Source: Stylophora pistillata
Lineage: Eukaryota
Length of the DNA stretch: 64,000 nt
Reading direction: 5' to 3'
NCBI RefSeq assembly: GCF_002571385.2
Contig: NW_019217899.1
Location: forward strand, 62,001 to 126,000
Below, piece after piece: positions 1-64,000 of the stretch. The notes beneath the pieces were generated by a model, which did not search any database, was not told the DNA's origin, and saw only the letters and a program-made list of their open reading frames with translations. How positions within the stretch are numbered: the first letter of the stretch is position 1; the number at the start of each line of letters is the position of its first letter. Position numbers and translations under genes: made by a program.

Positions 1-836
1 ACACAAATCAACTTTAAAAGGTGTAAGTAAACAACATTTAGAAACAAATTGGTGCCCATTTTTATCAATGAAAAGTGCCCAAACAGGGAAATTATCTCCT
101 AATATAAAAACCTGGTCCCAAAGATTTTTCTTTGACCATTAATTTTCTGATGCTTTGCGTCGACCCAATTTTGATTAAAAGGTATCAAAGGAAAACAGAC
201 TGATGATAGAGAAGTATATGACAAACACTAGTACTGGTTGTTGGATGTCTTGCTGAACAAGGGTATAAAGAATTTCAAATTGACTTGGTATCAAGCCAGT
301 AAGGCTTGCTGCTCTATTTCTGATACCGACTTTGTTATGATAGTGATAATCTCCGCTAGGGTCAAAGGATCTGCAGAAGAAGATTAATATCTTTTCCGTG
401 AACAGCACTTTTTAGGATTGATATGTCGTAAAAATGTGGTTTGATCGGGGGTTTTAAATAGATTCGGAAGTAAACGCAATTAATTTACCGCCGAAATAAA
501 GTTAATATGCTGTGTGGCAAAGGCAAAGCAAATTGCGCCTTTCCAAAGGACCAGTGATGCTAAGGACCGCCACNGGAGGGGGCATCTTCAAATAAGTTTC
601 CTTCGATTGTTTGTAAACTGCTGATGCAGTCTGGCCAAAGTCCCCCGAAAAGTGTTGTGATGCGCATTTCATCATATCCACATGTTAATTTGCGCAATAT
701 AAATATTAAATTATTATTATTGGTATATTAGCCAATATACCATAATCTACAAATATGGTAGGCGTACGCGTCAGCTTAAAATTAAAAGGGAGCTAAAAAA
801 TTTAAGAAAATTTAATAATTTAATTTAACGTTTTTA

Positions 837-905
837 ATAAAACAATTATTCCACTCGCGCTTGTTGGATCTCATATCCAACGCGCGTTCGTGGAGTAATT
901 GTTAA
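837..905. mobile_element. Internally deleted hairpin end of a Crypton-like non-autonomous element
   Basis: Inverted repeat aacaattattccac.cgcgc.tgttggat / atccaacgcgcgttcgtggagtaattgtt, overlapping an ATAA-aacaa-TTAT junction at 837-849. Confidence 0.45.
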
Positions 906-1489
906 TTAGCTTGTTACATTTGCTGGTCAATTTTCATTGGCTATTTAGTTCGCCCATTCCAACTGTCGAAGTTACAGCTGCTAAAAAATCGGCCATGTTT
1001 AATTAAAGAGTTCTAGCGCTTCATCAGCCAAATTTAGCTGTAAATAAGAGCTGTTCAAAAATAATCAGATTGGTGTATTTCATTAAGAGGACCATTTTTT
1101 TACTGATGTCACGCCTGCGTGTATGGTGATTTCACAAATCATCTGTATGCAAAGAAGACAGGAGACTGCTTGGTAACGAGAGCTTAATCTCGTCAGTAGC
1201 CCGCCTGTAAAAGAACAACGCTATTGAGAGCGCAAGTCAGAGCAAGTAAGGTAAAAAACCATCGGGCTTGAAAATGAATAAAAACCAGTCAAACATTCTT
1301 GACTTAAGGAAAGAGAGACCCGTCAATAAAAGATGAAAAAGTTTGTTGAAAGTTTGTATTATTAAAAATTACTCAAATGGTATTGTTATAACATCTCCGT
1401 GCAATCCTTTTCCAGCATAGCTCCCATCTCTCTCTAAACATAACACTCATTACACTGCATTACACTCAAAATTCTGGTTGACTTAGTGA

Positions 1490-1975
1490 AGGTTCTTAGT
1501 GATTTAAATTTAACGTTTTTTTCTACTTATCATCAAATTCACACGTACAACTATCGTTCACATTATTGCAGAACTAATGTCGAGCAGTTTGCAATCTTGC
1601 ACCACGGTCCAAAGGTTTGGAATTCCCTACCTCATGATCATATCCTATCCCACAGATTTTCTGTCTTTAAGATTTCGCTTAAAAAATTCTTAATTGACAG
1701 AAATCTAAATTAAACTTGTTCATCCGTAGTTAACTTACTGATCTAACTTCTACATCGTGTGAGGAACCCACATTTGATAAGCTCCTTACTTCTGCTGGGC
1801 TTCTTCGCCACACTACTTAAAAATGACCGTAAATTGTAACTTTATTTAGTTTAGGTATCATGATATTGTCTTAAAATAATATTTTGATAGTTATTATTTT
1901 AGATTGCTGTAAACAACCGTAATTTATTCTTGTGCTTGTGTGTAAGTGGCAAATAAATAAGTGAATAATAAAAAA
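1490..1975 (+). mobile_element. CR1/L2-type LINE 3' fragment
   Basis: ORF2 C-terminal signature ...YCRTN..QFAILHHGPKVWNSLP...FK..LKKFL, followed by a 3' UTR ending in aaataaataa repeats. Confidence 0.75.
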
Positions 1976-2202
1976 ACATATGTGAGACAAAGCTAGATTT
2001 ACTTTATTAACTTAGTCACCAAAGCTCCAAACCAACTCGAAGTTATCTCAAGTTGTCGCGATCCTGTATCACTCGTTTGGCTTTGACCTTCCTTAGAATT
2101 TGCTTTTCACTATGACTGATGATATAGTATGACATCTTTTGTTTACAAAATTTGAACTGTCATTTATCAACCTAACTTGAAGTAAAGTTGTCATGAACAG
2201 CA

Positions 2203-3489
2203 TTAAACAGTGGCCTCATTCCAAAGTTTTCCATTGGCCATATGAATATAATGTGGGTATATAACTCTTGCGTTTTCATCTCTACCTAATCGTCTTGCCT
2301 TCCCGTTGTTCGTCATTTCAACAGGCGTTTCTTGAATTACTTTTGCATCGCGAACAGCAGCCATGTTAAAAAATGAATTGGCATGGTCATCTCCTACATG
2401 GGTCTTTTCTGATGTTTGTTCAAACCGTGTCTCCCTTTTTCTGTCTGTACAAATCATTTGGTTGCTAGGATGAATGCTGTCGTTTTTTCCTTTATTTGAA
2501 TTTCGCTTGCAGGAATAAAATCTGCAACACAACACGACTAAAAACGCGTCGCGAAATCGCTCGCTCCTCAAGCCAATCAAATAAGGATTAATGGCAGAGT
2601 TCATGAAGCCACACCAGTAAGCTTCGATTCCTAAGCCACGTGGTAATTTTTCTCGGGAAGAAACTGAAACAGCAACCACGATGTATACAAAGAATGGCGT
2701 CCAGCAAATGATGAATACTACTAAGGCAAGGAAGAACGTAAAGACAGTTCTTTCTTGATTTTGTATTAAAGAGTATTGAGAATTACCCATTGTAGAAGTT
2801 GACAACCGCCTTGTGTGATTCCGTACAACGATATAAATTCGTATGTATGCATGGCTCATTACAACTAAAGGCAGTAAAAACGCGATCACAGCCAGACATA
2901 TAATGTACAATCTTTCAAATTTATTTTCAGGAAATTTAAATCCGCATTGTAATGCTGAGGCGTTGTAGACATTGCGACCCCAGCCAACCATAGGTCCAAT
3001 AGAAATTGTCACTGATAGCATCCATACACCAATTACGCTGAAAAATGCTTTTCTCTTAGTCATAATTTTTTCCATTGGCTTTACCACGGCGAAAAACCTG
3101 TCCATTGATATTGCAGTGTGCGTAAATATTGTGTTGCAAATTAAGACAGAGTTACAGAAGGCGTTTAGCTGACACACAGGCCCAGTGCCAAATGTCCACT
3201 TTCTCATTAAAGCAGTTTCGAGAGGAGATAGCATAGTCAAGAAAGTCATGGTGATATCACCAACGGCGAGATTCACCAAGAACATGTTCATTTCTGTCCA
3301 CATTCTTCTGTTGCGGAAAACCACGTAGCAAATTACAACGTTTCCTGTTAAACACGCTACCATGATGACGAGCAAAGTGGCCGCAGCAAAAGCAGTTTCT
3401 GCGACTGTAAAATCCACGAGGAAATTGTCATCATTCTCAGTTGGAGACAAAATGGAGCGGTTTGGAGCAATTGTTTTCTCCCCGTCCAT
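2203..3489 (-). CDS. Orphan rhodopsin-family (class A) GPCR, single coding exon
   Basis: Seven hydrophobic segments with GN (TM1), LAVGD (TM2), SMDRF (TM3), CWTPF (TM6) and NSAINPYLI (TM7). The ORF-track TTG start overlaps a splice acceptor (ttcttgcag), so the first in-frame ATG at 3489 (MDGEK) is the likely start. Confidence 0.93.
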   Translation of the reverse strand: MDGEKTIAPNRSILSPTENDDNFLVDFTVAETAFAAATLLVIMVACLTGNVVICYVVFRNRRMWTEMNMFLVNLAVGDITMTFLTMLSPLETALMRKWTFGTGPVCQLNAFCNSVLICNTIFTHTAISMDRFFAVVKPMEKIMTKRKAFFSVIGVWMLSVTISIGPMVGWGRNVYNASALQCGFKFPENKFERLYIICLAVIAFLLPLVVMSHAYIRIYIVVRNHTRRLSTSTMGNSQYSLIQNQERTVFTFFLALVVFIICWTPFFVYIVVAVSVSSREKLPRGLGIEAYWCGFMNSAINPYLIGLRSERFRDAFLVVLCCRFYSCKRNSNKGKNDSIHPSNQMICTDRKRETRFEQTSEKTHVGDDHANSFFNMAAVRDAKVIQETPVEMTNNGKARRLGRDENARVIYPHYIHMANGKLWNEATV

Positions 3490-4507
3490 GTTAAGAACTT
3501 TCTGCAAGAATTCGCAAAGAAAACGAGAAAAGTTACACTATAATTTTCCTTGAGCTTTCGCTTGAAGTGTGTATTGTTTTAGGTTGTACAAAACATGCAA
3601 ACAAATTTGCATTTGAAAATCTTCATATTTAACCGTTCTAGGCGGTTTCACATAAATTTTACTTTCAGTTATTTTTCAAGTCAAATACAAAACATTTCCT
3701 TTAAAATTTAATTTCACATTCAGAGTCGAAACCACAGAAAATACGGTTATATACCGATCAACTGACACCTGCCAAGTCAGGCAGGAAGCTTGATGAGAAT
3801 TTACGAACATTTACCTGTTGAGTTAAAGTCACGAAAACACTATTCTTCTTACAACAGCGATAAAACTTCTGAAATCTGCACCGCAACTTGGTCTCCTTAC
3901 AATGTACGCTCAAATGTGGGAAGGCCTCCAACTAATTCAGGCGCGATGTTCACTGCCGGTACCAACCTGAAAAGCGACTGTGGCTCGCTGACAGTCTGCG
4001 ATGGAAAACAATTTCGCTCATCCAGAACAAATTACAAGTCAAGCATTTTGTTAATTTTTCTAAAAATATTTGCATTCCTGACTCCTATAATAACATCAAA
4101 AACATTTGCATACCGTGGTGATGGTAGGCTTGTGTTTTGGCTATTTTCGCTTTTATTTGGTCAGATAATACCAAACCGCTCGATCACTGAATATGAGGAA
4201 ATAAGTGAAAAACTGTGCTACTGGCAATTTATCTGTTTGTTATTCCTTCAGTGTGCTTCGACCTTTAATAGTATTATATTAATCACGATGACGATAACAA
4301 TTGCAATATAATGATAATACTAAACACCAAATTTTATCGTGAAGGTGAAACTGAAAAGCTATTTGTTTAACTTGAAAAGGTCAGAAACGCTTCGTCAAAG
4401 GTGTATAGGCTGTATATCTTGCAAAAATATTATAAACTAATCGATGCAAAAGTATTACCAACCTCAGGTATCAGGTAAGCGTTCGAATAAGTATAAACAT
4501 ACATATG

Positions 4508-4817
4508 TCTTATTAACCAAGCGCGAGGGCCGTACTGGGAGAATATCGGCCCGAGGTCTTGACAGTACGGACCGAGCGCAGCGAGGTCCGTACAAAAAAG
4601 ACCGAGGGCCGATATTCTTCCAGTACGGTCTCGAGCAAGCTTGGTTAATAAGAGATTTATTACACGACTGAAGTTCAAAGGGACACAAGTGCGGTATCAT
4701 TCGGGATCATTCGGGACAGTGCCCGGTCCAATACTGAGAGAATATTGACCGGCAATAGAGCATTTTGATTGGGTGATTTTAGTTATTGGCCCTCTGACTT
4801 CCCGAGTCGTGTAATAA
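4508..4817. mobile_element. Non-autonomous double-inverted-repeat (Crypton-like) element, family A copy 1
   Basis: IR1 tcttattaaccaagc...gcttggttaataaga forms a ~145 bp hairpin, followed by IR2 ttattacacgact...agtcgtgtaataa. Near-identical copy at 45610-45920. Confidence 0.8.
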
Positions 4818-6121
4818 AAGTAGATTATTGAAAGCAGTAATCTGATCAAATAAATAAATGTGTTACAGAATAAATATAACAATATGGTGCGAAGGTATTA
4901 TCTGACTGTTTTAATCAGAACGTCCGAATTGTCAATGGGAGGGTTAAGAAATCTCTCAAAGAATTATGAAAACCTGCAGAAGACACTACTGTGTATTAAT
5001 ATAGTATCTGGAAGAGCATTCGAAAGTTAAGTCTTAGCTACATTCTGTTTCTCCATTGAAACATAGACTGAACGGTATTCTTATATAAACTTATGTCTGA
5101 ATCTCGACTTAGTCAATAAAGTAATCACGCATGATGATCATTCACTAATAAAATGTTTATGATAAAGTTAAGTAAACATTTGTTTATCTTCACTTTGTCG
5201 TGGGAACCTTTCTTACAAGGACGCAGAGGAGGCTGAGATGAACGCCTTGATTTTGCTCATCTTTCTAATTTCAACTAGACGCATATCTGCGTGAACTCGG
5301 GCTTTCAATATCGCACATCTGGAGTTATCTTTGGGGGACTGCCATATTGCCATCGTTACTGTCGTCACGCAATTTCATCATTGCCGGTCACGAACAAGTT
5401 TACTTGTGTTTATGTTTGTCTGCTGGAGTGTAATGAATGTTGTTATGGTACTGGACAACAATCAAAATAATATATTACCATATAGGGGTAAGTTCCTATT
5501 GATGCCAAAGGTTGAAAGGCAAGGACTTTTTAATGACTTTAAAGGCCAAGTTTTAGAAAATTGAAGGACCACTTTTGGAAAGGTTTGCATAAGCAATTTT
5601 AAAATCATTTAATATTATTTCTCAACTTTTCCATGAAAGTACTGTAATTTTCAACTTGAAAACTGCTAAAGAAAAAGTATTGCAAAAATCAAGCCTTAGT
5701 CCTCAAATTTAAGTACTTTCAAGGCCTTGAGTTTTTAATTTTTAAATTCAAGCAACTTCAAGGACTTTCAAGCCTTTTACAAACCCTGAGTGTACTTGTC
5801 TTTAACAGCAAGGAGAAGGGAATTTTTTATCTATTATTGGTACCAAGTCAAAGCTTGTTGCCAAATGTCCACCCATGGAGAGTTGTCAGAAATCAGTAGA
5901 TTGAGGCAATATTACAGTTCAATAGTTCATATAATTGTTTTGAATAGAAAAATCCCTGAATATTTAATACTGCTGATGGCCACAACAAGAGAAGCAGTGC
6001 TATTTACAGTTTTAGTATGTTCAATTAAAGGCATTTGACTTTCATTACATACCAAGAGGGAATACACATATTTTGACCTTTTTGTGGGTTTCAAAATAAA
6101 TGTCATACAAAAATCTGAAAA

Positions 6122-6347
6122 NNNNNNNNNNNNNNNNNNNNNNNNNNNNNNNNNNNNNNNNNNNNNNNNNNNNNNNNNNNNNNNNNNNNNNNNNNNNNNN
6201 NNNNNNNNNNNNNNNNNNNNNNNNNNNNNNNNNNNNNNNNNNNNNNNNNNNNNNNNNNNNNNNNNNNNNNNNNNNNNNNNNNNNNNNNNNNNNNNNNNNN
6301 NNNNNNNNNNNNNNNNNNNNNNNNNNNNNNNNNNNNNNNNNNNNNNN
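6122..6347. other. Assembly gap (N run)
   Basis: Run of N. Confidence 1.
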
Positions 6348-9239
6348 TTCTGAAAAGAATTTGATAAAAAGCAATAGCATACAGGTTTTTTAGAACAGAG
6401 TTTGAAACAGGATATTGGCGGAGATGACCCCTCATAAATTTATACCTCGGGCGTTTCCTTCGTAAAGCCCGAGTAAATATTTAAGTTATTATCTCCGGAG
6501 GTGAATCCCTGTGGACCTTGGCGACCCAACCCAAGCTTCCTTGACTCCTTTTCCTCCTCTTTCACTTCTCTGCTATTATTACTCCATTCACTACCACGCC
6601 TCTTTTTTATTGCCGAACGTCTTTCACTGACTATTTTATAAAACTAAGTTCAGCGAGAGTTGATCGGCGCGAGTCTTGTGCACTGTGGCATCAGAGCAGG
6701 TTGCAAAGGTTTGTGACTAGCAACTCGATACTACATCGCAGCAGAAGATTCAGGGCTGGAGTGTTAGGTCCGGAAGAAACCACCAGGGGGTGACTATGGG
6801 GATTACACCAGATCTTGAAGACTTACACGGAGATTACGAACAGTATGCCTCCATGATACTTTTAATCTATAAAATTCAGAATAAAAATAGTATTTAGAGA
6901 ATCTGCCTCTCTATCCGTTTTGTGTGTGCTTAGGGTGTTCATCGGTGAGGCTGCAGGGAGCTTGGGACAGAAAAACACTCCAAGCGACGCAATTGATTCC
7001 ATGTTTTGCAAAAACACCACAGGAATGGATGTAATGAGATATGATTTATTCATGCGTCACGTATTATCTGGTGTAACTCGTAGTGTCAGGTTCTTCCGAG
7101 GAGAAGGATTCTACGACGAAATACGACTTGAGAACAGACAACCGGATATACCTTGCAAAAGCCTGTTGGAAAAATTCACAAATTTGAAACGGTAAGGGTC
7201 TAGTTTCTGTTACAAAAAATGAAGGAAGAATGTTGTCCATTTTTCCCCTTGTCATGTGGTTGATTCTTACATAAGAATGATGTATGCAGCATGAATTTAG
7301 TGCTTTTCAGGATAATCTATAACTCGAACGTATTGATCTCAACCGCTTTCTCGCTGTTCTTCAACATATTTATGTTCCATTACTCCCTAAAATGGCATGG
7401 TTACTGACCATCCAACCTCAATTTGCACCGACAGGAGTGAGTGACCTAGAACATAGAGTTATTTTGTTATGCGCCTGCATGTTTGAGAGCCATTTTGATG
7501 TTTCGGAAACGAATACTATTCTGTTTTAGTTTAAAGCGGCCATAAACTAAGATTGAAGAAGTGCTTTTGTACACAATTGTTATTCTAAAATAGACCCGTC
7601 ACAGTTCACATATTTACTAAGACATTTTCGTGCGCGAAAGATCATTTAGTTGGTCAACGATTCTCGAGGTCGCGTGTTGTCTTATTTATTACCCGCACCG
7701 AGCATCGTTCCCACTTTCCTGTTAGCTCCGAAACATCATGTTAATTCTACTACATGTGATAGAAAAAATTTCTGAAAAGGAATTACATGAGCTGTGTTTG
7801 GGCAAATTTCTGGAGACATAGAAGGAAAACTAAATGTAATTTAAATGTTCTCAATCCCAAATGGAAGTGGTTTTTAGTTCTCAAATTACTTTAGTTTTGG
7901 CAAATCGTGCTGTGTCAAGTTACGCACTACATCTAAGTTTTCAATTTCTTTTCCCCAGAAAGTGTATCCAAGGTTTTCCATCTGCTACATGGTATAGATT
8001 AGTAATGAATTCCTAGTTGGTTTCTTCAGACGGATTATTATTATTTTCATCCATTGAGTTAAGTAGAATCATAAACAACTCTGATGATTGGGTCTTTTAA
8101 ATGAAAACCTTTCGTGTTTAGGAGCGATTTCTTTATGCGTGATGTATTGCTGACGAAGGTTTACCACAGCTTTTTAATCATAGGCAGCTTGTTCCTCCTT
8201 TAACCAAAGATTATAAAATCAAATTTATTCCTCAATAACAATCTTTCCTTTCGCGCAGAAATTTCAATTCCATGTTAAATATCGAATATATTCACTCCTA
8301 AAGTTTGATGTTGCTTCTCAAAATTTATGTGGTTAGATCAAAAACAAAGTGTGACGAATGAGAATGTTTAAGTTGAAAAAGAAAATCAACAACGAGGGTT
8401 TAGCGCTGTCCAAGGGAAAATGAGGTAAGCCGCTAATTTTTAATTAAATATCCTATTTGGCATTTTGCTCTTTGCTTCTTTTGTTTTGCATCATCCTACT
8501 CAGGAAAACTATCAGTTTCGTTTATTTTCGATACTTGATTAAATTTTATCGACGAAGTCAGTGGATGCATTATTTCATGCTTGTTTTGTATGGATATTAT
8601 CACAATTCGGTGAAAATAAAGTTAATAAAACGCACAGATACAAAGAATGCTTTGTCAAGGGGTATATGTACGTGGGTCCATTAAAAAAAACTCAAGACAA
8701 AAGTAAAAAGTAAATGATAAAGAGAAGAATGGCTAAAGGAAGAGGAGATCTGATTTCGTTGAAATGTAAATCAGAGACTACATACAAGGATTGTTCTTTC
8801 AGGAAAGTTGCATCAGATATTGAAAACTTCGATCCTTGGGTCGACTTTTTTTTCCAAGACCTCGAATAGAGGCAAATGAACATTTTCCTTAAAATGCGTT
8901 AAGAAAACAAGGTCATTTCAATGTGATACCCTTTAGAGGGAGAAATGGAGGAATGGTTTAAATTTTAAACGGCATCGAATGCCAAAACGCATTGTTTTAC
9001 GTTTGTCCGTATCACAAATCCGCTAGTTGTGGGTTTGTACCGTCAGAAACTTTGGTTCGCTGTCCGTAAGCGTAGTGTCATCTGCCCATAATTTGACAAG
9101 TGAAAGAAGCTCCAGCACAAACATTAAACCGAAAAGGCCCAAAATTTTTCCAGGAGATACACCCTTTTTGCATGAGCCCAGAACAATAAATTTCCGCGCG
9201 ATACGACGCTTTACGATCGACCGGTTAGAAAGTTCTGGA

Positions 9240-9300
9240 ATTTCCCACGCACGAGATTACTGTGTGATGGATGTCCTCCCCTGGGGTGGGATGGGTGGAT
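9240..9300 (+). repeat. SINE body fragment
   Basis: atttcccacgcacg.gattactgtgt...ctcccctggggtgggatgggtgg is shared with the SINE at ~53250-53310. Confidence 0.7.
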
Positions 9301-9348
9301 AACAGGACCCCTGTTGATACCAGTGTTTACTACACTGAAGGGGCTAAC

Positions 9349-9681
9349 CATCCTCGGAGACCCAGGGGCGTTGAGTCGATTTCAAATTAAGGGCAGAGGA
9401 GCCCCTCGGTCGCACTCGTTCTGGCATCTGATTGGTGCCAGGAAATCTTTGTGTTTTTTTGCCCAATCAGAGTGAAGTGTCCTTTAGAGTCCTTTCGTGT
9501 GTTTTAACACGNAAACCTCATTTCACTCTGATTGGGCAGAAAAACACAAAGATTTTCTGGCACCAATCAGATGCCAGAACGAGTGCGACCGTTTGGAACT
9601 AGTCTTGTAAGACAATGTCCCTTAGGGGCTCTTCTGCCCTTAACTTGAAATCGACTCACAGCCCCTGGGTCTCCGAGGATG
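9349..9681. mobile_element. Palindromic MITE, possibly AcademH-type
   Basis: TIR catcctcggagacccagggg / cccctgggtctccgaggatg with long internal inverted repeats. Flanking 9-mers ggggctaac / ggggctatt match at 7 of 9 positions. Confidence 0.8.
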
Positions 9682-10212
9682 GGGGCTATTCTGTATAAAT
9701 ATAAATGTCTACTACATTCAAGGAGAGTGTCACAGTTCCAGTTTGAAGAGCAGCAGTGTGTATGTGGGACAACGATGAACTACATAGAAAAGTCGAACGC
9801 TCGAGAAAACAAGACAGATTTGTTCTACTTCGCTTTCACAGCCCCAAGTTTCAGGATGAAGCGGTTCATAGGCCCATCCTTCTTTGTCACACGAGGGAAA
9901 CTAAGATGGAACAAAAGCCCAGCCTTAATTTTTATCTTGTTTAAGTTACCTGCAAGTGGTGGTTAAAACAAAGAAAGAATATGACATATCAAACGGTCGC
10001 GAAATGTTGATTCATTATTTTGAGTTAGTTGTATTTGTTAAATTTCGTACAGTACATACAGTAAGTTGGCACTGCTCTTGAGTCCTTAGCTAGTGCCACT
10101 TATGATAAAATAAAAAGAGGTTATCGTCTTCTGTCGACTAAATTTCACCGATTCCTTCTTTTCAGGTACGCCATCAGTACAAGCTAACCTGAAAACTGGG
10201 TGGAAGAATCGC

Positions 10213-11283
10213 ATGGCAGTGATTTTAGACGGGAAAAAGGTCTGCATCTGCCTCCCTCTCATAGGACTGTTTTTGTGTTGTTTGTACAGTATTTTATTGA
10301 AGGAACCTAAAACGCTGTTTGCAAGCAGAGGTTCCAAAGGTGGAGACGAGTTATTAGAAGGAGACAGTGATATAAACAATTCCTTGTCATGGGAATTTGA
10401 TAACCCCGTTGGACTTTGGTCTTCAAGTGCAGCAGGAAAGACTACAGAAAAATGGAATGAACTCGTCTCCAAAGAAAGTAACGAACATATTGTGCAAAAA
10501 CGTCTTCCAAATGCTATAATCATAGGCGTCAAGAAAGGAGGTACAAGAGCTTTGTTGGAGTTTCTAAGGATCCATCCAAGGATTAAGGCGTGCCCGTGGG
10601 AAGTGCATTTCTTTGACACCGATAAGAATTACCAGTTGGGACTGGACTGGTATCGGGAACAAATGCCAGAATCACATTCAGATGACATCACTATTGAGAA
10701 AACACCAGCTTATTTTGTGAGGGATAAGGTTCCTCAAAGGGTTTATGAGATGTCAAAGACCGTCAAACTCATTGTGATAGTACGTAACCCCGTCGATAGG
10801 GCAATTTCGGATTATGTGCAGGTTACACAAAGAAGGCATGGCGTTCTACCGCCGTTTGAGAAATATATAACGAAAGATAAAACAGAAAAGGCTCTGAGAA
10901 CTTCAATCGGTTTATTAAGAATTGGTGTTTACGTGAAACATTTACGAAATTGGTTAAAATACTTCCCTATCTCACAGTTTCACTTCGTCAACGGAGATGA
11001 ATTGATTAGTAACCCAGCCAAGGAACTGCAAACTGTGGAGAAATTTCTTAACATCGAACCCCTAATTAAGAAGGACAACTTCTACATAAACCAAACCAAA
11101 CGTTTTCCTTGTGTAAGTACGTCTTTCAAGGTGAAAAAAGGGAATTCAGGGTGTTTATCTGAGGCTAAAGGGAGGCGTCACCCTTATGTTAGAAATGACA
11201 TTCGCAAACTTTTAGAAAACTACTTCCGGCCATACAATGAGGAGTTTTATAAAGAGGTAGGAAGAGACTTTCATTGGTCATAA
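10213..11283 (+). CDS. HS3ST: Heparan sulfate glucosamine 3-O-sulfotransferase (HS3ST1/5-like), type II Golgi membrane protein
   Basis: N-terminal signal anchor; PAPS-binding motifs IIIGVKKGGTRAL and RNPVDRAISDY; EVHFFD, EKTPAYF and KGRRHP. A splice acceptor at ~10166 just before the ATG implies a non-coding upstream exon. Confidence 0.93.
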   Translation: MAVILDGKKVCICLPLIGLFLCCLYSILLKEPKTLFASRGSKGGDELLEGDSDINNSLSWEFDNPVGLWSSSAAGKTTEKWNELVSKESNEHIVQKRLPNAIIIGVKKGGTRALLEFLRIHPRIKACPWEVHFFDTDKNYQLGLDWYREQMPESHSDDITIEKTPAYFVRDKVPQRVYEMSKTVKLIVIVRNPVDRAISDYVQVTQRRHGVLPPFEKYITKDKTEKALRTSIGLLRIGVYVKHLRNWLKYFPISQFHFVNGDELISNPAKELQTVEKFLNIEPLIKKDNFYINQTKRFPCVSTSFKVKKGNSGCLSEAKGRRHPYVRNDIRKLLENYFRPYNEEFYKEVGRDFHWS

Positions 11284-12054
11284 ACAAATGAGTGTCATAC
11301 TTGAACACTAACGGATATTGCAAGTATACTTATGCAATAATGTCAGTATTGTTACTTCTAAAAAACATTTTATCAGTAAAATTGCTCTTGTTGATTTTGT
11401 TGTTAATATCATTTTACAGCCCTGAAATTTCGTGGTTCGTGTTGTTAATACACAAGCCGCGATAATCAGATTTCACAATCGTTTATGTGCGTAAGGCTTA
11501 CGACTCTCGCTTATTTATCGGAAAGGTTTCTGCCAGCAATAATAACATTTCAGCAGTTTCACTCATATCCGCCTGTGCTGGCCTGGAGACCACAAGGATA
11601 AAATATTGACGGCACAGACTGCGTCAATTATGGGAAACGTTTCTGGCTTGACTTTTCTCGACTAATAGTTTTAATGTTGTTGTTGGTGTCATTGTTGCTT
11701 TTGTTCTTGTTGAATTTCTTTAACCGTATACGATTTGTTTACCAGCTGGTACATTGGAATGTTTCATTAGCCGGCCGTTGTTTCCGCCGAGAAAATGTTA
11801 TGCTGTTACTCTTCTCGGAAAGTCCCTAAGCTAACTCAAACCAATCGCGGCAGACCACTTTTAGAAATGCAAATTACTGCGCTGGGCGTGGGCGTTACTG
11901 CAATTCGACTCTGGAAGTACATGTCCAAAAAACAATAGCATTCTCGGCGAATAATAATCCCGAAAATTTAATTAAAAAAGCGAATCGACGACTTCTTATC
12001 ATCTCACCAACGCTTGATCTATTCTAAGTGTCAATCGGTTGTTGCTAACAAGAG

Positions 12055-15000
12055 CTAAAGGCTAACAGTAACCAAATCTCCGCAGTGAAGGATGACTGGA
12101 TTTCGATGTTCTTTAGTCACATGTTCCAAGTGAACTCCAAAAGGCATCTGAAAAATAGGGAATAACGAAACACACTAACGTCATTCTTATAAGAAGGCCC
12201 ACATTCATCAATAACGATAACATCGAGTTAGGCGTCAACAACCTGATCATCATTATATCGATGGAAAACATCACATACAACAGTCAACGCCACTTTTTTT
12301 GGCACTAAATGGGTGAAAATCTGTTATTGAGACTTTCTAGAACGAAATCGTGGCTACCGAAAGCCCATTGGTAATGGTAACGAGACTGATTTGAGTCAAA
12401 TTCAGGGAGCATGCGGGGGAGTTGTTGAAATTTGCTATGTGATTACGAGTACATGAAGCAATCCGCGTCAAAGATTTTTTCCTTAAAACATACCTTTGAT
12501 CCTCGCATTTTCCCAAGAGTTTTCATCGGTTGAACACTCCTGACTCCAGTTTCTTGGTCAACACACACCATTTGGCACCGACTACACTTTCCTTTGCTCT
12601 GAGGAGTACAACAATTAGAAATAAACAACAGTAAGTCATAACTAACAACCACTTGGAAATTTAACATACACGATTATTCCTCTTTTCAGCAAATATATCT
12701 CATCTTTTTTAAATAGAGGACTCCCAAATATTTGTTTCTTTGTTTTAGTTGTTTAAGCAGGCGGTAATTTGGCAGTTCTATGCTAAACAATCCGAGTTAG
12801 AAATGGTGCTAGTACGACCGAGATATAAAAGAATAACTCGCTCAAAACTAGCAAACAACCATAACCATAGAAATTCTTCCACCTCAAAAACCAAATGTCC
12901 AATTTTCACAGTTTTCCAATAGTCTTCTTCGAACGCCTCTCCACCAGCAACAATTAAATTAGCTCTGAACCTTTTGGCCAGTGTTTCCACATGGAGCTGC
13001 AAGATAACAGAGAGAATAAGAGACAGTGAAAGACAATCCATTCCAAGCTCTTGAACAAAAGCTCATCTTTCAAATCGGCAGTCAAAATCTCACAGGTATC
13101 AACGAACGCTTTTCATTCCACTAATTTATTCATGTTTTTCTCGTTGCCATGTTCCCACCAATAACGTAGCTTCATTTTCTGCCTTTAAAAGCACACGCAA
13201 CCCACAATTCCTCTATTCGCTCCGACGAAGGGCTAACGCTCGAAATGTCAGCTTTTCTAATCGTAACGGTGGCCAATTTACCATTTCAACTTTGCTGATC
13301 TATTAAAATTATTTAATAATTGTTAGTTTGAGATGGACACGAAGATCTGTTTCTTGAGACGTCTGCGGCACAAGACTCGATCTGCGATTATGGACGGTGC
13401 CTGATCGCCACTGCGCACTCGAGCTGCGCATCACGTTATGATTATGCCCGCAATGATCACGCAAGAGACTAGTCTTCCTCGCAGCCGTTTTTTTTGGAGG
13501 GGCGTTGCGTGACATCCAAAAAAAAAACGGCTGCGAGGGAGACTAGCAAGAGACCAGCCGCGGTGAAAGGGATGTTTACCCCTATAATTCAAATATTGGT
13601 TTTAAAATGATTTAACCGTGCTACCTTTGGTTAAAACCGAAAATGAAAATTTAATGGACAAGCTCCGATGAAAGTAGACCATGTAAATAACTTATTTTAA
13701 AAGAAGAGAACGATAGATGCATATAAAGTTTTTTCTCAGAAAGATTAATTACAAACATGAAATCATTAAATGTTTAAAAATTTGTCCAAACACGCCTGTG
13801 GATCACTTGTCTCCTGGAAAATAGACAAGAAATATTTCGAGGCATAAGAATTCTTCTAAACATTTCTTGGTGGTCTGTTAGAAGCGAAAAACGTACAAAC
13901 TTCTTGGGTGTTCGAAACCCGGCCGCGCAGTAGATCACAAGAATTCCTCGCTATGATCGTTGTTTAGTTGACTATATGGCTATAGAAAATTGTGTAGCGT
14001 TAAGTTGAAAATCAATAGTGCATTTCATAACCTTACCATTCGTTTATAGTTTATAGTGGTTATGGTTCTAATAGCGCGTAAAATAATTTTTTTCTGAAGG
14101 ACGCCCCCAAAGGTCTACTGTATCCTTAACTTTGACGACTTCCGCTCAGGTTGTAGAAACATCAGTCCTGACTACTACCCGGACGATCAGAGTGCACAAT
14201 CAAATGTTACTCCTCGGTTCAAATTTTCTGCAGTAAGTAACTAATCACCCCAAAATGTAGGAAAAAAGCGACTGAAACACACACCTCGCCAAAATGCCGC
14301 ACAACCAGCAGTTTGGTTGTCTCAGAGGTACAGTCAAGTCAAAAAACAGGAGAGGAAGATAAGTTCCAAGTAGTAAGACGTTGTTAATAGTTAACTGTGG
14401 TCTCCTACAACTTTTCATTTACTTCTCTGAGCTCGTCCACAAAGTAAACATTTCGAGTAACTTCAGAATTTACGACTAGATGCAGTCTCGTCCAATTCGA
14501 CAAGCAGTTCACTGTTTCTTAACAGGAATCATTTACGCCACAAGCGCAGCAAACAAGGAGTCTAGTTACGTTACCATTGATAGCTATTGACACCATTTGT
14601 TACAACAGTTTAGTAGCATGCAAAACTCACCTCAGTAACTAAAGAAGATGAAGTTAAAGGTTGTTCTTGATTAACACTGTTCAGAAGTTCACTGACACTT
14701 TCCCGGGTTACCAGGAGGAACTGCGATTCATTAGCAAGAGAAAGAGACTTGCTTCCCTTGTCACCTCGTTGTTTTACTTCTATCACAAAAAGGAATAATC
14801 AGTTTGGGAAATAAGATAAGATGGATAAGATAGTTTACTTATCCACCTAACGCTTAGGAGCATTTAGCATACTCGTTTACAATGCGCACGTGCAATTACA
14901 AAATACTGAAAATAAAGAACATTACACAAGTATAAAAGACTATAAATAATCATGTGCAGGGCACAACAACAAATTCTTATTATGGTACAAGGTTTAATCT

Positions 15001-18000
15001 TATTATACTTCTAAAAGTATTCACATTACCAGTAATTCTCGCAGTGCGTGCTAAAGTATTCCAAATGTGGCTGGCTATGGATGCAAAGGAATTAACGTGC
15101 TACTTTGCTCAAGCTTAGTGTCTGAGCCTCTAAGATAATAATTGACTGTACGAAGTTTAAAGATGTCTTTAATGTAACTAGGGCCATTCCATTGAAACTT
15201 TTGAAAAGTAGGATCGAAACATGAGAAAACCTCCTTTGTTCTAGTGTACGCCTGTTAATTAATCTAAGAATACTACCATACAAAGTGGACTTAGGTAAAC
15301 CCAGTAACGTTCTGAGAATATAGTAATTTGCATATTCTAATTTATCAGATAAAGATTTAGTTATTCCAATAAGTATTGGGCCACAATACTCAAGATAAGG
15401 AAGAATAAAAGCCCTATATAATTGAATCATTACATGCATTGGAATAAAACGTCTAATTCTAAGCAGACCTTAGCAAAGCGTTTGTCTTAGCAAAGGTCAG
15501 GTTCGAGTCAATGATGACTCCTAGTATGTTTAGAGAGTCTTATTTCCACGCCTAGCTACGTCATCACTTGTCGCCAAAGATTCAAAGTGTGCTAAAGGAA
15601 TCACAAGAATACCACAAAATAAGCATAATAGTACAATACTACTACGGAAAGTTGAGAATCCGTGAGTTTGTCAATATTAACCTCCCAGTTTACAAGTCCG
15701 GCTATCATCCATGTCTTGTTGAATGAGTCGACAGTTTCTGTTCAAAAATGTTGACACCCACGAGGCAGCGTGCTCCCCACAATCTATTGCTGAGATCCTA
15801 CAGTAACAAGAGAGAACTGAATCAAACACTGAACTGCACAACCCTGAATCCTTGATCAACGATCAAGGGGAAATACTGGTGTGAAGGGATAGGCAAGTCG
15901 TACTCACTGACAAACCGTTCCCGACAAAAAGGCCATACGAGCTTCCACATTGACCATGAAAGCCTCACACCTTCATACAATAAGTTGTTAACAGTTATCA
16001 GTACAAATAGCCTTTGATATACTGTGGGTTTGAGGGATTGGTTATGTGGGTTACATGCCGTGATGCACGAGGGGGATTGAGGGAGAGCGAGAAAATTTTC
16101 TTGTTTCACCACCCACTTTGGTAGAGGCTTTTTCTCATTTATTGCATGTCCACATTTGATTCCTTGGGGAAGAAATTGTCTTCCAAAGTCAAACGAGATT
16201 CTCTTTAACAATTAAGTAGGACGTAAATTTATGATTTACCTGTCCCCACAGACTTTGCTTTGACAAAATCTCGCGACCTGTTTATAATTCTCAGATGTCA
16301 GGGGCAGAGGCAACACTAGGTCAGGCATTCCTAATTAAAACAAACAATTTTAACACCAATACACAATCGATATTTTTAACTGTATGCCTCTGCTAGAATA
16401 CAGATAAAAGAACACAAATTGACAAAAAAGGCATCTAGAGGTTCGCCCCAAATGAGAGTCCGCCCACTGAAGTCAAACTTGTTCGCACCCATCTTNNNNN
16501 NNNNNNNNNNNNNNNNNNNNNNNNNNNNNNNNNNNNNNNNNNNNNNNNNNNNNNNNNNNNNNNNNNNNNNNNNNNNNNNNNNNNNNNNNNNNNNNNNNNN
16601 NNNNNNNNNNNNNNNNNNNNNNNNNNNNNNNNNNNNNNNNNNNNNNNNNNNNNNNNNNNNNNNNNNNNNNNNNNNNNNNNNNNNNNNNNNNNNNNNNNNN
16701 NNNNNNNNNNNNNNNNNNNNNNNNNNNNNNNNNNNNNNNNNNNNNNNNNNNNNNNNNNNNNNNNNNNNNNNNNNNNNNNNNNNNNNNNNNNNNNNNNNNN
16801 NNNNNNNNNNNNNNNNNNNNNNNNNNNNNNNNNNNNNNNNNNNNNNNNNNNNNNNNNNNNNNNNNNNNNNNNNNNNNNNNNNNNNNNNNNNNNNNNNNNN
16901 NNNNNNNNNNNNNNNNNNNNNNNNNNNNNNNNNNNNNNNNNNNNNNNNNNNTTACCTTTACCAGTTCGCCCCCACCCTTCATAGTTCGTCTTTACCTTTA
17001 CCAGTTCGCCCCCACCCTTCATAGTTCGTCTTTACCTTTACCAGTTCGCCCCCACCCTTCATAGTTCGTCTTTACCTTTACCAGTTCGCCCCCACCCTTC
17101 ATAGTTCGTCTTTACCTTTATCAGTTCGCTCCCACCCTTCATAGTTCGTCCTTACCTTTACCAGTTCGTTCCCACGATCTCTCAACTTGTTTCCTCGCTG
17201 CAGATATATTTATTTTCTGTCGAAATAATACTATAATTCGACCAACGTACCTCTACTCGTGATCGGCATTAAGGTCCTATTTGTTTACCTGTCGCAGTGA
17301 CTGATAGTGTTCCATTTTTAAGATCCAATACAGGTTTTATCAGACACAACTTCGCTTCTCTCTTCTGTGTCAGACAAATCTTGGAGTCAGTGACAATCAT
17401 CCATTGACGATCAAAAACAAATCCTCTGTTACCAACTTCCCACTCGTATACCTGACACAAGAACAACAAACTTTATTTAGCTTTCCGTTACTTAAATTAT
17501 CTCTTAGAAGAAAGCAGGAAGATAAGACCTTCTAAAAAGAGCCCCATACGTGTTATTTGGTATAAATTTTAGAGCAATTATTTATTTCCCATTTCTACAA
17601 TTAGTCAGGATGCAAATGATGCTACTTCCAACTTTTGCATGTTTTTTTTTTAAGGTGTAATTACCAACAGTTAAAAACAGATCTGTGTTTGTTTCCTGAG
17701 GTTTTGTGTGAAATCCCTTGAGAAGGAATTCAAGCGATTTGAGCAAATCCAATGGATTTCCCTTGAACTTACAGAACAGTGGATAAGACTCTGTCATTTA
17801 ACTCTTGTTTAGGTAGGTTATTTAAAGTTAGCTGATATTTTTTCAGCTACCAACACTATTACCTCAAATGCAGCACAAGACTTGACAGGGTAAAGGCAGA
17901 TCTTTTCCAACTTCAGATGCTTATTTGGATTAGCAACACATTCTTGAGGTGCATGTGCATGCATGTCACAATGATTAGGCATCATAGTTCTGACATACAT

Positions 18001-21000
18001 ATCAATTATAGGATTTCTTGGACTTGCAGTTGACTCCACACTTGAATTCCACTCCATAATGTTTTTAAACTTTGCATTTAAAGCAAAGTCTTCAGACTGC
18101 TTGTCCAAAATGGAACTGGAATGTAACTCAGCACTTTCAGATCTCTCTGCATCTAAAGACCTGTTTGAATTGCTTTCCAGGAAGCATTCCCTTATGAATG
18201 TTAAAAACGATTTTGCATCTGAAAAGTTAGACATGTAACCAAATGAGATTCTCACAGAGCCAGTAGGTTTGCCACCAATGAGATCCACATCATCCCCACA
18301 CACATGACCTTCAGACATATTTTTCTTCACTTGCTCACTGGAAAGGCTCAGATACTTCTGACATGCCCCCATGTTACAAAAACAGCCTGTTCTTAGATGA
18401 ACATTGTAAAGACTGGCCATCTTTCCTACCTGTAGAAATAAAGACTCAGGTAGCTACCTAGAAACACAACAGCAATGACACAACCCCAGAAAAGTGCTCA
18501 ATTGGAAATGAAATGCAAATGTTACTAAATTAGCATAATGTTGCATACCTCACTGTAGCCAACAAACTCTCCATTTGCTCTTAGCAGGTTAAAGTTTATT
18601 ACAGGGCCCTGCTTTGTGTTGTCCTTAAAGTCTGTTTCACAGTAAATTTTACACAAAGAGTTTCCAGAAGTGTGTGTCATTGCAGACATCTTTTCATAAA
18701 CATACAAAGCAATGCTATGGGTGTGATTCAACACATCTGTCAGTGATCCTACCAGCTGTTCATACAGTTGAAAGGAATGATGCAAAGCAATGATCTGAAG
18801 AAAGGGAACTGTGCCATCTTCAAACCTGAAAAGTTGAGGAAATTTTTTATCATGAATTACATATACTAGCTTAAATTAAGGTACAACTCAGGGCTCAACA
18901 CTAATGGTAGCCCACTAGCCACAGACTAGTAGAAATTCAGTTTTGGCTATTGGATTTTGGTTTCCACTAGCCAGTTTGGCTGGTAAACGAACTGACACTG
19001 TCGTAGCATCTAAGATGTCACCAGCCACTTGGCTAGTAGGTTGAAAAGTTATTGTTGAACCCTGCAACTAATATATCCAAATAAGGCAACAAACTTGAAA
19101 AAAGAAAGCAATCTTGATATTTTGGTATTTAAATTTGAAAAATCTATGAATGATGAATTTCAAGTTGAAAATTTGGATGCTGCCTTGGTAGTTTCAAACC
19201 CTGGATCTCTTGCCTTCCTTTCAATTCAAACCCATTAGAATATAGAAATGATAGACCTCTCTTTGCAATCCATGGTAAACCCAATTCATTTTTCAGTAAA
19301 CAAGTCAGAAGAATAATTAGGTGGACTGCAATATCCTGATATGACACTGAATTCCCTTATTAACTGATTTACAAGAAAATGTATGGCAGCTGAAAGGGAG
19401 AATTACTAACTACTTCATTACTCAAACTGAGGTAGTAGGGAAAATCTCAAACTGAGGCCTAGCCAAATAAACGTTTGAGATTTTCCCCTATTATGACCAA
19501 ATCGTGGAGATTCATAAGTTATTCATTAAATGGCCTATGAATTGAGGAAAAAAATGTATTGCAGTGGAAGTGGTTAATTAAATTCCGTGATGCATGGGTT
19601 TGCCAATTCATGCAATTACTTAAACCTTTAGCAAAACCCCAAACTGAACTTTGCCAGTGTATCATGTTTTCTGCCCAGAACTCACTTATTTTTGGGGAAA
19701 ATGATCTCTTGCTTGCACAGCCTTAAGAAAGTATTTTGGTAGAGAGGTGCACAACTGATGAGAAAAATTTTGTTTAACTTTCAAGGCAAAACATCAACTG
19801 GAATGCATACAGAAAAGAGCTTCAAAATAGTCCAAACAGATACAGCCTCTTGGTAAAAGAAAGTACAAATGCTTCTAAATGCACTGTTCAGAATATTTCA
19901 GCCTTTGCCTTAGTTTGCTTTTGACATCATATGTTATATTAGATGTAAGATTGAATTTACCTTTCCAGCACAATCTCAAAGGTAACTTTAAACTGTACCT
20001 TCACTTCATTTTCATTCACTTGAATTTTAAAAAAAGAAGAGAGCTGCCACAGTACTTGGGTGACTTTTCTGCACTTCCTAATCTGCATAATCCTGAATCA
20101 GCCCTGTATAATGCCCTGCTTTAATCTTGCTCTTACCCAATCAGAGCATGCCTCTTATTGACCACAAACCAAAGCCATATAGAAAATATACTCAATGTGT
20201 GGTTCCTTAAAATAAAATACTGGACAGGTACTTCTCATGCATGGTACTAGAGTTAAAAGCCACATTCCCTCAAACATCTTTTCTAGAGCACTCCCCCCCA
20301 CCCTTAGGAATTACTAAATTTATTTCTACTTCAATTTGCAGCCAAAATAAATGCCTGTGATTGTGTTTGGAAAATCAAATATTAAGTCTTTCAGTGCAAC
20401 ATTTTACTGCCTTCAAGAGTATTGTGAACGTGATCTAATCCCAAGGACACTTTATTTTTGTTTTGCTCTGCAAAAATATTCTCTAATCTTCTCTAATCTA
20501 AGCTTTAATAAGTGACATTACACAAATTACCTAAAGGATACTGAGACTATAAAAAAACTGTAGTTAAATCAACATTTGTCACATACAACACTCAATGGTC
20601 GGTATATAACTATCAGCTCCTTCCATCTCCTAGGAATTATAATTATAATAATAGCTATTTGTACATGCATGTAAATCTTTCTAGTGTCAAATACAAAAGA
20701 AATAATAGAGAAAAAATGTAATAAACTTACTTTTCAGCAAGATTGTTCTTAAGGATATGAAACCTTTCATCAGAAATTGTTGCTTGCACTGTTCCTCCAC
20801 CATAATAACACTTTTTTAGTAAATGTGAACTACTGTTCTTTACAATAAGAGCACCTAACCCTGTGGGAAAACCAAACATCTTGTAGAAAGAAATGGGAAT
20901 ATAATCTGCTGGACATGATGCTAAGTCCAATGGAGAGGTGCTCACAAATGAAGATGCATCCAAAACAACAAACCAATGGCACCAAGGACTCTTGTTGACT

Positions 21001-22888
21001 AACAATCCCTGTTTAACTTGTGAAATCCATTTAAGAGGATACTTCTTCCCTGAGAAATTACACATTGCAGGAAAAGCAAATAAATTATGGCAAAGGTCAA
21101 CAGTCTCTTGGTCACCATTGCTCCTGGAATTAAATTGTTTTAGATCAGAATCTTCCTCTCTCTCTTCTGTTGAATAGGAGATTTGTTCTTCCAAGTCTTT
21201 TTCATTAACAGAAATAATTTGAGCCCCTTTTGAAGCAGCTATTTCTCTCATACCAACCACTGACGTATGATTCTCTTGAAGGTAACAAAATTTACTTTGA
21301 TGAGCACTTTCTTTACTGATGGCTCCCCTCCAATCAAAGCTTTCGGCCAAAAGTTTCAATGCAGCAGTAGCACCAGAAGTGAAAATCACAGTATGTTGTT
21401 CTGAAGATGTATTGAAATGCTTTAAAATCCTTGTGCGGACTTGCTGAATGACATCACTAGAAAGCTGACTGCTTGGGTTCTTGCTGTGGGGATTTCCATA
21501 CACATTATAACTTAAGTCACTATAAGCATTTGCAATAACACTCTGTGGATACTGTGTTGTTCCAGCATGATCCAAGTATGTAATACCTACAACATATAAA
21601 TTACCTTATTATTAGTTAATTCAAATTATAATGATATAACTTCAGGTTCCCTTAAACACCAGGCACAAGAATATCTTTTTTAAAAGCTCAAGGGGAGAAT
21701 GTATCCACCAGGGATAGAACTCACAAAATCCTATGGTTGGTGTGTCATAAGATAGAAAAATTACAACCTTTCTATTACATTTCCTAACTGCTATTAATGA
21801 ACAATAATCTCATGATCTCAGGTTAATCACACACATCGAGTGATTTAAGCCCCATCTACACGAGCAATTTTTATATGGCAATTTTTATGTGGCAATTTTT
21901 ATCTGCTCGTGTAGATGATGAAAAATGACCAATTTTTATGTGACAACTACTTTTGCCGAAAAGCTGGCGCGTTAGTTTTTATGTAGCAAATAAAAATTGC
22001 CACATAAAAAAATTGTCCGTGTAGATGAGATGCCACATAAAATGTGACAAACATGCCTAAAGCTGCAACACGTCTGGCACGTCTTCTGACTTTCGCCATC
22101 TTGCTTTTATCCTTTCCATGAGCATCTCCGCTGTGCAAAATTATTACTGACGCAAATTAACAACAAATATTTGTCGAGTCATCTACATGGGCAAATAAAA
22201 ATTGCCACATAAAAATTGCTTGTGTAGACAGGGCTTTAGGGATCCTCAACAGGTGTCATATTTCACCTCTACCTCCCCAGAGCAGTAACCCCTCAATAGT
22301 GACCCCTCAGGGGGCCATCATGGAGAGGTTTGATTGTGGAATAATATCTCAATAGATAAACTTAGTACTCTATAAGAAATAAATTATTATTATTACTAAT
22401 TATTATGATTATTAAACTTATAAAAATAGGTTAAAGAACCATTCGGATCCCAGACAGAAATCACCATATTACATGAAGTAAATATCAATGAGGTGCTGCG
22501 CCACATTGATTGATATAAATTGAGCAAGTAGTCAATAGCCGGATGTTCTATGTTATGCAACAGTATAATTTCTACCTGGCCTTCTTAAAACAATATTCAG
22601 GTTCTTCTCTGATAACCGGATACCACTATGTACGTTCAGCTGAATTTGTTTAAGTTCTGACTAAGAAATAACCGCTAAACTTATGTTACGGTGTAGTAGA
22701 CAACAAATGAATTCCCACAAATTAATTGCATGATTTGAATGTCCGCAAACGGCCTCAAAAGAAAACGTATTCATACCTTCCAGTCGTTTAAATTCCTGTT
22801 TTCTTATTTGTTCAATTTTATTTCCATATCCATAATGTTTCCCGAAAGAATGCATAAACTCATCCTCCTCAACCTCTTTCTTCAGCAT
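12055..22888 (-). CDS. MOCOS: Molybdenum cofactor sulfurase (NifS-like PLP domain + MOSC domain), 11 exons
   Basis: Exons 22888-22777, 21586-20731, 18825-18549, 18429-17863, 17451-17289, 16330-16240, 15797-15682, 14779-14631, 12996-12883, 12598-12494, 12147-12055; all GT-AG with consistent phase. Motifs: YLDHAG, FTSGATAAL, SFYKMFGFPTGLGAL (PLP lysine), FEDGT, LRTGCFCN (catalytic Cys), LYPVKSCAAF, RFRANL, CSRC. Confidence 0.95.
13219..13300 (+). mobile_element. Penelope-like pLTR fragment with degenerate minimal hammerhead ribozyme
   Basis: gct-CCGACGA-agggctaacgctc-GAAATGTC-agc (canonical CTGANGA...GAAACGTC). Downstream ggtggccaatttac..tcaact is shared with the copy at ~36493. Confidence 0.65.
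13470..13545. mobile_element. 76-bp MITE with TAG...CTA termini and 9-bp TSD (AcademH-like)
   Basis: TIR tagtct.cctcgcagccgtttttttt / aaaaaaaacggctgcgagggagacta. Perfect TSD gcaagagac at 13461-13469 and 13546-13554. Confidence 0.88.
14125..14225 (+). mobile_element. Degenerate Penelope-like pLTR/hammerhead remnant
   Basis: gacttccgctcaggttgtagaaacatcagtc resembles a minimal hammerhead stem II plus GAAAC(G)TC with a damaged 5' core. Confidence 0.45.
14810..15560 (-). mobile_element. CR1/L2-type LINE 3' fragment in MOCOS intron 7
   Basis: LYRAFILPYLEYCGPI...TLEQRR ORF2 C-terminal signature; 3' tail of atctt repeats at ~14810-14833. Confidence 0.8.
16496..16951. other. Assembly gap (N run) abutting a minisatellite
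   Basis: Run of N. Confidence 1.
16952..17175. repeat. 40-bp minisatellite (at least 5.5 units) in MOCOS intron 5
   Basis: Unit ttacctttaccagttcgcccccacccttcatagttcgtct repeated almost perfectly. Related gttcgcc motifs occur on the left side of the gap (16440-16495). Confidence 0.95.
18889..19064. mobile_element. hAT-like MITE with 5-bp TSD (hAT5-type)
   Basis: TIR cagggctcaaca / tgttgaaccctg; direct repeat caact on both sides. Confidence 0.75.
21848..22235. mobile_element. Harbinger/PIF-type MITE in MOCOS intron 1
   Basis: TIR agccccatctacacgagcaatttttat / ataaaaattgcttgtgtagacagggct; TSD TTA; internal tggcaatttttat repeats. Confidence 0.85.
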
Positions 22889-23414
22889 TGTATGTCTGCC
22901 CCTTCGGCCGAATAAGCACTCACGCCCGATGTCCGAACGTTCACGTAAGGAATGCTCTGTTTTGATGAGAGATGACATACTAACCTGATGACGTCCGCGG
23001 TGCTCATATTTTATTATATCAGCGGTAGTAGGTATTGCTCAGTTTAGTGTTTAGTGTAAAAAGTAACGGTTATTCAGTGGTTCATCGTCCTCCTCCTTCA
23101 GAGGTCGCGGCTAAAAGGGATGACACAAAAGGACCTCATTCAATATTCTAGAAAACATATTTGGAGTGAAAATACAAAAAATGTAAATCAAAGAAAACAT
23201 AAAAATATGTTTTCTATAGAATTTTAATGAGGTCCTTTTGAGTCATCTCTTTTAACCGCGACCTCCTTTAGAGCAAAATAGTTTCCAGATGGGATGGAAA
23301 CTCGATTTTTCTCATATTAAAAATTGTTTATTTCACCTCCTTTAGAAGACTCAAAATGGAGACTCTTAGTGGGACACTATATGTCAAATTACATAACATA
23401 TCCGGCCAAGAGTT
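22889..23414. promoter_or_regulatory. Putative bidirectional promoter MOCOS/ZNF830
   Basis: Divergent start codons ~525 bp apart; locally CpG-richer; CRE-like tgacgt at ~22989. Confidence 0.65.
23101..23265. mobile_element. Palindromic MITE inside the bidirectional promoter
   Basis: 40-bp TIR gaggtcgcggctaaaagggatgacacaaaaggacctcatt versus aatgaggtccttttgagtcatctcttttaaccgcgacctc (3 mismatches). TSD unclear. Confidence 0.8.
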
Positions 23415-26400
23415 ATGATGGCTACCAGAAAGGTTGACGTAAGGTTAATCAAAAGAAAGAGGGAAGCAAAAAAGACAGTTGATTCCCCACTGGCTAGGTA
23501 CTATATTCTGGAACTTAAAATGTTTGGAGCACTATTATTGTTGGGTTAGAAGTTTGCCCTACATTCCCTTACGTTTATCAGGTACAATAGTGCTGGCCAG
23601 CTATCTTGTGTGGTATGCGACATAAACATAAAGAACGAATTTCTGTGGACCTCACATGTCCTTGGTAAAAAGCACAAAGAGGTAAATTAAAGGGTAAAGA
23701 TCCACTAAAGAGAGTAACAGTGCATAACATTTTCATTTAATTATCGTCAGGTCTTAGGTTCCATGCTCAACTTGTAACCAAGAATTTTTTTATTTGGCAG
23801 AACTTGGCAAACCTAAAAGGGAAATCCAAAGCAAACTTATCAGTTACAGAGGTGCAAAAGCCAGTTAAAGTAAGTGGCAACTTAGCTTGTTATGTTCTAT
23901 TTTGAACACTGACCCTTAGTTACCATAAGAGGTAAAGAAGAACGACGGAAATTAAATGGTCTATTTTTGCAGACCCTATGTACTGTACATGCGCAGGAGA
24001 GACGTAATGACTAAAAGAAGGAATGACCTAAAACCACCTAGAACCACCCACAACCACCATCTAAAACCACCTAAAACCACCTACAACCACCTTCAGAATA
24101 CTATTGTGTGACAATTTGAGACAATGTAAGTGCACACCATTACTTAATAAGGTCACGTATCACAGCGCCGCGAGACTATGAGACGTATTTGGCCTGCCAA
24201 CACCTTTAACTCATTGATATTTTAGACAGCAAAACAAAAAGGCCATCACACTATCATTGGGCTAGAAAGTCATGAAAGCCACGCCACAATTTTTCGTAAC
24301 ACTCACAATAGCTCCCTGTAGGTCATTGTAGCTCATTGTAGGTCATTGTAGCTCATTGTAGGTCATTGTAAATCATTGTGGATCATTTTAGGTCAGTCCT
24401 TGTTTCCACGGTAGCTCATTGTAGGTCATTTCTTGTTTTAGTAACTACGTGTAAAAAATTTTCTTGGTGTTTTTCCCTGGTCATGACATGCGACAACATT
24501 TCTGGTGTGCATTTAAATTGTCACAAATTGCCACACAATAGTATTCTGAAGGTGGTTGTAGGTGGTTTTAGATGGTTGTAGGTGGTGGTTGTGGGTGGTT
24601 TTAGATGGTTGTAGGTGGTTTTAGGTGGTTTTAGGTCATTCCTTCTTTTAGTAACTATGGCAGGAGAGACTGGGCTAAATGTGAAATCCAGTGGTAGGTC
24701 TTTGGTGTTGAGCTGGATAGAGGCATTGAGAGTTGAAAGTCAGTTCTCCAGGATTTAAAAACCTGGGTGAAGTTCTGGTGGTCCTGGTTCGAGCACATAC
24801 ATGTACATTGCTCATCGAGAAAGACAGTAATTGTTGACTAAGGTGAGGTCTCGGAACACATGTTGGAGGGAAGGCTGGTAGTTGCCAACTATATCATGTT
24901 TTAGAATGTGCCGGGGTTGACAAGGTAGTCTTCTCAAAATATACTTTTTATTTTTTGGAAAGGTTTAATATAAGTAACAAGGAACTTCGAATATGGCTGT
25001 GAATGCCTGTGTCCAAGCTGATAACATCTAGTCCTTCATATGTACACAATTAAGTAAGAAAAAATTACAAATAGAACATACCAAATAGTGGTTGACTCTA
25101 AATATTGGTGTTTCTCTACTGAATAAGTTTTCTTCCATAATTTGTTTGTGAAATAGAAAGAAAAAGAGAGAATTTTAAACAACCATGGTCTTGGTTTCCT
25201 GGTGTAAACAAAACCATGCACAGCTATCATGTTGATGGTAATTTTTATGTATAAACCAGTTGTTTCCTGTGTGCTGTAAGAAATTACTGAGCAACTTAAT
25301 GTGTTGGGTTGGGATTTTAAATCTAATTTGGGGGTTGGGATTAAGGGTGTAAATATCTTGGAGGGGACTTAGAGTCCTATTGCATTTACACCCACCTTCG
25401 GGTGAATCATAAATAAAAAAAAAAACTTTGTTCCACTTTTAATGTTTCCTTTTGAGATATACTTTGATGAACAAATTTTCAGCAGGTTGAAACAAATGAT
25501 GAAGCTCCAAATAAAAAAATTAAAGGTCAGTTCATTAAAATTTTTCAGAGAATCACCTTAATCAAGATTTAACATTTAAAGCACATCTGAGTTTTGATTC
25601 ATGTACTATAATTTCCAGCTGTTTATTCACAGGTTATCTGTTGATTTTGCATTAAACATGCATCACTACAGGTAATAGGGAGGTGGGGGTTATGTAACAG
25701 TTTTAAAATCTACTGGTGGTTGAACTGAAAAAAATTCTCACCTACATGTACCTGCATTTCCACCTCTCAACTGTGTTTTATTGTTATAGTATTAAGAGTG
25801 CCACAAAGTGGCATGAAAACATGATGCTGACTCAAGGTTACTTTATTCATAATTAGTTGTGTAACGAACAAATTTTTATCGCTACGTGTAAACAAAACCT
25901 TGATTTCCAGTTAACACTAACAGAATTTTCCTGTTATAAGGGACTTGTTAGGCCCAGTAGAACTGGAGATATCAATTTTTTTTTAAAAATTGGCCAATAG
26001 TAGTTTGAAAGCCCGGTCGGAAATTATGGTAACCATTTGGAATACTCATCACTCCATGACATCAGCGTTATTCATGGTTAACACAACTTTCATTTACTGA
26101 TAGATCTTGAGTTTTGTCAGCGAACAACTTTTTCGTTATCTCGGATATTTCAAGACATCAATCATGTATATGTTGTAGTTCAATTTTATACTTGGTTCAA
26201 ATTTTATTTACCTTTGTTCTCGGCCATGTCAGTGTATGCATGATAATGAGTTTGAAACAAAGGAAAATAAAATTTGAACTAAGGATAAAATTGAACTACA
26301 AGATATACAACATAACAACCATGTTACGCTTGATACAGACCAGACAGTGTAACTAACGTGGTGCAAAGTAGTTGCTACACCATTCATTTTAAGTTAGTTA

Positions 26401-27465
26401 AGTATAATTAATTTTAGGATATGGGTTATATATTACTATTTCATATTTATTATTACTAACAGTAATTTTTTTTGACATCCACAGTTGATTACAGGATTGA
26501 CACAAACAGGTAGATCTTCATTGGCGCATCATTGTAGTACATTACATGTAGTTTACCATATAATTTTTTTTTTCCTTGAGCACTGTCAAAGTCACTGTCA
26601 CTGTCACTGTCAAAAGCACTGTCACTGTCAATAGGAAAATTAAATGGTATGTTAAAGCTGATATTGCACACTCATCACCTAGCAATTGGTACAGTATTGA
26701 TTTTCAAGTGCAATTTAACACGAAATTCATGGGTCAGGTAATTGGATTTTCCTTGAGTCACTCAATTGAATGAAAATAAGAAAAAAAGAAAACAGCAATA
26801 ATATAATTGTGTGTTTCTATCTTGAGCACAAAACAAGAGACGTGAAACAATATCACTTACCCTGGTTTTCAACTGGTAATTCTATGCTTAACACCTTGCT
26901 CAGTTAACCAATAAGAATGCAAGATTTAATTCAATTAATATGCGATTCTAATTTTAATATTCTGAGAGGTCCAACGTGGCCACCTAATATAATCTGGCCA
27001 ACCATAAGTCAATACTGAATCAAAAGAGGTGACACTGATTGTGGCAGTTGTAGATTGAACCAATTTATACCATTTAGATTTTGGAAACTTTTTTGATTTC
27101 GTCACAACTAGATGTACAAGAGCAAATCATCAGTACAAACTTTACGTCAAACCAGCAAGACTTAATTGTTATAAACATTCGTTTTTCATTAGGATTGCTA
27201 AATTATGGAATGAATTACCAAGAAACATAGTGGAAGCTGATAATCTTTAGCATTTTAAATCTCAGCTTAAATTGTACTTAAATATTTAATTATAACTAAG
27301 TATCTTATTTTCATTTAGACTTATTTTTTAGGGAGTTTTTCCATAGGGATAACCTCTTAACTTCTTTTTCTGGAAGCATATTTTCCCTTTCCTCTTAGTG
27401 TATACATAGTCTGCTTCTGGAATTAATAAAGTATGTATGTATGTATGTATGTATGTATGTATGTA

Positions 27466-27501
<36 letters not shown>

Positions 27502-30500
27502 GGGTGGGTATACAGCGCTTTGGACAATTAGTGGATTTTAGCGCTATATAAATACAATTATTATTATTATTATTATTAATAAAGTATGTATGTATGTATG
27601 TAATTATAACGAACTGGTTCAAGACTTCAGAGGTAGTTCATCGTTTTATTACGACAGGTCTGTTTCGTATAGTCGAAAATGACCACACTCATGAGGTAAT
27701 TTCAACGTATGTATGTATGCATGTGTGTGTGTGTGCGTGCGTGCGTGCGTGTATGTATGTATGTATGTATGTATGTATGTATAGGCAAACACGTGGCTAT
27801 TGAATGGGCCAACCTAAATGTTTTGAGCAAGGATGGTCAAAAAAGTTAAACCTCTGCTAGAAGTACCAGCAAAGGCAGTCGTATTGTAGGACATAAGCTG
27901 AAAAATTCTTGTATTGCTCTTGGCCTCAGTTTTACGGTGAAATTTTTATTCAACTATGAAAGGCTTTTCTGTCAACAGATTAATAATTAATTACTAAAAA
28001 TGTAAAGGAAACAATTGATAATTTTTAAAATTTACTACGGCTGTATTCAATTACTGTCAAACGTCAACCACATTTGACAGTAATTCTGGTATTGTCTTAG
28101 CTATACAGACAGTTTAGAAGAAAAAAAGGATGAGACTTCCACAGATAACCAATCACATTTGCCTTCAGGTAAGAAATTGTTTCCAGCTATCATGTGGTTG
28201 TATTTTTACCGAACAAGATTTTACACAGTCAACTGGCTACATAATACGAAAGGAACTAATTAAAAGTTTTAATTAGCCAGAGAAGAAGCCTGGATTCTGA
28301 CTGAGAACTTGTTTTCACAAGTGGATAGAGTTTGTTGCTGGTTTTCATCATTATCCGTGTAACAGATTGATGCACCTGGTCAGATTACGTGAAGCAGTTA
28401 TAACATGAGGTGGTCTAAAAGCTGGTTACAGTATGCTTGCATTTGTTACTGTAAAGCAAATATGTGTGGTTTAAGGAATGATGTACATTCCTTTTTATCC
28501 TTTTCAGACTTCTTTGATCATGGAATCAAGTCTGGAATGCAAGAGAATATTCCCAGGTGTTAATGGTTATTTTACTTTAGTTAGTAAATTCCTAAATCAT
28601 ATTAACCATATCGCTGTTTTTTTTCATTTTACACAAAGTCATATCAAGTCCATTGTTTCTTAGGAAATTAGTAGAGTACAGATTTTATTTTGGGATTAAG
28701 TGACAATTTATTCATAACACATTTTAACTGAAAAATTTCCATCCAATCTATTGTGCTGTTTATGTACTTATGTCATTTGGTAAGTTATTTTGTCCCTAAT
28801 CACCTGACTTTTGTTGATATTGTTTCCTATGAATGCATGAAAGAGGAGATTCTACAGAAGGCATTCCAGAAGGATTTTTTGATGACCCAAAACTAGATGC
28901 AAAGGTTTGAAAGTCATGCAATTCACTGTGTGTCTAAATTGAAAGTTTAAGTTCCTTCCTATCTTGAAAAGCTTCATGAGTTTTTGGTTATAATCTCTGA
29001 GAATTGAGGTTCTGTGCTAACAGTGCACACTTTAACATTCAAGATAAGGTCATTTGCAGCATAATGACTGAAAGGTAGGACACATAGTCACACTGTTAGT
29101 TTATTAGCACAGTAAAAGGCTACATTGTATGCCCTATATTCCTAATAAAATATACAATTTACTTATCTTTGTTTTTTTTTTTGCATTTAACTTCTTTTTT
29201 GGAACTCAGTTTTTGCTGGACATCTCCAAGTAGGTCCGTAAAGTAGAGTACAAAGATCAGGCTGAGGAGCAATGGGAAAAGTTCCAGAAAGAAATGCAAG
29301 TAGAAAACCAGGTGCTGAAAATATATATATTTTAAAACAAATCAAAGTTTGGATGGTTCAGTGAAGCCATTTTATTGCTCTGTTTTCCATGTTTATTTTA
29401 GTTTTGTTCTACAGTGTTATACCATTGCATAGTTTGTACATTCTATTTCCTTAATATGGTAGTGGTGGATTGGCATAATGGTGTTCAAGTCAGGATAAAG
29501 AATGATCTTTTTTGAAAGCATTACATTACAGGGTAGAAGAATTCAGTGTTGTTACCTTGTTTTTAAGTATTAGTTGTAATGTTTAAAACTTTTTACCAGT
29601 CAGATCAAATCAAATATCATATAGCCCACTGTATATGGCAACATATGGGTTTGATATGGTGCATAGTGTCCCATATCAAAACCATATGAAATCCATGTGG
29701 CCCATAGATTTTCCCATATCAGACCCATACATGGGCCATAAATGTCCCATATCACTCAGTTTGGTAAGGGTGAGTGTATGGGAGCTTAGACCATTGTATT
29801 TTTGTTTTGCATACAATTATTCAGACACCAGTGGTAACCATAAAATTGTGGCAAACAACTGCTTTGTTAAAGCTCCATTCTTTCTTTGGTGGTAGAATGG
29901 TTAGCAAAAATTTCACACTGTTTACCTTATTCATAACTTGAAATGATTAAAAAAAAAACCTGTAGTAAGCTGTGTAAAAAAAATTGACTGCCTTTATAAT
30001 CGCAGCAACTAAGACTTAATATGTGATATCTTTAACATGGTGTAATGGGTGGTTTAATTGTGTTAAAGCTGCAGCTGACATTGTTTTTCACATCTGTGAA
30101 TATGATTTGTTGGGGGACTAGCACAGGTTATCCATGATCCCTGACCCCTTAATAAAGATGGGAAAGTCAGGGTAAGCCAAGAGGACCTACGTAACTTAAA
30201 GGTTGTTGTTCCCTATTACCTTTGCATATATTTTGTCAGGTGTCACAGTCCATTGTTGAAGGAGAAGATGAGGAGTCCAGAGTTAATAGGGAATTATCAG
30301 AACTCAGTGAACAGAGGTAAATGATTATGATGATAGTGATGATCATAATAATAATTATGATTTAAACACCAATGAAATACCAGGTGAGCTTTTGGCAAAA
30401 ATTTGATATCTTCAAAGGTGAAAATAACATGTTGTCTTCTCACATGATAAATTGCACCTTTAATTTACAGCAAAAGTGAAACCGATTGGTTTTTCATTGT

Positions 30501-30843
30501 TAAATGTTTCATGTTGAAAATTTTTCACTCATTTGCTTCGCTCACACGTGAACTATTCTTCAACACTCAATGAGCAATTTTGTATTTAGACATGGCCATG
30601 TCTTAAAAAGACGTTCTGGTTTTAAATTGACCATTACAAGCCTGTATTGTATTTTGTTTTTTACTTATAATCAGAGTCTACTTTCTAAGAGCTGATGCCT
30701 TACGCGACAGACAGAGTGCTTTAAAGGAAAAGTCCTCCAAACTAAACAGTCTTCAGCCACAACCACACGAACAAACTGACAGCAATAGTGATGATAGCGA
30801 TTTTGATGAATTTCTTGACTGGAGAGCAAAGAAAGTCTCCTGA
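23415..30843 (+). CDS. ZNF830: Zinc finger protein 830 (CCDC16/OMCG1)-like, 10 exons
   Basis: Exons 23415-23497, 23582-23681, 23801-23869, 25486-25525, 28109-28168, 28508-28556, 28844-28904, 29234-29311, 30240-30316, 30675-30843. Translation has DSPLARYNSAGQLSCVVC...WTSHVLGKKHKE (zinc finger), LPSDFFD, IPEGFFDDPKLDAKVR, EQWEKFQKEM and C-terminal DFDEFLDWRAK. The small middle exons are less certain. Confidence 0.9.
24003..24659. mobile_element. MULE-like foldback element with 10-bp TSD and a nested related fragment
   Basis: Long TIRs with aaccaccta tandem subrepeats; TSD gcaggagaga at 23993-24002 and 24660-24669. An internal second right end (ttttagtaactacg, ~24449) follows gtaggtcatt/gtagctcatt repeats. 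Confidence 0.88.
27060..27430 (+). mobile_element. CR1/L2 LINE 3' fragment ending in (TATG)n
   Basis: ...CYKHSFFIRIAKLWNELPRNIVEA.NL..FK..LK ORF2 C-terminal signature, then aataaa and a microsatellite tail. Confidence 0.75.
27431..27782. repeat. Compound microsatellite (TATG)n/(TG)n/(ATT)n/(TGCG)n with embedded retroelement ends
   Basis: Directly visible. Contains an L2-like 3' tail (agcgctttgg...agcgctatataaat) and a hammerhead motif. Confidence 0.9.
27648..27700 (-). ncRNA. Type I minimal hammerhead ribozyme motif with a G5C core mutation (probably inactive)
   Basis: Minus strand: attac-CTCATGA-gtgtggtc-attttc-gactatac-GAA-acag-ac-ctgt-C-gtaat. Stems I (5 bp), II (8 bp including G-U) and III (4 bp) all pair; GUC cleavage triplet present. 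Confidence 0.75.
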
Positions 30844-32196
30844 TGAACTGCTGATTCACTCTGCTCTAGGTGTTGCAATGCATCTAGATACGCAACTTTC
30901 CCTTGTTGCCTTGATATATTTGTACTGGCATGGTCTTTGCCTGAAATGATTAATATTAAGATAGCAAAGCTGAAGAATCAAGTTTTCAAGACAGAGGAAA
31001 AACTTACATGTCAAGGAAGGGGCCTAGGAAAGGAACACCTGAGCAGGAGCAGTGGTATCAGTTCCTTTATAAAAAGAATTTTACTCTTATTTCATTTCTT
31101 GGTCTAAGAAACAGAGTGTTCTGAATTGAGGCATTTTGGAACCCTGGATCCACCGATAGCATTCGCAGAATATATAAAAATAGATATTGACTGCAGAATA
31201 CGGACTGGGGTGTTTTTGTGGAATTTGCTCTCCGCACACGCTGGTTCAACAAACGAGGACTGTATACTCTCTTTTAAGTTGGCTTTTATTCTTCAGCTCA
31301 CAACATTCACGTTCTGCCCTATGATCTAACTCACTTACTGTAGGATCACAAGTGCCACTTTTATTGGCTACAGATATCCACACCCAGATACGTAGGTCAG
31401 GTGTGGTCGGATAGGGCTTAGTTGTCTACATAATTTCCTAATCGGTTGATCCCAGTTGCATGGGTCTGTTAGACAAATCTTATTATCGTTAATCTTAACA
31501 CGTACGCGATTTCACTAGCAATTATCTAGTTAATTACATCATTGTTTGTCGATCCTTCTACGCATTCTTTGTCAATATTTCCAGTTACATTCTACCGGTT
31601 ACATTCTACCGTTCCCTATTAGAGGTAAAGAACCAATAACTCACTTAGTGCACCGCTAATCATGCAAAATATAACAAAACAAGCAAAATCCTAATAATGG
31701 GTGTAAAAGTTCTATAACAGGTGTAAAACATGGGCTGCATACTTCAGACCAGGTTCTAAATAAGGACTGAAGTGAGGGTTCTCAACATAAAGACTGTAGC
31801 AAATCAAACAAAGAAGAACAAGAATACGAAGCACAAACATTCTTATGTGGCAAAGTAACAAAGATTTCTGGTGGACTGACTTAACCAATTTGAACCCAGT
31901 AAATTATATTCTTAGAGGAAGATAGATGACTTGAGTGACTCGATCACATTGTTGGCTTATGAGTCTAATAAAAGTTAGTTAGTCATTGAGAGAAATATTA
32001 TCTTTATTGAACAAATTGGAAATCTTTGCTAATCACACTCTTATCAAAATCAAAGAGTACTTAAAATTTCCTACATCTCATTGAGAAATTGAACTCATCA
32101 TGACTACCTACTGTTACAATGTTTGCAAATCAGTCACTTTGATTTCAAAATTAATGCCTTAACCGTGTAATGAGTTAATCAAGAGAGTGCTGAACA

Positions 32197-35100
32197 TCAA
32201 TGCTTGGGGCAAATGATGACAGGTATATGTGCATGATGAAGGACATAATCACTGACACTTCCGACAAAGGTGCGTCTTATGGCACCCATTCCACGGCTTC
32301 CCATGATGAAAAGATCAATGCCACATTCCTTTACTGTATTGCAAATAGCCTCCCCTGGTTTACCACCACATAGCTTTATCTCAAATGATGCCTGATAAAG
32401 TAAAAAAGGTAAGTAAAATGAGGATTCAGTAAAATTGACAATGGTAACAAAAGTCTATGTACACACATAAGGGGTGTGAGTCTGCAATACCAAGCTTATC
32501 TTGAAAAGATAACACGACCTCCTCTGTCTTGCACTGACTGATGGGTAATGCAAAGTTTAGTAATAATAAAAGTACACCAATCAGACTTAATAACGGTGTA
32601 CTTGTTTATCAAAGAGGATGTGAAATTACCCGATGATTTGCACTGGTCAGAGAAATTATACAGTACATGATTTTGAATCAAATGGAAGAAATCATAAAAT
32701 AGGCAGTTTAAGACTGCAAGTGGCAACTGATACAGTGCAAGTTTACAGCACTGAAAATAGCAAGAGATGTTTCACATGCAAAAGAGGAGACCTGATGCAT
32801 CCCACAAATTTTCACAAAAGGATGATTAAAAATGTGTTGACTAATTAAAACAACCAATAACTAAATGGTTAAAATAATCGTGTTAACAATCAATGGTGGT
32901 AATAATTATTAAAACAATAATAATAGTGATAACTTAAGGGGGATAGCTCAAGAACCTTACTGTTCCTCTATCAGTCTATCCTCTTAGCTCCACAAATGAT
33001 TGAACTGTGCTTTTAATTTTGCATGATAAATATAATTTTTTTTTATTTCATAGCAATTCCATTTTTGTGAGACTTGTTTCATACAATAAGACATTCCACA
33101 TTCTAGGATATTCCACCATTCCACACTGTTGAATAGGGTCACCCAGTTAAACTCTTGACCTTGCTCTCTTTGCAAATTTAGTGGATCTTTAGGGCATTTG
33201 TACCTACTGAAATGGTAAAATGCTTTCTTCGAATGATGAAATTATTTCCTTAAAGTTCCCATGATGTGCAGGTCAAACCTACTTAGCTATTTCTGTAGTA
33301 AAAGTCTTGTTTCAATTACATGCCACAGGAGATGCCCCCGTGAAATTATTTTGAGATGTTTATTATCTTTAGTTGTGTCACAGTGAGAACTGAAAAAATT
33401 TTATTTTCTAATCTACTGGGTATAATTTGCTGATTTAAACGGTAAAGTGCTCTCTCTTCAAAGAAAAAAGTTTATTTCTAGGTCTAATGAGCAGATCACA
33501 CCTTTTAAGATAATTATTTCTGCAAGGAAAAACTTTGTTTTTTCACACGCCATCCTGAAGTTATTTTGAGATGTTTATTGTTTTCTGTAGTACTCCAAAA
33601 CAAAGAATGAGTGGCACTGTGAAACATTCTGTCAAGATGGGAATTCTATTGTTACCATCAGTTACTCATCTCCACACCAGATGTGGCTTCACCTCCTATA
33701 GGATGCAGTAACCACAAAAACTGTTAATTATACTTGGATTAGTTGTGTAGTTGAGTGGACTTTGAATTGGTAGCTGGTTTCTGGCCCATAATGTGGAATC
33801 TAAACTTTACTTTCATGAGTGGGGTGCCCCAGTCAATTTTGTTCATAGGAATTGCCCGTTTGCAGTTTTCAGGAATTGCCAGTTTGCAGTTTTCTTCATT
33901 ACAGGCTTGTGAAAATGTGCATTTTTTTTAGTAATAATCTTAAATATGGTCAATTTTGATGCACAACATCAACATCAACATTCTGAGCTTGTCTTATGCA
34001 CTTAACCTGTAAGATAATTAAAAAATAGACACATGACTGTTTGTTTCGCCAAAAATTGGAGGCCTCTGAGGCAGGAAATTGAACATTTGGTTCTCTGAAG
34101 ATTGCACTTATTTTACACTACAAAACAAACAAAACGAGCTGTAGTGCAACAATTAGGCATTGGTGGATGCCACAGTGAAATTATCTAGAGATAGTTATCT
34201 TCTATAATGGTAGTGTCCTATATGGCAAGAACTAAAAAGATTTTATAGTAGGATTTACATAATTTGCAGATTTCATTATAAAATTATGGTAAAATGCTCT
34301 CTCTTCAAAGACAAATATTTTCCCCTGAGTTTTATGATGTACCAACCATACCTACTGAGAGATTTCTGCAAAGAAAACTTCTGTTTTAAAGTGCTACTGC
34401 CACCAAAAATGCACCTTTTCTTTTCTCCTCAGAGGTTGAAAGTACTTACCCTAAGTAACAAATCTGCCAAATCTTAAGGCAAAACTCCATCAAAATGTAA
34501 TATTATTTTCTCTGTAGATTGGCGATCTAAACGGCTGCGATTCTTTGAACTACAGAACTCCACGCGAAGAAGAAGAAACTGGGTCAAGAACGAAAGTGAC
34601 GTCAACGACTCAACAAACGTGGCTAATTTGATATGCAGAGAGAGAGTTGTTTTTCTGGTTCCACAGGAAAGAAGGAATAAAATTCGAAAGAATTGTTCCC
34701 CAGCTTTCTTTTGCGTATTTCTTGTAAAGGCATGCCTTCACGACGTTGTCAAAGTGAGTCAATGACATCACAACTAAAAACCGATTTTTGCGGGCTCTCC
34801 TGAGTGTGTTATTCGGGCAATGGCGGAAGAATTTTTAATGTCTTTGTGGCGCTGTTTTTAAGGAATAACGTTGTCAAATTTGAAAAACTTATGCTTATTC
34901 TTATAGTTTAGGGTCTAAATGTGAAGTTAACACCAGAAAATTGGAAAATAAAATGCAAATAATTCATCGCAGTAGCACTTTAAATTGTGAGATATTTATC
35001 ACTATCTACAGTCATAGTGTCACAGCAAGTCCTTGTAGTGTCACGACCTGTACTGAAAAGATAATACCTTCTGATCTACATATTTAGCTGATTTAAACAG

Positions 35101-38100
35101 TAAAAAGTTTAAAGAAAAAATATATTCCTTGAAGTTTCATGATGCACCAATCTAACCTGCTAAGATATTTCTCAAAGGAAAAATTTTTGTTTTTTAAATC
35201 GCCCACAATCCTGAAATGATTCCTGCCTTCCCTATGAACTACAAGCCAGAAATCACAAAAAGGAAAGAACTCAACTGTGTATTGAGTTCAAATGTCAAAC
35301 AACTAATTATAAGATACTCCAAAAAACAAAAACAAACAATAAGTGGGTAACATATTAGATTAAAATTGGGTCAAGATTGGAATTCTATTGTTACTCTCAC
35401 TCTTACCCTCACTCACTCATCGTGACAATAATATGTGGCTATAAATCGCCCCCTTTAGGGGGCAGTAGCCACAAAAATTGGAAAAGCACAGAAAGATGAA
35501 TGGGAGAACTTTTCTTTCAAAGTTCCTCTAATCCCAAGCCTATGAATGCATAATTAACACCAGATAAAGCTAGGAATTCTATTGAGACCTAAAATTGGCA
35601 AACAAAACATACACTATTGCCTCCATTGATAAAGGCTAAAAGACTGTTATGTCCGACATACCCCTGCAGCAGTCAACTTTGTTTTGTATTTTTCTTCAAG
35701 TTCTTTCACTTTCTCAGTGTGATCTTTGACATGTTGTTCCCAGTCTTCTTTAGTGATTGTTTCTGATGAAATACAATTGTTACCAAAGAGCAAATGGTAT
35801 GGATGTTTCAAAATCTTTGATCAATGACAGAAATGACTAGAGTGAACCAGCACTTACCAATGGAGCCAGAATGAGTCATTTCACTCACATGGATGATAAC
35901 AACAGTATCACCTACTTGCTTCATGTTTTTCAAATACCCTAATGAATAATAATTCATTCATTAGTAATGAAGTGTGTCCATTCTCAGTAACTGATAAATA
36001 AAATCCTTTTTAGAAATATAAGGCAAAAAAATTATCTATAAAATTTAAAAACACACAATGAGGATGAACTGTTTTTTTTAATTCATGAGGCCTAAGATAT
36101 TCTGTCTTCATTATCATGAATGGATGATCAAGAACTTTTTCTAACTTGAAGTAGGTTTGTTCCATCTTTGTAATCTTACGTGTAATATAATAGTAATTAC
36201 TTATTATTTAATTGTTTATCATAAAGATTACCAGGTTACACAAACATGGTTATGAATGACTGGAAAACTCTTCTTTACTAAGAAATAACAATGACAAAGT
36301 TTCTTTGAGCCTCCACAAACTATATATTAACTGTAATTTTGGTTTTATCAACTGAGTTGATAATGCAAATTGTTCACCTTAATTAAAGAGTTTCAAAGCT
36401 GACTTTTCAAGCTTTAGCCCTTTGTCAGAGCAAAGGATGAAGGGCTAACACTCAAAATGTCAGCTTTGAAACTCTTTTTAAGAGTTTCAAAGCGGTGGCC
36501 AATTTACATTATCAACTCAGTTGATAAAATCAAAATTACCTTGTTATACTCCCTCACCAAAACAACACCACAGTTTCTTTAGAAACTTATCGCCTTTATG
36601 GTTTTTTCTTTGTGTTTTCGTCCTTCTTTAGATTATTACTATTTTTGTGTGGCTTGCACAAAGTGTGTGGCCACATTATGGCGGGATCAGAATTCATTTA
36701 TTTGTTGAGCGCCTGTTACATGGTCTAGTGTCGTGTGGTGCACTTGTCTGAGTCAGCCATCTTGGTTTAAGTGTGGTGTCGAGTAATTTTTTTTGTGTTA
36801 TAAGTCCAGCTTGTGCAAGAGCTTTTACATTCTTTAAAAGACATTTGACTGTTTGAATCTTCCGTGCGGGTTGCACTACACTGAAAGGAGTTATTGCACT
36901 CTCACAAGCTGACAACTATCGGTTTGATCTTTTGGTGCAGGTTGCACCACTGAGTGTCTGAAGTGTTTGAAAGTGTCTGTCAAGCCACCTGAAAGTGCCA
37001 TAAAGTGAAACAAGTTACATTGTAGTTGCATTCTCCCCTTACCAAACTGGTAAGATGGCAATAATATGGGAGAAATGAGTGCCATATATGGACCATATAT
37101 GGAAAGTAACTAAGTGTATTAAAACAAAATATGGGTTTTATAACAGACCTGAATTAATTCCTAACTTAAGTATGGTTTTAATGTGGAACATAAATTTTAA
37201 AACATCAATAATGTGGGAAAAATATGTGAACTGATTTCCCCATACAATAACCACATTATCCCTCATTCAACATTACTTTTACTGACTCTCGATATAATAA
37301 CCACATTATCTCTTAGTTTGACACATAACTGCAAAATATGGCAGTGATAAAGATAACCATACTAATTCCATATATGGAATTTACATGGCACATAAGAACA
37401 GAAATGTTAATTACATCATTCTTTTTTTGCAACATCACCCCTTGTCCATGTTGGAGTCAAGATATGATTTTGCCAGATTTTCAATTTTGAACCCTTGTTT
37501 GCACTGAATAGTCATAATGATGGCAAATAAATGCAAGTTATCGCATGTCAATGAATAAAAACTATACAGTTGGACACAATAAAGCCTCCAGGTCAAATTG
37601 TAAATCTTGTTGGGTTAAAGATTATTAGCAGTGTTAATGTAATGTTACTTCAGAGTATTACTCAACATATAATTCATCAAAATATTGCTTGTATTCTGAT
37701 CTTGTTCTGTACCTACCTCTTTTCCCTAAATTCTTCCATTTGCATCCCCATATCCACCTTCCTCTCCTACATTTTTCTGTGTTCTTAATTAAAAAATACA
37801 GCCCCACAAAACCCAAATACATTAATGCTGGTAAACGTTGTTCTCTCAACAAACTGTAAACAGAATTTTGTGCTCTAATGGACTGTACAGAAACTTACCC
37901 TCAGCATTTTATTACTTTACGTGCGTGTACTGCCAATATTTAAGTCAATTCACACCAAATAAAGCTTCCAATGGCTTCTAATGTAGATTACATCATTTCC
38001 TGAAGATTTCGGCCCTTCTGGAAAGTTTTATCCACATGCATGTACTGGTACACAAAGTGCCAAAAATATCCATATGAAATGCTTCCTTAGAGTTAATTTC

Positions 38101-41069
38101 ACATCACTTGCCTTGGAAAAGACAATTAACCAACAAACTATAGAACTCAATTCTACTTCATTACATAAACAAAATCAAGACTGAATCTATCAGGTCACTA
38201 TGCGAGATGATGTTGACATTTTTTTAGTCTCTAAAATCTTCAGGTTACATGTGCAACCTTTGTTGTCAAAATGTGACCTCAATAACAAAGTTTGGCCATT
38301 TTAACCCTCATCTTGAAAATAAACATTTCAGGACTATTGTTTGCTAGTTATCATGTTTTATCAATGAACAGGAATAATACTGAAAACTATCTAACCATAA
38401 TCAGATATTAGATCTTCTAATAGAAACTCAATCAGACACCAAACACTAAAAAGCATCTCAGTGTCATGAGCTACATATGTACGCATTGCGGACCTATTTT
38501 CTTTTCATGTACTTACAAGGGTGAGGTTAAACTTTTTTCTTTTGAGAGGACAAAAACTAAGGGAAAGCTAGAAGGAGACAAACTTTTATATGAGCAAAAC
38601 CCTTCCCTTGTAGTTTAGGGAGTTCCACTTTACATTTGAGAGGTGCTCTGATCTAATTTTGTTGCGGTCAGTGTAAAACGCAGACTATGGACTGCAGACC
38701 AGGGGTAAAATGCAGACTGCGGACTGCAGACCAGGGGTAAAATACAGACTGAGGGTAAAATAAAAGATTAATAATAAAAAACAAGACTTGGGAGTGTTCC
38801 TACCCATACCCGTAATTTTTTTTCAAAATCCTGAAAACTCAAACCAATAAGTGTTTATTCAACTTAGTCAAATATATTATCAACCTCGAGTTCTTGAACT
38901 CCCCAATTTGTTGAACCAAGTTTCCCAAACTGATCATAATGCTATGCATCTTACCTTTGTTTACAAGTTGGCCATTTTGAATTGTGCTTTCGCGAATAGG
39001 TCTGGGACTGAGTACTCTTTCGGCATTCAAATTCTTCGTATGGCCTTGATATTGTTTGGAAGACAAGGCAAACCAAACACACCAGCATAACAACAAGGCA
39101 AGGTAAACTTGTAGGTATCGAGCACAGTTTGTGAAAGACATTAACGCAAATTACTGAAAATTACCATGAGATTGTTGTCCTCGTTTTCTGACATTTTATA
39201 GTGCCAGGGAAGACGTGACTTTTAGACTGCATGAAGCCGCCTTTGTGTGTTTCTTGAGTCCTGACGGGGCATTATTTTACGGGTACGAACACTATTTCAT
39301 CCTTAAGACTCGTTTCTTTTATTATTGATATTTTACCCTCAGTCTGCATTTTACCCCTGGTCTGCAGTCTGCAGTCTGCATTTTACCCTCAGTCTGCATT
39401 TTACCCTCAGTCTGCAGTCCACAGTCTGCAGTCTGCGTTTTACACTGACCCATTTTGTTTTACTTTAATTTATGAGCCTTTTTAAAAATAAATACTGCAT
39501 ACAATGGAAATTATAACAATGTCCTCCTAATTAACTACTTAACTATGACATCACATAACAAACCTTCTGATACATGGCACAATCATCACTTGATGTTCTC
39601 ATGGAAGACAAAAACTAAAATGCATTGAACCACTCCCTTGACTATGTTATTGTTATAATTTGGATATATGTNACGAATATAACAAGTAATTATGCGAGTC
39701 TGTAGGTTTGTAATACACACTAGTGCATAAACCGTTACCTTCAATTGAAACATTGACGTCTAAAAAGGATAAAGAATTGTCAGAAATTTCCCAAGTATAG
39801 TTCAGAGCCGGGTGAAAAGAATTGACTGCGGTTATGAATTGAGTGAGCTCCTCTCTGGTAGAGGAGGTAGTGCCGATACAGTCGTCAATGTAGCGACCGT
39901 AGAGTTCAGGTTTGGACGCATTGTATTGGCTGAAAAATTGATGTTCAACAAAACCTACAAAAAGATTGTCATAGCTAGGTCCCATTTTGGTGCCCATGGC
40001 TACACCATTGGTTTGTTTGAAGAAGTTGTTTCCGAATGAAAAACAATTGAGTGTGAGCACTAGTTCGGTTAAGCGTAGTAGTGTTTCATATTTAGGTTCC
40101 TTAACAGTACTTTGATCAAAAAAATGTTTAAGGGCCAGAAGGCCTTCGCCAATATGTTATTGTTACCCTTCTTAGCATTTTACTTTTAATTTGCAAATTA
40201 AATTATCTCTCACTATAATCAGATATAAGGAAGCTGCAAAGCCCAAATGTCCCATACAATTTTCCAGCCTTAGTGAAGAAAACGCATCCCAAAAAGTTTT
40301 TACTAAAAATTTGTAGAGAACTATTCATCCATGAACCTTCGACAACCAACTTGTTGTTATCCTAAAAATCTGAGTGAGCCAAATTACGTATTCTACTAAG
40401 TCACTCTTTAGGTACCTTCTTAATGTATAAAGAACTTGAAAATTTCTTTCCAAGGGAAGATCTCAGTATCTCCTACCAGGGCTTAGGGTTTGCTTTCATT
40501 TGATCAAGATCTGAACCCATAAATTATCTGGCGGGTATACTTTCATTGATTAACTCCTAATTACGAGGTTTTAAAAGCGTTTTCAATTAAAATTAAAAAA
40601 AGAAAAAAAGGCTCTGTACTTAGTGACAACTGATCACCAGAGTCACTCGCTAATCAATATCAATTGCTCTTTTTTTAAGCTTAATTAGAGAATAAGGATT
40701 CTTGAGACTTTAAATTTGCATTTAAACAGGCCTTAGCTCACTTTAAATGTATAAAGAGGAATCTGAGTACTGTACAACGAGGTATCACTTCCCAGCCATG
40801 ATCATCCACCGGAAAAAAATTATGACGATTATTGTTTGCAAGGAAGTAACATTCGAAGAAAAATACGTCCACAGTAAAACACTTAGAACGATTCTGAGGT
40901 CAGGCGACAATGGCGTGATGCGTAATTGGCGGAAACGATCTAAATCGAACGTCAAACAAAACCAAATGGTAAACCACATTTTCACCTTGAACCACTTACA
41001 GTCACAAGCCTTTTCGCTGTGGTCACTTGCATCCACAGGAATGCCGACTTTCCTTCCAGAATTTGCCAT
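32197..41069 (-). CDS. Universal stress protein (UspA-like, ATP-binding type), 4 exons
   Basis: Exons 41069-41000, 35938-35858, 35762-35662, 32391-32197. Translation MANSGRKVGIPVDASDHSEKACDWYL...IIHV...GKPGEAIC...[34 protein letters not shown], containing the G-2x-G-9x-GS ATP-binding motif. Confidence 0.93.
36333..36590. mobile_element. Inverted pair of Penelope-like pLTR fragments, each with a degenerate hammerhead
   Basis: ~200-bp palindrome. Minus strand gctCTGACAAagggctaaagcttGAAAAGTCagc; plus strand GATGAagggctaacactcAAAATGTCagc. Confidence 0.7.
38665..39451. mobile_element. MULE-like element (9-bp TSD) with gene-like internal cargo, in USP intron 1
   Basis: TIR cggtcagtgtaaaacgcagact / agtctgcgttttacactgaccc with gcagact/gggtaaaat subrepeats; TSD attttgttg / attttgttt. 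Confidence 0.85.
39653..40150 (-). pseudogene. Penelope-like element reverse transcriptase fragment
   Basis: FKQTNGVAMGTKMGPSY.NLF, RYIDD, LSFLDV and YYKPTDSHNYL are PLE RT motifs; truncated at both ends. Confidence 0.88.
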
Positions 41070-42223
41070 GTCACAACGAATTTACTGCGGGGTCAGCGCC
41101 TTGTAAGGAGTTGAGCCAGAACTAACAAGGAGGGCTTGTTCAAACCTGGGTTCGGCAGTCGAGCCTCGTCTTTGTGCAGAGGCCAGCGGTACACTATTTG
41201 CAGCAAATTCATGTTTTCATGGTTCACCGAAGTTTTGACAGTTGCTATGGCAACATCAGAAATGAGAGCACGCGCTGGCGAGATTTTCCTGAGGGAAAAT
41301 CATTCTACACTGGCATTGCTGCAACCTGCGGGTTCTTTAATTCTATTTTATTTACTAGTGCACTTTTCATTCTGTTTTCATGTTCTTGTCATTTGATAAC
41401 CTTTCTCCCTCAAGGTTGTTGTTATGTCCCTGGCTCTACATTCGAGAGGGATCAGGTTTCCTCCAAAATAAAGGGGGTTTTTCCTGACAGGTAGCAGGCA
41501 TGCTAGTTTATCATGTATCATCATTGCCGTTACAATCAATAAATTGGGTCTGTTGCTCGCTGGAAGCCGGGCTCTAACCATGTGGAGCTTCTAATCTTGT
41601 GCAGCAGCCAGTATCCTATTTACCAGTGAAAAGTTGTTTATTGTCTGATTGAGGGTATAGGGTAAACGTGACGCCTCAAACAACACCCTATCTTTCAGTA
41701 TCAGGCCAGCAGGTGCAGAACCTCTCACGAGGAAATGGGTTTTATTTGTGTGCAAGCAGAAAACTATTTTATCAGTTTCATATGAGACTACACTCTTGAA
41801 GTAATAGGCTCTGCATTTAAACAGTGATGTAGGGCTCACACGGGTTGTAAATTGAGAAAAGTTACCCTGGAAGAGTAAGCCCAACCATCTGATTCTGATT
41901 TAGCAAAACTTTGACTGAAGACATAAATTTAACTAAAGCTGCCATGAAGTTAGCAGGGAGGAGGAGGAGGAGGAGGACTGGAATGAAATTTTAAAATTCA
42001 TTCTGTGCATGCCATGATTGCATAGCCTAAGGCTCTCTTAGTGAAGTCATGGCAGCTAACTCTATGGGAAAGAATGATTGACATGTCATCTGTCCATTGA
42101 AGAGAAATATATTTTCTGGTAATGTTCTATAGTTTTACTAGTCATTGCTGTTTCTGTTTGGTACTTTGCCCTCAGAGAACTTGTGGTTTCCAGACAATTT
42201 TTTAAGTCTAATCAAATTCTGAT

Positions 42224-42263
42224 CAATTAAGTCACATTGTACCGGTACAATGTGACTTAATTG
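42224..42263. repeat. Perfect 40-bp spacerless palindrome
   Basis: caattaagtcacattgtacc|ggtacaatgtgacttaattg. Confidence 0.97.
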
Positions 42264-43063
42264 TTTCCCTTGAAATCTAGCAATTCTGTCAATTCAACTG
42301 TTCCACAGCCACTGAAGACTCAAGGAAGAGACCTTCCCATAAAAATTTTAAGATCTGAACACAATTAACAGCTAGGAAAAAAAACATTTTGGTTGACCAA
42401 CCTACGGTCTTGGTTCTGTGATAACTGGAACCCGATGGGCAGGTCACCCAGGCCAAATTGTTTTCCAAAACTCGCTCTGCAATAGTCGCTCGTCAACATA
42501 CCAAGAATGGATCATAAAATAAAGAACTGATTTGAATAAAAGTCAAAGGAAATGGTAGTGTATGGTCCTACGTGTGTACATGTTTCTGCCTCTGGGATAA
42601 AAAAAAAAAAAAACAGTTTGGAGGAATCAACTTCCATACGTTAATGTTCGTACTTAAGACTTGTGGGGATGCTATAGATTACAAAGAAATTTGTTGACTA
42701 GAGCAAAGTGACTTGCAATAAAACGGTGCTGCCCTGCTCAAGTATCTAAATATATATTATAGGGATAAAAAGCTTTATCACAAGAGATGAGGCTGTCGAT
42801 TTTATTGATTTCCACACCTATATACAAATAAAAGTAAGCATTGGAGGAATTTTCCAATCTTTTAACCTACAATAACCACAAACTGCCCTTGAAGCAACAA
42901 GGTTTTCATTTCCTGTAAGGCCTGATGTGTAAATGCTAGCCTTTATAGAAACCACATCTTTTTTAGTTCTTCAGTGTCTTTCACTCAAGTAGCAAGTATT
43001 TTGTCATAGGATGGCCATCATTTGTGAATACGAGTGTCTTTAAGTCTGATGGTAAGTATTTTG

Positions 43064-45332
43064 TCAGAGGGTGGCCAATATTCGTGAATATGACACAAGA
43101 AAGCCTAGGAAGCCTTGTCCAGCACCCCAGAGAAATGCAGCATACCTTGGCATGGTGAAATGAGCTGTTCGATATACTGCCCCTATTGTGGCACCTGAAA
43201 TGGAAGACAGGGGTGGTTTTCTGTGGTTTTCACATGCGTGCAAAACTATCGCTTCCTATCAAAGTTAAGACAAACTTTTTGAATTTTTCAAAACTTAGTC
43301 AGTGGTTATATATGATAAAAGGCTTATTGAATAAATTTATTCAGGCTGAATGGGAAAATATTTGGCTCTCATTAATGATGTACAAACCAAGTGGACCTTG
43401 AGCCAAATATTTTCACATTTGGCCCTCTTGCTGAGTCAATAAGTACATAGTTTGTATAAGGAAGAGGTAATGTGTACTTATCAAAAAGTGTCTAAGGCAA
43501 CTAGGTACACTATAAAGCAGTTTCAATTTGTGACTAATGGAGGAAGACTCTAAGAAACCACTATACTTTACATCAAACTTGTTTTAACTTTATGTTCAAC
43601 AAACTTGAGATAAAGTTTATATCCTGAAGTTTTAATAACATAGCAAAAAATAAGAACCAGATGGTTTGATTAATGGTTTAAATTTGCTGACCCATTTGCT
43701 GCTTCAATCTACTAACTAACTACTACTAACTGCTTTCATTTGTGCTTTAATCTACTGACTAACACAGGTATTTTTGATAGCATATTTAAACTTTTTCTAT
43801 TCATCAAGCTTTTAATTAGAAAATTTTGGAGATTATGCAAAAATTAAAACTCACTTGTTACTATTCCTCCAGTGATTGGATAAAGAAATCCAATGAATAT
43901 TATAAGGAGAGGAAAAAACATGCCTCGTGAATGTTGCCTCAGAGCAAAGAAAGCAACAGCAGCTGAAATACAATGGATGAACACTGATGTTGCCAGACAC
44001 CAAAGAAAAATCTGATACCACATTTCTGTGAAAGAAATAAAAACCAATGAACACACAGCCTACAAAAAATTTTTGACTCTATTTGTCACAATTTTATACA
44101 AATGGTTGTGATGCTTTATGAAGAGCCCCTGGTTGTTCCACAGAGGCTCAGACATTTAGACATTTACTCCCTTTAACGCCAGTAAATAATCCCACAACTA
44201 CAGGTGTACAAGAATAACATGACTTTGATTACTCACACAGTGAATGAGATAATGGATGAAAATAAAATGAAACCAAAACTGTTTAAAAAACCAGCAAAGT
44301 AGTTTCCCAAAATGTCAAACTCCCAAAAACCTACTAATTATGCCTTGACAACCCCTGGCCTTGTGATGTCTTTTTAAGTTCCCTTGGGTTTCATTTTGAG
44401 CAATATGAAAAGATTTAGTGACTTGTTTAAAAGAAGTCCTGCATACTTTGTTGTGCATTCTCTGTTATCGGAGGTCAGATTGCTATACACATTGTAAATG
44501 TCGTGTTCTGGGCAAAGAGTAGTATTCTTTTAAAATAAACTAAAAAAGTTAAATAAAGGGAAGATGAAGCATTGTTTCATTCACAAGGAAAAAATTAAAC
44601 ACAGTGAGGTTACTTGGTTACATGTGTAAGTGTGAAAGATGTCCAATGACACATTTCTGGGTTATAGTGTGAAAACACATGAGACATTGGTTTAAGTGAA
44701 AAACATATGGTATACAGTTGCTGTTCTTCATACAGACTTCTTTCTAGTACAAATACACCAGTCCTGTACCTCTCACTTACCGCCAGTTCTTTTATGTCTC
44801 AACAAAATTCTGACATTTTAACATAAAAAAAGAAAAGAACCAATCATACAGGCCTAGCTTCCCCAGATGAGCAATGGACACCTTATCATGGCCCTACGGA
44901 ATACACAAGTATAAACAACCTCTTCATTACTCACATCGACATTATATAGTAATTATAAATTGTGTCAGTAATACATTTTTCCTGCACTGCACCCTTTTAA
45001 AACGAATTCCTGTGGAGGTTTAGTATCGCATAGTAGTTTTCTCAGTGGTCAACTGCAGACGTAAACATTTAGCTGCAAGCTTATGTGTGAGGTTGCTTTC
45101 TTCGCTGCTTGATCAATTATTCGAAACCATCAGGGGAAATAGTAACAACAGCGCTTTTCACTGCCATCAAAAGTTAAACAGGATTCGATGGGCTTGAGTC
45201 TTAATCAACAGCCGAATTAACCACAGCCTGTTTGAAGTAAGCTTTCACGATTTAAACACCAAGCCTTAATTAAAATTGGCGATTCATCATCCACTCACCA
45301 CCGAAAAAATACAGATTCTTTTGCACATCCAT
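43064..45332 (-). CDS. TMEM170A: Transmembrane protein 170 (ER morphology), 3 exons
   Basis: Exons 45332-45299, 44025-43855, 43194-43064. Translation ...EMWYQIFLWCL...ALRQH...PITGGIVTSATIGAVYRTA...GAGQ...SYSRILATL matches TMEM170 family motifs (EMWY, TSAAIAGVYR, RILATL). Exon 1 is inferred from ATG, donor and phase match. Confidence 0.9.
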
Positions 45333-45609
45333 GCCTCTGTATTTACTCTTCAAGCACTAGAGACTGCTACAACTTTCCTTTTCTCGGGGAGCCTTTAGAT
45401 CAGCCTCTTTCCTACTTTAGAGCACCAGAAGTTTTCAAATATGAACCCCCCCAGCGTACGGCTACCGCCGAGTTCCGCCATATTCTTCATCGCTGTGAAG
45501 CCGACAGAGCTGAATAATGAAATGCTACGTCAGAGCGTATGCGGTCAACAACGCGGGCTCAAGTGTCCTCAGTCGAAAATTTCACGAAAGTAACAAGGGA
45601 ATAAATATA

Positions 45610-45920
45610 TCTTATTAACCAAGCCCGAGGGCCGTACTGAGAGAATATCGGCCCGAAGTCTTGACAGTACGGAATGAGCGCAGCGAGGTCCGTACAAAAA
45701 AGACCGAGGGCCGATATTCTTCCAGTACGGTCCCGAGCAAGCTTGGTTAATAAGAGATTTATTATACGACTGAAGTTCATAGGGACACAAGTGCGGTATC
45801 ATTCGGGACCATTCGGGACAGTGCCCGGTCCAATACTTAGAGAATATTGGACCGGCAATAGAGCATTTAGATTGGTTTATTTTAGTTATTGGCCCTCTGA
45901 CTGCCCGAGTCGTGTAATAA
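45610..45920. mobile_element. Double-inverted-repeat (Crypton-like) element, family A copy 2
   Basis: Near-identical to 4508-4817; flanked by the 14-bp direct repeat aataaatatatctt. Confidence 0.85.
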
Positions 45921-45926
45921 ATATAT

Positions 45927-46460
45927 CTTGTTAGACGTTTTGTTGTGTAGTATCGCTGAGTATTTTTACGAGTTTTGCCCGTAGGGCGAGTCAAAGTACA
46001 AATAACGAGTAAAAATACTCAGCGATACTACACAACAAAATGTCTAATAAGTTATTTATTATCCAACACGCCAAACTGTTATTTCAGTGCGGGCGAATTT
46101 CGCGGATATTTATTTACGGGGAGTGCATGACAGAAGTATGCGAAGAGGAACGTTGTCGTGTAATGTTGCTGTTTCCATTTTCTTCAATAAATGAAGAAAT
46201 TTCCAGGTCGTCTACCTGTTTTTCTTCGTTCGATTCATCTAATAAACTTGGATGTATATTTGCCAGCCATTCTGACTCTTCGTCGTCGGAAATATGATTC
46301 AAATTGTCCGCCATTTCTTTTTTCGTAACTACAATACAATTCTTCGCTTCCGCGATGCGAGAAAACCTGTTTGACCGGTACTGTAGAGTACAAATACCGC
46401 GTGATATTTGTACTCGTCTATGGCGTTATTTGTACTCTACGAAGTGTAGTTGGATAATAA
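45927..46460 (-). mobile_element. Double-inverted-repeat (Crypton-like) element, family B, with a truncated ORF
   Basis: IR1 cttgttagacgttttgttgtgtagtatcgctgagtatttttac / gtaaaaatactcagcgatactacacaacaaaatgtctaataag; IR2 ttattatccaac / gttggataataa. ORF 46314-46114 (VDDLEISSFIEENGNSNITR) resembles the N-terminus of the remnant at 63574. Confidence 0.75.
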
Positions 46461-46940
46461 TAAGTGAGAATAATAAGTGGGAAAATAATAAGGGCTCACT
46501 TTTAAAACCGAGGAACTCTGTTTTCGTCGAAGGCATTTTCCTATTTCCACAGTTTTTAAGGAGAAAATTGATATTTGAAAATTTTTAGGTGGTTTACCAA
46601 GTTTTTGGAGGTTTTCTGTAAAAGAAAAACGGCAAGGAAAACGACGCCTCGAAGCAAAAGAATAGGAAATCAACCATGCGAACGACTCAAAATCTGTGTT
46701 TCCGCGCCAAAACCTGGCGCATGCGTATACGTTATTCAGCTCTGTCTGTGAAACCTGTATTATTTTGCTCTGCGGAAAGACGTCATCTTCTCCCATCATG
46801 TCGTATACTTCTCATCGTAATATATCCAATCAGATTTTGCCTTTTTTACTGCGCTTGTTGAAAGTGCTTCAAAGGGCCAGGTACCGGGCTAAAGCAAATG
46901 GAGTCTTGGATGGTGTCCTTCTAAGTTTGTTTTTGATGAA

Positions 46941-49900
46941 TAGTAGTAGGCCTTCTTTGGTCGATTTTGACCATGGATACTGCACTCTAGGAGTTCGTGG
47001 TGTTGCGACTAGAACAGCGTCGTCGGCGGCTGGTACCGATGTGGGAGTGGCAGTTTGCTGCACAAAGTGCAGATGTAGTTGGTCGTGGGGGGTGTTCTTG
47101 TCCGTGTGCCTTCCGCCTTGCTCTCCTCTCTTCTGCCAGGTTCAGGACCTTCTCCTCACCTGTCTTCATCAGTTTCTTGAGCAAGCAGCGCCAGCTGATG
47201 CGGTTTGCTGCAGTGTCCTTCCCGATCTCTGTTTTGATACCCAGATCTTTCATGTCGCGCTTGCAGACATTCTTATATCTCAGCTGGGGGCGAACTTGGG
47301 GTCTTTTTCCGGACGTAAGTTCACCATAGAAAATGTCCTTTGGGATTCGGCCATCTTCCATACGGCGCACGTGGCAAGGCCAGCGCAGTCTGCGTTGTCT
47401 GAGCAGCATATACGTGGTGGGGAGGCCGGCATGGGCAAGAACCTGGGCGTAAGGCACTTTGTCGCTCCAGCTGATGCCAAGGATGCGGCGAAAACATCGC
47501 ATGTGGACTGAATGCACAGCTTCTGCTCTTGCTTGGCATAGGCTCTCCTGGATTCTCTCCCGTACAGGAGGGTGCTGACTATGTAGGCATTGTACACTGC
47601 AATCTTGGTTGGAGTGGTTGGCTTGGGGTTCTCCCAGAGGCGAGTGGTCAGTCGTCCTAGAGGTTTTGCGGCCTTACCGATGCATTTGTCGATTTCGGCA
47701 TCTATGGACAGGTTGTCGCTGATGGTGGAAGCAAGGTAGGTGAACTGGTGTACCACTTTAAGTTCGTAGTTGTCGATGGTGATGACAGGTGGTGTGTCCA
47801 CATCTTGGCCCACAAGTTGGTCCTCTTCAGGCTGATGGTTAGTCCAAAGTCTTTGCAGGCCTGATAGAATCTGTCCATCAGACACTGTAGATCTTCTACA
47901 GTGTGTGAGGTGACTGCTAGTAGTCATTAGTTGTCAACTTCATTTAAAGAGGATGACACATGACAGATATATCTGATAAACTAGTGGCCTTCTATCCTAA
48001 TAATAGCAGAAGTTTACAAAAATTAAAAATTATGTATGTGAAAGATAAAGTGTAGAGAATAAACAGATGTCAGTAAAAAATTGAAAATTTTTAAGTTAAA
48101 AGGTTAATATAAAAACGTATAATTCATGATACAATGTGATAAACTAAAAATTTCTAGGTTAAAAAATATTTTCTTAGCTCACCTTTAAAGGAGCCAATGG
48201 CGTCCTTTTTCCGCACATCCAAAGGAAGACTGTTCCAAAGCTTACTACCATGTACTTGAAAAGAGCGACGCCCTTCTGTTTCCCTGTTATATCGAGGGCA
48301 AATCAGGTTATAGTTTCCGTAACGAGTAGTCCTCCTGTGACGGTCTCAGTTTCTTGATAATAGTCGTGTTATATAGCTCAGACAGTCGTTTTCGTTTGTA
48401 ATGCGCCTAAATATTAAACTACTCTTTAGGAGATTTAACTCATTCTTAAGAGGCAGCCAATCAAACAGTCTAAATAGAATCTCGCCCCTTTCTCCGACAT
48501 CTGTGTCCAGAATTACAAGAGCTGCTGGCTTTTGAAGGCGAGATATGTTTCTAACATACTCTTCCGATGCAGCGCTTCATACCCATGGTCCATACAACAT
48601 TATCGGCCTTATTAACGCATTGAAATACAGCTTACACTGAGAGAGGGGAAAATTTCGCCTAATCTTCTTTAGTACAGCAATCCTATGAGACCCTTTTTGC
48701 AACGGTCATCAATGTATTCGTTAAAACTAGGCTGGTTGTCTAGTTTCACCCCAATCAATTTTTGTGACTTGACTTGTTCAATCTCGCTGCCTTTGGATGA
48801 GATTGTAAGAGTCATGTTTGGAGCTTTCTTCCCCAGGTGTTTGCCAGTTACGAGCAGACTTTTCGTTCTACAAGCATTGAGTACCATCCCATTTTCGGAT
48901 GTCCAATCGACTAACTTGTTTACGCCGCTGCTGAATTGGAGATAAATCTGTGACATCAGCAGAGGTACTCAAGGCAGTATCATCTGCATAAATATCTACA
49001 GCTGATCGCAAAGTGAGTAGGGAAGATCATTTACAAAGATAATGAATAAGAATGCCCCCAGGACCGATCTCTACAGCACACAGTACATGATTAACCTATA
49101 TTCTGGCCGTACTCCATCAAAACAACTGTTTGCTTTCTACTCTTTAAGTAGTCCGTTAAGAGCAGGAGTTCCTTAGATGCTAAACCATATGCCTCAAGCT
49201 TTGCTAAGAGTATGCCATGATCAATTAAATCAAAAGCCTTCTTGTAGTCTACAAACGCAAGTCCAGTAATGTGATCTTTGTCCATATCTGACAGTAACTG
49301 GTCTGTCAGACGAAGGAGCGCAGTTTCGGTTGAGTGTGATCTTCGGAACCCTGACTGCAAGTTGTAAAGCAAATCATTAATTCTCATGTAGCTATACAGA
49401 GCTTGGTGAACATGCTTTTCAAATATTTTTGAGTGCAAAGGAAGCACAGAAATTCGACGATACTTGTTCTTGTCATCTTTGCTCCCTTGACCCTTGTAAA
49501 TAGGGGTAACTTAAGCACATTTCCACGTTGACTCAGTGGCAAGGAGATTGGAAGGGTAGCTAGTTTCAGTATTCTAGGGCCAAGTCCGTCAAATCCAGTA
49601 GCTTTGTGAGCCATCGTTCGTGATGTCATATGTTGAATAGTGAAACGTGATTTGCTAACGCCCTACGTAAAGTCTCTGATGTTCATAAGAGAAACCCGTG
49701 AAGCTATGGAAGAGATGGAAGAGTCCGTAGCAGTTCTAGGGGATGCTTCACAAACCCGGAATTTAAGCGCTCTGCAATATCGAGTGTATTTGTAATCACT
49801 TCGTCTCCTTCCTTCAGCTGACGGATTGAAGCATGGTTGTTTACGTCTTGTCTAGTTAGGTTCCTGATAAGGCTCCACAATCTTTTGGGGTTATGTTTAG

Positions 49901-51460
49901 GTTCTGCAAATTGGATCATGAAATATTGCTCTTTGGTACAGCTAATTTACTCGCAGACTTTGTTCTTCGCACATGTATAAGTAGCCCAGTCATCAGGATT
50001 TGCAGAAATTCTACCTTTTTCGAGCAGTTTATCTCTTTTCTCCTGCGTCATCAGCAAGGAGTAGGTCTCTGATGATGGTCTCACACACCTTAGCTCTGAT
50101 TCTTGCGATGTTATAGAGTCTGCCGTCTGATCTTTTGTGTATGTACACCTATTCGGTTGATTCCGAAACGCATGTTTCAGAAGGAGGGAGAAGAGGATGC
50201 CGAAGAGGGTTGGAGCAAGGACGCAGCCTTGCTTCACACCGCTTTTGATGTCAAAGGGTTCGGACATGCTTCCCTCGTTCTGGATCGTTGCCTTCATGCG
50301 GTCATGAAAGATCTGATCATACCGTGAAGCTTCGGGGGACATCCGATCTTCAGGAGGACATTGAAGAGCCTATCCCGGCTAACCAGGTCGAAGGTCTTGG
50401 TAGGATCTATAAGGCGACGTAAAGAGGCTTCTGCAGCTCCCTGCACTTCTCCTGTCGTTGACGAAGGGAGAAAATAATGTCCACTGTAGAACATTCTGCT
50501 CGAAAGTCACATTGGGACTCGGGGTAGACGCGTTCCGCCAGCTGTCGAAGACGCACTAACAGGACTCTGGCATACAGTTTACCCACGAAGCTCAAGAGGG
50601 AGATGCCTGTGTAGTTGTTGCAGTCACTCCTGTTGCCTTAGTTCTCGTAAAGGGTGACGATCTTGGCATCTCTCATGTCTGGTGAAACACCACCACCTTC
50701 ATACCAGTACTTGCAGAGGGTGTCGTAAAGTCTGCAGAAGGGTGGTCTTGCAGTGCCTGATCAGGTCTGGGGGAATGCCGTCATACCCAGGGGCTTTGCC
50801 GCAGGTTAAGCTGTCGATAGCCTTGCTGAGTTCTTCCAGTGTTTGTTAAGCGTCTAACTCCTCCATAATGGGCAGAGGTGACAACAACGTTCTCTCTGGA
50901 GTAGAGTTCTGAAAATTGTTCCGCTCATCTCTCCATCTGCTTAGCTTTGTCGGTGATCGCTTCACCGCTGCTGGTTTTCAAGGGTGCTGTTTTGATGTGA
51001 GTCGGTCTAAAAGCTTTCTTGATACTCTCGTACATTCCCCTGATGTTGCCTGTTGCTGCTGCAGTCTGGATGTCGTGACCTGGCTCCCGCCGGTACTCGT
51101 TGGCGCAACTTCTTGCTTTCGGCTGTACTTTGCTCTTGGCTGATCTCAGTGCTCAAAGGGTCTTCAGACTTAGTGAGCGCCTGTATTCAATAAGGATGAA
51201 CTGATTTCTAAATTTCCTTACGTAGGCGGTTCCATGACTCGGAAACGGTATTGCGTGGGTGGCCTGCAGACAGAGCATCTTCAAGAGACTTTGCAAATTT
51301 CTCAAGCTTCTCTGGATGTTGCATCTGGTTCGTATCAATGCGTGGCTTCCCTACATGTTTGGAGCAATGAAGTTTCCTAGGTAGCAGTTTGATCTTGCAG
51401 CAAACCAGTCAGAGTCACAGTCAGCGCTGTGGTATGAGCGGGTGAGAAACACATTGGATC
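46941..51460 (-). mobile_element. RTE-clade LINE, 3' part (RT domain, degenerate), interrupted by a CR1/L2
   Basis: PESQCDFR, DIIFSLRQ.QEKCRE, GVKQGCVLAPTLF, ADD, CFRRILGISW.DKV, RRLRW..HVRRMEDGRIPK; (cta)n 3' tail at 46941-46949. Confidence 0.92.
47920..50042 (-). mobile_element. 5'-truncated CR1/L2 LINE nested in the RTE
   Basis: KATGFDG, SKIFEK, QSGFRRSHSTETAL, FVDYKKAFDLIDH and YADD (~48980-48990). RTE coding sequence ...ADDA|AVTSH... resumes on both sides. Confidence 0.9.
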
Positions 51461-51464
51461 AATC

Positions 51465-53003
51465 AGTGTCGTGAGGGGGGTGTCGTGCTACTTGGGAAAC
51501 AGCTGGTCCTCAACATCACCCTACCCTGGCCTGTGCCCAGGAGAGGACACTCCAGCCTTGCCATACAGCGTCGAAACAACACGGGATGTAGCAGTCTACC
51601 AGTTATAAGCTGCAATGCTCGATTGGCGTAGAGTGTGGCGCCAGAAGTTGCATCCGAGGGTGGGAGAGATCTTCGTATCTCATTGGAAAGCTACCGCCCG
51701 CCTCAAGTTTGGCAGCCCTCAGCCAGTAAGGCGCTGTCCCGCCATGGTCTGACTTCTCAATTAGGTGCATGTGGGTTCGGATAGACCGACAAGCAGACCG
51801 TAACTTTTGCACCAGGCAAGAAAACACAAACATTAAGACTAGGATACACCGACAAGCAGACCGTAACTTCCCTACCAGGCAAGAAAACACAAAGAATAAT
51901 CAACGAGAAGAGACCAGCTCTTAAAATAGGAAGTTGGACTGTCCACACCATGACAACTGGACTTCGCGACCTCCAGAACATCAGTGACGCAAGAAAGACA
52001 GCGTTCATCAACGATGAGCTACTGAGACTGAAGGTAGACGTAGCTGCTCTGCAAGAGAAACGCCTAGCTGAGTTGGGATCTTTCAAGGAGAAAGACTATA
52101 CCTTCTTCTGGCAAAAAAAGAGCATTGCGGACCGAAGAGTGGGGTTTGCAGTAGGATTTGGAGTAGTGTTTGCAGTCAGGAACACCTTGGTGAAAATGGT
52201 TGAACCAGGTGACAAGAGATCAGAAAGCCTGCTAACTCTCCACCTCTGCTACCTCTCTCGCCTCTGCAGGACCAGTTACACTCATTAGCGCCTATGCCCC
52301 AGCCTTAACCTCCTCACATGAGGCGAAAGACGAGTTCTGCACCAGCCTGAACGACGCCATCAAGAACACCCACAGGAGCGATCACCTTGTCCTCCTTGGC
52401 GACTTCAACTCCAGAGCAGGTGCTGAATTGGGATCTTTGAAGGAGAAAGACTACACCTTCTTCTGGCAAAAAAGAGCTTTGCGGACCGAAGAGTAGGGTT
52501 TACAGTAGGGTTTGGAGTAGGATTTGCAGTCAGGAACACCTTGCTGAAGATGGTTGAACGAGGTGACAAGGGACCAGAAAGCCTGCTAACTCTCCACCTC
52601 TGCTACCTCTCTCGCCTCTGCAGGACCAGTTACACTCATTAGCGCCTATGCCCCAGCCTTGACCTCCTCCCATGAGGCGAAAGACGAGTTCTACACCAGC
52701 CTGAACGACGCCATCAAGTACACCCACAGGAGCGATCACCTTGTCCTCCTTGGCGACTTCAACTCCAGAGTAGGTGCTGACCATGACTCTTGGTCTTCCT
52801 GCTTGGGTTCCTTTGGAGTTGGCAAGATCAACAAGAACAGGGCAGCGTCTGTTGGACTTTGCTCTTAGCACCGCCTCTGGCTGACCAACTCCTATTTTCA
52901 GACAAAGCCACAACACAGAGTGTCGTGGCGCCACTCCCAATCCGAGCATTGGCACCTGCTCGACCTGGTTATCGTCAGACGTACAAGCCTCAAGCACCTG
53001 CTT
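51465..53003 (+). mobile_element. RTE 5' part (5' UTR + APE endonuclease), inverted relative to the 3' part
   Basis: KIGSW.V.TM, VDVAALQE, YTFFW, GFAV, ISAYAP, AKDEFY, LLGDFN.RVG, SWRH....HWHLLDLV; internal ~355-bp tandem duplication. Confidence 0.9.
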
Positions 53004-53036
53004 GTTTGGGATAGGGCTAAGGACAAAGCTTAACCT

Positions 53037-53376
53037 ACCATTAGCTCAAGTGGTTAGAGCGCCGGATTGTGTTGTGCGGGAGGTCGAGGGCTCGAGCCCT
53101 GGCGGGACCGATACTCGTGGTCTTAAAATAAGTGAGGAGAATTTGCTATCTTTCTATAATCAAGAACTAGATAGATATTCAAGTCTTCTCGGATAAGGAC
53201 GAATAAACCGTAGGCCCCGTCTCCTGCAGGGTTAGGGGTAGGATGCGTTAATTTCCCACGCACGGGATTACTGTGTCGTGGTTGCCCTCCCCTGGGGTGG
53301 GATGGGTGGGAATTTGCCTTGAAAAGCCCCCGTGGGGAGTGGTCAACTAACGTATGTATGTAACGTATGTATGTAT
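53037..53376 (+). mobile_element. tRNA-derived SINE with Nin/Deu-like central domain and (TATG)n tail
   Basis: A box tagctcaagtgg; degenerate B box ggctcgagccc; central tcttctcggataaggacgaataaaccgtaggccccgtct; LINE-like 3' stem-loop then gtatgtatgt. Confidence 0.82.
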
Positions 53377-53519
53377 CTAAGCGAAACTTCAGCGCATGCT
53401 GTAGCTCCATAAGTAAGAACACATGGCAACCAGATATATTAAAGTTCACAAGGCGACCTGGTGGACAATCAGACATGGTTTGATGCTACTGGTTTAAGGA
53501 TCGAATGAATGTAACCGGG

Positions 53520-53960
53520 AAATTACAATTCATCAACACAACGTTATGACACCCCTGTCTAGTGCCTTCTTCAGGGGTGATCTGATCGTTGCAACATGTG
53601 GTCCTTTTATATGCTCACTAATTAGCAGCCCTTTCTTCTGAAGAGGCGTAAATAGGCGTCAATTAGTAAGCCGCCATCATGGATAAGATGCCAGGATCCT
53701 TTGGTATTTGCCAAACCTAGGGTTCCTGTCACGATAAAACAACGAACCTACGCTATTTATTCTATTCTTTGCAATGACAGACCAAACGTGAGTTTGGAAC
53801 GGTTTAAAAGAGCATCAAAAGGTCGTCTTCTTTTGCAAAAGAGAAAATTCGGCTTTGTCGGATCGAGCACGCATGACTAACAAACCGTAAAATTGGGTGG
53901 GATAATTCTAAAGTTATCACCACTGATCGGCGTTACCCCTAGCGCCTTTGTTTAGAAGAA
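53520..53960. mobile_element. Penelope-like remnant: inverted pLTR/hammerhead plus GIY-YIG endonuclease fragment
   Basis: Minus strand cccCTGAAGAaggcac...gtgtcataacgtt (degenerate hammerhead). Plus strand frameshifted AIYSILCND..QTKREFGT.LKEHQK....KRENSALS....IGWDNSKVIT. Confidence 0.7.
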
Positions 53961-56900
53961 TTAGAGAGTCCTTTCTTCCTACTTTGGTCCTGCGTCCTTT
54001 AAAGGGAAATGGAAACGCCTAATTGACTTTGAAGGGAAAGGAAACACACTATGGACGCTCCTCACAAGCTTTTAAACGCTGTGTGCCCAGCAACAATGGT
54101 CTTTCCCTTTGCTCTTAGACCTGAGGGTGAACTCATTAACTTAGACGATACCAGCTTTTGTTATACTACAAGGTCACCTACATTTGACCATCTTTTTAAC
54201 AAGGACGACCCTTATACTTATACTAACTAACACTTGCGCCTCTCGACCATAATAAAAAACTTCACTAATGAAATGAAACAGATTTTAGTATAAGAAATTT
54301 ACCAAAGCTTTGTTCATAAAAAAGACAAAAGACCAAAACTTAAAGAAAGGAGGCACTTTCAAATACCTGGGAGGGATTAAAGAGGAGGGAATATAATATG
54401 CATTAAGGAAAAAATTTAAGTGTTGATGAAGAATAAGGTTGCAAGAATAAACTGAGAAAAAGTCTGAACTCAATCAGGCAAGCGGAAGGGAGCCATCGAC
54501 AGCCTTGCTCTTACTGTCACAGCTTATAGCTTTAACAAAGTCAACTAAAAACTAAAGGAGAACAAGAAAATAATACTGGTAAAAAAATGACAACATACAA
54601 TTTACCTTTTAAAGGGAGGCACTAGCTAAAACCAGATATGGATAATTTTTCTCTCCTCGGAAACGAAGGTAATAGGGGTCTGATTCAACTCGAAACTGTC
54701 TATTAAACAGCCACCATAGGACTAGAGAGTTAACTTAGGACCAAAAATGCCTCCCTCCCAGAATTATCAAAGACTATCAGAAAAAAAAGATACAAAACTC
54801 CATAGCTAATTTAACAGCGGCGTTAAAAGAAGAGAAAAAACACCCCCACCATCAACGTTCGGAAAGTTAAATTGAAAAATAAAGAGAAGGGAAGAGGAAG
54901 GAACACACGGGTATACCCAAAAAAGTTAGCGAGAAAGACGCTGACTAGCATATGACCAACCAATGGCTCGAAACGGAAGGTTTCATCACCGCTGTTTACA
55001 GCTGGACCATCGATACCAGCTAGCATTGGAACGAGTTCCCTTAGATATCAAAGATCCAACGTGCGGGACATATATCAATTCCAGGAAACCGTTGATAAAT
55101 TGTGACAGGATGCCCCGAGCTGACCAAAACTGAATGTCCTCATGGACAAAGCAAAGTCGCCAAACACCTTCACTGGAATCACCTGTAAAGAATTTCCACG
55201 CAAAAGAAAAATGTAACGAGCTCAGCTCCGAACAGCGTTAGTTATTGGTTAGTTTGTTTTAGATGCGGAAATGGAATATGGGCCAACATGGGATATGGGA
55301 TATGGGCCAATAGAATAGATAGCGTCACCAAGAACAAAGAACAAATGAAACTGCGTACTTATCGATATCTCCTTCTCCAAGTCTAAAACATGAACACCTT
55401 GAATTCATATCGAAAGAGTGAGAGGGACGAAAGCCAGTAGTAATATGAGGCCTGGGACCTTTGAAGAAAGGAATGGATAGATCTCATAGTAAGAGTTGCA
55501 ATCTCTTGTCTATTAGTTAACATCAACCAAGAACAACAGTAGATCATACTAATTGGGGAAGGCACAGTCCACGATTTGGGAGCTACATTATACAGGCAGG
55601 TGCTATGTTCAAAACCTGATGAGGGTTCTTAAAGCTGCTGCACGTGTACACATTGGGGATCATTCTCGCTACACGTCAAACGTTACCACTTACACTATGA
55701 TGCACAACCTGAGAATTAAAAGAACCTCTGGACAAGAGTAAAGAAGTCAGTTGCCTGTTAGTGATAAACAAATGACCGATTGTGATACGGAAAGGAAAGC
55801 AGATTAGTGCTTAATAGTTTGAAAAGAAACAGTATTACATGCTGGTCCAAATTTTCAGAGCAGAAGAGATACCTTCAAGTTCCCTTTCTTCCTTTCAACT
55901 ACCGGAAACTGGAGGAATTTTAACCAGAGACAGTTACTATCACGTAGTAGCTCACTAAATGCGTGTAAGGACAATCTGTAGGTAAATTATCGGACGAGAT
56001 GGGCTTAAATGTTATTTTTCCATTTATATTTTAAAAATTTAAAATTTAAGGGGATGCTTTATCAGTTTTTTCTAGATGTAAAATGTACGATAATGGACAT
56101 CATATCGAGTAAGTAAAGAAGTAAGTGTGTTATAACACAAACAGTATATAAGTCACCTCAATTCTATATGATTTCTAAGGTTAGGGGAAGTAATGATGAA
56201 TTAAAATATTTCTCATGATGATGATGTTTATGAAGATAATGATGATAAGAAGGTAGAAATGTAAGCGGTAAAAGATCATGTAAAACGTTTCGTTGAGTAA
56301 GGGACACAGATATTAAAAGCGAATCGAGTAAGAGTCACAATGCTTTCATTTCAAGTATCTCCTCCTGCCTGTGGCTAAAACCATAATGTGCACGAGAAAC
56401 ATAATTAAGAATCGCTGCTGAAACGGAGGAGTTGACGATCAAAAGATCGCTCTGTCAAAGACACCGTGAGAAACCGGACTGGTAAAAGTTACTCACTTTC
56501 ATTCTGCATCTTGATTGAAATAGTCGGCTTTCACCTTTCATTATATGCTAATAAGGAACTTAGGATAGTTCGCCAGTTATGAATCCAGTGGTTTCCTGTA
56601 ATATTTTTTCCAAATTGGAACGTATTCCTCTAAGCAGGCTTCTTCTTATATGATTGTGTAAGTTGCAATGATATAAATTCAAGAAGGAATACTCGCACAC
56701 TCTACTCGATCACAGAGAACGCGACTTTTTATCAGCAAGGAAATGCACAGCAATTCATCATGGTAGTGAAGCCAGAAGCCAGTTAATTCCAGGTATAATG
56801 AAGACTCGGTCTATGGTAACTCACTTTGATGATCGCTCGCCAGGCTTGCTTACACTCCAACTCAGTGCTGTATCTGATAAACTTTCTCTCTTAAAAAAAA

Positions 56901-59866
56901 TTCCACCAAGGAAATATCACTTTTCAACATACTACCTGTTTTACCGGGTAAGTTGCTTCCAGACAGTGACTACGGTTCTAAATGACCACGTCCTTCATTA
57001 ATTTCTTGGAATCTTTAAAATCGAGTTTTTTTTTAAGAAGTCCTTTCCTTGGAAACGCAAAGGAAAGAAAATAGTTATTTTGAACCCATTATCATTTCAT
57101 CATGTGTGCAGGAAGTCTCCGCTTAAGTTTGGTTTCCCCTCTTGCCTTTTACTTTCTGTGAGATCAAAATCCCAGAGTTTCGTTAATATATTCTTATTTT
57201 TCCGAGCTGGATGATGATACAGCGAATTTTCCTAGAAATTTGACTTGACTCAGTCAGGAATATAATAACCAGGAGTCGGACATGAATACCACAGTATTCA
57301 AGATAACTGAAGATTCTACTCTCATATTGCTATTTCCAAGATTCTTGATATGTTTATTATTAGTTTTTTTATTCTACTGCAGTTAATTTTTGCCCATAGT
57401 GAGCGGGTATGGCTGGTTTTCTCTATCCATAGTCTATCAGTATATCTTTTGTTGCTTATGTTTCTTCCCTGTTGAAGGCTGGTATAAACAAGTATAAATG
57501 AGCCATGCTTAGAAGTGGATATGTCTCTTATCTAGATCCCTTTTTTGTCGCACCACTCACCAAAAATAAAAGGAAAATTTCAGCTTTATGAAACTAGAAA
57601 AAAATTGTACAGGTTGCCCAGTTTCACCCTGGACAAAATCAATCAGGAGAATCCAATGACAAACACAGAATGTTCTAATTATAAGTGTTCTCCATGAAAT
57701 CATCAGGATTACCTCTCTGGCGGTAGAGGCATGTACAGCAAAGGAAACAGATCCTTTTGATATGCTTGGTTCGATACCATTTACGTGTTACTGTGGTTGA
57801 AAGTGTTACTGAGTTACTTGTGAGTTAGTTATCTGGGATCGTGCACTTGATTGTATTCTTCAAGTTTTTTGGCTTGAAGGTGAAACTCGGCTTAATCTAC
57901 AATATGCCGGAACACTGAAGGCTTCTTTAAACTCGGTGTATCGAATGACGAAACATTCTAACGTATCTTAGCCAGCTTCTGTCGCATCGTAGAAATGACT
58001 GATAGGAATAATTCTTTTTTATATCGTCAGTGGAGGACGGAATTTAACGCCCTTCTTCTTCCAAGATGGCGGATCAGAATAAAGTCCCTTCTAAATCTGT
58101 TTGAAAAACTTCTCTCTATTTGGGTCTTTTGAATTCCTCATCAACTAGCTCAGTGTTCAGTAAGAATATTCATGGTTAGACGGCCCTTTTTTTTAAAAGT
58201 AATTTATACTGAATCGAACAAATGTATTCTGTAGTTTGTACTGTTACTTAAGCAGTTGTGTTTCAGTGATCATGCTTCAATATTAGTCCAGTTAATTGCC
58301 CACAACACGTTCGATTTTCAGTTTCATTTATAATGAACTTAAGTGAGAGAAAAGTTATAAATTAATGTTGGTTCTATGAATAGAAAAGCTGCTATAAAAC
58401 GACAGCACATCGACAAAGAAGCGAGATATAAAGAAATAGTAACATTTGCAGACTTCAACTAATGGCAAGATATTATGTTGTGTTGAAATTCATAATCGCT
58501 TCTCAGAATATTCAAAAACCTTTTTCGATGAAGAAAGACTGATATAGTAGAATCATGAAGCGCTGTTAGAACTACCGAATCAGAAGGCTACTTTCACTTT
58601 ATCGAAATAGAGCTGCCTCGATTGTAGGCTCATTTTTCATACCGAAGTTATGTTGTATTGCAAAGACTGATTTTGGTGAGCTGATCAGACGTTATTCTAC
58701 TGTAGGTATCAGGATCTTTATCGTGAGAATTTTTTAAAGTCCGTCCATAAGTTTGCTTCTTTGAAATCAGTTCTGTATACAGACCTGAGAGCAACTGTGG
58801 TATTGCAGAGTTCTGGTTTTAGTTGCGTTCATTGATAGACTCCGGCATGAACGCTCTTTGCTCAACCCCCATTGAACTACCACGAGTAAATATGACTTGA
58901 AACGCAATTTAACACGACATGGCTTTCACGAAGGTACTTAGTATCTTTCACTTTTACATCGTACAATTAATCTTAATTCGTTTATGTTTTGCAGATTTGG
59001 AAGAGAAAAAAAATATGCGATTAGAAGACCGCACCACATACCTTAGTGAGTTCACGACATCAAGTGATACAGTCGATTCACGAGTCCAGCCCCCGATGTC
59101 ATTTCACTCTACTTTATGAAAAGATTAATGAACAAGTCTCGTTTTCTCTAGGTTATTCAATTAGGTTCAAATAAGAGGGTGAAACAATGAAAAGGTTCTT
59201 TTCCTCATGCAACATCTGTTCTGGTTGTCCCTCTTGATCGATCAGTCGATCGATCTCGTATATTTAGCATGCAAGTACATAATAAAAACATTTCAGTTTC
59301 CTGATAACTAAATTAATGATTGTTTTTCGGCTGAGTCCCGCTTTCTACCAACACAATCCTTGAGATTATTGTACAATTTTGATTTCTAAAAGTCCATCCA
59401 AAGTGCTAGAAAAAAAGTCGAGTGTGACGGATTGCTTCACATAGCTCAAAATATCGCACATTCACATCTAATAATTCTGGAAATTGTACACACAAAATGG
59501 AGAATGTGCCGAGGCAGACCCACATCCAAGCACGCCTACACCCGGTTTTCGCTGACAAGGGCGTAGCAAGGTCCCCCAAAATAATGTACAAAAATGTTTG
59601 TTAATATCAGAAGCGTCTCATTCTAAAATATATCGTTTGACCGCACTCAAACAAACGTGATCTGTTGCTCCGTGTACAAATCCTTCAGATTATCGTAACA
59701 CTCGCAAACTACTGCGACCTCGATTCCTTCAGCTCGCAGCTTCACCTTGTACCTAAGATTATGCTTATAACTGTTCTCTAAAGCATGCAGTGAATACCTT
59801 CAATTTTATCGAAGATTTGATAACATTTTTTTCTCTCTCAGATTAGCCGACAGCCGTTAACCACTC

Positions 59867-60850
59867 TTCCTTGAAAGCGCCAAACAACGAATATGTGCAG
59901 GTTTCCCGGCACGGTCGATCGGTGCTTAAGGACAGGCTTGGAAGGTCTTGCTCTGTAACTCGGAAGTAAGGCTAACTTCCGTCGCAACACTGCTAACCCC
60001 GTTTGGTGTATCATATAAGCTATCTTTTCTTATTTACCGAGCATCCAACTAAGATTTATCCTTTCTTTTATTTCATGGAAAAATGGGAAGACAACACCGA
60101 CTTCGTAGAAACAGGCGCGATACCATTTTGATTCAAAAAAGTCCTGGTGGCTTACACGCAGCTAAATCTACCATCAAGCGTTAAAAAAATCATCTTTATT
60201 TCTAAGTTTGTTTTCAGAATTCTTATATATCCCTTACAGCCCAAATTTTTAAGAGTCAGGGACGAAATGCGATGACTCCGCAATTTTACTGACTGAATTA
60301 TATAATGTGTTAACTTTACTTATTATTACGTTCTTAGAATTCTGTGATACACTGAATCGTTTGTTTATTTGATAATCGAAAACGTTCTTATTCTTCCGTT
60401 TCTTCTAAGAATGACCTTGAAGTGCTTGAATCCTTTGATGTTTTTCTTGGTTTTATTCAAATGATTTACTCTTCCGGATTTTCCACGACGATCGTGGTTC
60501 TCAGAAATGTGGAGATCCGAGGATTCTCAACTTCTCGGAGGCACGGGATGCTTTATGAATTTTGTGAATATGATTACAATAGCTGATTTTAGGAATCTTT
60601 GCATATATTTGAAGCCTCAGAGAGATTGTTTTCATGTTCCTGTTGGAAATAACTTTCGAGAAAGGCCATAACTGCATTTTGAGTGAAGAAGCCTCTAATT
60701 TCCGGTTTTTCTTAGTTTACGATGTCACGTAAGTGAATTTCTCGTTGGTGGCGAGAGCATCCGAATGATAACCGAAGCATGACCGACTGTCCGAAATGTA
60801 ACCTCGGTTGAGTAATTCGTCGAAAACGGGAAGTTTGTCATTTCTCGGAA
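59867..60850 (+). promoter_or_regulatory. Cluster of 8 GAS (TTCN3GAA) motifs upstream of the STAT start codon
   Basis: Sites at 59867, 60072, 60102, 60331, 60403, 60498, 60816 and 60842. Confidence 0.65.
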
Positions 60851-61060
60851 AGACGATTGGTGTCCATCGATATAAAAGCGAAAGGCCGCGTTAAAATCGA
60901 TTAGATCTGTTTACCTCTGGTGTAATGAGGAGTTAAGCGCAAGCCGAGCGATAGTGTGAGAATTATAAGTCAGCCCTTCGAATTTCATATTTCGTGGTGG
61001 CGTTGACTTTGAGAGGCACATTTCAAGAGAATTTAACCCTGGTTAATTTATTAAGCAGTT

Positions 61061-63064
61061 ATGTCGTTTTGGGATACTTTTCAGAACTTAGAATCACATG
61101 TTAAAACCAAGATCCTTACAGAGCTTCAAACCATTTTTGGCGCATCGTTTGAATTCGAGGCGTGCATTTACTTGATGCAGTGGTTGGTTCATCAGTCATG
61201 GTGAGTTGAAAGACGTGACGTGAAATTCTGCTGTTTCTACTGTCTGTGCTTTTTTTTTGTATCCAAAAATCCAAAGAGTTACCTTCCCCCCTCCTGCTCA
61301 CCATATGACGTTTCCAAATCTTCGTCTCACTTGGGATTTTTTCAATAATGATTTTCTGGGAACTCTTTTTCATTTTCTTCGTTTAGAAACAGAGATTTCC
61401 CAATTTTTTCACTTCCCCTGCTTTATCTTAAAAAAGGATACAACACTGATTAGCATTGTGGCCAGGAACAGGGAATATCTTACTTCCATAAAAAAAATAT
61501 AGATAAAATATATGTCTATTTATAAACAAACGAGCAAACGAGCAAACAAGCAAACACAGTATGAAATGATTAAAATAAACAAACAAACTAAAAAATCAAA
61601 ACAGAAAGGAGGGCTTTTAAAGCCATAACCAACATGATATTCATAAATTTAGGGTTGCAGTAAACCTCAAAAGAAAACAAGGTGTGCATCTCCATGACAC
61701 CTCACATGCTTATATGGACTTTGAAGGGTTGTATTGCATGTTGTTTGACTGTGTTTTTACAGAAACGACCCTTCTTCATCAACCTGACTAGCTTTGGTTC
61801 CTTATTATTTGTTTTACAGAAAATTTAAGCCTGTCTCTTTTTTTGTCTCCAGGGATGAGGCAATTGACCCAAATCTTCAGGGATCAAGTGTGATAAAAGC
61901 TAAACAGTTAATGGATGCCACCATATCCCACCTGAATCTACATAAACAAAAGGTAGGCATACAGTACAGCAAGAAATAATCAGCAATGAACCTTGAGTCT
62001 TGTTGTTCTGTACATTTGCTTTGACAATAATTTAAGCAACATTTCTGTTGCTTTACAGCTAGAAGGTCTGGCTGCATCTATGAATGACTTCCACAACATG
62101 CTTTTAGCAAAGAAAGTAGAGGAAGTGATTCATAAAATAGAGGTAAGTTGATAGTGAGTAACCAATAAAGTGTAATTTTATATCCAGTGATCCCTATCTT
62201 TTGTTTATATGCTCATTTTGATTTCTCCTTTTATACTTATATTTTGACAACTTCATAACACATTTGACCTGTTTATGATGTCGCCAACAATCAATGGGTT
62301 CAATCATTTCTTTTTAAGTAAGAATAATGTATGCAAAATCTGAGATCTTCATTGAGTGTTTGAGCCCCTAATACACTTAGTGTTATGCACCTGTAGGAGG
62401 TTTAGCAGCCAATATTTTGCGGTATTGCCATCAAAAACAGCAGTTAGGTTATATTAATCCTTACACTATTATGGGGCTGCTGCTGTCTCTCATGAACCCT
62501 GTGGAACTATACACCATTACATTTTCATTGTTAGGAGAGCTATGGTAATGATCCAGTGAAGCTTGCTCAGTATTTCTATGGGGTTGTTTCTAAACTGAGA
62601 GAATTGGTCCAGAATGCAGTCTCTGTAAGTATATATAGTAACTTGGAGTAATGAACAGTGCATGCAAATTCTGCAGCAAGTGTTTTGAAGACTCACTTGC
62701 TCATGTACAGTTGCTTGCGACTGTAGTTTAGCAATTTCAGGAAATGCAGTCTATTCTTTGCCAATTGTATTTGTGATAACAAATGCACTGACACACAGTA
62801 GGAAAGAAGTGTGCTTGGGTTTGTTTGTTTGTAGTGAACTTGGATTCATCTTTCAGTACCTTGGGAGATTGATCTCTGTTTCAATTGGTTGTGTTACCTA
62901 TTTTCCATTGATTTTTCTTTTTCATCGTAAGAGAATTAATTTGTTTGGGTAATTTGTATAGGTAATCGCATGGGGCCAAGTAAAATTAAGGATTAATAAT
63001 TATCACGCGTGTTTTCAAAAATTGCTGAAATTGCCTGAGTCGTGAAGCGATGAGGGCAATTTCA

Positions 63065-63095
<31 letters not shown>

Positions 63096-63997
63096 GTTAA
63101 TTTTACGAGGACCCATTGCGATTACTTGTTAATGAAATTGATGGGAAAACTACTGAATTTCTGAATGCGCTCTTCAGTAATCAGTCATAGGAAGCCATTT
63201 AAAGTTAACAGAGAATCAATGGCCACAAACGTACGAATGAGCTGAATGAAATTTTATTTTGGACAAAGATACCAGAACTTTGGATAGGCTTTTGATTTTA
63301 GATATCTCTCCAGTGATGCCTGCATTACTTTCAGGCAGTCGGGCTTATATTCATCCCCATTTTCTTTTTGTAACTCGGCATAAGACTGCGCCAGTGTTCG
63401 GTCAAGGACATCACTCTCATACTCTTCTAAATTTGCTTGGAAGTTTCTTTCATTCGCCCACTTTTTAAAAACGTTTTTCCAGTACTCTGTGCTTTTCCTC
63501 ATGTTTTCGTTTTCACTCTTGTCTTTTCATTCTTCAATATATTCCTTGTCAACTATCTCAAAATGAGACGCCATTGTTACAGAAAATCTCCAGCAACAAC
63601 TTTTTGATAGCATAAGCTGTTGCTAGGCAACCTGAGTACCACTCATGAGCTAGTAAGTTTGCCCTCTTCTCAAGCAAAAATAAGAAAAAATACCCTCTTC
63701 ATTGAGCGATCAGCATTCAGTAACTTTTCCCTCTATTTTATTAGATACTCAAGAGGGTTGTTATATCAAATAATTATTTTTGTGCTGAGAAATTTTGTTT
63801 ACAACCACGTAATTTCTTTTAGTAAAATCTGTAGGTTTAGGTCTTTAGTGAGGTCTTCTCTGTGTTGTTCAAACCTTAAGATTTCATTGGAATCAACAAC
63901 AACAATAGATATGGAGGACATGGATACTGAAGATAGTGCTCCAGACCCACATGTTGCTCTGCGCAAGCGACTGGATGTTCTTGTCAAGGATAGTCAG
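61061..63997 (+). CDS. STAT: STAT-family transcription factor, N-terminal domain and start of coiled coil (5 exons; gene continues beyond window)
   Basis: Exons 61061-61200, 61853-61952, 62059-62142, 62535-62624, 63881-63997 splice in frame: MSFWDTFQNLESH...FGASFEFEACIYLMQWLVHQSW|DEAIDP...KAKQLMD...ESYGNDPVKLAQYFYGVVSKLRELVQNA. This aligns by eye with STAT N-domains (MSQW..LQQL..; FPMEIRQYLAQWLEKQDW; Y..DP). Confidence 0.8.
62958..63743 (-). mobile_element. Crypton-like (DUF3504/KIAA1958/ZMYM-related tyrosine recombinase) deletion derivative in STAT intron 4
   Basis: Pseudo-ORF 63574-63254: MASHFEIVDKEYIEE*KDKSENENMRKSTEYWKNVFKKW...LDRTLAQSYAELQKENGDEYKPDCLKVMQASLERYLK. 170-bp hairpin at 62958-63129 plus a second IR pair (taatgaaattgatgggaaaactactgaat / attcagtaacttttccctctattttatta). 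Confidence 0.8.
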
Positions 63998-64000
63998 GTA

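What the first reader, a model, noticed from the sequence alone, without database searches (positions are those of the whole stretch)
45600..46460. Crypton-like elements with one shared architecture: candidate folded-ssDNA site-specific recombination system
Seen: elements unrelated in primary sequence (family A 4508-4817 and 45610-45920; family B 45927-46460; 62958-63743; decayed pieces at 837-905, ~19400-19530, ~30360-30600, ~43310-43450) share the layout IR1-hairpin-IR1'/IR2...IR2' or remnants of it. In most, the internal junction is ATAA-N5-TTAT (837, 4648, 46047, 43315; degenerate at ~19517); the 62958 element has a different junction. Two carry ORF remnants pointing toward the hairpin, one clearly Crypton-like. 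Known: Cryptons encode tyrosine recombinases; dif sites have ATAA-N6-TTAT geometry; integron attC and CTXphi attP are recombined as folded single strands. Inference: joining the two ends would give a circle with two recombination sites in inverted orientation, as in the FRT pair of the yeast 2-micron plasmid, and the long hairpin could be a folded-ssDNA substrate. I cannot tell how much of this is already described.
Basis: partly seen in the sequence, partly recalled or inferred. Interest (0 to 1): 0.8.

Follow-up and report, generated by a model that had tools for sequence, protein, structure and literature searches.

The report
Hairpin-ended Crypton transposons in coral
These repeats are cut-down copies of coral "Crypton" jumping genes moved by a Cre-like tyrosine recombinase; their conserved design, an internal mirror copy of the joined ends beside a long hairpin, suggests without proving it that they are recombined as folded single strands like bacterial integron cassettes, which I found described for no eukaryotic transposon.

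Summary
The main observation holds. Window 45605-45920 and 4503-4817 (family A), 45921-46460 (B) and 62956-63743 (C) are non-autonomous Crypton elements of the coral Stylophora pistillata. B is an internal-deletion copy of a 2.05-kb element (L069). Its only ORF is a 486-aa DUF3504 tyrosine recombinase with a Cre-like fold and R..HxxR..H..Y. C descends from a second recombinase lineage.

All families share one layout. A 6-nt spacer and left arm open a long hairpin whose apex reads GA-stem-GNA-stem-GA on the strand antisense to the ORF. An inverted copy of "right arm + spacer + left arm" follows, with a 4-nt spacer, then the body and the right arm. An octocoral and a sea anemone element have the same layout.

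Insertions are site-specific, make no target duplication, and show one exchange point inside pseudo-sites (AATAN|N6|TTA).

ATAA-N5-TTAT is the core of A and B only. 2-micron-like flipping is not supported. Integron/CTX-like recombination of a folded single strand fits the anatomy but is unproven, because only contigs were available.

Published accounts say animal Cryptons have no terminal repeats. This scan had already reached the same reading on other windows of this genome.

The parts
45605..45920 (+). Family A element, copy 2 (316 nt, no ORF). Spacer ATATAT 45605-45610; left arm from 45611; hairpin to 45754; right arm ends at 45920.
   Evidence: Twenty copies share exact ends. L085 shows that the left end starts with ATATAT.
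45741..45771 (+). Family A internal junction J': left-arm complement 45741-45754, 4-nt spacer AGAT 45755-45758, right-arm complement 45759-45771.
   Evidence: (inverted repeats I4 and I8).
45676..45687 (+). Family A hairpin apex, GA-GC-GCA-GC-GA.
4503..4817 (+). Family A element, copy 1 (95% identical to copy 2), same layout. The ATAA-N5-TTAT match inside its internal junction is at 4648-4660.
45921..46460 (+). Family B element (540 nt), an internal-deletion derivative of the 2.05-kb autonomous element in L069. It abuts the right end of A directly.
45927..46051 (+). Family B long hairpin (stem of about 52 nt; apex GCCC-GTA-GGGC-GA at 45977-45990).
   Evidence: (inverted repeat I1).
46042..46067 (+). 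Family B internal junction J': left-arm complement 46042-46051, spacer TTAT 46052-46055, right-arm complement 46056-46067. It pairs with the right arm at 46449-46460.
   Evidence: (inverted repeat I12).
46114..46314 (-). Family B ORF remnant, matching the first 46 aa of the recombinase and pointing toward the hairpin.
62956..63743 (+). Family C element (788 nt). Left end GTATAGGTAATC; hairpin with apex GA-GTCGT-GAA-GCGAT-GA at 63037-63054; J' at 63118-63157 (spacer TTGT 63126-63129); right arm ends at 63743.
63254..63502 (-). Family C ORF remnant: the N-terminal (QRICH1-type) domain of a DUF3504 recombinase. A longer 290-aa version lies in L052.
800..909 (+). Truncated piece of another hairpin-bearing high-copy family. 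Membership in the same class was not verified.
43310..43450 (+). Old diverged repeat with a 25-nt-arm hairpin and ATAA-N5-TTAT beside it. The layout was not verified.

Best explanation
These are CryptonA-type DNA transposons and their deletion derivatives.

Shown:
- A 2-kb autonomous element carries one gene, a Cre-fold DUF3504 tyrosine recombinase.
- Joining the two ends gives the site J: right arm, 6-nt spacer, left arm.
- About 100-190 nt inside lies J', an inverted copy of J with a 4-nt spacer. A long hairpin separates it from the left end.
- The hairpin apex reads GA-stem-GNA-stem-GA on the strand antisense to the gene.
- Insertion is site-specific, makes no target duplication, and occurs at the left edge of the spacer of a degenerate pseudo-site.
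- The left ends of resident elements are pseudo-sites, as the A|B abutment in this window shows, and head-to-tail stacks are common.

Inferred:
- One strand folds so that J pairs with J'. This gives a double-stranded recombinase site with a 2-nt bulge at the joint.
- The recombinase exchanges that one strand with the target, and replication resolves the product, as in integron attC x attI and CTX-phage integration.
- On an integrated copy the same internal copy can hold both ends together as a splint. One strand could then be cut out as a circle while the donor copy stays, which would explain the thousands of copies.
For: Recombinase:
- DUF3504 and QRICH1 Pfam domains (precomputed).
- R199, H328, R331 and Y363 are invariant or nearly so in 23 homologues.
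- PDB sequence hits to QRICH1 and to integrases.
- The predicted fold matches Cre best, E 1e-9, TM 0.64-0.69.
- B maps to both ends of the L069 element, which has an intact 486-aa ORF.

Layout:
- Seen in families A, B, C, D and E.
- Also seen in an ENA contig (L067), the sea anemone Actinostola (L068) and the octocoral Dendronephthya (L090).

Ends and target:
- Filled against empty sites show precise insertion with no duplication. D and a C-like element sit at the same point of E-type hairpins. A sits inside A.
- The left junction always carries the element's own spacer. The six bases after the right end vary, followed by T at +8 in 17 of 19 A copies and TA at +8/+9 in 21-23 of 29 B copies.
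- The head-to-tail B-B junction in the assembly is exactly right arm + ATATAT + left arm.

Fold:
- Joined ends plus J' fold into one continuous stem with 2 unpaired bases on the J side, shown for A, B and C.
- The apex motif lies on the same strand in A, B, C, D, E and the octocoral.
- That strand folds 0.3-3.8 kcal/mol better in all five families.
Against: - No circle, single-stranded form or strand bias was observed. The four runs were contigs only, and their right-to-left joint of B also exists as tandem copies in the genome.
- A one-point exchange could also arise from a double-stranded circle whose Holliday junction is resolved by replication.
- The energy difference between the strands is small, and the energy model does not score sheared G-A pairs.
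- The Actinostola copy lacks a clean apex motif.
- Three of 12 listed C copies, two of them apparently duplicates of one locus, have a flipped apex.
- No enzyme that would make a single strand is encoded.
- The 6-nt against 4-nt spacer rests on empty-site evidence for A and D only. For B, C and the octocoral it is inferred from copy alignment.
Confidence: 0.5

Rival explanations
1. Classical Crypton model. A double-stranded circle integrates through J by ordinary tyrosine recombination. J' and the hairpin are accessory: a second binding site that helps assemble the recombinase, a terminator or polyadenylation region for the recombinase gene, or a protection against read-through.
For: Goodwin's circle model is the accepted one for Cryptons (as summarised in PMC3212892). 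J' and the hairpin lie just downstream of the ORF. On the sense strand the J' of A and B contains AATAAA. Tandem junctions are compatible with this model.
Against: - Family A has no gene to terminate, yet it keeps the hairpin and J' and is the youngest family seen and among the most abundant.
- The right-arm pairing covaries between families with unrelated sequences, which a pure protein-binding site would not require over 12-29 nt.
- Junctions show no staggered-exchange footprint.
- The apex motif is strand-specific and lies on the antisense strand.
Confidence: 0.27
2. DIRS1-like splint or hairpin-primed replication. The internal copy aligns the two ends of a linear single-stranded intermediate for joining, as proposed for the DIRS1 internal complementary region. 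Alternatively the hairpin primes copying, as in rolling-hairpin replication.
For: The internal copy is topologically the same as the DIRS1 internal complementary region, which is complementary to both tips and lies next to one end (described in PMC13465315). Fold-back copies of the form body'-hairpin-body make up 5 of 27 B left ends. Flipped hairpins exist.
Against: No reverse transcriptase or polymerase is encoded in the 2-kb element. Flipped forms are rare in A and B. This reading overlaps with the best explanation rather than excluding it.
Confidence: 0.13
3. 2-micron-like system. J and J' are two equivalent inverted sites on a circle, and the recombinase flips the segment between them to amplify or isomerise the circle.
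For: Two inverted copies of the site exist on the inferred circle. A few flipped hairpins occur.
Against: The spacers differ in length and sequence (6 against 4 nt). Loop orientation is the same in 20 of 20 A copies and 32 of 33 B copies. No body-inverted isomer appears among about 40 scored B copies.
Confidence: 0.05

Closest known systems
CryptonA transposons (Kojima and Jurka 2011, PMC3212892; Glomhopper 2026, PMC13465315)
   Same: A single-gene element encoding a DUF3504-type tyrosine recombinase with a QRICH1-type N-terminal domain. It has no reverse transcriptase and no terminal inverted or long direct repeats. Non-autonomous derivatives outnumber autonomous copies.
   Different: The 2011 paper states that no terminal repeats were found in animal Cryptons. 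The 2026 paper calls CryptonA repeats variable or poorly conserved. Here the ends are exactly defined and pair with an internal inverted copy of the joined ends beside a long hairpin, and the target is a pseudo-site without the usual short direct repeats.
DIRS1-type retrotransposons (inverted terminal repeats plus internal complementary region)
   Same: A tyrosine recombinase, and an internal segment complementary to both tips of the element, placed next to one end.
   Different: No reverse transcriptase, RNase H or methyltransferase genes. The long inverted repeats do not flank the coding region; they form a local hairpin between the internal copy and one end.
Integron attC sites and CTX-phage attP(+) (folded single-strand substrates of tyrosine recombinases; abstracts listed, references)
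   Same: Two imperfect inverted half-sites about 100 nt apart fold into a hairpin that rebuilds a recombinase site with unpaired bases at the centre. The structure is conserved while the sequence is not. The junctions fit one exchange point without target duplication.
   Different: A eukaryotic host, and a Cre-like DUF3504 enzyme rather than IntI or XerCD. The element carries its own recombinase. Single-strandedness is not shown here.
[quoted passage not shown]
   Same: Tyrosine-recombinase elements that make a circle from one strand only and leave the donor copy in place. This is the behaviour inferred here.
   Different: The SEs are 7-kb elements with four genes, including two recombinases. 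No attC-like inverted repeat structure was detected in their sites. They are bacterial.
Yeast 2-micron plasmid FLP/FRT
   Same: Two inverted recombinase sites on one circle.
   Different: The two sites here are not equivalent (spacers of 6 and 4 nt), and the isomers are not found in balance.

Membership tests
Crypton (CryptonA) DNA transposons | The element encodes a tyrosine recombinase of the DUF3504 type and no reverse transcriptase or other transposase. | tested here: met
   The L069 element (2.05 kb) and L054 (about 1.9 kb) each hold one long ORF. Pfam gives DUF3504 and QRICH1.
Crypton (CryptonA) DNA transposons | Catalytic residues R-H-R-Y and a tyrosine-recombinase fold. | tested here: met
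   R199 is nearly invariant; H328, R331 and Y363 are invariant in 23 homologues. The model matches Cre, Tn1549 Int, XerA, XerH and IntI4. Individual copies can be defective: L054 has Q at the second Arg, and L056 has a stop codon.
Crypton (CryptonA) DNA transposons | Short (4-6 bp) direct repeats at both termini as the recombination substrate. | tested here: inconclusive
   In A and B the left flank (AATAN) resembles the last bases of the right end (AATAA). The variable base is always target-derived on the left and element-derived on the right. Filled against empty sites show no duplication.
Crypton (CryptonA) DNA transposons | An extrachromosomal circular intermediate. | not testable with these tools
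   Runs were available as contigs only. The right-to-left joint of B appears in four runs but also exists as tandem copies in the assembly.
DIRS1-like retrotransposons | Reverse transcriptase and RNase H genes. | tested here: not met
   There is no second long ORF in the autonomous elements.
DIRS1-like retrotransposons | An internal region complementary to both termini. | tested here: met
   J' is the reverse complement of right end + left end in exact register in A, B, C and D. The same arrangement is present in L067, L068 and L090.
Folded single-strand tyrosine-recombinase substrates (attC / CTX attP type) | Imperfect inverted half-sites that fold into a recombinase site with unpaired central or extrahelical bases. 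| tested here: met
   In silico only. The DNA fold of the joined ends plus J' gives one stem with 2 unpaired bases at the joint in A, B and C.
Folded single-strand tyrosine-recombinase substrates (attC / CTX attP type) | Only one strand is exchanged, and replication resolves the product. | tested here: inconclusive
   The asymmetry of the junctions fits a single exchange point but does not show strandedness.
2-micron FLP/FRT type inversion system | Two identical inverted sites, with both isomers present. | tested here: not met
   The spacers are 6 and 4 nt. Loop orientation is fixed in 52 of 53 A and B copies.
Helitron / HUH or DDE transposons | An encoded Rep/HUH or DDE transposase, or target-site duplications. 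| tested here: not met
   Only a tyrosine recombinase is encoded, and there is no target duplication.

The most novel reading that the evidence does not exclude
Anthozoan CryptonA elements would be the first eukaryotic transposons that a tyrosine recombinase moves as a folded single strand. The internal inverted copy of the joined ends supplies the second strand of the site and acts as a splint for cutting one strand out of the donor. This would give integron- or CTX-like one-strand integration and copy-out without loss of the donor.
Probability: 0.4. Interest if true: 0.9.

Novelty: new variant of a known kind. Interest (0 to 1): 0.75.

Why it matters
Cryptons are the least understood order of eukaryotic DNA transposons. 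In the papers I could search, their ends, target and intermediate are described as undefined for animal elements. This analysis gives exact ends, a recombination site, a target pseudo-site and a conserved fold that is shared across corals, a sea anemone and an octocoral.

It also links Crypton anatomy to the internal complementary region of DIRS1 retrotransposons, which bears on how the two recombinase-bearing classes are related. DUF3504 recombinases gave rise to animal genes such as QRICH1, the ZMYM genes and KIAA1958, so knowing what DNA form the ancestral enzyme handled is relevant to them.

If the single-strand mechanism holds, a mode of recombination known only from bacteria (integrons, CTX phage, SE elements) also operates in animals. 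Family A looks recently active (copies about 97% alike), so the idea can be tested in living coral.

Tried and rejected
- Reads. All 24 runs were available only as Logan contigs, so I could not look for circles, strand bias or molecule ends. The "goes back 540" joint of B is not decisive, because tandem copies exist in the assembly.
More distant DUF3504 families in this genome (ORFs of 449-637 aa at 28-31% identity) and full copies of the four decayed families could not be fetched. Whether all Cryptons here share the layout is therefore open.
- Outside Anthozoa nothing was tested. Named hits were almost all cnidarian.
- In the Actinia contig (L091) I found a hairpin downstream of the ORF but no clear right-arm pair.
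- My automatic scan for the layout around every long hairpin in the window was uninformative for 9348-9682, 26165-26309, 23101-23265, 36333-36539 and 13469-13546. I do not count these as members.
- I considered a two-exchange model with the overlap on either side of the joint and rejected it. The left-junction spacer is always the element's, the right-junction spacer never is, and the variable base before the joint is never converted.
- I considered Helitron/Helentron and DDE readings and rejected them on coding capacity.

Full report
**What is at the coordinates**

The window is a low-GC eukaryotic sequence (35-40% GC over most of its length) from a 398-Mb assembly. A recombinase ORF from that assembly is 100% identical to a Stylophora pistillata protein on a contig of the same length, so the genome is that coral.

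The stretch 45600-46460 holds two abutting repeats. Family A runs 45605-45920, with a second copy at 4503-4817. Family B runs 45921-46460. A third element, C, lies at 62956-63743. All three are genuine dispersed families with sharp ends. First-look candidates number 1645 for A, with copies about 97% alike, and 2581 for B, with copies about 90% alike. The protein search with C's ORF remnant gave 123 matches.

**The shared layout**

Read on the + strand of the window, each element has the following parts in order:
- a 6-nt spacer (ATATAT in A and B, GTATAG in C);
- a left arm that opens a long imperfect hairpin;
- the complement of the left arm;
- a 4-nt spacer;
- the complement of the right arm;
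- the body;
- the right arm.

The internal junction (J') is therefore the reverse complement of "right arm + spacer + left arm", the site (J) that joining the ends would create. The register is exact. In B the arms on either side of the spacer are GGATAATAA and CTTATTAGAC in both copies. In C the two arms match at all but a few positions.

The arm pairs are 12-15 nt in A and B and about 28 nt in C. They are unrelated in sequence between the A/B group and C. A head-to-tail pair of B copies in the assembly has exactly right arm + ATATAT + left arm at its joint.

**Link to Crypton recombinases**

- B maps at 79-83% identity to the two ends of a 2.05-kb element in L069. Between those ends lies an intact 486-aa ORF on the strand that points toward the hairpin.
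- B's ORF remnant matches the first 46 residues of that protein.
- C's remnant is the N-terminal domain of a second lineage. A 290-aa version in L052 and a 429-aa relative in L054 have DUF3504 and QRICH1 Pfam domains.
- An alignment of 23 homologues keeps R199, H328, R331 and Y363.
- A profile of that alignment finds QRICH1 and integrases among solved structures.
- The predicted structure matches Cre best, then Tn1549 Int, XerA, XerH, the integron integrase and lambda Int.
- Single copies can be defective. L054 has Q at the second arginine, and L056 has a stop codon.

**Generality**

The same layout is present in two more families of this genome: D (L054, L056, L058) and E (L060). It is also present in an ENA contig (L067), in the sea anemone Actinostola (L068) and in the octocoral Dendronephthya (L090). 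The octocoral element also keeps the same left-end sequence as the coral C and D families. By its internal register it has the same 2-nt difference between the two spacers.

**Ends and target**

Three comparisons of filled against empty sites fix the ends:
- D sits between GCAATTT and GGGCTG of an E-type hairpin that is uninterrupted in L060.
- A C-like element sits at the very same point in another E-type hairpin.
- An A copy follows CCAATAC inside another A, where the uninterrupted A continues with TTAGAG.

The two E-hairpin cases show both junctions, with no duplication and no deletion. The A-in-A case fixes only the left junction.

Flank profiles show a degenerate pseudo-site. AATAN lies before the element. 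After the right end come six variable bases, then T at +8 in 17 of 19 A copies and TA at +8/+9 in 21-23 of 29 B copies. The left junction always carries the element's spacer and the right junction never does. The variable base before the joint is target-derived on the left, while its counterpart at the right end is always the element's.

A staggered two-strand exchange with either placement of the overlap would leave mixed outcomes, and none are seen. The junctions fit a single exchange point.

The left junction of a resident element is itself a good pseudo-site. This would explain why A abuts B in this window and why tandem stacks are common.

**The fold**

With DNA parameters, the joined ends plus J' fold into one continuous stem in A, B and C. 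Two bases stay unpaired on the J side, next to the joint.

The hairpin apex reads GA-stem-GNA-stem-GA on the strand antisense to the recombinase gene in A, B, C, D, E and the octocoral. From general knowledge, GNA triloops closed by sheared G-A pairs are unusually stable in single-stranded DNA. Their complement (TC...TNC...TC) is not.

That strand folds better by 0.3-3.8 kcal/mol in all five families, even though the energy model ignores such pairs.

**Mechanism**

What is shown is a tyrosine-recombinase transposon with a defined site J, an internal inverted near-copy J', and site-specific insertion without duplication at one exchange point.

What I infer, at about even odds, runs as follows. 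One strand folds so that J' supplies the second strand of J. The recombinase exchanges that strand with a double-stranded pseudo-site. Replication then finishes the job, as for integron attC x attI and CTX-phage attP(+).

On an integrated copy J' can pair with both ends at once and hold them together. A single strand could then be cut out and closed while the donor stays. [quoted passage not shown]

Against this reading, no circle or single strand was observed. The runs were contigs only.

**What is not supported**

- ATAA-N5-TTAT is modestly enriched in the window (8 against 2.7 expected). However, it is the core of A and B only. C, D and E have a different junction core, TTATTA-spacer-GTAATC in C and D.
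- The 2-micron analogy fails. The two sites have different spacers. The loop has the same orientation in 20 of 20 A copies and 32 of 33 B copies. None of about 40 scored B copies has an inverted body.
- Rare rearranged forms do exist. These are fold-back copies (body'-hairpin-body) at 5 of 27 B left ends, one extra flipped hairpin (L088), and a flipped apex in three of 12 listed C copies, two of which look like duplicates of one locus. They look like accidents at long palindromes or rare hairpin-mediated copying.

**Novelty**

- A 2022 curation guide lists a short direct repeat as the only distinguishing feature of Cryptons.
- The 2026 Glomhopper paper calls CryptonA repeats variable or poorly conserved.
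- Seven full-text searches found no description of an internal inverted copy, a hairpin or a folded substrate for Cryptons.

Subscription journals and Repbase Reports were not searchable, so prior description cannot be excluded.

The scan itself had already reached this reading on other windows of the same genome (notes s1-775565, s1-780661, s1-775574). I treated those as leads and re-derived the points used here.

I class the finding as a new variant of a known kind. The element class is known. The anatomy and the implied mechanism are what is new.

Noticed in passing
window 800-909: Truncated copy of a young high-copy hairpin family (877 first-look candidates, many 99% identical). Elsewhere it stands in tandem arrays with a 297-bp period, for example on contigs C9, C17 and C62.
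   Followed up: partly
L002, L004, L023, L025 (copies of family B): Fold-back forms. The hairpin is flanked on both sides by the internal junction and 90-265 nt of body in inverted orientation. They make up 5 of 27 left ends.
   Followed up: partly
L088:141-400 (G000:C374): A complete B hairpin with a flipped loop, flanked by the 6-nt spacer on both sides and followed by a 5'-truncated normal B copy.
   Followed up: partly
L032, L035, L036 (copies of family C): The hairpin apex is flipped relative to the body (TTC loop instead of GAA). L035 and L036 share flanks and may be one duplicated locus.
   Followed up: partly
L085 (G000:C223:86034-86880): Repeated units of family A positions 1-230, joined at an internal pseudo-site (CCAATAC|), as if the recombinase had exchanged a left end with that site.
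   Followed up: partly
L070-L073, L077, L080, L082, L084 (copies of family A): Runs of N start directly before the left end of about 8 of 21 A copies. Assembly gaps seem to cluster at these ends. I did not try to fill them.
   Followed up: no
L056:2535-2550, L060:2760-2775, L067, L068, L090:2050-2065: A conserved CCAATCA(G/C) box lies 10-25 nt inside the right arm, upstream of the recombinase start, in corals, anemone and octocoral. It may be a promoter element. Noted earlier in the scan (s1-779134).
   Followed up: partly
window 9348-9682, 26165-26309, 23101-23265, 36333-36539, 13469-13546, 21868-22010: Further long inverted repeats or palindromes (arms of 26-132 nt) of unknown family. I could not show the Crypton layout for them.
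   Followed up: partly
L054:4399-5685 and L056: The 429-aa ORF of L054 is open but has Q in place of the second catalytic arginine. L056 keeps the arginine but has an in-frame stop.
   Followed up: yes
L069:2130-3479: The intact recombinase of the family B autonomous element is annotated in NCBI as 'uncharacterized protein KIAA1958-like', that is, as a host gene rather than a transposon gene.
   Followed up: yes
window 45488-45600 and 46456-46700: The flanks of the A-B pair also have very high summed contig depth in all four runs, so they are other repeats. Three copies of a 13-nt unit (GATAATAATAAGT-like) follow the right end of B.
   Followed up: no
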